From positions 11,601-75,600 of the forward strand of contig JAJXUV010000010.1 of the NCBI GenBank assembly GCA_021782495.1: 64,000 nt of DNA, read 5' to 3'. The notes below the pieces were generated by a model. The model worked only from the letters and a program-made list of their open reading frames with translations. It ran no database searches and was not told where the DNA came from. How positions within the stretch are numbered: the stretch's first letter is position 1; each line of letters starts with the position of its first letter. A program made the translations under genes and the position numbers. Origin of the DNA: Pseudomonadota bacterium (GTDB taxonomy: Bacteria > Pseudomonadota > Gammaproteobacteria > UBA1113). Of the stretch, positions 1 to 64,000 are shown piece after piece.

Positions 1-244
1 CGCTTAGCCATTGCGCTGCATTTTGACAATGTTGAATATCAAAACTGGCATTGATTTCACATCGTGTAGCGCCTTCGCGAATCAATTTGCTGTCTGCTCT
101 GTGGCCTAAGGCGATGTCCAAAGCATCGATGACAATGGATTTACCCGCTCCAGTATCACCGGTGATAACGGTCATGCCAGAAGCGAGCGTCAAATCCAAA
201 TTTTCAATAATGGCAAAATTTTCAATGTGTATATGCTCTAACAT
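1..244 (-). CDS. recN: DNA repair protein RecN, N-terminal fragment (runs off window start)
   Basis: The reverse strand from ATG at 244 reads MLEHIHIENFAIIENLDLTLASGMTVITGDTGAGKSIVIDALDIALG..., a RecN N-terminus with Walker A GDTGAGKS. The nadK-recN order matches E. coli. The listed + ORF 51..272 is its antisense shadow. Confidence 0.85.
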   Translation of the reverse strand, partial: MLEHIHIENFAIIENLDLTLASGMTVITGDTGAGKSIVIDALDIALGHRADSKLIREGATRCEINASFDIQHCQNAAQWLS

Positions 245-276
245 CAGTAGCTATCCGTCTTTTTTTCACTAAAAGC

Positions 277-312
277 CCAGATTGGGCGCATCTTGCCTGC
301 ATCCCAATCTGG
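277..312 (-). terminator. hairpin between nadK stop and recN start (possible terminator/attenuator)
   Basis: 10-bp inverted repeat ccagattggg (277-286) / cccaatctgg (303-312). On the minus strand it is followed by a short T run. Confidence 0.35.
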
Positions 313-358
313 ACTTTGCAGTATTTCTAGATAAATGAGTAATTATTATCATAATATC

Positions 359-1243
359 TTATTCCGTAGGGTTTGCTGGTTTGTGCGCCCAACCCAATTT
401 GTTTCGCAGCGTTTCAAAATAGCGGTATTGTTTTGGGTGGATCAAACGCAATTCTTGTTTTTTTCTTCGAATGCTTAAACTGGTGCCGAGGGACAGTGGA
501 ATGCGTTCGTGTCCATCGCAACTCACGCGCGCATTGTTTTCACTGTAGGCAGTCAATACGATTTTAATGTGTTGATGGCTGTGAATGACGATGGGTCGAC
601 TCGATAAAGTGTGTGGAAACATCGGTACCAAAACAATGGCTTCCAAATGCGGCGATAAGATGGGACCGCCGCCCGACAAGGCATAAGCGGTAGAACCGGT
701 GGGTGTAGCGGTGATTAATCCATCGGCGCGTTGGCGACACACAAATTCATCGTCGATGTAAATTTCAAATTCGATCATGTGGGGCAGGGGGCCGGGCATT
801 AAGACAATATCGTTTAAAGCCGTTTCTAAATGCGGGGTGTCTAAGTGAAAAAGCGCTTCCAATAAAAAACGTTTTTCTTCTAGGTATTCACCTTTTAATA
901 CTTTTTCCACTTCGACGATGCAGGTTTTGGGATGAATGTCGGTGAGAAAACCCAATCGGCCATGGTTGATCCCCAATACCGGAACTTGATGATCGGCTGC
1001 AGCCCTAGAAACCCCTAAGAGGCTGCCATCACCCCCCAAAACAATGATGAGATCCACCTTTTGACACAATTCGTCTATCGGAATACCCTTTGTAGGGGAC
1101 TCTAAGCTTTGGGCCGTGTGCTCTTCCAGATAGGCCGTATAGTGATTCTTATTTAACCAATCTTCCAGTAGCTTCAGCGTTGGCGCCATGTTGTTTTGTC
1201 TGTATCGGCCGACTAAACCAATCCGTTTAAAAATTGAACTCAT
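359..1243 (-). CDS. nadK: NAD kinase
   Basis: 294-aa ORF with the NAD kinase GGDGS motif (IIVLGGDGSLLG), NHGRLGFLTD, and a C-terminal TPTGSTAYALSGGGP motif. Confidence 0.9.
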   Translation of the reverse strand: MSSIFKRIGLVGRYRQNNMAPTLKLLEDWLNKNHYTAYLEEHTAQSLESPTKGIPIDELCQKVDLIIVLGGDGSLLGVSRAAADHQVPVLGINHGRLGFLTDIHPKTCIVEVEKVLKGEYLEEKRFLLEALFHLDTPHLETALNDIVLMPGPLPHMIEFEIYIDDEFVCRQRADGLITATPTGSTAYALSGGGPILSPHLEAIVLVPMFPHTLSSRPIVIHSHQHIKIVLTAYSENNARVSCDGHERIPLSLGTSLSIRRKKQELRLIHPKQYRYFETLRNKLGWAHKPANPTE

Positions 1244-1314
1244 GTGATTACCACACTCAAAGAAATAATAGATAGAGCATAATTAAAAGCGGGGCAATAC
1301 GCAAGTTGAGCGTT

Positions 1315-1836
1315 TCATCGCAGATAGCCAAAAAGATAACTGCAAACAATGACTGAGGCCACAATTCCCACAAAATCGGCGATCAGTCCGGCGGGGATCG
1401 CGTGGCGAGTGAAGCGTATATTGACGACGCCAAAATAAACGGCAATGACATAAAAGGTCGTTTCAGTACTGCCCATGATCGTTGCCGCCAGATAAGAAAC
1501 ATAGGCATTGCCACCATGCTGATGAATAATGTCGACCAAAATACCATTGGCCGCACTGCCTGAAAAAGGTCTCATCAAGGCAAGTGGTAAAACATCGATA
1601 GGCATCCCTATTTTTTGTAAAAAGGGGCCTAAAACATGCTGGATGGAATCAAAAAAGCCCGAGGCGCGTAACATACCAATCGCCACCAACATGGCAACCA
1701 AGTGCGGTACAATGGCAATGCTGGTTTCAAACCCTTGTTTAGCACCGTCAATAAAAGCATTAAATACGTTGATTTTTTTATAAGTGCCATATAAAGGGAT
1801 GCCGACAACAAATAAGAGAAATAAGACCGTAGACAT
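1315..1836 (-). CDS. spmB: spore-maturation-protein-B-like nucleoside recognition membrane protein
   Basis: 173-aa polytopic membrane ORF directly abutting the spmA-like ORF. This is the typical SpmA/SpmB pair arrangement. Confidence 0.75.
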   Translation of the reverse strand: MSTVLFLLFVVGIPLYGTYKKINVFNAFIDGAKQGFETSIAIVPHLVAMLVAIGMLRASGFFDSIQHVLGPFLQKIGMPIDVLPLALMRPFSGSAANGILVDIIHQHGGNAYVSYLAATIMGSTETTFYVIAVYFGVVNIRFTRHAIPAGLIADFVGIVASVIVCSYLFGYLR

Positions 1837-2433
1837 TTAGGGATACACCTTATTAAAACAGCGAAGTCGTACCAACATTTTTATCGCGACGATCGCGGCA
1901 ACTGTTGAACAGATGCTGGCCAATAAACCACTGGCGATGACATCGGTGGGGTGTATGGCGCCACCCGCGGCTAAATAGGCAATGGCAGTGACCGGAATTA
2001 GCTGAATACTGGAAGTGTTAATGGCTAAAAATAGACACATGGGATTGGTGGCTACCCCTGGATAAGGGTTTAAGGTTTCTAAGGCTTGCATGGCTCTTAA
2101 GCCAAAGGGTGTGGCTGCATTAAGCAAACCCAACATATTGGCGCTCATATTCATCACCATTTCCCCCATGGCGGGGTGTTCTGCGGGTACTTCCGGAAAC
2201 AATCGTACCAGGACGGGGCGGAGCATTTTGGCAATCAAGCGCACCAAACCACAGGTCTCGGCGATGCGCATCAATCCTAACCAGAAGACCATGATGCCGG
2301 CCAACCCCAGAACCAATTCGAAGGCAGCTTTCGCCGAACTGGTGACAGCCGCAAGTACGGCATCTATTTGGTGGTTGATAATCCCAAATACAACCGAGGT
2401 GCCTATTAACAATAACCAAATAATATTGAGCAC
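1837..2433 (-). CDS. spmA: spore-maturation-protein-A-like nucleoside recognition membrane protein
   Basis: The ORF is open to 2532. A GTG at 2433 (VLNIIWLLLIGTSVVFG) preceded by ggaaagaga gives the typical SpmA N-terminus. The stop abuts the spmB start. Confidence 0.75.
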   Translation of the reverse strand: MLNIIWLLLIGTSVVFGIINHQIDAVLAAVTSSAKAAFELVLGLAGIMVFWLGLMRIAETCGLVRLIAKMLRPVLVRLFPEVPAEHPAMGEMVMNMSANMLGLLNAATPFGLRAMQALETLNPYPGVATNPMCLFLAINTSSIQLIPVTAIAYLAAGGAIHPTDVIASGLLASICSTVAAIVAIKMLVRLRCFNKVYP

Positions 2434-2561
2434 GGTATTCTCTTTCCTATAGGACGAAGACCCATTATACCAGGTTAATAAGCGGTGTTCATGGTCAAAT
2501 TCAAGACAAATTAGGGACTTGTTTTTTTCCAAAAATAATGTAAAATGATGCCTTCTTCCAC

Positions 2562-2634
2562 GGGTCGTTAGCTCAGTCGGTAGAGCAGCGGACTTTTAAT
2601 CCGTTGGTCGATGGTTCGAATCCATCACGACCCA
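2562..2634 (+). tRNA. tRNA-Lys (anticodon UUU)
   Basis: gggtcgttagctcagtcggtagagcagcggacttttaatccgttggtcgatggttcgaatccatcacgaccca folds as a cloverleaf: 7-bp acceptor gggtcgt/acgaccc, anticodon loop cuUUUaa, T-loop ggttcgaatcc. It is near-identical to E. coli tRNA-Lys. CCA is not encoded. Confidence 0.95.
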
Positions 2635-2689
2635 CATCCCTCATCCATATAATATTATTTTAATAGACATTTGTATTTTAGGAGAAAAT

Positions 2690-3265
2690 ATGAAAAGTGT
2701 GGCTGTATTTTGTGGTGCTGCGATGGGATCGGAGCCAGAGTTGTCAAAAGAAGTGGTGAAGCTGGTTTATTTGCTGGCAAAACACAATATCGAATTAATT
2801 TATGGCGGTGGAAAAGTAGGTATTATGGGTTTGGTTGCCGACACTGCGCTCCGATGTCACTGCAAAATTGTGGGCGTGATCCCCGATTTTCTCATAGATA
2901 GAGAGTTAGCTCACCCGGCTTTGTCAGAATTGATTGTCGTAAAATCCTTTAACGAAAGAAAAGAAGCCATCTACAAAAGAGCAGATGCTTTTATTTTATT
3001 GCCCGGCGGCATTGGTTCTTTGGATGAATTTTTTGATGCTTTAAATCAAATGCACGTCGGACTACTCAGTAAGCAATTTGGGATTTTAAATTCGATGAAT
3101 TACTACAGTCCCATCTTAATGCAACTTCACAAGGCTACAGAATTGGCATTCATGAAGCCCCAAATGTACGATATGATTAAAGTGGGTTCTACCGCGGAAT
3201 CCTTGATAGAAGAAATATTGAATAGCGAACCCTCTAAAATCAATCGGTGGATGGAGGTGGATTAG
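2690..3265 (+). CDS. LOG family (TIGR00730-type) nucleotide phosphoribohydrolase
   Basis: 191 aa with GGGxxGxMG (YGGGKVGIMG) and the PGGxGTxxE-type motif (LLPGGIGSLDEFFDAL). Confidence 0.85.
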   Translation: MKSVAVFCGAAMGSEPELSKEVVKLVYLLAKHNIELIYGGGKVGIMGLVADTALRCHCKIVGVIPDFLIDRELAHPALSELIVVKSFNERKEAIYKRADAFILLPGGIGSLDEFFDALNQMHVGLLSKQFGILNSMNYYSPILMQLHKATELAFMKPQMYDMIKVGSTAESLIEEILNSEPSKINRWMEVD

Positions 3266-3434
3266 ACATCCTTACGGAAACATTAAGATGCCAATATTCC
3301 CCCTCTAAATTGTGTTTTTTTCATTTCTTTTTTATTCGAAAAATGAGAAAATGTTTTTATCTCGAATCGATTATATGAATCCATTTGAGATGGGTTTTTA
3401 AGTTAGTTTAATTAATATTATTTGGAGCGAAAAA

Positions 3435-3677
3435 ATGAATAACACAGTCAAAAAAATGTTAGCAGTCACTGCTTTAAGTGCTTTAACGGTCGTTGGTTTT
3501 GCTGCGCGTCCCACAGTGGTAACAGCCACTCCGGCAGCGCCCGCAGCAGTGCCTACAGTTGTAACAGTAGCTCCGGCGGCAGCTCCTGCAGCGCCAGCAG
3601 CTGTTGCTAGACCAGCACTAATTCCAACTGCAGTTGTGACGGCAGCCCCAGCAGCCCCAGCAGTGGTAGCAGCTTAG
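3435..3677 (+). CDS. small secreted Ala/Pro/Val/Thr-rich repeat protein (hypothetical)
   Basis: GGAG about 8 nt upstream of ATG. N-terminal signal-like MNNTVKKMLAVTALSALTVVGFA, followed by low-complexity PAAPAAV repeats. No recognisable family. Confidence 0.45.
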   Translation: MNNTVKKMLAVTALSALTVVGFAARPTVVTATPAAPAAVPTVVTVAPAAAPAAPAAVARPALIPTAVVTAAPAAPAVVAA

Positions 3678-3702
3678 TTCTATCACTAAAGTGTGAAAAG
3701 CA

Positions 3703-3727
3703 TGACACTGGTTTACCACCAGTGTCA
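3703..3727. terminator. hairpin between convergent genes (3435..3677 and trhO)
   Basis: 10-bp stem tgacactggt / accagtgtca with a 5-nt loop. On the minus strand it is followed by tgcttttc, consistent with a trhO terminator. Confidence 0.5.
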
Positions 3728-3737
3728 GCTTGTCTCG

Positions 3738-4586
3738 CTAGGGCTTGTTTACACAATAAGGACAAGACACTTCAATCACATAGTCAGGACTTTGTTGTTC
3801 TGCGGGTAATAAAGGGTTTTGACAGTTGTAACACAAAATGGCCGCGGTTTCTTCTAAATGGGGATCGAGCGCAACGCGTTTGTCAAAGACAAAACAATCC
3901 CCTCGATAATGCGCGCCGCCGCATTGTTCGAAATAATTGAGAATACCGCCTTCCAATTGATACACTTCTTGATAGCCTTGTTGTTCCAAAGCCACCGAAG
4001 CTTTTTCGCAACGAATGCCTCCGGTGCAAAACATGACGAGCGGTTTTTGTTTGACTTCTTCGGGCAATTGATGGATGCAAGCCATCGGAAAATCTCTGAA
4101 ATGTTCTAAGCCATCGAGTGTAGTGGCTTTTTCAAAAGTGCCTAGACGCACTTCATAATCGTTGCGCGTGTCTAATAAAATAAAATCGCGCTGATTGTCC
4201 AGCCATTCTTTTAAAGTGTGTGGTGAAAGAGTAGGGGCTGTGTGCAAAGCGGGTTGGATCTCGGGCATTCCCAGCGGGATAATTTCTTGCTTTAATTTCA
4301 CCAACATTCGGTTAAAAGGCTGGCTTTCAGACCAGCTTTGTTTGTATTGTGTGGAAGCCATGTCCAATTCTGCGAATAAAGGGTCTTGATGGAGATAATC
4401 CATGAAGGCCGTGATAGCCGATTTGCTGCCCGCCAAAAATAAGTTAATGCCTTCACTACTCAATAATATTGAGCCTTTTAAAGCTAAATTGTGGCACAGG
4501 ACTTGGAGCGCTTCTCGACGTTCAGGTAGCCTATCGACGCTGACAAAGCGATAAGCCGCAATGTTTAAAACCGGTTTAGTTTCCAT
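3738..4586 (-). CDS. trhO: rhodanese-domain tRNA uridine(34) hydroxylase TrhO (YceA/UPF0176)
   Basis: 282 aa. Rhodanese active-site loop FCTGGIRCEKAS and a C-terminal Cys cluster CYNC...CPYC, typical of the YceA family. Confidence 0.85.
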   Translation of the reverse strand: METKPVLNIAAYRFVSVDRLPERREALQVLCHNLALKGSILLSSEGINLFLAGSKSAITAFMDYLHQDPLFAELDMASTQYKQSWSESQPFNRMLVKLKQEIIPLGMPEIQPALHTAPTLSPHTLKEWLDNQRDFILLDTRNDYEVRLGTFEKATTLDGLEHFRDFPMACIHQLPEEVKQKPLVMFCTGGIRCEKASVALEQQGYQEVYQLEGGILNYFEQCGGAHYRGDCFVFDKRVALDPHLEETAAILCYNCQNPLLPAEQQSPDYVIEVSCPYCVNKP

Positions 4587-4726
4587 AACATACTCTAAAA
4601 TTGAACAAAATTTGGCGCTATTATAACAAAGGGATGTTATTTAGGCTAGGCTGCATTTTGATCAAAAAAAGACCATACTTAAGGTGCTTTAATTGGTTGT
4701 ATCAGCGGCTCAAAAAGGAGCGGATC

Positions 4727-4984
4727 ATGTACAAGAATATTAAAAAGAGTTTGGTGGTGTTGACTTTCAGTTTCTTGTGTTTGTTACAAATTGGTTGTGG
4801 GCCCAGTATCGGAGTAGAAGGTTATTATCCCTTGGGTAGCCCCTATTATTACAGAGACAGCAGTGGTTACTATTGGGGAATGCCTGAATATTACCCTTAT
4901 AACAATAATGGCTATCATGATGGTTATTTTTTTGGAACGCCAGAGCATTCCTACCACAATGAAGATTACAGGCGCGGTTACTAA
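4727..4984 (+). CDS. Tyr/Gly-rich putative lipoprotein (hypothetical)
   Basis: ATG at 4727 is preceded by aaaaggagcggatc. Signal plus lipobox LLQIGC, then a Y/G-rich tail. The 4601 start on the ORF track lacks an SD. Confidence 0.45.
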   Translation: MYKNIKKSLVVLTFSFLCLLQIGCGPSIGVEGYYPLGSPYYYRDSSGYYWGMPEYYPYNNNGYHDGYFFGTPEHSYHNEDYRRGY

Positions 4985-5016
4985 GGTGGTTTCCACGATA
5001 GGCGATAATGTTCAGG

Positions 5017-5910
5017 TCAATTTTTAGCATACAAGAGATAATATAGTCTTATTAATAAGATAGACAGAATGATAATGAAAATAAATTCGAAAATAGAGTT
5101 AATGCCTACATAAACACCTTGCATAAAGTAAACGCACAAGGGTATGAGTGCCATTAAGAGTGATGTCTTTACTGCACCCAAATTAGAAATGGCTTTTTGT
5201 ACACTATATACCGGAAAAATAGTGCTCAAGAGAGATATGAATAAAAAATCATACCATTTATCTATTGTAATGTGATACAAGTCAATCTGAGTAGGTAAAA
5301 AATAACAAATTACTAATGAGAAAATCGTTATAAAATAAAATCTGGTACATACCACATCAATCCATGGTACTTGATTTTGTCGCTGTAACTTATCAGTGTA
5401 GCAAATGTATAGAGAGGAAACAAAGGCGGATAAAACAGTGCAAAATAATCCCATAAAAACTTCTAAATACGGAGGGTGTTTTACAGCATAGTACCCGGAA
5501 AGAACAAAAAGAATTAGAGTTATAGAGGCTAGAGTATAAACGGAATTTTTTTTGACAGCTTGTTTCTTAATGAAAATCGAAAACAACGGCAGAGAACCCA
5601 TAAATACAGATATAAATATGGAGGGTTGAATTAGTTTTAAGCCATAAAAGGTTCCGAGCCAGATAATCAGTGTGAGTGTATTTGTTGTAAAAAATGCTTT
5701 TTTATTATTATAAAAAAAAGCATAAGCCGAGACAATTCTCTTTATATTGATTAGATTAAACAAAAAAATGCATAGAGAAAATGCAATAAAAGTAAGTAAA
5801 AAAGTAGGTATGTTTTTCTCAGCATCATGAATTAAAACCATAGAGGCTGCTGTAGATAAAATGTAAATAGTCACTGGGCTATAATCTGATAAACGAATCT
5901 TATTAAACAT
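5017..5910 (-). CDS. polytopic membrane protein, DMT/EamA-like transporter by size and topology
   Basis: 297 aa with about 10 hydrophobic segments in two halves and a GGAGG SD. Very AT-rich. Lies 30 nt downstream of the ATP-grasp gene on the same strand. Confidence 0.55.
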   Translation of the reverse strand: MFNKIRLSDYSPVTIYILSTAASMVLIHDAEKNIPTFLLTFIAFSLCIFLFNLINIKRIVSAYAFFYNNKKAFFTTNTLTLIIWLGTFYGLKLIQPSIFISVFMGSLPLFSIFIKKQAVKKNSVYTLASITLILFVLSGYYAVKHPPYLEVFMGLFCTVLSAFVSSLYICYTDKLQRQNQVPWIDVVCTRFYFITIFSLVICYFLPTQIDLYHITIDKWYDFLFISLLSTIFPVYSVQKAISNLGAVKTSLLMALIPLCVYFMQGVYVGINSIFEFIFIIILSILLIRLYYLLYAKN

Positions 5911-5940
5911 AAGGCCTCCTAAAATAGGGAAATGGTTGTT

Positions 5941-7167
5941 CTATAGCAGGGAATGAAAGTCAAAATTTATATCCGCATACTGATCGCTGCTTAATAAGAA
6001 TTTTGCAGCAATGTCAACTATAGAGCTACTTTTTTGGTCACTTTTAATCGGGTTGCTTATCCATAATCTAGAAATCTTAGATTTAAAACTTTGTTTATTT
6101 ATTTTTTCTAGGAAAGGGTGCTGATAAGGAACAGAGGCTTGCAGACAATACAGATTAGGAATTCGATGAAAACTTATGTCCCTACCTAATTTTGAAGCAA
6201 GGTCTAAAGTAAATAAATTTATGCCATACATTTCTTCGTACATATAAGCTATCGAGATTCCTGCTGGTCGTACTGCTGCTTCAAGGAAAAAAATATTCCC
6301 ATTTGCGTTAACGAATTGCTCAACATGGTATGTTCCATTCACTTTTCCCAGAGTTTCAACAGCCAAAATAGCATGCGCATCTAGTTTTTTCTTCAGATCT
6401 TCATTCTCCTGAAGTACTAAACTGGCAATAATTTTTCCTTTGGCAAACAGGTGGTTTGGGTATGTGTATTGACATGTCTCAATAAAAATCACTTTGCCAT
6501 CTTTTAAAACAATATCTGTATGATAAAGATTTCCATCTATGAATTCTTCAACTTCATACTCAAGAGTGCAGTAAATTTGTTTAGATAAAAAACCCATAAA
6601 ATCATCTACATTATTTACGATAAAAACACCAAAACTCCCGGCATATGCACGTGGTTTAAGGACAAAAGGGAGTCCAAATACATTGGTTAAATAGCAGTAA
6701 TAATCAAGGGCGGCATTTTCAATTTTTTCTTTTGAGAAATTTTCATACTTTGGAATGCGAACACCGGTGTTTTCAAGGGCCTTTTTCATGATTAGTTTGT
6801 CTTGAAATTTAGAAGTGAGGGATTCACTGGGTCCAGGAATACCTAATTCATCTCGTAGTCTCCCGATTAAACTTATATTGATTTCATCGATGCAGATTAA
6901 AGAAAAGGGTTCTTCTTTGAAATTTAATGTCATTTCCTTCGTAACTATTCTTTTTATTTCTTCATACCCGAATTTAACCAGTGGGCCATCGCTGCAAAGT
7001 TTATCAGATATAGCGTATATCTTTGAAAAAAACTTTTTTTTATCTTTTGGGAAAAAATCGAGGCATGATTCTAAAATGATTGCAAAATATCTATCGCCAT
7101 TTTCAAAGATTTTTTCAAAGTCATAATTATCCATATACTTGTGAGAAATAAATCCAACGACAGTCAT
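5941..7167 (-). CDS. ATP-grasp domain protein (carboxylate-amine/L-amino-acid-ligase-like)
   Basis: 408 aa. Central ATP-grasp-like block (FVLKPRAYAGSFGVFIV ... EEFIDG ... FLEAAVRPAG). AT-rich. Confidence 0.7.
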   Translation of the reverse strand: MTVVGFISHKYMDNYDFEKIFENGDRYFAIILESCLDFFPKDKKKFFSKIYAISDKLCSDGPLVKFGYEEIKRIVTKEMTLNFKEEPFSLICIDEINISLIGRLRDELGIPGPSESLTSKFQDKLIMKKALENTGVRIPKYENFSKEKIENAALDYYCYLTNVFGLPFVLKPRAYAGSFGVFIVNNVDDFMGFLSKQIYCTLEYEVEEFIDGNLYHTDIVLKDGKVIFIETCQYTYPNHLFAKGKIIASLVLQENEDLKKKLDAHAILAVETLGKVNGTYHVEQFVNANGNIFFLEAAVRPAGISIAYMYEEMYGINLFTLDLASKLGRDISFHRIPNLYCLQASVPYQHPFLEKINKQSFKSKISRLWISNPIKSDQKSSSIVDIAAKFLLSSDQYADINFDFHSLL

Positions 7168-7214
7168 ATACTTACCCCCGATAATTCAACAAGTTACGCT
7201 TTTTACGGTTGTGC

Positions 7215-7232
7215 TATTACTGTACAGTAATA
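7215..7232. promoter_or_regulatory. perfect 18-bp palindrome upstream of the ATP-grasp gene (operator candidate)
   Basis: tattactgtacagtaata is its own reverse complement. It lies about 50-65 nt upstream of the ATP-grasp start. Confidence 0.35.
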
Positions 7233-7281
7233 TGAGGGTTAAATGCAATAGGCGATTTTAAGCTATATTTTGGTTAATTTC

Positions 7282-8466
7282 CTATTCCATAAATACCTGT
7301 AACTGTTGTATGGCTTCTTCCAAAGTTTCCATACTGCTGGCAAAAGACAAGCGAATGCAAGAGGGTGCTCCGAAAGGGGTGCCCGCGACGGTCGCCACTT
7401 TGGCTTCGGTGAGAAGATCTTCAGCTAACTGCACATCGCTTTCGTACTTCGGGTTATCTTTCAACCAAGCATTAAAATTCGGCAATAAATAAAAAGCGCC
7501 TTGGGCTGAAATGCATTCCACGCCCGGCAACGTGTTTAAAGCTTGTAGCAGGAAATCATGGCGTTTTCTAAAAGCTTGATTCATCGTCTTAATGCTGTCT
7601 TGTGGACCGGTGATGGCTGCAAGTGCTGCCATTTGTGCAATCGAATTGGGGCAAGAGGTCGTTTGAGATTGAATGTTTTTCATTTGTGAAATAACTTCTG
7701 CAGGGCCTGCTGCGTAACCGATTCGCCAGCCGGTCATCGCATAACTTTTGGAAGCGCCATTGATCACGATGGTTCTATCTTTTAATTCAGGACACACCAT
7801 CAACACATTGGCAAAGGCATTGTCGCTCCAAATCAAGTGTTCATAAATGTCATCGGATAAAATAATGACCTGGGGATGTCGAAGCAACACTTCTGCTAGC
7901 GCTTTTAATTCTTTCGCACTGTAAATCATCCCGGTGGGATTATTGGGACTGTTGATCATAAAGACACGCGTGCGGGGGGTAATCGCTGCTTCTAATTGCT
8001 CAGCCGTTATTTTAAATTGTTGGGTGTGATCGCTGTGGATCAATTTAGGCACGCCTTCAGCCAAGATGACCATGTCTGGGTAAGAAACCCAATAAGGTGC
8101 TGGAATCAAGACTTCATCGCCCGGATTTAAAATAGCACACAAGGCATTGGCAATCGCTTGCTTCGCGCCCGAAGTGACGATGATTTCATTGCCCGCATAA
8201 GTCAATTGATTGTCGCGTTTGAATTTCTCTTGAATGGCAGCTTTCAAAGGCGCAATCCCATCCACGGCCGTGTATTGTGTGAAATTGTCGTGAATAGCGG
8301 CAATTGCGGCTTCTTTGACGTAATCTGGCGTCGGGAAATCGGGTTCGCCCACACTAAGGCTTAATACTGGGATCCCCTTGGCTTCTAAGGCCCTGGCTTT
8401 AGCATTCATGGCCAAAGTCGGAGAGGGTTGTAATTTGTTTAATCTGTGGGCAGTTGTGATGGTCAT
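7282..8466 (-). CDS. class I PLP-dependent (aspartate-type) aminotransferase
   Basis: SKSYAMTGWRIGY with the PLP lysine, NSPNNPTG and GEPDFPTP motifs. ATG at 8466 (MTITTAHRLN) has a GAGG SD. The ORF is open to 8502. Confidence 0.9.
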   Translation of the reverse strand: MTITTAHRLNKLQPSPTLAMNAKARALEAKGIPVLSLSVGEPDFPTPDYVKEAAIAAIHDNFTQYTAVDGIAPLKAAIQEKFKRDNQLTYAGNEIIVTSGAKQAIANALCAILNPGDEVLIPAPYWVSYPDMVILAEGVPKLIHSDHTQQFKITAEQLEAAITPRTRVFMINSPNNPTGMIYSAKELKALAEVLLRHPQVIILSDDIYEHLIWSDNAFANVLMVCPELKDRTIVINGASKSYAMTGWRIGYAAGPAEVISQMKNIQSQTTSCPNSIAQMAALAAITGPQDSIKTMNQAFRKRHDFLLQALNTLPGVECISAQGAFYLLPNFNAWLKDNPKYESDVQLAEDLLTEAKVATVAGTPFGAPSCIRLSFASSMETLEEAIQQLQVFME

Positions 8467-8579
8467 AGGGGCCTCGTTTAAGAAATTTTTTAACTTTAGC
8501 AATATCTTATCATATAATTTTTAGTGGTTGTATATATCCTTCGAAATACATAAAGTTTTCATTTTAAACAACAAATAAG

Positions 8580-8607
8580 TTGACAAATTGTACTCTTATG
8601 ATATACT
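8580..8607 (+). promoter_or_regulatory. sigma70-like promoter of the RHH-MazF pair
   Basis: TTGACA (8580-8585), a 16-nt spacer, then TATACT (8602-8607), about 30 nt upstream of the antitoxin start. Confidence 0.45.
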
Positions 8608-8638
8608 ATTGGTATAAGTTTATAGAAGAAAAGGGGCA

Positions 8639-8884
8639 ATGATGTCATCTTTGATTTCGGTACGTTTAAATGATGAAGTGCTTGCAGATATGCGCCATAA
8701 AGCACAACGCTTGCATTTGTCTCAAGCAGAATATATTCGTGAAGCCATTCTTCGTTTTAATGTGGTATTGGAGCAAAAAGAAAGAGCAGAGCGTTTAAAA
8801 AAAGCGAGCTTGAAAGTGCGTGCTAATAGTATGGAAGTAAATAAAGAATTTAGTGAGATAGAGCATGACCCTGATGTTGAATAA
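8639..8884 (+). CDS. ribbon-helix-helix (CopG-like) antitoxin
   Basis: 81 aa. N-terminal RHH pattern ISVRLNDEVLADMRHKAQRLHLSQAEYIREAI. Overlaps the toxin gene by 20 nt. Confidence 0.7.
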   Translation: MMSSLISVRLNDEVLADMRHKAQRLHLSQAEYIREAILRFNVVLEQKERAERLKKASLKVRANSMEVNKEFSEIEHDPDVE

Positions 8885-9218
8885 GGGTGAAATTTGGCTT
8901 GCCAATTTAAATCCAAGTAGAGGTACCGCACCTGGAAAAATGCGGCCTGTTTTGATAGTACAAGATCAAGCTCTTTTAGAGACTAAACATCCGTCTACAC
9001 TCATCATTCCTTTAACAACGGCCTTAATTGAGGGGGCGGCACCTTTAAGGCTTAGAATTACTGCAAGAGATCGCTTAAAACAAGATTCTGATTTACTCAT
9101 CGATCAAATTCGCGCTGTTGACAATAAGCGTTTATTAGAAGGTCCGTTGACTCTGTTAAACGAGGATATTCTCAAAATAGTTTATAAAGCGGTTTCTGAA
9201 GTAATGGGGATGGTGTGA
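8865..9218 (+). CDS. MazF/PemK family mRNA interferase toxin
   Basis: 117 aa. GEIWLANLNPSRGTAPGKMRPVLIVQ is the characteristic PemK/MazF N-terminal block. Confidence 0.8.
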   Translation: MTLMLNKGEIWLANLNPSRGTAPGKMRPVLIVQDQALLETKHPSTLIIPLTTALIEGAAPLRLRITARDRLKQDSDLLIDQIRAVDNKRLLEGPLTLLNEDILKIVYKAVSEVMGMV

Positions 9219-9240
9219 AAAATTTCAACAAAATACTATT

Positions 9241-9262
9241 ATGAAACGATCATTGCAATTAA
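9241..9262 (+). repeat. left copy of the 22-nt direct repeat duplicating the uvrB start (attL-like)
   Basis: atgaaacgatcattgcaattaa is identical to 20336-20357. Here it opens only a 10-codon dead-end ORF (MKRSLQLTEQ*). Confidence 0.9.
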
Positions 9263-9380
9263 CTGAGCAATAAAAACAGGTAAGTGTTGCTAGCTCGTTT
9301 AAATAGAAATTCACATTACTTTAAATAGTGAATACTGATTTCCTAAATGATACTGTTGTACAAACAAATTCTACATTTTA

Positions 9381-9389
9381 TGTTATAAT
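9381..9389 (+). promoter_or_regulatory. extended -10 element (TGtTATAAT) upstream of the NRPS
   Basis: tgttataat lies about 105-150 nt upstream of the NRPS start candidates. No clear -35. Confidence 0.3.
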
Positions 9390-9531
9390 TCTCCGGATAA
9401 GTTAATTTATTTTATACCGATCGGACACTTTTAATATAAATATAACGACAAACAGTGGATTTTTATTATTATAATATTGGGCGGTTAAGCAATATGAATA
9501 CTTCAGGAAAACTATTATTAAAAAAAAAGCT

Positions 9532-12500
9532 TTGATATTAGGCGAAAGCAAATTATGCATCCAATGCATTGAATATTTATTGAATGATGATCATTGGGAG
9601 CTAATTGCTATTGTATCACAGGATCCCATTGTTATTCAATGGTGTAATCAACATTCAGTTTTGGTTTTACCTTTTGCTAGATTGGATGAAATTCATGATA
9701 CGGAATTTTATCTTTTTAGCGTTGTGAATTTCAATATCATTCCAGAATCATTTTTTAAACAGAATAAAATTATTCTGGCTTTAAATTATCATGATAGTTT
9801 ACTGCCTAGATACGCGGGTCTGAATAGTACCACGTGGGCTATTGTTGAGAATGAAAAAATACACGGGGTTAGTTTACATTGTATCAGCTCTGAAATTGAT
9901 GCAGGAGATATTATTTTACAAGCTGAAATTCCCATTGAGAAGAATGAAACTGCAATATCTCTCAATCTAAAATGTAGTGAGAAGTTACTTCTTTTATTTC
10001 AAGAAGCTATTCATCAAATCAATGCTGGGACAATCGCTACCTTCAAACAAGACCGTGTACACAGAACTTACTATGGTCTTGAATATATCCCTGAAAATTA
10101 TGCCTTGATGAATGGGATTAAAGATTTTTCTTTTTTAGATAGATTGCGCCGAGGATTGACCTTTGGTGAGGGCTATAGCAATAGCGTTGCCAGCCTTAAA
10201 ATTTTTTTGCATGATAGATTTTATATATTAAGTGATCCGAAGCCAAGCGTATGGACTGCAGAGAAATTTGAAAAAAATGCAAAAGAATCTCTTTTTAACA
10301 CCATCTTAGACATTTATGGCCATAAAACCAATGTTCATATTACTTTTAAAGAGCTATTGCCAGCTTATAACCTGAGTCAAGAAGATTTATTGTATCTTTC
10401 TCAGCTAAAGGCACTTGAACCCAAACAAAAACAATCTATTTCAGACTATCTAAATGAAGAGGCATCGCTTTCTATTTTAGATCCTGTGATGAACCGTGAT
10501 GCTTTAGAGATCTATACCAAAGAAATAATGCTTCCTGATGCGATGGAACCTGAGACCGCTTTAGCGATAGTTTATGTCGTTTTGACCCGGTTTTTTGAAG
10601 AAGATTTCATTTTTTCTGTGTATAATTTTGATGGAACAATCCCAGACTCTCTCAAAAACCTCATTGAAAAGCGGTGTTTTATCAAAGCGAGTCGAGAAAA
10701 GCTAACAGAAACTTTTGCAGAACTCAAAGAGTCTGTAAAAAAAATGAAAGACGATGCTTATCTTTTAGTGAAGGATTTTGGGTATCGCTATCATCTGTCT
10801 TTGTTAACGGACATTGCGGTGACTTTGAATAGGAAAGATGAATACATTGATAAACACAAGATCAAAATCAATGTGGAAAGTCATTCACTTACTATTGAAG
10901 GCCGGAATGAATATGCATTGCAGATGAGTAGTATTGGCAATTGTTTAGAAGTGCTTTTTTGTAAATACCTTAAAAATAATTTTCTAGGTGAAAATTTAAG
11001 AACCATTCAATTATTAAGCGATGCAGAGTACCAGAAAATAGTGTATGAGTGGAACAAAACAGAGGTGGATTGCCCAGATAATAAAACCCTTCACCAATTG
11101 TTTGAAGAGCAAGTTAAAAGAACGCCTAATAATATTGCCGTAGTTTATCAAGATAGGCAATTGAGTTATAGTGAATTGAATGCGAAAGCAAATCAGTTGG
11201 CGCGTTATATTTCCAGGATACATCCGATTAGCCCAGATAATTTCATCGCACTGTGCTTGGATAGAAGTGAATATCTGATAATCAGTATTCTTGCGGTATT
11301 AAAGTGTGGAGCCGCGTATGTTCCCATTGATCCAAATTATCCTGTTAATAGAATACGCTATATTTTAGAAGATGCGAAACCAGCGCTTGTGCTAACGAAT
11401 GAACGGCACAATGCATCTTTAAAAAATATTAAATCGGGTTTATTGTTAGTCAATGTGGACAGTCCGGAAAATTCAAATAGAATACCCAAAGAAAAAACAG
11501 ATAACCTAAACACACAGGTTACGAGTACTCATTTAGCTTATGTTATCTATACGAGTGGCACAACGGGCCAACCAAAAGGAGTCTTACAGAACCATGGAAA
11601 TGTGGTCAGTTTATTTCATGCAACAGAGAATCTATATCAATTTGATACACAAGACGTATGGACATTATTTCATTCATACGTATTTGATGTCAGCATATGG
11701 GAAATATGGGGCGCATTCATTTATGGGGGAAAATTAATCGTACCAAGTTATGAACAAATTAAAGATTTGGAAGATTTTTATGAATTGTGTTGTCGCTTTA
11801 ATATTACTGTTTTAAATCAAACGCCCTCTGTATTTTATCAATTCAGCGAAATTATCTTTAAAAGACAGGGTGCATCATTAAAAAAATTGCGGTATATAAT
11901 ATTTGCAGGTGAGAAACTAGATTTGATGCAATTAAAATCGTGGTTTCATCATTTTCCCTCAAATAATCCAAAACTGGTCAATATGTACGGTATCACTGAA
12001 ACAACCATACATACGACGTATAAAATTATCAAGAAAGAGGAGTTAAGCAATAAATCTCTTATTGGAAGATGTCTACCTGATAAAAAGGGATATGTGTTAG
12101 ACGCGGATTTAAATATATTACCGACGGGGGCAATTGGTATTTTATATGTCGGTGGTTCAGGCATTACCCGAGGGTACCTCAATCAACTTGATTTAACCCA
12201 CAGAAAAATTATTCCTAATTTATTTCAAACCTTGGATGAAAAGCATCACCATAAAAATGCTTTCTTATACGACAGTGGGGATAAAGTATGTTATTTACCC
12301 AATGGCGAATTAGAATATATTGGTAGAAATGATACCCAAGTTAAGATCCGTGGGTTTAGAATTGAATTAGCTGAAATTGAAGCAATTATCAACAGTTGTT
12401 CTGGTATTCAGCAAAGTATTGTATTGATGAAAGAGCTTCAAGCCGGGTTAGGCGGTCAAGCTTCCAAAAAATATTTAATAAGTTATTATACCGCAGAATT

Positions 12501-15500
12501 TGAATTGGAAAAAAAAGCCATATTAGAGCATATCGCCCAATATTTACCTGATTATATGATTCCAACGGCGCTTATGTATCTTAAAAAATTTCCTTTAACC
12601 ATTAATGGAAAATTAGACTACAGAGCGCTTCCGGACATATTTTTAACCAATAGCGCCACCTATGTCGCACCCCGTAATGAATTAGAATTGAATTTATGCG
12701 CCGTTTTTGCCAATGTGCTCGGGTTGGATAAAAATAAAATTGGCATTAAAGATAACTTTTTTAACTTGGGGGGTGACAGTATTTTTGCCATTAAAGTTGT
12801 CACGCAACTAAACAGTCTCTATCAGCTTAAATTACAAGTCAATGATATTTTTACCTACAAAACAGTGGAACTGCTAGCTGCTGTATTAGAAACAGATAAT
12901 TCTTTTCAAAATGAGTCAATTCAAAATTCAAATTATCAGAAATTTTCCCTTATTTCTGATGCATTTAATCTTATCGATGACGCAGTAGAAGATGTTTATC
13001 CAGCGAGTTATTTGCAAATGGGGATGATTTTTGAATCCACACGCGATAACCATCAAGGAACTTATCATGATGTATTTTGTTACACCATAGAGAGTATTTT
13101 TAATCATGAAAAATTTATTTCTATTTGGAATAAGCTGGTTGCCAAACACGAACTGCTCAGAGCGAAATTTGTCCCGTCCAGTTATGGGTATAATGTCGTC
13201 ATTGCGAAAAAAAATCTTGTACAAGTTCAAGCGTTTGAGGAACGAAATTCCTTAGACATTTTGGCTGAAGAAAAATTACGTGACATTAATCAAAATGAAA
13301 CGGGTCTCTATAGATTGATCGTGAATAAAAAAAAACAGCGATTTGATTTTATTTTTTCCTTTCATCACGCGATAGTGGATGGGTGGAGTGTTGCTTCTCT
13401 AGTTAATGAATTTATTCAAGCCTATGTTTTTGACAAAGATGTTATCCATGATTTGTCTAATATCAGTTATGGGGAATTCATACAAAATGAAAGAAAAGCC
13501 ATTCAGGATCAAACTAAATTTCAGTTTTGGAAAGATTATTTGGCTGATTTTCAAGTGCCAAGATTTGGTTGGAAAGTTGAAAATGAAAGTTCAGGCAGAG
13601 GTACTTTCAATGTGCGTCGTGAGTTGAGTCAAAAAGAAGTCAATAAACTCTATTCTTTAGCCAATGAGTATGCCGTTAGTGTAGACACGATATTTTTAGA
13701 AGCCTACTTTAGAACGTTGGCACAATTTTCTGATCAAGAAGATATTATCGTGGGGTTGGTAGTCAATAATCGTTTGGAAAGAGAAGGAGGGGATAGATTA
13801 ATCGGATTATTTTTAAATACAATACCATTTCGGGTTAAAGTAAACAGTGCATTGAGTGCAAAAGTTATTTTTAATGAAAAAATAAACCTTTATAAGTATA
13901 AAGATTTACCCTATGGCTGTATAAAGTCAATTTTTAAGGATAAAATTTATGACTTTGCATTTAACTTTACACATTTTCATTCCTTGACAGATAGTTATCC
14001 GTACATTTCAAATTTTGTTGCATTTGAACGAACCAGTATATCTGCATTATTGAATGTTTATCAAAAAGAAAATGCCTTCACCTTGTTGTTGGCTGCCCAT
14101 AGTGATTATATAAATCAAACTTATCTAGATTATTTTATGAGCTATTATCAATTTAATTTAAATTTGATTCTTGATGGCAGTCCAGATAAAACCATTTTGA
14201 CCCAAGAAGATTATATAAAATTAACTCGAACTTGGAATGCAACGACAGCGCCGTATTCTGAAAATAAAACGATACAGCAACTTTTTGAAGAGCAAGCGCT
14301 AAAAACACCGAATAAGACAGCGGTTGTTTATGAGAACAGAGCCTTCACTTATCAAGAATTAAATGAGCTTTCTAATCAGTTAGCACATTTTATAAAAACA
14401 CAATACAAACTTTGTCTAGAGGATTTGGTGATCTTATTTTTAGAGAGAAGCGAAGCTATTCTCCTAGCCATATTAGCTGTTTTTAAAGCAGGTGCTGCTT
14501 ATGTTCCTATAGGTACTGATTATCCTAAGGATAGGATCCAATATATTCTCGAGGATACTAAAGCAAGACTTATATTGTCCGATGATAGGAATATAAGCAA
14601 GTTAGAGCATATTAAACCAAGCACTCAGAATATCTCCTCAGTATTATCTTTGGATAATTTTTATAAAAATTTGAAACACACAGATTTTTCGAGAGCAAAT
14701 CTTCAAACAGAACTCACAAGCAAGCATCTTGCTTATGTTATGTATACCAGTGGAACCACAGGGTATCCTAAGGGGGTTATGGTTGAGCATAAAAGTATTG
14801 TTAATATAATACAACAGTTGGCTAGTCTATACGATGTGAACCTCGGAGATAGAATATCTGCATTCTGTGCCTATACTTTTGATGTGTCGGTTTCAGAATT
14901 TTTTGCGCCTTTAATCATAGGGGCTACTGTTTATATTCTGCCTGAATTTTTAAGAAGAGAGGTAGAAGAGTTAAGCTTATATATTCGAACACACAAAATT
15001 AATCATTTGTATTTGCCACCGGTCTTATTGGCGCTGTTGCCCAGAGTAAATTACCCCGATTTACGCCGAATAATTTATGCTGGAGAAGCCTGTGATCAAA
15101 AAACAGGTGCATATTGGTCCAGACATTTTGAGTTGTTTAATTATTATGGTCCCACAGAAACGACGATATATGCAATAGGAAAGCAAGTTATCGAAGGAGA
15201 CGTTCAGTTGATTGGTAAGCCTTTGAATAATTATAAAGTATATGTTCTGGGTAAAAATTTAAATTTATTACCTTGTGGTGCAATAGGGGAATTGTATATC
15301 AGTGGTGTAGGCCTTGCTAGAGGTTATTTAAATCAACCAGCATTAACACAAGAAACATTCATTGCTAATCCCTTTGCATCTGCAGAAAATAATGCGCATG
15401 ATGATCGATTGTATAAAACGGGAGATTTAGTCAGATTTACACTAAATGGGGATATTCATTATCTTGGACGAGTGGACAAGCAAGTTAAGATAAGGGGCTA

Positions 15501-18003
15501 TAGAATTGAGCTTAGTGAAATAGAAAGTGTGATAAATCGTCACGCTAATATTAAACAAAGTTTGGTTATTTTAGAAGAAGATCATCGTTCTGATATAGAA
15601 AATACCGACAAATATTTAATAGCCTATTATGTAAAAGAAATAAAGGGGACCGGAAGTGATCCCACAGATTTTGTTAAAAATTGGCAAGAAATCTATGATT
15701 TAACTTACAGAGGATTAGATAGGGAAGATTTGAAAAATAATTTTGTTGGATGGAATAGTTCTTATACTGGAACACCTATTTCGAAGGCGCAAATGTGTGA
15801 ATGGCGAGATGAAATCGTCACTAAACTGCGACAATTAGTTCTGAAACGGGTGCTCGAAATCGGTTGTGGAAATGGATTGATACTTTTTAACTTAATAGAT
15901 GAATGTAAGTATTATCGTGCCTTCGATTTTTCCGCATCCGCTGTGCAGCATATTCAAAAATGGGTTAGACATTTTTGTTTTGCTGATAAATGTGAAGTGT
16001 CTCTATCTGAAGCAAGCGATATTGTATTTGAAAGCTTGCCAAAAGACTACGATACAGTCATTCTGAATTCAGTGGCCCAATATTTTCCCACTTTAGATTA
16101 TTTGGAAAATATTTTAATTAAAATCATAGAGAATATGAAAGTTTCAGGACAGATTTTCATAGGCGATGTTCGGGATTTTAGGTTGTTAGAGTGCTTTTCT
16201 TATTCAGTATTACGCTTTAAGCAAAAAACTGTTGGCATTTCGGATATTGAGTATTTTAAAATAAAAGAAAAAGAACTATTGATTTCACCAGAGTATTTTC
16301 TGTACCTTAAACATCGCCATAGTAGTATATCTTATATTGAGCTATTACCAAAATTAGCCGATTCAGTCAATGAAATGAATTGTTATAGATATGATGTTGT
16401 TTTACATATCAATAAGCACAACATGAAAAATGTTTTCACTGTCGATGAAAATAATTTTTTAAAAACAACAAATATCCAAGAAACCCTCAATATGAATAAC
16501 GAAGAAATCCTCTATTTAAAATATCCAAATATAAGAATTTACGAAGATTATATAAATTGTCAAAGCTTATATGGCCATGACTCAGGTGAGTTTATTCTGG
16601 AAAAAAATAAGGCTTTATTTAACATTACTCAGTTGACAAAGATTTTCAATGAATTTGGGTATGAGCCAAAATTTTATTTGGGTATCGTTGAGCCGCTTTA
16701 TCTGAATATCATAGCATGTAAAAATAAAAAGTATGCCGCGAAGACTTTTGCTCTTGATTGCCAAGATGTTTTTTTAATAAAAAAACGTTTTTCGAATGAT
16801 CCGTTGAAAAATATGGGATTATTAAACAATAAATACACCGAAAAATTAAAAAACTATTTAGAAAGTCAATTGCCCAATTATATGCTCCCCAGATATTTAA
16901 TTCTGCTTGATCGCATACCCACTAATTCAAACGGAAAAATTGATTACACGAGCTTACCTAAGCCGAAATTTAATTTTAGTAGTCATTATGAAGCACCAAA
17001 AACAGAATTAGAAAAGCAACTTAGTGAAATCTTTTCTAAAGTACTGAATTTGTCTCAGAATAAAATAAGCGTTTGTGATAATTTTTTTGAGATAGGAGGT
17101 AATAGCATTTTAGCAATCCAACTGGTTTCTATGATAAATTCAAAATTAAATTATACACTTAAGGTGGTAGATGTATTTTCTATGCGAACTATTCAAAATC
17201 TTTCCAATCATTTATCTTCTGTAAAAGATAATTCATCTTACATTGCAAATTTAAATCACGTTTATAATAAGTTAAATATGTTTATGATACATCCCGCTTT
17301 TGCTGGCTCTGAAGTTTATATTAAATTATCTGACCAATTGGTGGACAATTATAGTTGTTATGGACTAGATAATTATAATTTGTATCATTCTCAGAAAATA
17401 ACCGATATTCAAGAACTAGCCCATTTTTATTTGAATTTAATAGATAAAGTTAGAACGGAAACGCATCAAGAAAATAAACCTTATCTATTACTAGGTTGGT
17501 CTTTAGGGGGGCAAATTGCATTGAGTATTGCTTCCATTTTGGAGCAATGCGGTTATGAGGATATTTTTGTCATTCTTATTGATACGGTTTATCCTGATAA
17601 AATGCTGATGGACTATTTATCGCGAGTGGGTTTAAATGAATTGCAATTAAATTTTTTTAGGGAACAACTTAGATTTGAACCGAATTATCTAGCTAAAATT
17701 AAAAATAACTTTGATTGTGATCGGTATTTGTCTTCGCAAGCCCTGAATATTCGACTAAAATATACTCAGATTTTATTGTTTAAAGCCATGCAAAAGGAAA
17801 GTGTATTTTTTTCGAAAAATGATAGGTTCCTGAAGGAATATATTAGGGGGTTATCTTACAATAATATAGATAAAATAATTGACATTAATAAGATTGGTTT
17901 AGTAAAATTAGAAAATGCAACCCATTTTAATATTTTGGAGCGAAATGAATTCATAAAGACTCATATTTCAGTCTTTATGAATCAAATGGAAGTTTTTGGA
18001 TAG
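9532..18003 (+). CDS. non-ribosomal peptide synthetase: F-(C-like remnant)-A-T-C-A(MT)-T-TE
   Basis: Domain landmarks by nt:
- Formyltransferase HDSLLPRYAGLN, about 9532-10130.
- A1 core LAYVIYTSGTTGQPKGV at 11533, then NMYGITETT and NGKLDY.
- T1 FFNLGGDS, Ser codon 12778-12780.
- C domain HHAIVDGWS at 13363-13389.
- A2 LAYVMYTSGTTGYPKGV at 14728.
- SAM-MT motif VLEIGCGNGL at 15850-15880, inserted between A8 and A9.
- T2 FFEIGGNS, Ser codon 17104-17106.
- TE GWSLGG at 17494-17511.
The start is TTG at 9532; see the frameshift finding. Confidence 0.93.
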   Translation: MILGESKLCIQCIEYLLNDDHWELIAIVSQDPIVIQWCNQHSVLVLPFARLDEIHDTEFYLFSVVNFNIIPESFFKQNKIILALNYHDSLLPRYAGLNSTTWAIVENEKIHGVSLHCISSEIDAGDIILQAEIPIEKNETAISLNLKCSEKLLLLFQEAIHQINAGTIATFKQDRVHRTYYGLEYIPENYALMNGIKDFSFLDRLRRGLTFGEGYSNSVASLKIFLHDRFYILSDPKPSVWTAEKFEKNAKESLFNTILDIYGHKTNVHITFKELLPAYNLSQEDLLYLSQLKALEPKQKQSISDYLNEEASLSILDPVMNRDALEIYTKEIMLPDAMEPETALAIVYVVLTRFFEEDFIFSVYNFDGTIPDSLKNLIEKRCFIKASREKLTETFAELKESVKKMKDDAYLLVKDFGYRYHLSLLTDIAVTLNRKDEYIDKHKIKINVESHSLTIEGRNEYALQMSSIGNCLEVLFCKYLKNNFLGENLRTIQLLSDAEYQKIVYEWNKTEVDCPDNKTLHQLFEEQVKRTPNNIAVVYQDRQLSYSELNAKANQLARYISRIHPISPDNFIALCLDRSEYLIISILAVLKCGAAYVPIDPNYPVNRIRYILEDAKPALVLTNERHNASLKNIKSGLLLVNVDSPENSNRIPKEKTDNLNTQVTSTHLAYVIYTSGTTGQPKGVLQNHGNVVSLFHATENLYQFDTQDVWTLFHSYVFDVSIWEIWGAFIYGGKLIVPSYEQIKDLEDFYELCCRFNITVLNQTPSVFYQFSEIIFKRQGASLKKLRYIIFAGEKLDLMQLKSWFHHFPSNNPKLVNMYGITETTIHTTYKIIKKEELSNKSLIGRCLPDKKGYVLDADLNILPTGAIGILYVGGSGITRGYLNQLDLTHRKIIPNLFQTLDEKHHHKNAFLYDSGDKVCYLPNGELEYIGRNDTQVKIRGFRIELAEIEAIINSCSGIQQSIVLMKELQAGLGGQASKKYLISYYTAEFELEKKAILEHIAQYLPDYMIPTALMYLKKFPLTINGKLDYRALPDIFLTNSATYVAPRNELELNLCAVFANVLGLDKNKIGIKDNFFNLGGDSIFAIKVVTQLNSLYQLKLQVNDIFTYKTVELLAAVLETDNSFQNESIQNSNYQKFSLISDAFNLIDDAVEDVYPASYLQMGMIFESTRDNHQGTYHDVFCYTIESIFNHEKFISIWNKLVAKHELLRAKFVPSSYGYNVVIAKKNLVQVQAFEERNSLDILAEEKLRDINQNETGLYRLIVNKKKQRFDFIFSFHHAIVDGWSVASLVNEFIQAYVFDKDVIHDLSNISYGEFIQNERKAIQDQTKFQFWKDYLADFQVPRFGWKVENESSGRGTFNVRRELSQKEVNKLYSLANEYAVSVDTIFLEAYFRTLAQFSDQEDIIVGLVVNNRLEREGGDRLIGLFLNTIPFRVKVNSALSAKVIFNEKINLYKYKDLPYGCIKSIFKDKIYDFAFNFTHFHSLTDSYPYISNFVAFERTSISALLNVYQKENAFTLLLAAHSDYINQTYLDYFMSYYQFNLNLILDGSPDKTILTQEDYIKLTRTWNATTAPYSENKTIQQLFEEQALKTPNKTAVVYENRAFTYQELNELSNQLAHFIKTQYKLCLEDLVILFLERSEAILLAILAVFKAGAAYVPIGTDYPKDRIQYILEDTKARLILSDDRNISKLEHIKPSTQNISSVLSLDNFYKNLKHTDFSRANLQTELTSKHLAYVMYTSGTTGYPKGVMVEHKSIVNIIQQLASLYDVNLGDRISAFCAYTFDVSVSEFFAPLIIGATVYILPEFLRREVEELSLYIRTHKINHLYLPPVLLALLPRVNYPDLRRIIYAGEACDQKTGAYWSRHFELFNYYGPTETTIYAIGKQVIEGDVQLIGKPLNNYKVYVLGKNLNLLPCGAIGELYISGVGLARGYLNQPALTQETFIANPFASAENNAHDDRLYKTGDLVRFTLNGDIHYLGRVDKQVKIRGYRIELSEIESVINRHANIKQSLVILEEDHRSDIENTDKYLIAYYVKEIKGTGSDPTDFVKNWQEIYDLTYRGLDREDLKNNFVGWNSSYTGTPISKAQMCEWRDEIVTKLRQLVLKRVLEIGCGNGLILFNLIDECKYYRAFDFSASAVQHIQKWVRHFCFADKCEVSLSEASDIVFESLPKDYDTVILNSVAQYFPTLDYLENILIKIIENMKVSGQIFIGDVRDFRLLECFSYSVLRFKQKTVGISDIEYFKIKEKELLISPEYFLYLKHRHSSISYIELLPKLADSVNEMNCYRYDVVLHINKHNMKNVFTVDENNFLKTTNIQETLNMNNEEILYLKYPNIRIYEDYINCQSLYGHDSGEFILEKNKALFNITQLTKIFNEFGYEPKFYLGIVEPLYLNIIACKNKKYAAKTFALDCQDVFLIKKRFSNDPLKNMGLLNNKYTEKLKNYLESQLPNYMLPRYLILLDRIPTNSNGKIDYTSLPKPKFNFSSHYEAPKTELEKQLSEIFSKVLNLSQNKISVCDNFFEIGGNSILAIQLVSMINSKLNYTLKVVDVFSMRTIQNLSNHLSSVKDNSSYIANLNHVYNKLNMFMIHPAFAGSEVYIKLSDQLVDNYSCYGLDNYNLYHSQKITDIQELAHFYLNLIDKVRTETHQENKPYLLLGWSLGGQIALSIASILEQCGYEDIFVILIDTVYPDKMLMDYLSRVGLNELQLNFFREQLRFEPNYLAKIKNNFDCDRYLSSQALNIRLKYTQILLFKAMQKESVFFSKNDRFLKEYIRGLSYNNIDKIIDINKIGLVKLENATHFNILERNEFIKTHISVFMNQMEVFG

Positions 18004-18014
18004 GAGCCAGAAAA

Positions 18015-20306
18015 ATGTTAAATAGCAGCGATCTATCAAGCAGTTCACAAATGATTAAGCAAATTATTGATCTGGTCGATACGAGTATTTATTGGAAGGA
18101 TAAGGAAGGCCGTTATTTGGGGTGCAATCAATACGTGTTAAAAATTGCAGGCCTTAACAGTCTGGATGAAATCCTCGGAAAAACCGATTTTGAACTCGTG
18201 TGGAAAAGAGAAGCATCTAAAATAAAAGAAATTGATGATTGGGTGATGCGCACGGGAAATTCTTATCGAGGAGAAGAAGCCATATCTACCCATGATGGTA
18301 AGCTTCTACTCGGTTTTTCAATAAAAAATCCACTGCTAGACAAGAATGGTCAGATTATTGGTGTTATAGGTACGTCCGTTGATATTACCGCTAAAAAAGA
18401 AGCTGAGCGCTTAGCATTAGAAAATATAGCTTATAAAACTATTCAGGAGCAAGAACGAAGATTTAGGCAAATTATTAATGTGGTGGATGTTAGTATTTAT
18501 TGGAAGGATAGAGAGGGGCGTTATTTAGGCTGTAATCAGTATGTGTTGAACATTGCGGGTCTTAACAGTCTAAATGAAATCCTCGGAAAAACCGATTTTG
18601 AACTCGTGTGGAAAAAAGAAGCACCTAAAGTAAAAGAAATAGATGACTGGGTGGTCCGCACAGGAAGCCCTTATCGTGGTGAAGAATTTATATCTGTTGA
18701 GCATACTAATCAGGTAGCAGCATTTTTTACAATAAAAAACCCCTTATTTGATGATGATGGTCAAGTGATTGGTATTGTGGGAACTTCAATTGACATTACT
18801 GCTAAAAAAGAAGCCGAAGTGCTAAAACTTGAAGCTGAAAAACACAAAATAATTGAAGAACAACAACGCGAATTTCGAAAGATCGTAGAACAAGTAGCAC
18901 ATGATATTCGATCACCGGTTGGTGCTCAGAGAATGAATTTAAATGAGTGTAAACATTATTTGCCGGAATTATATCGAGTTGCTTTTACCAAATCTCTAAA
19001 CCGAATCGATGATGTCGCTTATCGATTGATGAGCACAGTCAATCCAGGAGAGAAAGCAAGAGCATATCGTGCGAATCCAGTCAAAGAACCCACGCTTATT
19101 TCCAATGAAATCTTCGAAGTGATCGCGGAAAAACGTCATGAATATCGCGAGAAAACGATAGACTTTTGTGCGCATTTCACCGAATCCGCGTATTTTGCTT
19201 TTTTGAATATCAATACTTTGGATTTTAAACGCATGCTGTCGAATCTTATCAATAATGCAGTTGACGCCATTCAAGATAAAATCGGTCGAGTTGATGTTCA
19301 CATGGATGCGAGTGAGCTGCAAGTCCAAATTACGATCCAGGATAATGGCATGGGGATGCCCGATTCAGTTAAAGAAAAAATTTTAAATAACATCGCGGTG
19401 ACTGCTAGTAAAACAGATGGACATGGCATTGGCTTTGGGCAAATTCGAGATACTTTAAAGGAAGCTGAAGGTGAATTGGCGATTGAATCGATTAAAGGAG
19501 TTGGCACTAAAATCATACTCTCTTTTCCTCGAGTGGATAGCCCGAATTGGATTGCCACTCAAATAGAGCTATTTTCAGACGACATGATTGTGGTTTTAGA
19601 CGACGATGATTCTATCCACGATGCTTGGGAGGCGCGATTTCAAAAAGTAGCGCCAAACATTCCACGCCACCATTTTAAAGGGGGGAAAGAAGCTATTCTT
19701 TTTATTAACAATTTTGATGATGCTGCGAAGAAAAAATTATTGTTACTGACCGATTATGAATTGTTAGAACAAGAGTTGCATGGTTTAGAAGTGGTCGAAA
19801 AAACGGGAATAAAGCGTTCTATCTTGGTGACGAGTCACAACGACAATCCCAAGGTAACAACCTTGGCCGAATCCCTTCATACCAAAATACTGCCCAAACC
19901 TTTGGCAGCACATGTACCGATTGAATTCAAAGTAGAATTAGAAACAGAAGCGCTACGTAAAGTCGATGCCGTTTATGTAGATGACGATGAAGATCTTTTG
20001 GCAGCAGTAACCCGCGCCATGCAAACGAGGAATAAAGTGATTGACACTTATTCTTCGGTTTACAAATTTTTAGAAAATAAAGCCGTTTACCCTAAAGACG
20101 TCAAGATTATCCTAGACAACCAATTTCAAAGGGAATACGCTCGAGGCATAGAAATAGCACAAGAATTGCACGAAGCGGGTTATACACGTCTTTATTTGTT
20201 TTCAGGGGAATATTTTGATTCTAGCCAGGATGGGGTTATCCCCCCTTATTTAACGGTTATTTTTAAAACGGATATTGATCGTCTTTTTGAAGTATTGGAT
20301 GAATAA
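18015..20306 (+). CDS. hybrid sensor histidine kinase (PAS-PAS-HisKA-HATPase-REC-REC)
   Basis: Two near-identical PAS-like modules. H-box VAHDIRSP, N-box NLINNAVDA, G-boxes DNGMGMP and GHGIGFG. Two receiver-like regions follow (VVLDDDDS...LLLLTDYEL...KILPKP and VYVDDDED...KIILDNQ). Starts 12 nt after the NRPS stop. Confidence 0.85.
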   Translation: MLNSSDLSSSSQMIKQIIDLVDTSIYWKDKEGRYLGCNQYVLKIAGLNSLDEILGKTDFELVWKREASKIKEIDDWVMRTGNSYRGEEAISTHDGKLLLGFSIKNPLLDKNGQIIGVIGTSVDITAKKEAERLALENIAYKTIQEQERRFRQIINVVDVSIYWKDREGRYLGCNQYVLNIAGLNSLNEILGKTDFELVWKKEAPKVKEIDDWVVRTGSPYRGEEFISVEHTNQVAAFFTIKNPLFDDDGQVIGIVGTSIDITAKKEAEVLKLEAEKHKIIEEQQREFRKIVEQVAHDIRSPVGAQRMNLNECKHYLPELYRVAFTKSLNRIDDVAYRLMSTVNPGEKARAYRANPVKEPTLISNEIFEVIAEKRHEYREKTIDFCAHFTESAYFAFLNINTLDFKRMLSNLINNAVDAIQDKIGRVDVHMDASELQVQITIQDNGMGMPDSVKEKILNNIAVTASKTDGHGIGFGQIRDTLKEAEGELAIESIKGVGTKIILSFPRVDSPNWIATQIELFSDDMIVVLDDDDSIHDAWEARFQKVAPNIPRHHFKGGKEAILFINNFDDAAKKKLLLLTDYELLEQELHGLEVVEKTGIKRSILVTSHNDNPKVTTLAESLHTKILPKPLAAHVPIEFKVELETEALRKVDAVYVDDDEDLLAAVTRAMQTRNKVIDTYSSVYKFLENKAVYPKDVKIILDNQFQREYARGIEIAQELHEAGYTRLYLFSGEYFDSSQDGVIPPYLTVIFKTDIDRLFEVLDE
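18051..18836 (+). repeat. in-frame tandem duplication (period 408 bp) encoding the two PAS modules
   Basis: Anchors 18078/18486 and 18168/18576 are both offset by 408 nt. The alignment includes a perfectly identical stretch of about 40 nt, gaaatcctcggaaaaaccgattttgaactcgtgtggaaaa. Confidence 0.85.
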
Positions 20307-20335
20307 CTGCGCTTATTGTAGTATAATAATCCTCT

Positions 20336-20357
20336 ATGAAACGATCATTGCAATTAA
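20336..20357 (+). repeat. right copy of the 22-nt direct repeat (authentic uvrB start, attR-like)
   Basis: atgaaacgatcattgcaattaa is identical to 9241-9262. Confidence 0.9.
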
Positions 20358-22336
20358 TTTCTCCCTTCAAACCACAAGGCGATCAAGCCACGGCTATTGC
20401 GACTTTAATCCAAGGCATCGAGGCGGGTTTGGCGCGTTTAACTTTATTAGGCGTGACGGGTTCGGGTAAAACTTTTACGATGGCAAATGTGATAGCGCAT
20501 TGTCAGCGCCCTGCCCTGATTATGGCACCAAATAAAACTTTAGCCGCTCAATTGTACGGCGAAATGCGCGAATTTTTCCCCAACAATGCCGTAGAGTATT
20601 TTGTTTCCTATTACGATTATTATCAACCTGAAGCTTATGTTCCTTCGACGGATACTTATATCGAGAAAGATTCTTCCATCAATGAGCACATTGAACAAAT
20701 GCGTTTGTCGGCGACCAAAGCTTTGTTAGAACGTCGTGATGTGATTATCGTTGCTACTGTGTCGGCGATTTATGGTTTGGGCGATCCCGAATCGTATTTT
20801 AGTATGGTGTTGCATTTAAGCCGAGGTGAACTCATCGATCAACACGAAATTTTAAGGCATTTGGCCGAATTGCAATACACGCGCAACGATGTGGAATTTA
20901 AACGCGGTACTTATCGTGTGCGCGGTGATGTGTTGGATATTTTTCCCGCCGATTCTGAAAAAGAAGCGGTGCGCGTAGAATGGTTAGGCGATGAAATCGA
21001 AGCTATTTATTATTTTGATCCCCTCACTGGGCAAATCAGTCAACGCATTCCTCGCGTAACGATTTTCCCCGGAAGCCATTATGTCACGCCGCGCAACAAA
21101 GTGGTGAATGCCGTGGACGCCATTAAAAATGAACTGCGCGATCGCCTTCAGTATTTTCACAAAGAAAATAAATTGGTCGAAGCGCAACGTTTAGCAGAAC
21201 GGGTGAAATTTGATTTGGAAATGATGCAAGAATTAGGTTATTGCAGCGGTATCGAAAATTATTCGCGTCACCTTTCAGGCAGACAAGCAGGCGCACCTCC
21301 GCCCACTTTATTCGATTATTTACCCGCAGATGCCTTGTTGTTTATCGACGAATCGCATGTGACTATTCCACAAATTGGTGGCATGTATCGAGGCGACAGA
21401 GCGCGCAAGGAAAATTTAGTGCAGTATGGTTTTAGATTGCCTTCGGCTTTGGACAATCGACCTTTGCAGTTTGAAGAATTTGTAGAACGTTCACCCCAAA
21501 CGATTTATATTTCGGCAACGCCTGGAAATTATGAACTCGAGCAAGGAGAATCTTTAGCAGAACAAGTGGTACGGCCGACGGGTTTGGTCGATCCTCAAGT
21601 CATCATACGGCCTGTCACCCATCAAGTAGACGATTTATTATCGGAAATTCGCCATTGCGTGCTTGCGAAAGAACGAGTATTGGTAACGACTTTAACGAAG
21701 CGTATGGCAGAAGATTTGACGGAATATTTGGATGAGCATGGCGTGAAAGTGCGTTATTTACATTCTGATGTGGATACCGTCGAACGCGTCGAAATTATCC
21801 GCGATTTGCGTTTGGGCGTTTTTGATGTTTTGGTCGGCATTAATTTATTACGTGAAGGCTTGGACATTCCTGAAGTGGCATTGGTTGCCATTTTAGATGC
21901 CGATAAAGAAGGCTTTTTGCGATCGGAACGTTCTTTGATTCAAACCATTGGACGTGCTGCGCGTCACATCGAAGGCAGAGCCATTTTGTATGCAGATACG
22001 ATCACGGGTTCCATGCAGCGTGCTTTGGCAGAAACAGAACGGCGTCGTGCCAAGCAGGAAGAATACAATCGCAAACATGGGATCACGCCCAAAGGCATTG
22101 TCAAAAGTGTGCAGGATATTATGGAAGGTGCGCATGCACCTTTGTCTACGCGTTTGGCCAAAACACCAGTCAGCACACTTCAAATTCAGCGTTTAAGTCC
22201 TGCGGCTTTAGGTAAGAAAATCAAAGCTTTGGAAAAAGAAATGTTGGAGCAGGCACGGAATTTAGAATTTGAAAAAGCTATTCAATTGCGAGATGAGATC
22301 GAGTTATTAAAAAAACAAGAGTTTCATTCTTCTTAA
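20336..22336 (+). CDS. uvrB: excinuclease ABC subunit B
   Basis: 666 aa. Walker [21 protein letters not shown], and a helicase C-terminal block. The UVR domain at the C-terminus includes [13 protein letters not shown]. Confidence 0.97.
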
Positions 22337-22391
22337 AATAGCTGGTTAATGCTACAATAGGCGTACTTTGAGTCTCATGAGAGAAAATACC

Positions 22392-22715
22392 ATGACTTTT
22401 GTCGTCACTGAAAGGTGCATTCGTTGTAAATACATGGATTGTGTGGAAGTGTGCCCAGTCAATTGTTTTTATGAGGGGCCTAATTTTTTGGCCATTAATC
22501 CAGAAGAATGCATCGATTGTGCTCTATGTGAGCCTGAATGTCCCGTCAATGCCATTTATGCGGAAGATGAATTGCCGGCTGGACAAGAAGAATTTTTGGA
22601 ATTGAACAAACAGCTGTCTAAAAAATGGGCTAATATAAGCCATATGAAAACACCCCCAGCCGATGCTGATAAATGGAAGGATGTCCCCAACAAACGCGCT
22701 TATTTAGAGGAATAA
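22392..22715 (+). CDS. fdxA: 7Fe ferredoxin (FdxA type)
   Basis: [29 protein letters not shown] ... [12 protein letters not shown] cysteine pattern. The 107-aa length from ATG 22392 is typical; the ORF is open from 22368. Confidence 0.9.
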
Positions 22716-22718
22716 GCC

Positions 22719-23366
22719 GTGATACTGTGTCTAGAGACTTCGGGTCGTTTTTCTTCAGTGGCTTTGAGCAATGGTTCTCACTATTCGGCGGAAACTGAAA
22801 ATTTTCAAGCAGAGCATATTTTGAGCTTAATAGACACCCTATTAAAGGAAGCCGGGATAACGGGGGAGGCACTCGATGCTTTGGCCGTGAGTGTCGGTCC
22901 AGGCCGTTTTACGGGTTTGAGGGTTGGAATTGCCGTCGCTCAAGGCTTGGCCTTTGCCTGGCATAAAAAAGTACTGGCTATCGACAGCTTGGCCATTTTA
23001 GCCCAAGGGGTGTATCGGCGATATGGCGCGGAAAAAGTGAGGGTAGCGATGGATGCGCGCCGAGAAGAGGTTTATCGAGAATCTTTCCTTTGGGATGGTA
23101 AAATCATGGTATCTCAGCAAGATTTGTCTATAATGAGTATTAAAGAAAGGGAAATTGATTCTGAAGAATGGGTGGGCGCCGGAAGTGGTTTTCTGGAATA
23201 TCCAGGACTAGCGAAAGGCTTCAAGACGTGCTATATATCGGCACCAGATCGCACTCCCTATGCAGAAGATATGATATCTCTGGCGATCAAAGCGTATCAG
23301 GATAGAAAAGCAATCGAACCTGCGCGGATTTTGCCCAATTATCTGCGAGAAGAAGTGGTGAGTTAG
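22719..23366 (+). CDS. tsaB: tRNA t6A biosynthesis protein TsaB (YeaZ)
   Basis: 215 aa with a GTG start. ILCLETSG...VSVGPGRFTGLRVGIAVAQGLA is typical of TsaB. Confidence 0.85.
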   Translation: MILCLETSGRFSSVALSNGSHYSAETENFQAEHILSLIDTLLKEAGITGEALDALAVSVGPGRFTGLRVGIAVAQGLAFAWHKKVLAIDSLAILAQGVYRRYGAEKVRVAMDARREEVYRESFLWDGKIMVSQQDLSIMSIKEREIDSEEWVGAGSGFLEYPGLAKGFKTCYISAPDRTPYAEDMISLAIKAYQDRKAIEPARILPNYLREEVVS

Positions 23367-23380
23367 GAGTTTGAATTAAA

Positions 23381-26300
23381 ATGCCCGACATCCAGCGAGC
23401 GGTGATCCGCCGAAACAATATTAGAGCCTATTCAAGCAGTAGTATTGCTGCCCGGCGTGAAGTTTTTGCTGAATTAGCCGCGATGGCCCACCAAAAAGTC
23501 AGTCCAGCGGAAAGGGAATTATTCATTCAATTTATAGAACACTTGTATGCCACGGCTTCCTATGAAGATTTAACCGCACACGATAGAGCCGATCTCTTTG
23601 CCGCAACGCTTTCTTTTTGGAAAGAATTGTATCGTCGTAAACCAGGGCAAGTAAAATTACGGATCTTTAATCCTTCTTTGGAAAAAGATGGGTTTCAATC
23701 TAAATACACGATCATCGAACTGGTTCAAGACGATATGCCTTTTTTGGTGGATTCCTTGTGCATGGAATTAAACCGACGAGAATTGACCGTCCACACGATT
23801 CACCATACCGGTGCTTTTAAAGTCGTGCGTGATCAAGACGATAAAATCACCCGTATTTACCCGATGGGAACGGATGAAAAAGCAGCGAGCAACGAAGCGA
23901 TCGTTTTTATTGAAATCGATCGCATTACCGATCCCGCTGTTTTATCAGATTTGGAACAATCGCTTCACCGCATTTTACACGATGTGTGTTTATGCGTGGA
24001 AGATTGGCAAAAGATAATGGATAAAGTGGATGAGACTATTCACATTTTAAAGAAATTGCCTGTTTCCCCTTCTAATAAAGCAGCTTTGGAAGAATCCGTT
24101 GAATTTTTAAAATGGCTGAGCAACAATCATTTTACTTTTCTAGGTTGGCGCGAATATAAATTACTTAAAGAAGAGGGTGATTTTATATTAAAGCCTATTG
24201 AAGGAACTGGTTTGGGGGTGTTGCGTGAGGGCGAAGTTAATAAAATTTCCAGACAATTTTCAAAATTGCCGCCAGAGGCTAAAAGCATTATTTTAGATAA
24301 AAATATTTATATCGAATCTTTAAAGACCAATCGTTTGGCGACAGTACACCGCCATGCCTATACCGATCAAATTGAAATTAAAGTCTTTGATGAAGCGGGT
24401 GATGTGGTAGGGATCAGACGAATTATTGGTTTGTACACTTCTGTGGCCTATAATAGTAGGCCTTATGCGATTCCCTTATTGCGTCAAAAAGTAAGGGCGG
24501 TGATGCAAGATTCTCTCTTGTCGCCTTCAGGACATGCCGGAAAAGCCTTGTTGAATATTTTAGAAACCTTGCCTCGAGACGATTTGTTTCAAAGCTCACC
24601 CCAAGAGTTGTTGGAATTGTGCTTAGGTATTTTGCAAATGCAAGAACGACGACGCATCAATTTATTTGTTCGGCGAGATATTTTCGGGCGTTTTATGTCT
24701 TGTCTTTTATTTATTCCAAGCGATCGCTATACGACTCAATTGGGCAATGCGGCAACTGAAATATTAATGAAAGCCTTTCACGGTTTGGAAGTGTATCAAA
24801 CAACCGTATTCAGCGAATCGGTTTTGGCACGCATTCATTTTCTGATTCGTGTCGATAGAGAAAAACCTTTACAGTATGACATTGAGAGCATTGAAGAAAA
24901 GCTAAGAAACATTGCTCGAAATTGGGAAGATGATTTGTACGAAGAATTGGTGGATATTTTTGGTGAAGACGAAGGAAATGATTATTTCGCTCGTTATAAA
25001 GACGCTTTTTCGGCGGGATACATCGAATCTTTCACGCCCAAAGCCGCGGTGGAAGACATTGTTCATCTAGAAAAAATATCGAAAAATCACACCTTAGAAA
25101 TGAGTTTCTCCAAATTACCAGAAGAAGAAACGGCAAAGTACAATTTTAAATTATACCATTTAGACACACCTATTCCCTTATCAGATGCTATTCCCATCTT
25201 GGAAAATATGGGCTTGCGCGTATTCACAGAACAACCCTATAGCATTCATATTGGCAAAGAAAGAGTGATTTGGATCAATGATTTTAAAATGACACCCCAT
25301 AGTACGCATCAAGTGGACATAGAAGCAGTCAAAGAATTATTCCAAGAAACCTTTGAAAAAGTTTGGTTTAATGAAGCAGAAAACGATGGATTTAACCGTT
25401 TGGCTTTGTTGTCCAATTTAAGTTGGCGTGAAATTTCCATATTGCGCGCTTATGCTAAATTCTTAAAACAAATTAATTTTACTTTTACCCAAGCCTACAT
25501 AGAAGAAACTTTTTTCAAATATCCCAATATCGCGCGTGAATTGGCTACCTTATTTAAGCTGCGTTTTGACCCACGTCGGCAAGGCGGATCTCAAGAAGTG
25601 TGTGGGGCTTTGGATACGCGCATCGATAATTTATTGTTAGACGTAGATAATTTAGACGACGACAAAATTTTAAGACGATTTCGTGAAATCATCATGGCAA
25701 CTTTGCGTACGAACTTTTTCTTAAAAGATGACAAAGGACAATTCAAAGAAACCATTTCCTTTAAATTAGACGCAGCGAATATCAGTGATATGCCTTTGCC
25801 ACGTCCTTTATTTGAAATTTTTGTGTATTCACCTCGCTTTGAAGGGGTACATTTACGCAGTGGTAAAGTGGCGCGAGGCGGTATACGTTGGTCGGATAGG
25901 CGCGAAGATTTTAGAACTGAAGTGTTGGGTTTGATGAAAGCACAGCGTGTCAAGAATTCCGTGATTGTGCCTACCGGTGCCAAAGGTGGGTTTATTTTGA
26001 AACAATTGGCTAAAAATGCAAGCCGCGAAGTTACGCAAGAAGAAGCGGTGACGTGTTATAAAAAATACATCAGTGCTTTATTGGATTTAACCGACAATCG
26101 AGCCGAAGGGGAGATTATCCAGCCTCAAGATTTGGTGTGTTATGATGAATCCGATTCTTATTTGGTGGTTGCAGCGGATAAAGGCACGGCCACTTTTTCA
26201 GATTATGCCAATGAGGTGGCGCTGCAATATGGTTTCTGGTTGGGCGATGCCTTTGCTTCAGGCGGTAAAACGGGATACGATCATAAAAAAATGGGGATCA

Positions 26301-28282
26301 CCGCCAGGGGGGCTTGGGAATCGGTGAAACGACATTTTAGAGAGATGGATTGGAATATTCAAACCACACCTTTTAGAGTGGTCGGCATAGGCGATATGTC
26401 AGGCGATGTATTTGGAAACGGCATGTTGCTTTCCAAGCAAATACAACTCGTCGGTGCTTTTAACCATGCCCATATTTTTTTAGATCCCACGCCCGATCCA
26501 CGTATTAGTTTTACTGAACGCAAACGTTTATTTGAATTGCCTCGTTCGACTTGGGCGGATTATAACCCTGAGCTTATATCAAAAGGGGGCGGCGTATTTT
26601 CACGCAATGTTAAATCCATTCCCTTAACGCCGGAAATCCAACAATTATTGGGGACCGATAAACAAGCCTTAGAACCCAATCAATTGATCCATGCTTTGTT
26701 AAAAGCAGAAGTAGATTTGTTGTGGAACGGGGGGATAGGCACTTATATTAAAGCGAGTACAGAAAGTCATGCCGATGTAGGCGACAAAGCCAATGACGCT
26801 TTGCGTGTGAATGGTTGTGATTTGCGTACCAAAGTGGTGGGTGAAGGTGGTAATTTAGGCGTGACGCAAAAAGGACGTATAGAATATGCTTTGGCGGGTG
26901 GACGCATTGTGACGGATTTCATAGACAATTCTGCGGGCGTAGATTGTTCGGATCACGAAGTGAATATCAAAATCTTGCTCAATCAAATCGTAGCAATGGG
27001 TCGTTTGACGGAAACAGAGCGTAATGCTTTGTTAGCCAGTATGACCGAGGAAGTGGGCAAATTGGTGTTACGAAACAATTACACACAAACACAAGCCATT
27101 AGTTTGGCCCAAGGTCAAACCAAATGCAGCTTGGATATTTTTATTCAAGTGATGAGCGATTTAGAACGAGTCGGTCTCTTGGACAGAGCTTTAGAATTTT
27201 TGCCCACCGATAAAGAATTGCAAGAGCGTAAAGCTTCAGGCAAAGGCTTGACGAGTCCGGAATTGGCTGTTTTATTGGCCTATTTTAAAATCTTTTTGAA
27301 AGAAGAATTGTTGAACTCATCCATACCAGAAGATCCTTATGTGTCTAAATTTGTGAAACTGGAATTTCCAGTTGCATTGCATGAACGTTTTTACCAAGAA
27401 ATTATTCGACACAGTTTGTACCGAGAAATTATCGTCACACAATTGTGTGACAAGATCGTCGATTACATGGGCATTACCTTTGTGACGCGCTTGCGTACCC
27501 AAACAGGTGCCAGCTATTCAGACATTGTTAAAGCCTTTGTCATCGTAAAAGATATTTTTTCTGTCGATAGTTTGTGGAAACAGATAGAAGAAATGGACTA
27601 TCAAATTCCAGCCCAAATGCAACATGATATGTTGCTGGCAGTGGCGCGCTTTATGCGTCGTTCTATTCGTTGGGTTTTAAGAAATTGTGGGAACTTAGAT
27701 AAAGTTGAAGCGATGATTCAACAGTATCAATCTGCGGTTGAAACCTTAAGCATAGATTTCCCAACGCATTTTAAGGGACTCCTATTGAATGCCTATGAAG
27801 AAAATCTACAAGCTTATCTGGAACAAGGTGTCAATCAATCCACCTCTCGACGTTTGGCTTCGGTTCACGCCTTATTGCCGATGCTAGATATCACCGCCAT
27901 TGCAGTTTCAGATCATATCAATCCCGATATGGTAGCGGAAATGTATTTTATCGTTGCCGATGAATTAGAATTGGCCTGGTTACAGGAATTGGTGGTCAAT
28001 TACCGTGAAGAAACCCATTGGGATGCTTTGGCTAAGGCAGCTTTGAGAGATGACATTGACATTTTGCATCGAGATTTAGTGCGTAATATTCTGCACGATC
28101 CTGCGCTTAAAATGAAAAGTGCGAGTGAACTTTTTGCAGATTGGAAAGAACAATATCAAGGTGTGACCGATCGCTGGAAGCAAAGCATGCTGAATTTAAG
28201 AAGCAGTAATGTGGCTGAGTTTGTGATGTTTACGGTGATTTGCAGAGAGTTAAAGGATTTAGTTCAGATCAGCGGCAGATAA
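23381..28282 (+). CDS. gdhB: large (about 180 kDa class) NAD-specific glutamate dehydrogenase
   Basis: 1633 aa. GVHLRSGKVARGGIRWSDRREDFRTEVLGLMKAQRVKNSVIVPTGAKGGF and GDMSGDVFGNGML blocks are characteristic of the Bac_GDH family. Confidence 0.93.
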   Translation: MPDIQRAVIRRNNIRAYSSSSIAARREVFAELAAMAHQKVSPAERELFIQFIEHLYATASYEDLTAHDRADLFAATLSFWKELYRRKPGQVKLRIFNPSLEKDGFQSKYTIIELVQDDMPFLVDSLCMELNRRELTVHTIHHTGAFKVVRDQDDKITRIYPMGTDEKAASNEAIVFIEIDRITDPAVLSDLEQSLHRILHDVCLCVEDWQKIMDKVDETIHILKKLPVSPSNKAALEESVEFLKWLSNNHFTFLGWREYKLLKEEGDFILKPIEGTGLGVLREGEVNKISRQFSKLPPEAKSIILDKNIYIESLKTNRLATVHRHAYTDQIEIKVFDEAGDVVGIRRIIGLYTSVAYNSRPYAIPLLRQKVRAVMQDSLLSPSGHAGKALLNILETLPRDDLFQSSPQELLELCLGILQMQERRRINLFVRRDIFGRFMSCLLFIPSDRYTTQLGNAATEILMKAFHGLEVYQTTVFSESVLARIHFLIRVDREKPLQYDIESIEEKLRNIARNWEDDLYEELVDIFGEDEGNDYFARYKDAFSAGYIESFTPKAAVEDIVHLEKISKNHTLEMSFSKLPEEETAKYNFKLYHLDTPIPLSDAIPILENMGLRVFTEQPYSIHIGKERVIWINDFKMTPHSTHQVDIEAVKELFQETFEKVWFNEAENDGFNRLALLSNLSWREISILRAYAKFLKQINFTFTQAYIEETFFKYPNIARELATLFKLRFDPRRQGGSQEVCGALDTRIDNLLLDVDNLDDDKILRRFREIIMATLRTNFFLKDDKGQFKETISFKLDAANISDMPLPRPLFEIFVYSPRFEGVHLRSGKVARGGIRWSDRREDFRTEVLGLMKAQRVKNSVIVPTGAKGGFILKQLAKNASREVTQEEAVTCYKKYISALLDLTDNRAEGEIIQPQDLVCYDESDSYLVVAADKGTATFSDYANEVALQYGFWLGDAFASGGKTGYDHKKMGITARGAWESVKRHFREMDWNIQTTPFRVVGIGDMSGDVFGNGMLLSKQIQLVGAFNHAHIFLDPTPDPRISFTERKRLFELPRSTWADYNPELISKGGGVFSRNVKSIPLTPEIQQLLGTDKQALEPNQLIHALLKAEVDLLWNGGIGTYIKASTESHADVGDKANDALRVNGCDLRTKVVGEGGNLGVTQKGRIEYALAGGRIVTDFIDNSAGVDCSDHEVNIKILLNQIVAMGRLTETERNALLASMTEEVGKLVLRNNYTQTQAISLAQGQTKCSLDIFIQVMSDLERVGLLDRALEFLPTDKELQERKASGKGLTSPELAVLLAYFKIFLKEELLNSSIPEDPYVSKFVKLEFPVALHERFYQEIIRHSLYREIIVTQLCDKIVDYMGITFVTRLRTQTGASYSDIVKAFVIVKDIFSVDSLWKQIEEMDYQIPAQMQHDMLLAVARFMRRSIRWVLRNCGNLDKVEAMIQQYQSAVETLSIDFPTHFKGLLLNAYEENLQAYLEQGVNQSTSRRLASVHALLPMLDITAIAVSDHINPDMVAEMYFIVADELELAWLQELVVNYREETHWDALAKAALRDDIDILHRDLVRNILHDPALKMKSASELFADWKEQYQGVTDRWKQSMLNLRSSNVAEFVMFTVICRELKDLVQISGR

Positions 28283-28296
28283 GTCGGAATTTATTA

Positions 28297-28358
28297 CCGA
28301 GCGGGACCGTTAGGGAGCGGTGGTCATTCCACCGTTCCCTAACTTACAGTCGGGGCTC
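28297..28358. repeat. family-1 palindromic repeat, degenerate copy A
   Basis: ccgagcgggaccgttagggagcggtgg-tcattc-ccaccgttccctaacttacagtcggggctc. Lies between the convergent gdhB and 28374..29030 genes. Confidence 0.75.
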
Positions 28359-28373
28359 AGAGATGAGTTCTCT

Positions 28374-29030
28374 TTAATCCAATACCTTACCCAAATTAGC
28401 AGATTCTGGAGCAGCCATTTCTTCGGCAGCTTTGGGTTTGGCGGATTTATTAGGGCTAAATTCGCGTTCTAAAATACCCAACCGTTTTTCATGCAAGCTG
28501 CTGTTGTTGGAGCTAACTGGCTTCAACGGTTGAACTGAATTTCCTTTTTTAGGAACTACGTGGGCTTTTTTAGCAGCCTCTTTTTGTGCAGCAGCCGCTT
28601 TCTTAGCAGCTTCTTTTTCTTCGGCAGCCGCTTTTTTCGCAGCGGCTTTTTGTGCATCCGCTGCTTTCTTAGCGGCCGCTTTTTCTGCCGCAGCAGCCTT
28701 TTTTGCAGCCGCCGCTTTTGTGGCTTCTGCTTTTTTTTGTGCTAACGCAGCTTCTTTAGCGGCAATGGATTTGATCATTTTTTTGGCAGATTCTTCTGCG
28801 GCAGAGACGGCGTCTGCTAGAGCAGCCTGTCGCTTCGCAATATGCGCTTCTAATTTCTTTAACGCATCCGTCATGCCCTGGGCATAAGCTTGGGCTACCG
28901 CTTTGGCAGCCGCAATTTTAGCAGCGCCTTGTTCTTCAGCGATTTGACGGGTTGACTCTTTTTTGATTTGTGCGAGCTCTAATTGAGCTTTTTTCAATTG
29001 GTGTTCTAAATTATCGATTGCATTATCCAT
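28374..29030 (-). CDS. Ala/Lys-rich coiled-coil protein with AAKKAAA repeats (hypothetical, histone-H1-like composition)
   Basis: 218 aa. The central region is AAKKAAAAEKAAAKKAADAQKAAAKKAAAEEKEAAKKAAAAQKEAAKKA. No enzymatic motif. Confidence 0.55.
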   Translation of the reverse strand: MDNAIDNLEHQLKKAQLELAQIKKESTRQIAEEQGAAKIAAAKAVAQAYAQGMTDALKKLEAHIAKRQAALADAVSAAEESAKKMIKSIAAKEAALAQKKAEATKAAAAKKAAAAEKAAAKKAADAQKAAAKKAAAEEKEAAKKAAAAQKEAAKKAHVVPKKGNSVQPLKPVSSNNSSLHEKRLGILEREFSPNKSAKPKAAEEMAAPESANLGKVLD

Positions 29031-29062
29031 GACTGGGTATCCTCGTGGTTAATTCAGGGCTA

Positions 29063-29180
29063 TACTCTTCGCATTTGATTCTTAAGTGTTGCCTTCGCTC
29101 ATCGCGCGCCAGCCATGTAGGTACTACACCCCTGACGTTCGAGCGCTGGCCCCTCGCCTAAAAATCAACTGCTATGCGTA
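29063..29180. repeat. family-2 repeat, long copy (5' leader of 28374..29030)
   Basis: It starts tactcttcgcatttgattcttaag and ends cctaaaaatcaactgctatgcgta, the same termini as 56840-56908. A nested gccagc/gctggc hairpin lies inside. Confidence 0.7.
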
Positions 29181-29228
29181 TATGATCATTGCCTAAGCTT
29201 AGATCAAAGACATCATAGCATAAATGAA

Positions 29229-29253
29229 GTTCGAAAGGAGTGTCAACAGGCCC
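29229..29253. repeat. family-3 MITE end fragment
   Basis: gttcgaaaggagtgtcaacaggccc matches the right terminus of the full element at 61581-61741. Confidence 0.55.
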
Positions 29254-29275
29254 TAGATTTTTTAGGGATTTTTGA

Positions 29276-29284
29276 TGCTATAAT
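29276..29284 (+). promoter_or_regulatory. extended -10 (TGcTATAAT) upstream of kbl
   Basis: tgctataat lies about 35 nt upstream of the kbl ATG. Confidence 0.4.
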
Positions 29285-29318
29285 CGAGCCTCGACGACCG
29301 AAAAGGATACTTTGAAGC

Positions 29319-30509
29319 ATGAAAAAAACATCGATGGCAGAGCATTTACGGACTGAGCTTGCAGGGTTAAAAACAGCGGGACTGTACAAAACGGAGCGCC
29401 TGATCACAACACCGCAGGACGCAAAAATTAAAATCAGTACTGGCCAAGAAGTCATTAATTTTTGTGCCAATAATTATTTGGGACTGTCCGATCACCCAGG
29501 CCTCATTCAAGCGGCACAAAAAGCTTTGGAGCAATATGGTTATGGCTTGAGTTCCGTACGCTTTATTTGCGGCACTCAAACCATTCACAAAACTTTGGAA
29601 CAAAAAATTTCTGAATTTTTAGGCATGGAAGACACCATCTTGTATTCTTCTTGTTTTGATGCCAATGGTGGCTTGTTTGAAACTTTATTGGGCGAAGAAG
29701 ATGCGGTGATCAGCGATGCCTTAAACCATGCCAGCATTATAGATGGTATTCGTCTTTGCAAAGCCAAGCGCTTTCGTTATGAAAACAACAATATGGAAGA
29801 TTTGGAAGTGCAATTGAAAGCGGCTCAATCTTGTCGATTTAAATTGATTGCCACTGACGGCGTGTTTTCTATGGATGGTATCATCGCGAATTTAAAAGCG
29901 ATTTGCGATTTGGCCGATCGTTACGATGCTTGGGTGATGGTCGATGATTCTCATGCAGTTGGGTTTATGGGAGAGCAGGGCCGTGGTACGTCCGAATATT
30001 GTGGTGTGATGGAACGAGTGAATATCGTTACCGGTACTTTGGGCAAAGCTTTGGGTGGTGCTTCGGGGGGGTATACCAGTGCCTCTAAAGAAGTGGTGGA
30101 TTGGCTGCGCAATCGTTCACGACCTTATTTATTTTCCAACAGCTTGGCGCCGGTAATTGCGGCGACATCGATTGAAGTTCTAGCTTTATTAAAGCAAGAA
30201 CCCCAGTTGCGTCAAAAAGTACAAGACAATACGCGTCGTTTTAGACAAGGCATGGAAAAAGCGGGGTTTGACATTGTGCCAGGGGTGCATCCAATTGTAC
30301 CGGTGATGTTGTACGATGCTAAAAAAGCAGCCGCTATGGCTGATGCTTTATTGGAAAAAGGCATTTATGTGATTGGTTTTTCTTATCCGGTAGTACCCAA
30401 AGATAAGGCGCGTATTCGCGTACAATTGTCTGCAGCGCACACTGAAGCGCAAATTGATGCAGCGATTGAAGCTTTTTCTGAGGTGGCTAAAAAAATGGGG
30501 GTGTTATGA
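29319..30509 (+). CDS. kbl: glycine C-acetyltransferase (2-amino-3-ketobutyrate CoA ligase)
   Basis: 396 aa. Alpha-oxoamine synthase motifs DDSHAVGF and [14 protein letters not shown] with the PLP lysine. ATGA overlap with tdh. Confidence 0.93.
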
Positions 30510-31531
30510 AAGCTTTAGTGAAAGCCAAAAGAGAACGGGGTTTATGGTTAGAAGATATTCCAGTGCCGGAATACGGCCATAACGATGTTTTGATCAAAGT
30601 GAAAAAAGCGGCGATTTGTGGCACAGATCTTCAAATTTATGCTTGGAATGAGTGGGCACAACGAACTATTCTGGTCCCCACAGCGGTGGGACATGAATGT
30701 ATGGGAACCATTGAAGCCATCGGCAGTGAAGTGGTTGGATTTAATGTGGGCGATCGGGTCGCTGTAGAAGGCCATGTGACGTGTGGCCATTGTCGAAGTT
30801 GTCGGGCAGGCCGACGACATTTGTGTCGAAGTATTTCGAATTTAGGGGTGAATAGACCTGCGGGTGCCTTTGCAGAATACCTGAGTATGCCCGCAGTGAA
30901 TGTGTTTAAATTGTCTTCTTATATCAGTGATGAGATGGGGGCTATTTTAGATCCCTTAGGCAATGCGATGCATACCACACTGTCTTTTGATTTGGTGGGT
31001 GAGGATGTGTTGATCACCGGCGCAGGACCCATCGGTTTGATGGCTATACGAATTGCTAAATTGGTTGGTGCTCGCCATGTGGTGATCACCGATGTGGATC
31101 CTTATAGACTGAACCTGGCTCAAAAAATGGGCGCGACGAGAGCAGTCAATATAGCCAAGGAATCTTTAAAGGACGTCATGCAACAGTTGGACATTGTGGA
31201 AGGCTTTGATGTGGGTTTGGAAATGTCGGGTAAGGTGGATGCTTTAAAGCAAATGTTAGACGTGATGAATCACGGTGGGCGCATGGCTTTATTGGGTATT
31301 ATTCCGGGTGAAGCCGCCATCGATTGGACCCAAGTGATTTTCAAAAGTCTGTTCATCAAAGGAATTTATGGCCGAGAAATGTTTGAAACTTGGTATAAAA
31401 TGTCTTCTTTGTTGCACACTGGTTTGGATGTGACGCCTGTCATTACCCATCAATTTGCCATGGAAGATTTTGAAGAAGCTTTCAAAGTGCTGCAGTCTGG
31501 GCAGGCGGGTAAAGTGTTGTTGAATTGGTGA
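30506..31531 (+). CDS. tdh: L-threonine 3-dehydrogenase
   Basis: 341 aa. Zn-ADH motifs [25 protein letters not shown] and GAGPIGLM. The kbl-tdh operon order is classical. Confidence 0.93.
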
Positions 31532-31602
31532 TTTGCTATTTGGTCTTTTTTATAGTAATATAAGTTACAGTAACCCAGGTTACAATAAAAAGGGCAAGCA
31601 CT

Positions 31603-32922
31603 ATGAAGTTTTATGGTCGTGAAGATGAATTGAGACAATTGTCTCAATTGGAACAAAAGACTAAAATTCAAGGGGTTATGACTGTTTTAACCGGGCGTAG
31701 ACGCGTAGGGAAAACGGAACTCGCGTTTCAACAAGTACAGGGCCAAAAATTCATTTATCTTTTTGTCAGTAAAAAAGCGGAATTCTTATTGTGCCAGGAA
31801 TATCTAGCAGATATTCAACGTTGCTTTGAATTGCCTGTCATAGGAGAAATACGTTCTTTTAGCGATATTTTTAAGTTATTGTTAGAGTTAGGCAAAACAA
31901 ACCGGTTCACACTCATTATCGATGAATTCCAAGAATTTACGTCGATCAATCCTTCCATTTATTCAGATATACAAAAACTTTGGGATATATACAAAAAACA
32001 AATCCACCTCCATGTTATTTTTATTGGCTCTATTTATTCGCTCATGCGTAAAATTTTTAGAGATAAAAAGGAACCCTTATTTGGCCGCGCGGATGCCATC
32101 ATCCATTTGCAAGGATTTAGTCTAAATGCCTTGAGCAATCTATTGAAAGAATATCGTATTTTCGATGCTAAAAATTGGTTTGACTTGTATCTGCTGACAG
32201 GCGGTATGCCAAAATACGTAGAATTGTTGATGGATGCAGGCGTTCAAAATCTATCTGATATGTTAAATGTTATGCTAGCCAAGAATTCCCTCTTTTTAGA
32301 AGAGGGAAAATATTTATTAATTGAAGAGTTTGGAAAAGAATATACCATTTATTTTTCTATTCTGGAATTGATAGCACAAGGAAAAACGGCACGTTCCGAG
32401 ATTGGAGCTATATTAGAAAAAGACATAGGCGGGTATTTGCAGCGCTTAGAAGACGATTATACGGTTATCCAAACGTATAAACCTATGACGGCTAAGCCAC
32501 AATCCAGATTGCAGCGTTATACCCTCATAGATAATTTTATTAAATTCTGGTTTTATTATTTTTATGCCAATAGAGCGGCCATTGAGATGGAAAATTTTTC
32601 TTATATTAAGAAAATAATGAATAAAACTTATGCCAATTACAGTGGCCGTATTTTAGAAAATTTTTACCATACCTTATTGGCAGAAACAGGTTTATATAAC
32701 CGCATAGGCCGGTATTGGGAAAAAGGCAATTTAAATGAAATCGATTTAATTGCTGTGAATGATTTGGAAAAACGTATGGTAGTGGCTGAAATCAAACGCA
32801 ATGCCAAAAAAATCAATACCACAGAATTAAAATTAAGAGCGGAAAAATTAAGACCTTTTTTTGACGGTTATACGGTTGAATATCTGGCTTTGAGTTTGGA
32901 TAATATGGAAGATTGGTTGTAA
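31603..32922 (+). CDS. AAA-type ATPase with DUF234-like C-terminal region
   Basis: 439 aa. FYGREDEL..., P-loop GRRRVGKT and Walker B LIIDEF. The overall layout resembles the archaeal-ATPase/DUF234 family. Confidence 0.65.
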   Translation: MKFYGREDELRQLSQLEQKTKIQGVMTVLTGRRRVGKTELAFQQVQGQKFIYLFVSKKAEFLLCQEYLADIQRCFELPVIGEIRSFSDIFKLLLELGKTNRFTLIIDEFQEFTSINPSIYSDIQKLWDIYKKQIHLHVIFIGSIYSLMRKIFRDKKEPLFGRADAIIHLQGFSLNALSNLLKEYRIFDAKNWFDLYLLTGGMPKYVELLMDAGVQNLSDMLNVMLAKNSLFLEEGKYLLIEEFGKEYTIYFSILELIAQGKTARSEIGAILEKDIGGYLQRLEDDYTVIQTYKPMTAKPQSRLQRYTLIDNFIKFWFYYFYANRAAIEMENFSYIKKIMNKTYANYSGRILENFYHTLLAETGLYNRIGRYWEKGNLNEIDLIAVNDLEKRMVVAEIKRNAKKINTTELKLRAEKLRPFFDGYTVEYLALSLDNMEDWL

Positions 32923-33008
32923 TAGCGCTTTTTTAGTTGGCATTCGTAAGCAAGATCTACGAGTAAAGAACATTTTTAAGTGCAGCCAATGTGGCCAAAG
33001 AATCTTTA

Positions 33009-33578
33009 TTAAATAAATGAATAAAAATGTCGTTCTGTTACCACCCCATCCAAACAAACATCCCAGACATCGTGCGGGAGGCTATCGCCTCGTTGGCACT
33101 CATAAGCAAGGCCTAGGAGTAGAGGGGGTTTTTTGAGTGCTGCCAAAGTTTTATCGTAAAAACCAGCGCCCATCCCCAATCGATTTCCCTTTTTATCAAA
33201 AGCGACCAGCGGTAGAAAAATGACTTCCAACTCTTCAAGTGCACAAAGCGGGGAACCAGCAGAAGGTTCATCAATACCAAAACGATTGGAAATCAAAGTG
33301 GTGTGTGTTGTGTATTCTGCGAAGAGCAAGGTATCGTCTTTTGTGATTTGTGGTAAATAAACCCTTTTTTGTGCTGACCATAGCGATTCAATGAGCGGCG
33401 TTGTGCTTATTTCCTCGCAATTTGCTAAATACAATGCGAATTTTTGCGCATTTTGGTACCAAGGCTGTATTATCACTTGTTTTAGCAAAGCCTGACTCGC
33501 CCGTGTACGTGAGGTTTCACTTAGCGCTTGGCGTTTGTTTTTAAATTCTTCTCTTAAACTTTTTTTGTCTTTTAACAT
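33009..33578 (-). CDS. ygfA: 5-formyltetrahydrofolate cyclo-ligase
   Basis: 189 aa. LRxxxxxxRxxL N-terminus and LPLVAFDKKGNRLGMGAGFYD, characteristic of the MTHFS family. Confidence 0.85.
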   Translation of the reverse strand: MLKDKKSLREEFKNKRQALSETSRTRASQALLKQVIIQPWYQNAQKFALYLANCEEISTTPLIESLWSAQKRVYLPQITKDDTLLFAEYTTHTTLISNRFGIDEPSAGSPLCALEELEVIFLPLVAFDKKGNRLGMGAGFYDKTLAALKKPPLLLGLAYECQRGDSLPHDVWDVCLDGVVTERHFYSFI

Positions 33579-33607
33579 TCTAATGTCCTATTTATATTCT
33601 GCTACTT

Positions 33608-33777
33608 TTACCGAGCCGCGACCATGAGGGAGCGGTGGTTCAAAGTAAGGAAGCACGCTTAACCGAAAGTGGTCATTTTAACGAAAAACCAAATATCCAG
33701 GATTTGAAATGGCTATTTTCTCGTAGTGGTAGTTTCTCACTCTGAACCACCGTTCTCTTACGGTCGCGGCTCGGTTA
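33608..33777 (-). ncRNA. ssrS: candidate 6S RNA (ssrS), also the long copy B of family-1 repeat
   Basis: 168-nt imperfect palindrome with an outer stem of about 32 bp plus a second stem of about 10 bp around an unpaired centre. It sits immediately upstream of ygfA on the same strand, the conserved ssrS position. Central ACUACCACUACGAGAAAAU and 3' UUUGAACCA resemble E. coli 6S segments AUACCACAAGAAUGU and CUUGAACCA (by-eye comparison). Confidence 0.45.
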
Positions 33778-33828
33778 GAAATTACCTAACAAGATACCAC
33801 AAAATTTTTAAAAAATTTCTCCAATCGC

Positions 33829-33857
33829 TTGTTTTTATCAGTATTGTGGGCTATAGT
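33829..33857 (+). promoter_or_regulatory. candidate mraZ (dcw) promoter
   Basis: TTGTTT (33829-33834), a 17-nt spacer, then TATAGT (33852-33857), 45 nt upstream of the mraZ GTG. Confidence 0.45.
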
Positions 33858-33890
33858 GTAGGAAAGTGGGGATAAGTGGTAGATTGTGGA
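33845..33890 (+). promoter_or_regulatory. MraZ operator-like array: five GTGG/GTGT boxes at exact 10-bp phasing
   Basis: gtggg at 33846, gtgta at 33856, gtggg at 33866, gtggt at 33876 and gtgga at 33886. They overlap and follow the -10. Confidence 0.6.
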
Positions 33891-33902
33891 GTAGATTTCT
33901 AA

Positions 33903-34370
33903 GTGTTTAGGGGCATCACTGCAGTTAGTCTCGATGTGAAGGGTCGGTTGGCTATGCCGGCCCGTCAGCGGGACTGTATTTTAGAAATGGATGAAAAAGC
34001 GCAACTGGTGGTTACCATCGATACTCAATCGCCTTGTTTATTGTTGTATCCCTTGGCCGAGTGGGAAGTGATTGAACGAAAATTAGAGGCTTTGCCCAGT
34101 TTTAATCCAGTGACTCGTCGCTTGCAACGTTTATTGATGGGTCATGCCAGCGAAGTGGAAATGGATACCCAAGGTCGTATTTTGATACCGCCTTTGTTAC
34201 GCGATTATGCCAAATTGGATAAAAGAGTCATGGTCGTGGGCCAAGGGCAGAAATTTGAATTGTGGAGCGATGCAGTGTGGGAAGCAGAGCGTGAAATCTG
34301 GTTATCGGAAGATAAAACCATGAACCAAGAAGGGGGGCTGCCTCCTGAATTGCAACACATCTCATTATAG
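33903..34370 (+). CDS. mraZ: transcriptional regulator MraZ
   Basis: 155 aa. FRGITAVSLDVKGRLAMPAR and a second SpoVT/AbrB-like half, EMDTQGRILIPPLLR. Confidence 0.95.
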   Translation: MFRGITAVSLDVKGRLAMPARQRDCILEMDEKAQLVVTIDTQSPCLLLYPLAEWEVIERKLEALPSFNPVTRRLQRLLMGHASEVEMDTQGRILIPPLLRDYAKLDKRVMVVGQGQKFELWSDAVWEAEREIWLSEDKTMNQEGGLPPELQHISL

Positions 34371-34383
34371 TGGAGCTTTTGTT

Positions 34384-35319
34384 GTGATAGACAAAGCCAG
34401 ACACACGAGTGTGTTATTGAAAGAAGTGATAACGGGTTTAGAGATCAAACCCAAAGGGATCTACCTAGATGGAACCTTTGGCCGAGGTGGACACAGTCTG
34501 GCTATTTTAAAAGCCCTCGGTGAAGAAGGTCGTTTATACGCTTTGGATAAAGACGATGCCGCAATTGCCGCTGGCAAGGCGATCGCCGATACACGTTTTT
34601 GCCTAGAAAAAGGCAGTTTCGCAGACATAGAAAAATGGGCGCGTCATTGGGACATTCTGGGAAAAATTGATGGCGTGTTGTTGGATTTAGGGGTGTCTTC
34701 ACCTCAATTGGACGATGCAAATAGGGGGTTTTCTTTTTTAAGAGAAGGACCTTTGGATATGCGCATGGATGTGCAGCAAGAACTCAGTGCTGCGAAGTGG
34801 TTGGCGAATGCTGAGATAGATGAAATGACACGCGTATTTAAACAATATGGTGAGGAGCCTTATGCTAGGCCGATTGCACAAGCGATTGCCGCTGCACGCG
34901 TGTTGAAACCTTTGGAAACAACACAGCAATTAGCAGATTTGATTGTTAAGATGGTCCCCGAAGGAAAAGCTTGGCGCTTGACGAAGCATCCGGCAACGCG
35001 TGTTTTTCAAGCGATACGCATCCATATCAATGGTGAATTGGAAGCATTACACCGGTTTTTAGCGCGGGTTTTGAGTGTATTAGGGGTAGGTGGCATAGTC
35101 GCCATCATCAGTTTTCACTCTTTAGAAGATCGTTTGGTAAAGCGATTTATACAAGAAGGGGCAAAGGGCGATCCTTATCCCCGAGATTTACCGATTCAAG
35201 GTGCCAAGGTGGTGCCGGGGCTTGAAAAAGGAATGGTTAGCCATGCGAGCGCGGAAGAAATTGCAGAAAATCCACGCGCGCGCAGTGCTGTTTTGAGAAT
35301 CATGAGGAAAATAAAATGA
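34384..35319 (+). CDS. rsmH: 16S rRNA (cytosine1402-N4)-methyltransferase
   Basis: 311 aa. HTSVLLKEV, DGTFGRGGHS, DLGVSSPQLD and SFHSLEDR motifs. Confidence 0.95.
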   Translation: MIDKARHTSVLLKEVITGLEIKPKGIYLDGTFGRGGHSLAILKALGEEGRLYALDKDDAAIAAGKAIADTRFCLEKGSFADIEKWARHWDILGKIDGVLLDLGVSSPQLDDANRGFSFLREGPLDMRMDVQQELSAAKWLANAEIDEMTRVFKQYGEEPYARPIAQAIAAARVLKPLETTQQLADLIVKMVPEGKAWRLTKHPATRVFQAIRIHINGELEALHRFLARVLSVLGVGGIVAIISFHSLEDRLVKRFIQEGAKGDPYPRDLPIQGAKVVPGLEKGMVSHASAEEIAENPRARSAVLRIMRKIK

Positions 35320-35648
35320 GTGCGGTTGCTAAAGCGATTTTGTCCAGCGATTTTACCCGTGGACGTATTAAGGAATTTATCTTGGACAGTGAAGTTTTGA
35401 TTGCGATTTTATTGGCTTGTTTATTATTGTTGAGCATGCTCGGTATTATTTATATTCGAGGACAAGAACGACAACTGACAAGCGAATTACAATATACGCG
35501 GCAACAGTACGACGATATGACGGTTACGCACTCTCAATTATTGTTGGAAAAAGCCACTTGGTCTCAACAAAGTCGGGTGCAAAATGTCGCTGAAACGAAA
35601 TTGAATATGCAATTTCCGAATAATAAAAATATCATCGTGGTAGAGTAG
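35316..35648 (+). CDS. ftsL: cell division protein FtsL
   Basis: 110 aa with a single TM plus a coiled coil, between rsmH and ftsI. ATGA overlap with rsmH. Confidence 0.85.
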   Translation: MSAVAKAILSSDFTRGRIKEFILDSEVLIAILLACLLLLSMLGIIYIRGQERQLTSELQYTRQQYDDMTVTHSQLLLEKATWSQQSRVQNVAETKLNMQFPNNKNIIVVE

Positions 35649-37303
35649 TGAATGCGTATACACGCCATACCTGGCGATGGGTATTATTGTTAATTTGCGT
35701 AGGTCTCGCATTTTTAGGTTTGTTATTTCGTTTCGTACAATTAACGGTCATCGATCGCGGGTTTTTATTAAAACAAGGCGATGCACGCAGCCAGCGGATC
35801 ATCGAACGTCCGGCGATGCGCGGCATGATCACCGACAGAGAGCATTATCCCCTTGCCATTACAACGCCAGTAGCTTCCATTTGGGTCGATCCCCAAGAAT
35901 TTGTAGCGGATGAAGCCAACTTAAAAACTTTGTCAGGATTATTGGGCGACAGTGTTCCGCTATTAAAAGCACGGTTGAAATCCAATAGTGGTAAAGAATT
36001 CGTTTATTTAAAACGGCACATTTCGCCGCGTTTGTCTAAAAAAGTGATGGCTTTGCATTTGGCAGGGGTGCATACCCTTCGAGAATACAGACGCTATTAC
36101 CCGGAATCCGATGTCACCGCGCAAGTGATTGGGTTTACGAATATAGACAACCAAGGCCAAGAAGGAATGGAATTAGCTTACAATCAATTCTTAGAAGGGG
36201 TGCCGGGCAAAGAACGCGTTTCCAAAGATGGCGTGGGACATGTAGTGGCTCTATTGGGAACTGTGCGTGAAGCAGAACCGGGCAAAGATTTGGCTTTGAG
36301 TTTGGATCACCGTATTCAATATTTAGCGTATCACGATTTAGTCGAAGGGGTGGCGAAAGCAGATGCCGTTGCGGGTTCTGTGATTGTGTTGGATATTAAA
36401 ACCGGTGAAGTGTTAGCGATGGCCAATGTGCCTTCTTATAATCCCAATCAAACGGTGGATCCAAGATCACCTACTTTACGCAACCGTTGTGTCACCGACG
36501 TTTTTGAACCAGGTTCTACGACGAAAGCATTTAGTTTGGCGAATGTATTGTTGCAAGGAAAGTATACGCCGAATAGTTTAATCGACACCAATCCCGGTTG
36601 GCTGACTTTAAACGGACGTGTGGTGCGTGATCACGCGGGCAATGAAGGTGTGATAGATATGACCACCGTTTTAGTGAAATCCAGTAATGTGGGAACAGCC
36701 AAATTTACATTAACCACACCACCCAACAGTTTGTGGGAATTGTTACACAAAGTAGGTTATGGACAGTTGACAGGCAGTGGTTTCCCCGGCGAATCCAAAG
36801 GGAGTTTGCCTTTGCACAAATGGTCTGATTTTACTTTAGCGACCTTGTCCTTTGGTTATGGGTTGTCGGCAACGCCTTTGCAAGTGGCAAATGCCTATGC
36901 CACGCTTGCACGCGGTGGTATTAAAATGCCCGTAAGTTTCGTAAAATTACCGAATCCACCTGAAGGTGAGCGAGTCATAGATGCCAAAGTGGCGGAAGAA
37001 ATGAAGATCATGTTAGAAGCAGTCGTCGATCGCGCCGCCGTAAAAGCCCAAGTGGCCACTTATCGGGTCTTCGGTAAAACCGGGACGATACGGGTCTTGG
37101 GTCCCACAGGCTATGATGAAAAACGCCATACTTCTTTTTTTGTCGGTGCAGCACCGGCTTCTAACCCGCGTTTGTTGGTCATGGTGATGTTACAAGAACC
37201 GCATAAGGGCTATTATGGCGCTCAAGTCGTTGCCCCTATTTTCAGCCAAATTATGGAAAAAGCGCTGAGAACTTTAGATGTTCCGCCAGATAAATTAGAT
37301 TGA
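35648..37303 (+). CDS. ftsI: peptidoglycan D,D-transpeptidase FtsI (PBP3)
   Basis: 551 aa. SxxK (GSTTKAF), SxN (KSSNVG) and KTG (GKTGT). The GTG start overlaps the ftsL stop. Confidence 0.95.
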   Translation: MNAYTRHTWRWVLLLICVGLAFLGLLFRFVQLTVIDRGFLLKQGDARSQRIIERPAMRGMITDREHYPLAITTPVASIWVDPQEFVADEANLKTLSGLLGDSVPLLKARLKSNSGKEFVYLKRHISPRLSKKVMALHLAGVHTLREYRRYYPESDVTAQVIGFTNIDNQGQEGMELAYNQFLEGVPGKERVSKDGVGHVVALLGTVREAEPGKDLALSLDHRIQYLAYHDLVEGVAKADAVAGSVIVLDIKTGEVLAMANVPSYNPNQTVDPRSPTLRNRCVTDVFEPGSTTKAFSLANVLLQGKYTPNSLIDTNPGWLTLNGRVVRDHAGNEGVIDMTTVLVKSSNVGTAKFTLTTPPNSLWELLHKVGYGQLTGSGFPGESKGSLPLHKWSDFTLATLSFGYGLSATPLQVANAYATLARGGIKMPVSFVKLPNPPEGERVIDAKVAEEMKIMLEAVVDRAAVKAQVATYRVFGKTGTIRVLGPTGYDEKRHTSFFVGAAPASNPRLLVMVMLQEPHKGYYGAQVVAPIFSQIMEKALRTLDVPPDKLD

Positions 37304-46744: not shown

Positions 46745-48073
46745 ATGTATGCGGTAGTGGGTTTAGGTCAGACCGGTTTGTCGGTCATTGATTTTTTAAA
46801 TCGCATTGGCGCGACTTGGTGTGCGATGGATACCCGTGAAGCTCCTCCGCACATCGATGCACTGCGCACACAATTTCCTCAAAACTCGATTCATATCGGT
46901 CCTTTAAGAGAAGAAGATTTCAAAGAGGTGAGTGAAATTGTTTTAAGTCCAGGTTTATCGCCACACGATCCGGTGTTGATCGCTTTGGCAAAACAAGGGT
47001 TCCCAATTATCGGTGACATCGAATTGTTTGCGCGCGCACATCGGGGACGCGTTGTGGGAATTACGGGTTCAAATGCCAAATCAACGGTCACGACTTTGGT
47101 CGCCAAAATGGTGGAAAAAGCCGGCTTAGAAATGCGCATGGGCGGAAACATTGGCATTCCTGCTTTGTCTTTGTTGCCAGACAACCCGAATACACTTCAT
47201 GTATTGGAGTTATCCAGTTTTCAATTAGATACCACAGATTCTTTGGAACTGGAGGTCGCTGGTATTTTAAATATCACCGAAGACCACCGCGATCGCTATG
47301 CCACGATACAAGAATACATCGATTCTAAACACCGTATTTTCAAACACGCACAGCACATTGTGGTGAATCGAGAAGACGATAATACTTATCCGAATGATGT
47401 TGCAAACATAAAAACGAGTTTTGGGTTGTCTGTTCCCGCTTCTCAAACGTTTGGGTTACTCACCGAAGACAATCAAATGTATTTGGCTTATGGTGATATG
47501 CGTTTATTAGAGGTGAAAGAACTCTTATTACAAGGTCGGCACAATTGGAGCAATGCCTTAGCAGCTTTGGCGATTGGGCATAGTTTGGGTTTGGATTTTC
47601 CACCGATGTTGGACGTATTACGCACTTTTTCAGGTTTGCCACATCGATGTCAATTGGTGATCCACAAAAACCATATTGCTTGGTACAATGATTCCAAGGG
47701 AACCAACGTTGGCGCCACTTTGGCAGCAATTTCGGGGTTACAATTGCCAGGCAAACGGCATTTAATTTTAATTGCCGGTGGATTGGGAAAAGGCGCTGAT
47801 TTTTCACCGCTGCGATCGGTTGTGAAAGACAGTGTGAAATTGCTGATTGTTTTTGGACAAGATAAATTGCGGATACAAGAGGCTTTATGGGGAACGACCG
47901 ATATTGTAGATGCAGCCGATTTGCTCACTGCCATTGCTTTGGCAGATGAACATGCGGTTTCAGGTGATGTGGTTTTGTTTTCGCCGGCTTGTGCGAGTTA
48001 CGATATGTTTGATAATTACGAACACCGAGGAACTCTGTATTGTCAGTGGGTGTTGGAGCGTTTGGCAGAGTAA
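46745..48073 (+). CDS. murD: UDP-N-acetylmuramoylalanine--D-glutamate ligase
   Basis: ATG at 46745 (MYAVVGLGQTGLS) comes just after the mraY stop. GITGSNAKSTVT P-loop. The 46685 start on the ORF track would overlap mraY. Confidence 0.93.
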   Translation: MYAVVGLGQTGLSVIDFLNRIGATWCAMDTREAPPHIDALRTQFPQNSIHIGPLREEDFKEVSEIVLSPGLSPHDPVLIALAKQGFPIIGDIELFARAHRGRVVGITGSNAKSTVTTLVAKMVEKAGLEMRMGGNIGIPALSLLPDNPNTLHVLELSSFQLDTTDSLELEVAGILNITEDHRDRYATIQEYIDSKHRIFKHAQHIVVNREDDNTYPNDVANIKTSFGLSVPASQTFGLLTEDNQMYLAYGDMRLLEVKELLLQGRHNWSNALAALAIGHSLGLDFPPMLDVLRTFSGLPHRCQLVIHKNHIAWYNDSKGTNVGATLAAISGLQLPGKRHLILIAGGLGKGADFSPLRSVVKDSVKLLIVFGQDKLRIQEALWGTTDIVDAADLLTAIALADEHAVSGDVVLFSPACASYDMFDNYEHRGTLYCQWVLERLAE

Positions 48074-48169
48074 TCGCTAGATTTTAAAAAGAACGGCATT
48101 GGGACACCCCGCGATAATCAATGATATGAGTTATGCCGAATCATTTTATCAAAAGGAAGGAAGAGAGAT

Positions 48170-49552
48170 ATGAGAGGAATGCTCTACAAAAAACCGATCG
48201 CCGATCTCCAGAGTGATTTGGAATCAGATCATCATTTAAAACGATGTTTAACTGCGTTTGATTTAACCCTATTGGGAATAGGCGCTGTCATTGGTGCGGG
48301 TATTTTTATTTTAACGGGTGTTGCGGCTGCAACCCAATCGGGTCCAGCGATTGTCCTTTCTTTTGTTTTAGCCGGAATTGCCTGCGCTTTTTCAGCCTTG
48401 TCTTATGCCGAATTGGCGACGACAATTGGAGGCTGTGGCAGTGCATATGGCTATGCTTATGTAGGTTTTGGTGAAATTTTCGCGTGGATCATTGGTTGGG
48501 ATTTGATTTTAGAATATGGCTTGTCTTGCGCAGCCGTTGCGATAGGCTGGTCAGCGTATTTTGCAAAGTTTGTCACGATTTTTGATTGGACAGTGCCTAA
48601 AACGTTTTTAAATAGTTTTCTGGCGTCTGGGATTGTCGATGTGCCAGCTTTGGCGATTATGATGTTTATTACCGTTTTACTGACTCTCGGTGTTAAAAAT
48701 GGCGCACGCGTCAATGCAGTGATGGTGTTAGTTAAATTTATTACCATCACAGTTTTTGTGGCGGTGAGTGCGCCTTATATTAATTTTCATTATTGGGATA
48801 ACTTCATGCCTTTTGGTTGGAAAGGTGTGATGGGTGGTGCAGCCATGATTTTCTTTTCATATATTGGATTTGATGCGGTGTCTACTGCCGCAGAAGAAGC
48901 CATTCAACCCAAGCGCGATTTGCCGATCGGGATCATTGCTTCTTTGGCGATTTGTACAGCGATTTATGTGGTTGTTTCCGGCGTATTAACTTTGGTGGTG
49001 TCTTACAATACTTTAGATACAGCTTCTCCAGTGGCCGATGTGTTGCTGCGTTTGGGACATGCCAGTGCAGCCAGTTTGATTTCCGTCGGCGCTTTGGCAG
49101 GATTAACCACAGTGATCTTAGTGATGTTTTACGGAATGAGTCGCATCATGTACGCGATGTCTCGAGATCGTTTATTGCCGAAATTTTTTTTGCATTTAAG
49201 TTCGCGCTTTCGCACACCCACTCGGATTTTATGGGCCTCGGGTATCGTAATTGCATTGATCGCAGCCACCTTGCCCATCGGCGATGTAGCCGAATTGGTG
49301 AATATCGGAACCTTGGCTGCATTCAGCATTGCTAATTTAGGCGTCATTGTCTTGCGTTATACCCAACCGGATTTGCCCAGGCCCTTTAAAACCCCTTTTG
49401 GGATCACTTTGCCATTCTTAGGAATAGTATTTTGTCTTTATTTAATGTTGAGCTTGTCTTGGATTACCTGGGTGCGTTTTTTCGTTTGGATGCTCATCGG
49501 TTTGGGTTTTTATTTGTACCATTTGCATCGAAAGGATAGGCTGAAGGGGTAG
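48170..49552 (+). CDS. APC-family amino acid permease (cationic amino acid transporter-like)
   Basis: 460 aa with about 12 TM. N-terminal LTAFDLTLLGIGAVIGAGIFILTG is typical of the APC/CAT family. Confidence 0.85.
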   Translation: MRGMLYKKPIADLQSDLESDHHLKRCLTAFDLTLLGIGAVIGAGIFILTGVAAATQSGPAIVLSFVLAGIACAFSALSYAELATTIGGCGSAYGYAYVGFGEIFAWIIGWDLILEYGLSCAAVAIGWSAYFAKFVTIFDWTVPKTFLNSFLASGIVDVPALAIMMFITVLLTLGVKNGARVNAVMVLVKFITITVFVAVSAPYINFHYWDNFMPFGWKGVMGGAAMIFFSYIGFDAVSTAAEEAIQPKRDLPIGIIASLAICTAIYVVVSGVLTLVVSYNTLDTASPVADVLLRLGHASAASLISVGALAGLTTVILVMFYGMSRIMYAMSRDRLLPKFFLHLSSRFRTPTRILWASGIVIALIAATLPIGDVAELVNIGTLAAFSIANLGVIVLRYTQPDLPRPFKTPFGITLPFLGIVFCLYLMLSLSWITWVRFFVWMLIGLGFYLYHLHRKDRLKG

Positions 49553-49596
49553 TTTTGAAATGCCAGTTGCTTCTGATTACGGGCGTAAAAATGGTA

Positions 49597-49917
49597 TTAC
49601 CTTGCCTTTTGCAATATCACTTTTTGTTCTTCGATGATCTTTTTAAAGGTAGCACTGGTCTGTCCCCAATTGACCAAATCGACTTTAAAAGGAAGATTAG
49701 ATTCTGAAAACGCTTCGTTTAAAGCAGCATATAGATCTAAAGAGAGTGCTTTATCCTGAACAATCGCTAAATCTAGATCGGAATAAGGCCGGGCTGTTTT
49801 TTTTACTCTAGACCCAAAAGCCCATACTTCACATTGTGGGACATATTGTTGCAAGATGTCGTGGACAATTTTCCATTGTGTGGTAGTAATATCAATAGAA
49901 GGCATTTTGTCAGTCAT
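49597..49917 (-). CDS. MNT-type nucleotidyltransferase (MntA-like antitoxin)
   Basis: 106 aa. GSRVKKTARPYSDLDL is the GSx(10)DxD minimal nucleotidyltransferase motif. Confidence 0.8.
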   Translation of the reverse strand: MTDKMPSIDITTTQWKIVHDILQQYVPQCEVWAFGSRVKKTARPYSDLDLAIVQDKALSLDLYAALNEAFSESNLPFKVDLVNWGQTSATFKKIIEEQKVILQKAR

Positions 49918-49919
49918 CT

Positions 49920-50342
49920 TTAACCTGCGTGTTTTTTCAACTGTTCACGTAAATAACAAGCTTCTTTTAAGAAGTTAGGAATATACTGAACTACTTCCAA
50001 AGCAACTTCTTCATCATAAGTATGGCTTGTTTTGCTGCGTATTTCACGATATAGACGCCACGCCGGCCAATCGTCTAGCAATAATTTTTGTGCATTACCA
50101 AGGCGAATTAGATCCTGAAAGGGCATATCGTCGAATTGTTCTGGCGTAGCAGAAGTTAGCCTTAAATATCGTTTTAGCATTTTATGCGCGAGTTCATAAG
50201 TAAATTCAAATCGTTGAATGAGGCCATCTCGTAGTTGGCTATCTTTCACATGTTGTTGATAACGAGTTAGACCTTCTTCTAAACGAGCAATGCTTTTTTC
50301 CAGTGGAGTAATGTCAATTATCATAAGGATGATTTCCTGCAT
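49920..50342 (-). CDS. HI0074-family HEPN protein (HepT-like toxin)
   Basis: 140 aa. RSKTSHTY matches the HEPN Rx4HxY motif. Lies 2 nt upstream of the MNT gene. Confidence 0.8.
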   Translation of the reverse strand: MQEIILMIIDITPLEKSIARLEEGLTRYQQHVKDSQLRDGLIQRFEFTYELAHKMLKRYLRLTSATPEQFDDMPFQDLIRLGNAQKLLLDDWPAWRLYREIRSKTSHTYDEEVALEVVQYIPNFLKEACYLREQLKKHAG

Positions 50343-50461
50343 TTAAGATGTTCTTATTTTAAACAAACCAAAGAGTATCTGTCAATCTCTAATATGAACA
50401 GCGGTTTCAGATTTTGAAAAACACAAAGGGTGATAGCGCTTCTTAATAAAGAACAAGATAT

Positions 50462-51493
50462 TTACAAAAACGCAACCACTGCCTTAGCCAAATCTGAAAA
50501 ACGGGGATTATACAATAATTCGCCGCGATCTTCTTTGCGGTAATCGGCGCGCAATCCGTAGTGGGTGTTTTCAGGGCTGAAGGGGAGTCCATTGTGTTTT
50601 AAGACATAAGGCGGATCGTTGGGAAAAAAACCTTCTACATAATGAATGCGTGAATCGTGTTCAGAAGGTGCGGGGCTTTGATAAATTAAACAGCGACTGT
50701 CTTCTGTAGCATAGCGAGTAAAAAACTGCCGTGAAAATGCGCTGGAAATCACTTGATCGGCTTCAACAAAAGCCATAAACAGTTTCACATCCAATTTAGC
50801 TTGTGCTTGCATTTGTTTGCGTACTCGAAGCCCGAGTTTGTATATTTCAGCACACGCTTTCATGGGAATGGAACGGTATTTTGTGTAATTGTTTTCCTTT
50901 CTTTTGTGTAGCCAAGGGGTTATAGAGGCCAGGCAAGGTGTCAGCGGAGCGGCTAAAAAACGAATTTTAAAAGCCGGTGCCAAAGCAAAAATGCTTTGAA
51001 TGGGTGTTTCTGGATGTCTTAAATGATAATCGATGCACAAGAGACCGCCGCTTGAAAAACCCAACAAATACACTTCATCGACTTGCGCGTGCAAAGCTTG
51101 AACACCAAAATCTATGGCTTGTTGCCACGCAGGGTATTGGATTTGAGTAAGATCGCCGGGTACAGTGCCGTGTCCAGGTAACAATAAACTGTATACTAAA
51201 AAATGTTGCTGATAAAAAACATGACCGAGATCCCTCAGACTAAAAGGCGAATCGAATAAGCCATGCACGAGCAGTACACCGCGTTTTTTTTCAGTGAGAT
51301 TTTCTTTGGGAAGCCATGCAAAAGGCGAATTGGCTTCGATGATGATTTCGGGGTAATCGGTGTTTAAATCCAATCGCGCCAATCGAATTTTTCGGCGGTT
51401 AAAGTCGATGTATTCTTCGAAACTCTGGCCTTTGAAATCAAAAGTCGTGTTGTATCCGGAAGGTTGATAATATTGTCCATTCGCTTCTAACAT
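50462..51493 (-). CDS. alpha/beta-fold hydrolase
   Basis: 343 aa. HGLFDSP oxyanion-type motif and nucleophile elbow GFSSGG. AAGGAG SD. Confidence 0.7.
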   Translation of the reverse strand: MLEANGQYYQPSGYNTTFDFKGQSFEEYIDFNRRKIRLARLDLNTDYPEIIIEANSPFAWLPKENLTEKKRGVLLVHGLFDSPFSLRDLGHVFYQQHFLVYSLLLPGHGTVPGDLTQIQYPAWQQAIDFGVQALHAQVDEVYLLGFSSGGLLCIDYHLRHPETPIQSIFALAPAFKIRFLAAPLTPCLASITPWLHKRKENNYTKYRSIPMKACAEIYKLGLRVRKQMQAQAKLDVKLFMAFVEADQVISSAFSRQFFTRYATEDSRCLIYQSPAPSEHDSRIHYVEGFFPNDPPYVLKHNGLPFSPENTHYGLRADYRKEDRGELLYNPRFSDLAKAVVAFL

Positions 51494-51505
51494 CCCTTTA
51501 CTCCT

Positions 51506-51543
51506 TCATTTTTAGCTTCGACAAACCCAGTGTCAACAGGCCC
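51506..51543. repeat. family-3 MITE right-arm fragment (fills the hydrolase/coaE spacer and supplies the coaE stop)
   Basis: tcatttttagcttcgacaaacccagtgtcaacaggccc matches tcatttttcgcttcgacaacccaaatgtcaacaggcccc at 61703-61740. Confidence 0.7.
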
Positions 51544-52135
51544 GAGAATACCTCAAATAATTCACATGTAATTTTTTCACCGCCTCTGCCAATGCATTTA
51601 AATCCCCTTCATTTTTTAAGACATCATCTGCATTCGCTAAGCGTTCTGCTCGGGAAACCTGTGCATCTAAAATAGAATGAATGATCCGATCGTCTAAATG
51701 ATCGCGCTCTTTCAAACGCTTAATTTGTGTGTCCACATCCACATCGATGACCAAAATTCGATTTAATTCGGGGTAGGGGAATGTTTCAATCAACAGAGGG
51801 ATCACTTCAATGCAATAGGGTGATTTTGCTTCCAGCGTTTTTTCAATCATCTTTTGGCGAATCAAAGGATGCAATAAGGCTTCTAACCACCATCGTTCTA
51901 CTTCATTCTTAAAAACAATATTTTTAAGTTTCGCCCGATCGACATGCCCATTTTTTTCTAAAACAGTATCTCCAAAATGCAAAACGATTGCTTCATACGC
52001 TTTTTGTCCTGGAAGAACGATTTCTCTCGCTATCACATCGGCATCGATAATGGCAATGCCTTGTTGCGCAAAAAGTTGCCCGACCGTAGATTTCCCACTC
52101 GCAATGCCGCCGGTTAAACCTACTCGATACATCAT
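51533..52135 (-). CDS. coaE: dephospho-CoA kinase
   Basis: MMYRVGLTGGIASGKST P-loop. The ATG at 52135 overlaps the pilD stop. The ORF is open to 52168. Confidence 0.9.
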   Translation of the reverse strand: MMYRVGLTGGIASGKSTVGQLFAQQGIAIIDADVIAREIVLPGQKAYEAIVLHFGDTVLEKNGHVDRAKLKNIVFKNEVERWWLEALLHPLIRQKMIEKTLEAKSPYCIEVIPLLIETFPYPELNRILVIDVDVDTQIKRLKERDHLDDRIIHSILDAQVSRAERLANADDVLKNEGDLNALAEAVKKLHVNYLRYSRAC

Positions 52136-52998
52136 AATCCTATCCATGCGTAAAACCATTGCATCCATTCAGGCAAAATAAGTGTAATAAAACCCGACAA
52201 ACACAAATAAGGACCAAAAGGTAAAGGTTTTTGGAAGCTGTGGCGATGCAATGCGATTAAACTGAGGCCGGCGATAGCGCCGATGATTGAAGATAGTAAT
52301 ACAATAAAAGGCAGTGCTTGCCAACCCATCCAAGCGCCTAACAAGGCCAATAATTTATAATCACCTTGACCGATACCGTCTTTATGTCTTAACAATTGAT
52401 ACAAATGGGCAATAATCCACAAGCTCATGTAACCCACACTTGCGCCCAAAATAGCGTCTCGAGGCGAAATAAACGCGCCGTTTAAACTACACAATAAACC
52501 CAGCCATAAAAGCGGCAGCGTCAAATTGTCGGGCAAAATTTCTTCGTCTAAATCGATGAACGTGAGCGCGATGAGTCCCAAACTTAATACACCAAAAGCC
52601 AATCCAGGCAGTGTAAAACCATACACCCAAACGATGCCAAATAAAACGAAGGTGCTTAATAATTCGATTAAGGGATATCGATAAGAAATTTTGACCTGAC
52701 AATTCGCGCAACGCCCTTTTTGCAAAATGAAACTTAAAACCGGAATGTTTTGCCAAGCTTTGATCAAGGCTTGGCAATGGGGGCAATGGGAACGTGGCCC
52801 CCATAAGTTGATTTTTTCAAAATGAAGTTCTTGGGTTTCATTTAAAAAATTTTGACAATCTTCTTTCCATTGATGCATCAACATGCGGGGTAATCTGTAA
52901 ATTACCACATTTAAAAAACTGCCAAACAATAAGCCGAGAATCAGCACTATCATCCACTGCAATCCCGATGAGTCACGAATCGTATTCCATATTTCCAT
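52132..52998 (-). CDS. pilD: prepilin peptidase / N-methyltransferase
   Basis: 288 aa. Cys pairs CPHC...CANC, a polytopic C-terminal A24 peptidase region, and pilBCD context. Confidence 0.9.
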   Translation of the reverse strand: MEIWNTIRDSSGLQWMIVLILGLLFGSFLNVVIYRLPRMLMHQWKEDCQNFLNETQELHFEKINLWGPRSHCPHCQALIKAWQNIPVLSFILQKGRCANCQVKISYRYPLIELLSTFVLFGIVWVYGFTLPGLAFGVLSLGLIALTFIDLDEEILPDNLTLPLLWLGLLCSLNGAFISPRDAILGASVGYMSLWIIAHLYQLLRHKDGIGQGDYKLLALLGAWMGWQALPFIVLLSSIIGAIAGLSLIALHRHSFQKPLPFGPYLCLSGFITLILPEWMQWFYAWIGL

Positions 52999-54212
52999 TA
53001 ATGTACCACAGCTCCCAATTTAAAGACGGGTAAATACAAGGCGATCACCAACCCACCGACCAAGCCACCTAAAATCACCATCAATATCGGCTCTAAAAGC
53101 GTTGTTAAGTTGTCCACGGCGTGGCTGACATCGCGTTCATACAAATCGGCGATTTTAGACAGCATCGATTCCAGCGATCCTGCATTTTCACCCATTGCCA
53201 CCATTTGCACCACCAAAGGTGGGAATACCTTAGTATAGCGCATTGCAGCTTGGATTTTTTGGCCTTTGGCAATTTCATCGCGGATTTTTGAAACGGCTGC
53301 GTTGAAGACACGATTGCCGGTGGCCTGAGCAACATTGTCTAAGGCTTTCAGCACGGGTAAACCAGCGCCCAGCGTGGTTGCCAGGGTATGCGCAAAGCGA
53401 GCAATGGCGGCTTTGCTTAAAATGTTGCCGAGAATAGGTAATTTGATGAATAAGCCATCTATTTTCATGGAAAGTGCTGCCTTGGGTCGATAAAAACGTT
53501 TCAGAGTATAGATCCCTACCATAAGACTGCCGAGAATGAATCCGCCGTATTGTCGAAGCATCGTTGATATGTGAATAACGACACGAGTCGCCAAAGGTAG
53601 AGGCGCATTAAAGCTGTCGAAAACTTCTTGGAAAGTCGGGACAATAAAAACCAATAAACCTAAGGTGATGACAAGTGCGACGACCAAAATAGTGGCCGGA
53701 TAAATGAGCGCTTTTCGTACTTTTTTCTTCAATTGTTCGGTTTTTTGGGTGTAATCAGCGATCCGTTTTAGCATACTGTCTAAAGTTCCGGATTGTTCTC
53801 CGGCCGCCAATAAATGACAAATTAAAGGATTAAAATACTGTGAGTAGTGTTTTAAAGCCTGAGAAAAAGAAGTGCCGTTGGCAATGTCCGTTTTGATGGC
53901 AAGCAATACCTGTTTAGCCTGGGGGTTGCTTTCGATTTCTGCGATGAGATTTAAACTTTGGACGATGGGGATCCCTGCCTGAATGAGCGTAGCCAATTGT
54001 TCTAAAATCATCGCAATTTCACTGGGTTTTATGCTTTGATTCTGGGTTTTCTGAAATAAAGATTTTGATTTTTTTTGAATGGAGGCTAATTGAATGCCTT
54101 GACGTCTTAATTGTGCTTTGGCCAACATCAAACTTGGCGCTTCTAAATCGCCTTTTTGTATTTCACCGAGTGCGTTGCTGCCTTGCCAATGGTAAATTGC
54201 TGCTTTAGCCAT
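52998..54212 (-). CDS. pilC: type IV pilus platform protein PilC
   Basis: 404 aa with two GspF-like repeats (e.g. GENAGSLESML). Confidence 0.9.
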   Translation of the reverse strand: MAKAAIYHWQGSNALGEIQKGDLEAPSLMLAKAQLRRQGIQLASIQKKSKSLFQKTQNQSIKPSEIAMILEQLATLIQAGIPIVQSLNLIAEIESNPQAKQVLLAIKTDIANGTSFSQALKHYSQYFNPLICHLLAAGEQSGTLDSMLKRIADYTQKTEQLKKKVRKALIYPATILVVALVITLGLLVFIVPTFQEVFDSFNAPLPLATRVVIHISTMLRQYGGFILGSLMVGIYTLKRFYRPKAALSMKIDGLFIKLPILGNILSKAAIARFAHTLATTLGAGLPVLKALDNVAQATGNRVFNAAVSKIRDEIAKGQKIQAAMRYTKVFPPLVVQMVAMGENAGSLESMLSKIADLYERDVSHAVDNLTTLLEPILMVILGGLVGGLVIALYLPVFKLGAVVH

Positions 54213-54215
54213 GCT

Positions 54216-55745
54216 TTATGTTACTCGATTGATTTCTTCTAAACTCGTGATCCCATCACGAACACGATTTAATCCAGAACGTCTTACATTTTGCAAACCT
54301 TCTTCCAAAGCCAAAGCTAAAATAGACAGAGAATGGCCGCCTTGCATAATGGTTTCTGCGATTTTGGGTGAAATGGGCAATAGTTCATAAAGACCAATGC
54401 GTCCTGAATAACCCTGATGGCAATGTGCGCAACCCAAAGGCGAAGGAGCAAAAACATTAAAATCGCTGTCGATTTCAGCTTCCGAAAATCCCATTTGTAT
54501 TAAACTGGGTCGCGGAATGTTTTCCAGCCGTTTGCAATTCACACACAAACGGCGCGCTAAGCGTTGCGCTACAATTAAAGAGACCGAAGTGGCGACATTA
54601 AAGGCCGGTAAACCCATGTTGAGCAAACGGGTTAAGGTTTCTGTGGTGCTGTTGGTGTGTAAAGTGGATAAAACCAAATGACCTGTTTGCGCCGCTTGAA
54701 TCGCAATTTCGGCTGTTTCCAGATCGCGAATTTCACCGACCATGATTACATCGGGGTCTTGTCTTAACAAAGTTTTTAATATTCGGGCAAAGCTCAGACC
54801 CGATTTTGAATGCACAGCAACTTGATTAATACCATTTAAATTCATTTCAACGGGATCTTCAATAGTGGCAATGTTCAAGCTTTCTGTATTGAGTAAATCA
54901 AGCGCCGCATATAAAGACAAGGTTTTGCCGCTGCCAGTGGGTCCCGTCACCAAAATCATGCCCTGAGATTTTTGTATCGCTTCCGAAAATAAAGCTTGTT
55001 GTGCAGTTTCAAAGCCTAAGGCCTCTATATCGATATTTAAAGAAGCGGGATCGAGCAAGCGGAGTACCACTTTTTCGCCATTCACCGTAGGACAAGTGTT
55101 GATTCGAAAATCCACAGATTTGTGCGGGGATACTGCCGCTTTAAAATGACCGTCTTGAGGCAACCGTCGTTCAGCAATGTCGAGTTGTGCAATGACTTTG
55201 AGTCTGGCCGTGATCCGTTCAGATAAAGCCAGAGGAGGGCTGGCCGTTTCGTATAAAACACCATCGCGGCGATAGCGTATTCGATAATTTTTTTCGAAAG
55301 GTTCAAAGTGGATGTCGGAAACGCCTTGATGCATGGCATCGCGTAGAATTTTATCCACAAATCGCGTGATTGGCGTATCGCTTTTATCGAGCATTTCGGG
55401 CTCGATATCGAATTCAGAGTGAAGGCTGACATCGGCCAAAGCGTGGCTTGCTTGTCGTCTTAACACTTTTTCGATTAAGTCATTTAAGTCTACCGTTTCC
55501 ACTAAAATGGGGTGCGTCTGAAGCCCCGTTTTAAATTTGAATTCATTTAAAGCCTTTAAAGCGGTGGGATTATCGATGGCCACATAGAGATGTCCTTGAT
55601 TTTTGTACAAGGGCAATATGTGGTGTTCCAGTATCAACTGAGCTTCGATGCAATCCAAAGGAATGTGTTCAATAGCAAAGGCTTTTAAGTCTAACGCAGG
55701 AATTCCAAAGTCTAGACAGACAGATTGCATAGAATTTGAGATCAT
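54216..55745 (-). CDS. pilB: type IV pilus assembly ATPase PilB
   Basis: Walker A GPTGSGKT, Asp/His boxes and a tetracysteine CVNC...CAHC. The start is uncertain (55745 or 55730). The extension to 55799 on the ORF track reads into repeat copy C. Confidence 0.88.
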   Translation of the reverse strand: MISNSMQSVCLDFGIPALDLKAFAIEHIPLDCIEAQLILEHHILPLYKNQGHLYVAIDNPTALKALNEFKFKTGLQTHPILVETVDLNDLIEKVLRRQASHALADVSLHSEFDIEPEMLDKSDTPITRFVDKILRDAMHQGVSDIHFEPFEKNYRIRYRRDGVLYETASPPLALSERITARLKVIAQLDIAERRLPQDGHFKAAVSPHKSVDFRINTCPTVNGEKVVLRLLDPASLNIDIEALGFETAQQALFSEAIQKSQGMILVTGPTGSGKTLSLYAALDLLNTESLNIATIEDPVEMNLNGINQVAVHSKSGLSFARILKTLLRQDPDVIMVGEIRDLETAEIAIQAAQTGHLVLSTLHTNSTTETLTRLLNMGLPAFNVATSVSLIVAQRLARRLCVNCKRLENIPRPSLIQMGFSEAEIDSDFNVFAPSPLGCAHCHQGYSGRIGLYELLPISPKIAETIMQGGHSLSILALALEEGLQNVRRSGLNRVRDGITSLEEINRVT

Positions 55746-55781
55746 TTTATGAATTTTTATTAAATAAGCGGCGTTCATATA

Positions 55782-55843
55782 CCGAGCGGCAACCTGCAAG
55801 GAGCGGACTGAAAAATATCTGCTCCCTGACGGTCGTGGCTCGG
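55782..55843. repeat. family-1 palindromic repeat, copy C
   Basis: ccgagcggcaacctgcaaggagcgg...gctccctgacggtcgtggctcgg. Lies in the pilin-pilB spacer. Confidence 0.75.
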
Positions 55844-55847
55844 ATCT

Positions 55848-56264
55848 TTAACATAAATTGTGCCCGCTGGTTTTACAACCACTCTTGGGATCGACAGTCC
55901 AACTGATCGTATGATCGGTCGCGTTGAATGTTGGCACCAAGACGTAGGTGTCTTCAGCAGTCATCGGGCTTTCATCCCAAGGCGTTGCCGTGATCACGCA
56001 GGATTCCGAAATAGCAACTCCCGCCGTTTTTTGTGAGGCACTAGGTGGGATTTCGGCTAAAGGCGTGCACTTGGCTTCACCTGCTGCCATGATTTGTGCT
56101 GAAACATCGGTCTTTTTTGCCATAGCCGTATTCTGGACTTGGACAAATTTGGCTTTAGCTACGTAATTGCTGTATTGGGGAATGGCAATGGCGGCTAAAA
56201 TACCAATGATGGCGATGACTATCATTAATTCGATTAAAGTAAACCCGCGTTCTGAATTTTGCAT
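55848..56264 (-). CDS. type IV pilin (PilA-like)
   Basis: [31 protein letters not shown] is a class III signal with a G/F cleavage site and Glu5. A C-terminal Cys pair is present. Confidence 0.88.
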
Positions 56265-56290
56265 ATTATTACTCCTAAACTGGGAAGTCG

Positions 56291-64000: not shown

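Follow-up and report, generated by a model that had tools for sequence, protein, structure and literature searches.

A foreign NRPS-sensor kinase block between two copies of the uvrB start in an uncultured member of the Legionellales

How did an NRPS gene and a sensor kinase gene come to lie between two copies of the start of uvrB? [quoted passage not shown] In the window, the 64-kb stretch of DNA analysed here, an exact search detected TATGAAACGATCATTGCAATTAA in exactly two copies, both on the plus strand (Table 1). Without the preceding T, the 22-mer occupies 9241-9262 and 20336-20357 in direct orientation, as had been seen before. A third copy of the 22- or 23-mer was not present in the window, even when 3 mismatches were allowed, and a repeat-family search of the window returned the same pair (family D15, 23 nt, 100 % identity). 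One hundred dinucleotide shuffles held no match to the repeat, and exact direct matches between the flanks reached 23 nt at most, against no more than 13 nt in 200 shuffles. A chance origin of the pair is excluded. Similarity stops sharply on both sides of the 23 nt, the neighbouring sequences are unrelated, and no residual uvrB similarity was found downstream of copy 1. The palindrome ATTGCAAT within the repeat showed no excess in the window (5 found, 4.5 expected). The roles ascribed to the copies were confirmed: copy 1 opens a dead-end ORF, MKRSLQLTEQ*, and copy 2 is the real start of a gene with all UvrB Pfam domains, whose product is 80-89 % identical to that of relatives along the full length.

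Table 1 Features of the uvrB locus (positions in the window)
Feature	Position	Strand	Basis or remark
Class I/II aminotransferase, ancestral divergent neighbour of uvrB	7282..8466	-	Pfam Aminotran_1_2, E=8e-80
AT-rich intergenic DNA, GC 0.26, two promoter-like sites on + strand	8467..8638		Composition, promoter inspection
RHH-type antitoxin, MazE-like position	8639..8884	+	Pfam RHH_1/NikA-like; GC3 0.28
PemK/MazF-family toxin	8865..9218	+	Pfam PemK_toxin, E=6e-21; GC3 0.33
Left direct repeat (attL-like): T + first 22 nt of uvrB	9240..9262	+	Exact search, repeat search, shuffles
Relic ORF MKRSLQLTEQ*, 10 codons, orphaned uvrB start	9241..9273	+	Reads ATG AAA CGA TCA TTG CAA TTA ACT GAG CAA TAA
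AT-rich non-coding left arm of the island, upstream of NRPS	9263..9531		GC of 9219-9531 = 0.256
Two-module NRPS: formyltransferase, A, T, C, A with embedded methyltransferase, T, thioesterase	9532..18003	+	Pfam
Soluble PAS-PAS-HATPase sensor kinase, weak receiver-like C-terminus, NRPS partner	18015..20306	+	Pfam; homologues beside or fused to NRPSs
28-nt spacer, kinase stop to right repeat; TATAAT, no SD	20307..20334	+	Sequence inspection
Right direct repeat (attR-like) = functional uvrB start	20335..20357	+	Exact search, repeat search
Intact uvrB, 666 aa	20336..22336	+	Pfam UvrB_inter, UvrB, Helicase_C, ResIII, UVR

The roughly 11.07 kb between the repeats contain 269 nt of AT-rich non-coding DNA, the NRPS gene and the gene of the PAS-PAS-HATPase kinase; the claim that only a very AT-rich NRPS and the kinase lie between the copies was borne out by ORF and Pfam analysis. 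The left arm carries three TAAAT(A/G)(A/G) motifs spaced 22 nt (9300, 9322, 9344). Pfam assigned Formyl_trans_N, two AMP-binding, two PP-binding, Condensation, methyltransferase and Thioesterase domains to the NRPS, the make-up of a modular NRPS. The GC content is 0.33 in the NRPS gene (GC3 0.28) and 0.39 in the kinase gene (GC3 0.33) versus 0.44-0.47 in core genes (GC3 0.40-0.49). This contrast, for which a check of GC and codon usage had been proposed, marks the block as compositionally foreign. It is best read as a horizontally acquired cargo module in which an NRPS is partnered by a PAS sensor kinase.

NRPS and kinase form a self-contained unit that recurs elsewhere. Homologues of the kinase adjoin NRPSs or are fused to them, and at least 10 protein clusters have NRPS and PAS kinase in one polypeptide; a literature search for NRPS-PAS-histidine-kinase fusions found nothing relevant. 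In other lineages the pair occupies unrelated chromosomal positions (L100, L102, L103, L104), and a 70 % identical kinase homologue from the same study is located on a plasmid-like contig with MobA, RepA and ParA, thus the cargo circulates in this mobilome. The nearest full-length NRPS homologues were only 36-39 % identical; the C-terminal 780 aa share 48 % identity with the NRPS encoded ahead of the best-matching kinase homologue (L103). No other NRPS-kinase module lies beside uvrB, and flanking repeats above the shuffle level were detected neither around the modules of L100 and L102 nor around an EamA/ATP-grasp insert.

The four nearest relatives, L082, L086, L087 and L093 (UvrB identity 89, 86, 84 and 80 %), all possess the aminotransferase gene directly divergent from uvrB, at distances of 42-241 nt to its ATG; each has a single copy of the first 21 nt of uvrB (the 21-mer), no island and no mazEF. 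A UvrB scan of genome contigs, which returned relatives of at most 72 % identity, yielded 28 gammaproteobacterial loci with the divergent pair, in which less than 600 nt separate the start of the aminotransferase gene from uvrB. Since all four nearest relatives keep the two genes directly divergent, the block is a lineage-specific, derived insertion into an old and widespread gene pair. The same strain was present in four samples with contigs 99.98-100 % identical and identically arranged; an empty-site variant was not among them. The lineage-specific DNA spans 8467-20335, and the left repeat lies inside this segment, not at its edge. The MazF toxin-antitoxin pair noticed immediately outside the left repeat was confirmed as an RHH antitoxin gene and a PemK/MazF toxin gene which overlap by 20 nt, the organization of a type II system (MazEF/PemIK), and end 22 nt before copy 1. 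The exact look-up of the 117-aa MazF was without record, the gene caller using a start that gives 114 aa; the best plasmid match of the toxin (63 % aa identity) is on a plasmid of Candidatus Paracaedimonas acanthamoebae. Upstream of the cassette, promoter-like sites on the plus strand read TTAACT-17-TATAAT (8490-8518) and, ahead of mazE, TTGACA-16-TATACT (8580-8607, 11/12). The antitoxin gene is absent from the aminotransferase-uvrB spacers of all four relatives. An empty site explained by precise recombination between the copies had been proposed as a check, and one not so explained as a refutation. The relatives lack the island and have a single 21-mer; however, they lack mazEF as well, so recombination between the copies would create a mazF-uvrB junction and not the state of the relatives, and at least one further event is needed. 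With UvrB identities of only 80-89 %, none of them shows the exact site as it was before the insertion. This does not refute an integration, as the relatives are different species. Together with the foreign-like GC3 of mazEF, it indicates a composite insertion history.

The kinase gene terminates at 20306 and the ATG of uvrB starts at 20336, 29 nt apart, with TATAAT at 20322-20327, 8 nt upstream of the ATG, and no SD. Distance and missing SD were as described before, from which a dependence of uvrB expression on the island had been suspected. In part this idea is wrong: in all island-free relatives TAnAAT precedes the ATG by exactly 7 nt and an SD is lacking too, thus the missing SD is ancestral and not an effect of the island. 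Judged from this layout, uvrB is probably leaderless across the whole clade. The first 21 nt of uvrB are invariant in L082, L086 and L087, and four lineages agree in every nucleotide of the first seven codons. No other invariant run in uvrB is as long, and the target is unusually conserved: only 26 % of the degenerate codons with invariant amino acid are nucleotide-identical, which gives 0.263^6, about 3e-4, for the run. The synonymous third-position identity of uvrB to the nearest relative is 0.49-0.57. Folding of the uvrB 5' ends revealed no conserved RNA structure; according to the centroid structures, the 21-mer stays unpaired in the window, L086, L087 and L093, and has four paired bases in L082. 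Local alignments against shuffles singled out none of three flanks, beside the aminotransferase gene, upstream of copy 1 or upstream of copy 2, as the ancestral uvrB promoter (p = 0.1-0.94). By eye, 8496-8513 resembles the uvrB promoter of L087, a similarity that was not significant in local alignment against shuffles (p = 0.1-0.57), and CTTATTG is shared with L082.

An integrase, transposase or tRNA gene between the repeats was missing in Pfam and Rfam analyses, in agreement with the original prediction. Phage_integrase, resolvase and DDE domains were absent from the island ORFs and from the large flanking ORFs (Pfam, 1-8.5 and 20.3-33.6 kb); excisionase, relaxase, transposase or a pseudogene remnant was found neither between the repeats nor in the same flanking ORFs. 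The sole tRNA gene of the window, tRNA-Lys at 2562-2635, was the only match of the Rfam window scan. Neither the island nor the mazEF cassette nor the whole insert showed terminal inverted repeats (p = 0.17-0.64). The 21-mer had no match in 2.9 M viral contigs, in related plasmid-like contigs or in PLSDB, and PLSDB plasmids had no DNA similarity to the island or to the left arm with copy 1. The left arm was without match in plasmids and related loci, and so was the right end of the island in a comparison limited to the fetched loci and the remainder of the window. An attP-like junction did not occur in any fetched contig. In metagenomes, the 21-mer had two matches, both in a eukaryotic LTR retrotransposon (gag, protease, RT, integrase) and regarded as chance. 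A degenerate third att copy beside the aminotransferase gene (8511-8533) matches by eye in 10/23 positions, about chance level for such AT-rich DNA. The island thus showed no sign of mobility, with a constant arrangement in four samples and no attP-like copy in viral, plasmid and related contigs. Regarding the known classes of elements, the block shares with att-flanked islands the repeats at both ends, one of them in the regenerated gene (23/23 nt, uvrB start), but has no integrase inside or adjacent in the scanned ORFs. Like a CIME (cis-mobilizable element), it has attL- and attR-like repeats without integration or transfer genes. Transposons and IS are characterized by a transposase, terminal inverted repeats and a target duplication of 2-14 bp; here the first two are absent and the duplication has 23 bp.

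With a derived insertion, a foreign composition, a repeat beyond chance and no mobility features, the attL/attR scar of an integrase-less element is the most economical reading. Our confidence falls a little short of even that it is a decayed CIME-like integrative element which entered site-specifically at the uvrB 5' end and regenerated the uvrB start. Repeat, insertion and foreign composition speak for the scar as originally proposed; the composite history and the missing signs of mobility speak against it. The module would have come in through a conservative, site-specific exchange of the kind made by tyrosine integrases, in which a uvrB start carried on the element acted as attP and the uvrB start of the chromosome as attB. 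This crossover would have stranded the original start at the left junction, now the dead ORF, and would have set the element-supplied start in front of the intact uvrB, probably together with the -10 box 8 nt upstream; the 28-nt right arm would then originate from the element. The TATAAT of the right arm (8 nt) matches the TAnAAT of the relatives (7 nt), which is what a 5'-end integrator must supply. For prfC, Hochhut and Waldor reportedly described in 1999 that the SXT side provides the new 5' end and promoter, with a core of 17 bp. Under the integration reading, the attB-type junction should be ...AAAATACTATTATGAAACGATCATTGCAATTAATTTCTCCC and the attP-type junction ...TAATAATCCTCTATGAAACGATCATTGCAATTAACTGAGCAATAAAA. 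The uvrB start may be an attractive target with its 21 nt invariant across the clade, probably since the uvrB mRNA would be leaderless there. The left copy, though unselected, is still identical in 23/23 positions, so the integration would be young compared with the divergence from the nearest relative. As an element without integrase, excisionase and transfer genes, the island would now be fixed in the strain and movable only by a recombinase acting in trans. The mazEF cassette would be a separate foreign insertion at the same point, in the simplest case the addiction module left over from an earlier element (tandem accretion) whose left att copy has disappeared.

The repeat covers -1 to +22 relative to the uvrB ATG, within 1 nt on each side of the clade-invariant block (+1 to +21). 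Its identity may hence reflect conservation and not a recombinase core, and RecA-dependent recombination would fit equally well. A circular molecule, e.g., plasmid-derived, with the NRPS-kinase pair and a captured promoter/5' fragment of a uvrB of the clade would have entered by a Campbell-type single crossover without integrase, the exchange being confined to the sole identity between donor and recipient, the clade-invariant 21-23 nt. The TATAAT 8 nt from the ATG upstream of copy 2, as in a fragment captured from a relative, the integrase-free island and the plasmid-borne related kinase in the same environment agree with this route, and 23 bp is about the minimal length for RecA-mediated exchange. 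Recombination over some 23 bp is however very inefficient. Because uvrB similarity is missing after copy 1, the captured fragment must end exactly at +22, which implies an earlier precise break, and a plasmid or contig with such a fragment was not found in PLSDB, the related plasmid-like contigs or the fetched loci. We consider this route unlikely. Quite improbable is a single import of the whole segment 8467-20335, with mazEF, the relic 22-mer, NRPS and kinase, in which a related but unsampled donor supplied the DNA and the aminotransferase gene and uvrB served as anchors of a homologous replacement. It would account for the absence of the entire segment from all four relatives, the low GC3 of all its genes (0.28-0.33) and the position of the left repeat inside lineage-specific DNA, and the flanking genes, 70-90 % conserved at the amino acid level, are similar enough to anchor recombination between close species. 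The repeat, formed earlier in the donor, would be a mere passenger, yet this only shifts its unexplained origin to another genome, and mazEF beside uvrB was not found in any related contig.

Direct repeats around an insert are formally the signature of a target-site duplication, and deletion between direct repeats is easy, so that both a transposition and an ancestral block lost in the relatives had to be weighed. Transposition is argued against by the repeat of 23 bp, to our knowledge far longer than known target-site duplications, and by the missing terminal inverted repeats at the ends of island, mazEF cassette and whole insert; a transposase was absent from the scanned ORFs. An unrelated local duplication of the uvrB start, bracketing the insert by coincidence, was weighed together with transposition; a chance 23-mer is excluded. 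We regard these two origins as hardly credible. The same low standing is given to an ancestral NRPS-kinase block that the relatives would have lost when the two repeats recombined: the relatives retain exactly one 21-mer as expected, but the GC3 is strongly deviant, the aminotransferase-uvrB adjacency is common to distant gammaproteobacteria, four independent losses would be required, and mazEF, also absent in the relatives, is not removable by a deletion between the repeats.

Compared with described systems, the presumed integration at uvrB would be of a well-known type, though at a site not reported before; the literature search on uvrB as an att site gave no relevant paper. SXT/R391 integrative conjugative elements integrate at the 5' end of prfC (PMC4542580). 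The uvrB island resembles them in the entry at the 5' end of a conserved housekeeping gene and the short identity core duplicated as attL/attR, but it has no Int_SXT, excisionase or conjugation genes, a size of 11 kb versus 79-110 kb, and uvrB instead of prfC as target; it does not belong to this family, and the likeness is confined to the logic of 5'-end integration. CIMEs and their three-step tandem accretion were defined for streptococcal ICE/IME families (PMC5704250). Like CIMEs, the island is bounded by attL/attR-like repeats and is devoid of integration and transfer genes, and the second decayed insert, mazEF, in tandem at the same target recalls accretion; unlike there, the expected outermost att copy is missing and no cognate ICE/IME with the same att specificity was found. 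Genomic islands at tRNA or tmRNA genes, exemplified by the ssrA-integrated vcr islands of Dehalococcoides (PMC3146451), share the low-GC cargo, the direct repeat from the end of a highly conserved gene and the regeneration of that gene. They use the 3' ends of RNA genes, typically with an integrase within or beside them, whereas the uvrB island is at the 5' end of a protein gene and has none. Regarding the cargo, N-formylating NRPSs occur in Legionellales, e.g., cluster C of the formyl-A-T-reductase clusters of Legionella (PMC5126622), and the renieramycin plasmid of Candidatus Endohaliclona (MK748463) combines NRPS genes with a PAS sensor kinase 30 % identical to the island kinase. Unlike these, the island NRPS is bimodular with methyltransferase and thioesterase and at most 39 % identical to anything found.

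An extended scenario appears improbable to us in its entirety. The invariant 21-nt start of a leaderless uvrB would be a dedicated attachment site in a Legionellales-like clade that repeatedly stacks small integrase-less islands, a mazEF element and then the NRPS-kinase module, each with its own -10 box keeping uvrB expressed, and the recombinase would be encoded elsewhere, e.g., on a plasmid. The cargo would be an undescribed signalling unit in which a small formylated peptide made by the NRPS is sensed by the physically coupled, often fused PAS kinase.

Current understanding is not overturned by the uvrB island, which is a tidy new instance with some testable leads. If the integration reading is true, the uvrB 5' end would join the short list of protein-gene 5' ends used as attachment sites, with an example from uncultured, amoeba-associated Legionellales, whose island biology is little known. 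Two by-products are possibly weightier than the scar: the leaderless-looking uvrB with an invariant 21-nt start and a -10 box at fixed distance, and the NRPS-PAS kinase fusions, a link of the Rosetta-stone type between small-peptide synthesis and two-component signalling.

The block made up of the NRPS and kinase genes is bracketed by exactly two copies of TATGAAACGATCATTGCAATTAA in the window, and no third copy was found there even when three mismatches were allowed. None of 100 shuffles contained a match, an independent repeat search of the window returned the same pair (23 nt, 100 % identity), and a comparison of the two flanks gave direct matches of up to 23 nt, with shuffles reaching at most 13 nt. 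Similarity ends sharply on either side of both copies. The left copy opens the dead-end reading frame MKRSLQLTEQ* of ten codons, the right copy is the start of an intact UvrB of 666 amino acids. Thus, the original prediction of a duplicated uvrB start around this block, with the real start on the right, was confirmed far beyond chance. Domain and tRNA scans also bore out that integrase, transposase and tRNA genes are missing between the repeats; relaxase and other recombinase genes were not detected there either. None of the other large ORFs scanned against Pfam (1-8.5 kb and 20.3-33.6 kb) encodes a recombinase, transposase or relaxase, and the island ends carry no inverted repeats. The range 9219-9531, including the non-coding stretch before the NRPS gene, has a GC content of 0.256. 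Within it, three TAAAT(A/G)(A/G) motifs (TTTAAATAG at 9298 and 9320, CCTAAATGA at 9342) are spaced by exactly 22 nt, a pattern that is not significant alone in DNA of such high AT content; they could be candidate operator or arm-type sites.

Features of the uvrB locus and of comparison loci (L numbers; L082, L086, L087 and L093 are the loci of the four nearest UvrB relatives)
Feature	Position	Strand	Remarks
tRNA-Lys	2562-2635		only tRNA of the window
Second low-GC insert	5017-7167		GC3 0.28
Class I/II aminotransferase	7282-8466	minus	
AT-rich spacer between aminotransferase and antitoxin			172 nt; strong promoter-like site before antitoxin gene
RHH antitoxin	8639-8884		overlaps toxin gene
PemK/MazF toxin	8865-9218		
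Gap between toxin gene and left repeat			21 nt
Left repeat	9240-9262	plus	
Dead-end ORF	9241-9273		
Non-coding DNA right of left repeat			269 nt, before NRPS
AT-rich motif region	9298-9350		upstream of NRPS
NRPS	9532-18003		2823 aa; formyltransferase, A, T, C, A with embedded methyltransferase, T, thioesterase
Kinase	18015-20306		11 nt after NRPS; soluble PAS-PAS-HATPase, weak receiver-like tail
PAS-unit duplication	18055-18287 / 18463-18695		84 % nt identity
PAS-unit duplication	18314-18406 / 18725-18817		74 % nt identity
Gap between kinase and right repeat			28 nt
Right repeat	20335-20357	plus	followed by uvrB
uvrB start region, window	20322-20357		
uvrB start region, L082	1530-1569		
uvrB start region, L086	9985-10021		
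uvrB start region, L087	7795-7832		
uvrB start region, L093	2985-3021		
Palindromic element, L086	9838-9930 and 5128-5219		copies 4.7 kb apart
Spacer occupant, L022	1302-2442		other genes
Spacer occupant, L028	8598-9989		other genes
Spacer occupant, L032	2370-5023		other genes

A search of 5.8 billion proteins yielded four nearest UvrB relatives (89, 86, 84 and 80 % identity). In all four, the aminotransferase gene and uvrB are immediate neighbours reading away from each other, their start codons are 48, 241, 42 and 51 nt apart, and the first 21 nt of uvrB (21-mer) occur once. The divergent pair, with the aminotransferase start at most 600 nt from uvrB, was present in 28 of 93 fetched loci, thus the adjacency is old. 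Judged by this comparison, the NRPS-kinase block has to be seen as an insertion. The base composition agrees: GC3 values of the NRPS (0.28), kinase (0.33), mazE (0.28) and mazF (0.33) genes are below those of core genes of the window (0.40-0.49). The lineage-specific DNA comprises 8467-20335, however, and not 9263-20334 alone; mazEF was likewise inserted, and the left repeat lies inside this DNA, away from its edge. As for the predicted empty site, the four relatives lack the island and carry one 21-mer, but they lack mazEF too, so that none of them shows the exact state before the insertion. Precise recombination between the repeats (attB-type junction AAAATACTATTATGAAACGATCATTGCAATTAATTTCTCCCTTC, attP-type junction TAATAATCCTCTATGAAACGATCATTGCAATTAACTGAGCAATAAAAAC) would join mazF to uvrB, a state seen in no relative; the history therefore requires at least two events, or else one composite import.

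The spacer between aminotransferase and uvrB was invaded repeatedly, as three distant lineages hold other genes in it: a deformylase-like gene with a lipoprotein, a 400-aa secreted protein, and a two-component pair. The long distance in the 86 % relative is explained by a 92-93-bp palindromic MITE/REP-like element in the spacer with perfect terminal inverted repeats of 14 bp (TTGTCATCCTCGAC...GTCGAGGATGACAA), which is probably also the cause of the 30-aa N-terminal extension called in protein P0369. On the opposite side of the aminotransferase gene, the second low-GC insert separates it from the rhodanese gene, the two being direct neighbours in L086; the insert codes for an EamA transporter and an ATP-grasp ligase. 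No flanking repeat of this insert was detected; a functional link between its genes and the NRPS is conceivable.

Codons 1 to 7 of uvrB do not differ by a single nucleotide between the window, L082, L086 and L087; no other invariant stretch of the gene is as long. Across these four lineages 26 % of the amino acid-invariant degenerate codons are nucleotide-invariant, pairwise identity at synonymous third positions is 49-57 %, and the chance of six degenerate codons all being invariant is about 3e-4. All four relatives have a TAnAAT box at -13 to -8 (TAGAAT, TATAAT, TACAAT, TAGAAT), 7 nt before the ATG, and no Shine-Dalgarno motif upstream of uvrB; in the window, TATAAT lies at -14 to -9 (20322-20327), 8 nt before the ATG. 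The centroid structures of the window, L086, L087 and L093 show no pairing of the 21-mer; that of L082 has four paired bases within it. These features suggest that the uvrB mRNA is probably leaderless in the clade. Since the island-free relatives combine a -10 box with the lack of a Shine-Dalgarno motif, its absence is ancestral and not caused by the island; the argument from the missing motif to a dependence of uvrB expression on island sequence was mistaken. The 28 nt with the -10 box of the window may come from the island or be native, as local alignments of each candidate flank to the spacers of the relatives did not exceed shuffles.

When one copy of a perfect 23-bp direct repeat restores the 5' end of a conserved gene, this is the classical sign of conservative site-specific integration. 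Known target-site duplications are far shorter than 23 bp. Together with the missing transposase and inverted repeats, this over-long duplication argues against transposition, which is very improbable; the same holds for an ancestral presence of the block with losses in the relatives. We tentatively favour, with confidence just short of even, a decayed CIME-like island with accreted mazEF: an att-flanked element, now integrase-less, would have entered the 5' end of uvrB. The definition of a CIME, lacking integration and transfer genes, fits the island (PMC5704250), and the nearest analogue is SXT/R391, which likewise targets a gene 5' end, that of prfC (PMC4542580). In a published accretion scheme, newly arriving elements integrate one after another into the att copy next to the target gene, and the neighbouring mazEF remnant fits (PMC5704250). 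By that order of arrival, mazEF may be an older element, decayed to an addiction module and now lacking its outer att copy, and the NRPS-kinase module a later arrival at the same site. The unselected left copy is still identical in 23 of 23 positions, which points to a recent event. The attL/attR scar originally proposed is the best available reading, yet an incomplete one, with mazEF in the history and neither a mobility gene nor an excision product visible.

The main rival, a RecA-mediated Campbell-type integration of a circle that had captured the uvrB promoter and 5' fragment from another clade member, would account for the repeat (-1 to +22) having nearly the same limits as the block that is invariant in the clade (+1 to +21), but the left copy has no similarity to uvrB at all beyond +22, and we consider this route unlikely. 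Somewhat less probable still is that the whole segment came in as one composite import, its donor not being among the sampled genomes; one event would deliver all lineage-specific DNA, but the origin of the repeat is merely shifted to another genome.

The NRPS has no close relative, its best full-length matches being 36-39 % identical. In front of both of the closest kinase homologues (65 %; L103, L104) lies an NRPS that shares 45-48 % identity with that of the window in its C-terminal part, and a Coxiellaceae MAG (L100/L101) shows the same NRPS-then-kinase order. Overall, the two are neighbours in four further lineages, and a fusion of both is found in at least ten protein clusters (P0130, 4514 aa, and P0141, 3216 aa, both found as NRPS matches; P0385, P0390, P0391, P0409, P0411, P0415, P0440, P0441). 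Among the top 150 cluster representatives of an exhaustive kinase search, eight have 2015-2401 aa with the kinase at the C-terminus. Seven of these fuse an adenylation-carrier-reductase NRPS core to PAS-HATPase, with a condensation domain in front of the core in six of them and a formyltransferase domain in one; in the eighth, P0391, the order is A-T-reductase-PAS-HATPase, and no domain was detected on the N-terminal side of the adenylation domain. The usual layout is a C-A-T-reductase or F-A-T-reductase release module followed by PAS-HATPase. Adjacency and fusions mark NRPS and kinase as one functional unit rather than two cargo genes. Such units occur in unrelated neighbourhoods (AhpC, MscS, YkuD or an ABC transporter next), none of the others beside uvrB, and flanking repeats did not exceed shuffle level at L100 and L102, where both flanks were comparable. 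A literature search for NRPS-PAS-histidine-kinase fusions returned nothing relevant. The kinase gene contains a tandem PAS-unit duplication with a period of 408-411 nt, at which one assembly contig breaks; the number of PAS units in homologues ranges from one to three, thus the copy number varies in the family.

Evidence of mobility was not found. The exact UvrB is on record on six contigs and the exact aminotransferase on nine; the four contigs with DNA, from four samples (SRR13178630, SRR13170451, ERZ27233572, ERZ27236866), have the same junctions and are 99.98-100 % identical to the window. The 21-mer was absent from IMG/VR and from the plasmid-like contigs with a related kinase, and PLSDB held no DNA match of the island. 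Exact 21-mer matches in JGI metagenomes (L094 4903-4923, L095 6703-6723) lie inside a eukaryotic LTR retrotransposon (gag, protease, RT, integrase) and were dismissed as chance, unrelated to uvrB. A kinase homologue of 70 % identity is carried by a plasmid-like contig (L096-L099; ENA ERZ27236847/897/874, GCA_027457625.1) from the same study as the samples holding this strain, together with a MobA/MobL relaxase, ParA, RepA_C, IS6- and Tn3-family transposases, resolvases, a small tyrosine recombinase and a HigB toxin. The renieramycin NRPS plasmid of Candidatus Endohaliclona (Legionellales) encodes a 30 % homologue, and the best plasmid hit of MazF (63 % on the amino acid level) comes from an Acanthamoeba endosymbiont. 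These matches place cargo and toxin-antitoxin pair in a mobilome of amoeba- or host-associated bacteria. As an att-flanked, integrase-less element at a gene 5' end, the island is of a known kind; the 5' end of uvrB would be a previously unreported integration target. Two leads stand out: a uvrB start that is invariant at the nucleotide level and probably leaderless, and an NRPS-PAS-kinase unit that recurs in other lineages.

Follow-up and report, generated by a model that had tools for sequence, protein, structure and literature searches.

An acquired island carrying a bimodular, predicted N-formylating nonribosomal peptide synthetase and a PAS hybrid sensor kinase in a Legionella-like bacterium

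We analyzed a 64-kb stretch of DNA (64,000 nucleotides, here called the window) from an uncultured Legionella-like bacterium, in which a nonribosomal peptide synthetase (NRPS) gene and a hybrid sensor kinase gene lie together on acquired DNA. As a guide to the lineage, UvrB was too conserved, its matches at 66–72% identity being scattered over many orders, and NAD-GDH was more informative. The two genes form an 11.07-kb low-G+C insertion (9263-20334) within the first 23 nt of uvrB. The features of the locus are the following.

9240-9262, + strand: left 23-nt direct repeat TATGAAACGATCATTGCAATTAA, duplicated 5′ end of uvrB, left island border
9494-9535, + strand: ancestral ATG and A9 run (9520-9528), with the slippery heptamer A_AAA_AAG at 9523-9529
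9532-10326, + strand: F domain (aa 1-265), formyltransferase catalytic subdomain and C-terminal subdomain, with N85, H87 and D123
10357-11001, + strand: X domain (aa 276-490), degenerate C-terminal lobe of a condensation domain by predicted fold, without the catalytic motif
11002-11091, + strand: canonical C-A linker LLSDAEYQKIVYEWNKT, detected with hhalign
11092-12636, + strand: adenylation domain A1, code DVWNIAMIHK, of Thr-like or beta-hydroxy amino acid type
12694-12897, + strand: carrier domain T1 (Pfam), GGDS, Ser1083
12949-14241, + strand: condensation (C) domain, HHAIVDG (aa 1278-1284)
14269-15567, + strand: A2 part a (motifs A1-A8), code DVSYIAYIYK, without assignment
15649-16821, + strand: predicted N-methyltransferase between A8 and A9 (Pfam), VLEIGCGNG; match to TioS(A4aM4A4b), PDB 5wmm, E 4.9e-49
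16822-16971, + strand: A2 part b (motifs A9 and A10), from core motifs and the TioS match
17014-17217, + strand: carrier domain T2 (Pfam), GGNS, Ser2525
17269-18003, + strand: type I thioesterase (TE; Pfam) and stop codon, GWSLGG, Ser2657, Asp2684, His2798
18015-20306, + strand: cytoplasmic hybrid sensor kinase with PAS, PAS, H-box (AHDIRSP), HATPase and two receiver-like domains
20335-20357, + strand: right 23-nt direct repeat, overlapping the uvrB start codon (ATG 20336), right island border

The 23-nt repeat occurs in two perfect copies in the 64 kb, compared with 0.01 expected by chance. G+C content is 33–39% in the cassette and 44–46% in its flanks, and in related genomes aspC normally abuts uvrB, the two being neighbors in more than 20 genomes besides this one. 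The initial annotation had regarded the NRPS gene as an oddity of the bacterial backbone; instead, the gene belongs to an island whose insertion left a duplicated target site, and the two co-oriented genes were acquired horizontally. Flanking direct repeats of at least 17 nt were not found at four related loci (L001, L083, L084 and L085), and the target duplication is therefore documented only here. As further cluster members we considered an upstream aminotransferase, which was rejected as a conserved uvrB neighbor with backbone G+C, and upstream ATP-grasp and EamA genes, which fall beyond the repeats that bound the island and are missing at related NRPS loci. No gene for a phosphopantetheinyl transferase, an MbtH-like protein or an exporter was found in the island or elsewhere in the 64-kb window.

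The NRPS is encoded by a single uninterrupted frame (9532-18003, + strand; 2823 codons, 33% G+C) with the order F, X (a spacer resembling a C-domain C-lobe), A1, T1, C, A2 split by the predicted N-methyltransferase, T2 and TE. This order had previously been read from core motifs; all the quoted motifs were found, and the Pfam domains agree with it: Formyl_trans_N (aa 68-150), two AMP-binding and two PP-binding domains, Condensation (aa 1152-1442), several SAM-methyltransferase families (aa 2105-2214) and Thioesterase (aa 2583-2691). Pfam thus detects both the formyltransferase and the methyltransferase, on which the initial annotation had staked its proposal. It had also named replacement of the T-domain Ser, the C-domain HHxxxDG or the TE Ser as a sign of gene decay; none of them is replaced, and all catalytic residues checked along the protein are present. 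The TE has the alpha/beta-hydrolase fold, GxSxG motif and Ser-Asp-His triad of type I NRPS/PKS thioesterases, with Asp2684 lying 27 residues past the Ser.

The F domain can be aligned from end to end with formyl-THF-dependent transferases, and its Asn, His and Asp match their catalytic residues. N85-x-H87 lies within NYHDSLLPRYAG and D123 within SEIDAGD, and all three residues are invariant across 12 homologs. The best PDB sequence match was a sugar N-formyltransferase (7n7a, E about 1e-15 [1.8e-15], aa 2-219), and the F domain of LgrA matched with an E-value of 6e-7. The domain shares with LgrA-type starters the formyltransferase fold, the Asn-His-Asp triad and the SLLP folate motif, but it is not fused directly to A1, as a 215-aa C-lobe-like domain intervenes. 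Starter F domains had been described as rare. That holds only for characterized systems; in genomes, our scan, which took one genome for each species, turned up 178 related stretches, among others in Legionella, Xenorhabdus/Photorhabdus and cyanobacteria.

The spacer behind F had been likened to the C-terminal lobe of a condensation domain, which agrees with its predicted fold and finds no counterpart in sequence searches. Neither Pfam (E up to 10) nor the PDB sequence search returned anything for aa 265-520. A comparison of X with C domains by hhalign, leaving out the C-A linker, gave an E-value of 0.2, and within the spacer C-domain-like sequence is confined to this linker. Foldseek with a combined F+X model confirmed the fold of F and returned formyltransferases only, because F dominates. 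The X domain was modeled alone for Foldseek and is identified by predicted structure only: for the AF2 model (pLDDT 86, pTM 0.86) the top 35 matches were all condensation-family proteins, as were nearly all of the 50 listed, with TM-scores of 0.5-0.66 relative to the query. A sequence search of 1.84 billion representative proteins found X in just 35, in each case preceded by an F domain; the NRPS described here is a member of this 35-protein family. By its predicted fold X is a catalytically dead half condensation domain, which most likely serves as a structural platform that preserves a native C-A interface. It is probably the relic of a fusion between an F domain and the middle of a C domain. 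Such a junction would represent a natural fusion point in mid-condensation domain, of the kind that NRPS engineers use artificially.

Both specificity codes that had been aligned to GrsA by hand were reproduced exactly by a scripted alignment. Neither matches a characterized code, and a literature search on six specificity codes found no papers. A1 begins near aa 515, and its code is identical to the Thr code at 7 of 10 positions; in the relative P0048 the Thr code itself is found at this place. The best single-domain PDB matches of A1 include ObiF1 (E 3e-105), which activates a beta-hydroxy amino acid. Compared with the ortholog in L001, the specificity core of A1 is 34% identical and its flanks 55–57%, and motif A6 reads GIL instead of the usual GEL. 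In A2 the proposed interruption by a SAM methyltransferase between A8 and A9 agrees with both the motif positions and the 5wmm match. A8 lies at aa 1979, the intact SAM motif VLEIGCGNG starts at aa 2107 and A9 lies at aa 2447, so that the span from A3 to A10 is 729 aa compared with about 335 aa in uninterrupted domains. The 383-aa insert is absent from the L001 ortholog. Its sequence NEMNCYRY resembles the NELSxYRY motif and its closest solved relative is an N-methyltransferase, and from these two features we tentatively predict methylation at the alpha-nitrogen rather than at O or S.

The kinase gene starts 11 nt past the NRPS stop codon and is preceded by GGAG; the two genes are probably co-translated. 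The second receiver domain of the kinase was weakly detected. The kinase gene follows the NRPS here and in L001, L083, L084 and L085, and after one small gene in L086. Among close genome loci in which the NRPS ends inside the locus, it follows in 7/7. In three relatives (P0010, P0021 and P0265) NRPS and kinase are fused in one protein. The kinase is 37–47% identical to the kinases of L001, P0010 and P0021, and 37–42% identical to the C-terminal parts of the P0010 and P0021 fusion proteins. With X between F and A1 and a PAS-HK-REC gene adjoining, the locus is an F-X NRPS plus PAS hybrid kinase cassette. The type of enzyme is already known; the constant pairing of NRPS and kinase is not, and in the literature searched we found no report of an NRPS strictly coupled to a soluble PAS sensor kinase, nor of one in the context of Legionellales and N-formyl products. 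The kinase family is large (667 matches) and mostly stand-alone, and the linkage is therefore no proof of ligand sensing. We infer that the kinase senses the peptide or its precursor in the cytoplasm, or else gates its synthesis; if so, the cassette would be a portable small-molecule signaling or effector unit.

From domain chemistry we propose the following assembly. A1 would load a Thr-like (beta-hydroxy) amino acid onto T1, and F, with N10-formyl-tetrahydrofolate as the donor, would formylate the amino group of the T1-bound residue. A2 would load a second amino acid; since its pocket is crowded with Tyr, this substrate is probably small. The embedded methyltransferase would N-methylate the second residue on T2, the C domain would couple both residues, and the TE would free N-formyl-aa1-(N-Me)-aa2. 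The release is most simply hydrolysis, because the N-terminus is blocked. The domain order is in line with the earlier prediction of a formyl-capped, N-methylated dipeptidyl product, and the product is most likely an N-formyl-(Thr-like)-(N-methyl-X) dipeptide as judged from sequence. We put the probability at about 0.6 that the cassette encodes a complete bimodular line leading to N-formyl-aa1-(N-Me)-aa2 together with a partner kinase.

Two features of the assembly line raise the question of a different product. The top PDB matches of the C domain were McyA (E 4.2e-51) and AmbE C* (E 2e-31), with LCL and DCL domains far behind; its closest relatives are CmodAA domains, and HHxxxDG is present. 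A C domain that both condenses and dehydrates would give an electrophilic N-formyl-dehydrobutyrine (or dehydroalanine)-N-methyl-X dipeptide, the formyl-capped counterpart of the acyl-Dha-N-Me-Gly core of corallorazine or of McyA Mdha chemistry. Besides the fact that McyA and the structurally characterized dehydrating AmbE C* are the best solved relatives, the Thr-like code in the upstream module fits such a reaction, and the logic of cap, Ser/Thr, CmodAA and A-nMT is exactly that of Crz1 (PMC11342130). The residues that are most diagnostic of CmodAA domains argue otherwise. In 50 reference domains the [K/R]SVLLAAH motif before C5 has K/R in 50/50 and His in 48/50, and motif C6 starts with Arg (96%) followed by Arg (78%) (PMC11342130); here the first motif reads VDTIFLEAY, with Asp for K/R and Tyr for His, and the C6 pair is Lys-Asp (YKDLPYG) where McyA has RRYP. 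The domain is only 28% identical to McyA, and because the replacements are common to L001, P0048 and P0017, it represents a distinct sister group of the CmodAA clade; full membership was rejected on the diagnostic residues. Dehydration is thus an unlikely outcome, although the affinity to dehydrating domains means that the oxidation state of residue 1 may vary from our main model. The second feature is the TE. By analogy with iterative thioesterases of the enterobactin or thiocoraline/triostin type, it might use the side-chain hydroxyl of residue 1 to cyclize or oligomerize dipeptidyl units into a cyclic depsipeptide. The N-terminus is blocked, residue 1 probably carries a hydroxyl, the triad is complete and EntF is among the PDB matches of the TE; iterative use of the small Legionella NRPSs has also been raised as a possibility (PMC5126622). 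Iterative TEs have no specific sequence signature, however, this TE matches PKS and Pks13-type TEs best, at modest scores, and in many members of the NRPS family a reductase takes the place of the TE, a sign that the chain is simply released. We regard cyclization as very improbable, more so than dehydration, and keep the linear dipeptide as the preferred product.

A further question is whether the NRPS is made at all. TTG 9532 is merely the first start codon past a stop and has no obvious ribosome-binding site. The upstream ATG 9494 is out of frame with the ORF and reads MNTSGKLLLKKKL followed by a stop, whereas the closest ortholog, in L001, starts with MNTSRELLFKKKVLIIGETKLC in frame, matching ATG 9494. 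A loss of 1 nt in the A9 run would account for this difference and leave a fresh pseudogene or a phase-variable OFF state. Homopolymer runs are classic slipped-strand switches, and an independent contig record carries the identical A9 run, although a homopolymer assembly error is possible. On the other hand, the 8.4 kb downstream are open at 33% G+C with every catalytic residue intact, and any inactivation would therefore be very recent. TTG 9532 coincides exactly with the first beta-strand of the F fold, and a start there would cost only 13 non-conserved residues. A_AAA_AAG is a slippery site of the dnaX type for -1 slips, and such a slip restores the consensus KKKA-LILGES; the 71 nt past the heptamer show no folding beyond that of shuffled sequence (z 0.35), and we retain a programmed -1 frameshift only as a possibility. 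Read from the nucleotide sequence, expression requires the TTG start, a -1 slip or a change in the length of the run; the protein may start at the TTG or be absent. Our estimate is that a gene switched off or in decay is improbable, and we continue with the reading of an intact bimodular line.

N-formyl caps are rare in characterized nonribosomal peptides, and the F-NRPSs of Legionellales have no known product. Should the kinase sense or control the peptide, the cassette would represent a new wiring of secondary metabolism to signaling, in bacteria that live inside eukaryotic cells. A broader and more tentative reading, to which we give appreciably less weight than to the assembly model itself, is that the F-X NRPS and the PAS hybrid kinase form a self-contained mobile module of synthase plus cytoplasmic receptor, which both makes and senses a formyl-capped peptide. 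The product would possibly be an acid here and aldehydes or alcohols in the relatives ending in a reductase, and some lineages might carry synthase and receptor on one polypeptide of 3000-4500 aa. Were this true, it would define a new NRPS-based signaling or host-interaction system of intracellular Legionellales-like bacteria, spread by site-specific insertion. With two genes, 11 kb and clear borders, the locus is a compact target for heterologous expression.

Among known systems, the linear gramicidin synthetase LgrA (F-A-T; PDB 5es5, 6mfz) shares the N-terminal formyl-THF-type transferase with its Asn-His-Asp triad before the first A-T, as well as a C-A-T module after the starter, and it gave the highest-scoring PDB matches for both A1 and A2. 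In LgrA, however, F abuts A, which aligns from about residue 200, whereas about 320 extra residues are found here, comprising a full Fmt-like C-terminal subdomain and the X domain. By sequence, the F domain is nearer to sugar N-formyltransferases than to that of LgrA, and LgrA lacks the methyltransferase, TE and partner kinase that are all present here. The N-terminal domain of ACV synthetase reportedly resembles part of a condensation domain. It stands alone at the N-terminus of a fungal or bacterial ACVS with no F before it. Like X, it precedes the first A domain as a conserved additional domain (PMC7884236). TioS(A4aM4A4b) shares the methyltransferase insertion between A8 and A9 and the SAM-binding motifs; it belongs to another assembly line and has another substrate, and the regiochemistry of methylation is here a prediction.

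The monomodular F-A-T-Red and F-A-T-TE NRPSs of Legionella were described bioinformatically as clusters C, G and I (Tobias et al. 2016; PMC5126622). They are uncharacterized, were predicted to make small N-formyl amino-acid derivatives and were suggested to act in signaling (PMC5126622). They come from the same broad lineage (Legionellales) and share the F starter domain with the enzyme described here, which is, in contrast, bimodular with a predicted N-methyltransferase. The Legionella loci in our scan match the F domain only (aa 1-235), without an X domain, and have no kinase within 10 kb. The corallorazine synthetase Crz1/Crz2 has the organization Cstarter-A(Ser)-T-CmodAA-A(Gly)-nMT followed by T-TD (PMC11342130). 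There a starter C domain attaches a fatty acyl cap, as opposed to a formyl group from an F domain, and the chain is released by a terminal reductase and not by a TE; unlike in Crz1/Crz2, the C domain here lacks the CmodAA K/R and His, and the second code is not that for Gly. The bimodular logic is nonetheless shared: a Ser/Thr-type residue with a capped N-terminus comes first, followed by a C domain of CmodAA type and by an A domain that is interrupted by a methyltransferase, here an N-methyltransferase by prediction. Corallorazine synthesis yields a capped dipeptide with an N-methyl residue, as we predict for the cassette.

The initial annotation had read a bimodular NRPS at 9532-18003, and the gene is real: a single frame of 2823 codons lies on the + strand of the window and, since its DNA has a G+C content of 33%, an 8.4-kb open frame by chance is impossible. 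Pfam detected both the formyltransferase and the methyltransferase. A motif scan recovered each of the core motifs read earlier, together with the full set of catalytic residues, whose replacement would mark a decayed gene. The features are as follows, with residues counted from TTG 9532.

9532-18003 (+): NRPS, domain order F-X-A1-T1-C-A2(MT)-T2-TE
F: Formyl_trans_N domain (Pfam); catalytic residues N85, H87, D123 (motif scan)
X: aa 276-490, spacer between F and A1
A1, A2: two AMP-binding domains (Pfam)
T1, T2: two PP-binding domains (Pfam); S1083 and S2525 (motif scan)
C: one Condensation domain (Pfam); H1278, H1279, D1283 (motif scan)
MT: clustered SAM-methyltransferase families, aa 2105-2214 (Pfam)
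TE: Thioesterase domain (Pfam); S2657, D2684, H2798 (motif scan)
18015-20306 (+): PAS hybrid histidine kinase

The methyltransferase indeed interrupts A2 between A8 and A9. The A3-to-A10 distance is 729 aa in A2, versus about 335 aa in A domains without an insertion. It matches TioS(A4aM4A4b), a backbone N-methylating interrupted A domain, with an E-value of 4.9e-49. F aligns with sugar N-formyltransferases over aa 2-219 and 37-289 (7n7a, E 1.8e-15; FdtF, E 3.2e-15), while its alignment to the F domain of LgrA is weaker (6e-7). Modelling of aa 1-519 (pLDDT 81) gave structural matches to ArnA, Fmt and sugar formyltransferases; the alignments and the model thus indicate an F unit made of a catalytic and a C-terminal subdomain, extending to about aa 265. 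The TE resembles type I TEs of PKS and NRPS. The best-supported product would be a formyl-capped, N-methylated dipeptide, with putative substrates and release mode.

Specificity codes pulled by script against GrsA, whose control returns DAWTIAAICK, were DVWNIAMIHK for A1 and DVSYIAYIYK for A2, identical to those derived by hand. The unassigned DVSY[IV]AYIYK is the starter code in the related locus L001 and in the related proteins P0002 and P0034, and it occurs together with DVWNIAMVHK in P0032 and P0046; codes found in other starters of the family are Val, Ile-like, Asn-like, Gly and exact Thr. Motif A6 of A1 (aa 878-890, window about 12150-12190) reads GILYVGGSG and deviates from the GELY(I/V)GG of nearly all A domains, those of the ortholog and P0048 included. 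Among genomes, F-starter NRPSs are common: one-genome-per-species data yielded 178 related stretches when scanned, from Legionella, Tatlockia, Xenorhabdus, Photorhabdus and Microcoleus among others. N-formyl amino-acid derivatives were already predicted from Legionella F-A-T-Red/TE genes (Tobias et al., PMC5126622).

X had been described as the C-terminal lobe of a condensation domain, which held for the fold and failed in the sequence. X had no match in Pfam and no sequence match in the PDB. When aa 276-519 were modelled alone (pLDDT 86, pTM 0.86), the best 35 Foldseek matches were all condensation-family domains, including EntF, Txo1, LgrA, SrfA-C, EpoB-Cy, RzmA-Cs and CDA-C1. The TM-scores, 0.5-0.66 when taken relative to the query and about 0.33 when taken relative to full C domains, are those expected for half a C domain. 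A global profile alignment placed X at C-domain positions 165-441 of 451, from just past HHxxxDG to the C-A linker, but without the linker the sequence signal to C domains was gone (E 0.2). Searched against 1.84 billion representative proteins, an X-core profile found 35 proteins only, always 265-510 residues from the N-terminus and never on a canonical C domain. The fold match, the vanished sequence signal and this narrow spread indicate that X is a strongly diverged, family-specific, non-catalytic relic of the C-terminal lobe.

Among 5.8 billion clustered sequences the NRPS has no close relative, the next match after itself being 36% identical. The ortholog in L001, a gammaproteobacterial MAG and species-representative genome, has 2438 aa in the order F-X-A-T-C-A-T-TE and is 46% identical overall. 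Per-domain identities reveal a mosaic: F is 67% and X 53% identical, and the 383-aa methyltransferase is wholly missing from the ortholog. In A1, identity falls to 34% in the specificity core against 55-57% in the flanks of the core, which points to a swap of this subdomain.

Dehydration by the C domain is a live alternative to plain condensation. Its best matches are McyA (E 4.2e-51), a founding member of the dehydrating CmodAA clade, and AmbE C* (E 2e-31), its structurally characterised member (PMC10880069, PMC11342130). However, the diagnostic residues are replaced: VDTIFLEAY stands in place of the CmodAA signature [K/R]SVLLAAH, and KD in place of the RR pair at C6. L001, P0048 and P0017 have these substitutions in their C domains too, in contrast to McyA, P0036 and P0004, which retain K...H and RR. 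On these shared changes the C domain is assigned to a group that is sister to CmodAA, and dehydration is not predicted for it.

The 5' end of the gene allows several readings. The ortholog starts MNTSRELLFKKKVLIIGETKLC; in the window, ATG 9494 reads MNTSGKLLLKKKL and then a stop, and the NRPS frame is shifted by one base past an A9 run (9520-9528). The same run recurs in an independent contig record. A homopolymer assembly error is possible. A -1 slip on A_AAA_AAG, also possible, would restore ...KKKALILGES, yet there is no stimulatory RNA fold 3' of the slippery site. Translation may instead restart at TTG 9532 with the loss of 13 non-conserved residues, or the gene may be phase-variable or very recently inactivated.

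The partner kinase (763 aa) starts 11 nt past the NRPS stop, with GGAG upstream, and comprises PAS, PAS, H-box (AHDIRSP), HATPase and two receiver-like domains. It opens directly with a PAS domain, with no membrane segment noted. A homologous kinase gene lies 3' of the NRPS in L001 (2-nt gap), L083 from Coxiellaceae (1-nt gap), L084 (11-nt gap), L085 (overlap) and L086, where a small PQ-loop membrane protein gene (10732-11046) lies in between. The kinase is likewise found 3' of the NRPS in all seven close genome loci in which the NRPS end falls inside the retrieved DNA. The kinase module is fused to the NRPS C-terminus in P0010 and P0021 (37-42% identity to the window kinase over the whole length) and in P0265 (about 35% over the kinase core). 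No such kinase was found beside F-containing NRPSs without X in the loci examined, and P0048 is an exception within the X family. The linkage is strong, from the NRPS side only, since the kinase family is large and mostly free-standing. Our literature search did not find it described; all that Tobias et al. mention beside some Legionella NRPSs is a 'transcriptional regulator' (PMC5126622). The role of the kinase is putative. Its PAS modules are tandem copies (18055-18287/18463-18695, 84% DNA identity over 233 nt; 18314-18406/18725-18817, 74% over 93 nt), and this high identity suggests that the internal duplication is recent; a third copy may exist in relatives of ~900 aa. A PQ-loop domain is fused to the PAS kinase in P0217 and P0231, a possible link to transport of the metabolite.

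Two perfect copies of a 23-nt direct repeat, TATGAAACGATCATTGCAATTAA, occupy 9240-9262 and 20335-20357 (chance expectation 0.01 copies). The uvrB start codon sits within the right copy, and the left copy opens a truncated 10-codon remnant. An aspartate-aminotransferase gene is the divergent neighbour of uvrB in over 20 further gammaproteobacterial loci, and in most of these it ends within about 60-400 nt of uvrB; the distance in the window is 11.8 kb. G+C is 33% in the NRPS and 39% in the kinase gene versus 46% and 44% in the two flanking genes. The repeat, the split neighbours and the G+C contrast mark the NRPS-kinase pair as an insertion into the uvrB 5' end with target-site duplication. The island holds no integrase and no dedicated formyl-donor supply gene; integrases flank the related cassette in L084-L087. 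In L084 (GCA_021782595.1) two ankyrin-repeat proteins of 966 and 1083 aa (347-6652) lie directly upstream of the pair and a phage-type integrase directly downstream.

The host is a Legionellales-like gammaproteobacterium that has not been cultured; its NAD-GDH shares 49-54% identity with the enzymes of Legionellales MAGs, Aquicella and Legionella. Other features of the window are the following.

5017-7167 (-): second low-GC insert, with a rhodanese-like gene on one side and the aminotransferase on the other; EamA-type transporter (30% G+C) and ATP-grasp ligase (33.5% G+C) weakly similar to dipeptide ligases such as DdaF; outside the repeat-bounded island and missing from related NRPS loci
8639-9218 (+): mazEF pair (ribbon-helix-helix antitoxin, PemK/MazF toxin), outside the island, between the aminotransferase gene and the left border
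33009-33578 (-): 5-formyltetrahydrofolate cyclo-ligase gene of the backbone, housekeeping folate metabolism
37295-42609: mostly low-G+C block (about 5.3 kb) inserted into the cell-division cluster between ftsI and murE, with a 701-aa ankyrin-repeat protein, a 120-aa ORF, a SAM methyltransferase and a 566-aa ORF without Pfam match; resembles the effector cargo of intracellular bacteria
49597-50342 (-): adjacent nucleotidyltransferase and NTase-substrate-binding protein genes; looks like an MNT/HEPN-type toxin-antitoxin system
61994-63037 (+): YhgA-like (Transposase_31) gene, close to the window end

The enzyme class is already known, and the system is not categorically new. What sets the locus apart and makes it worth an expression experiment is its X domain, its coupling to a kinase, its clean insertion and its frameshifted start. 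Because X intervenes, the NRPS is not a plain LgrA-type module, and because key residues are missing it does not count as a verified CmodAA system. Among characterised systems, the logic comes closest to that of Crz1/Crz2 (corallorazines), which differ in carrying an acyl cap where the window NRPS has an LgrA-like one.
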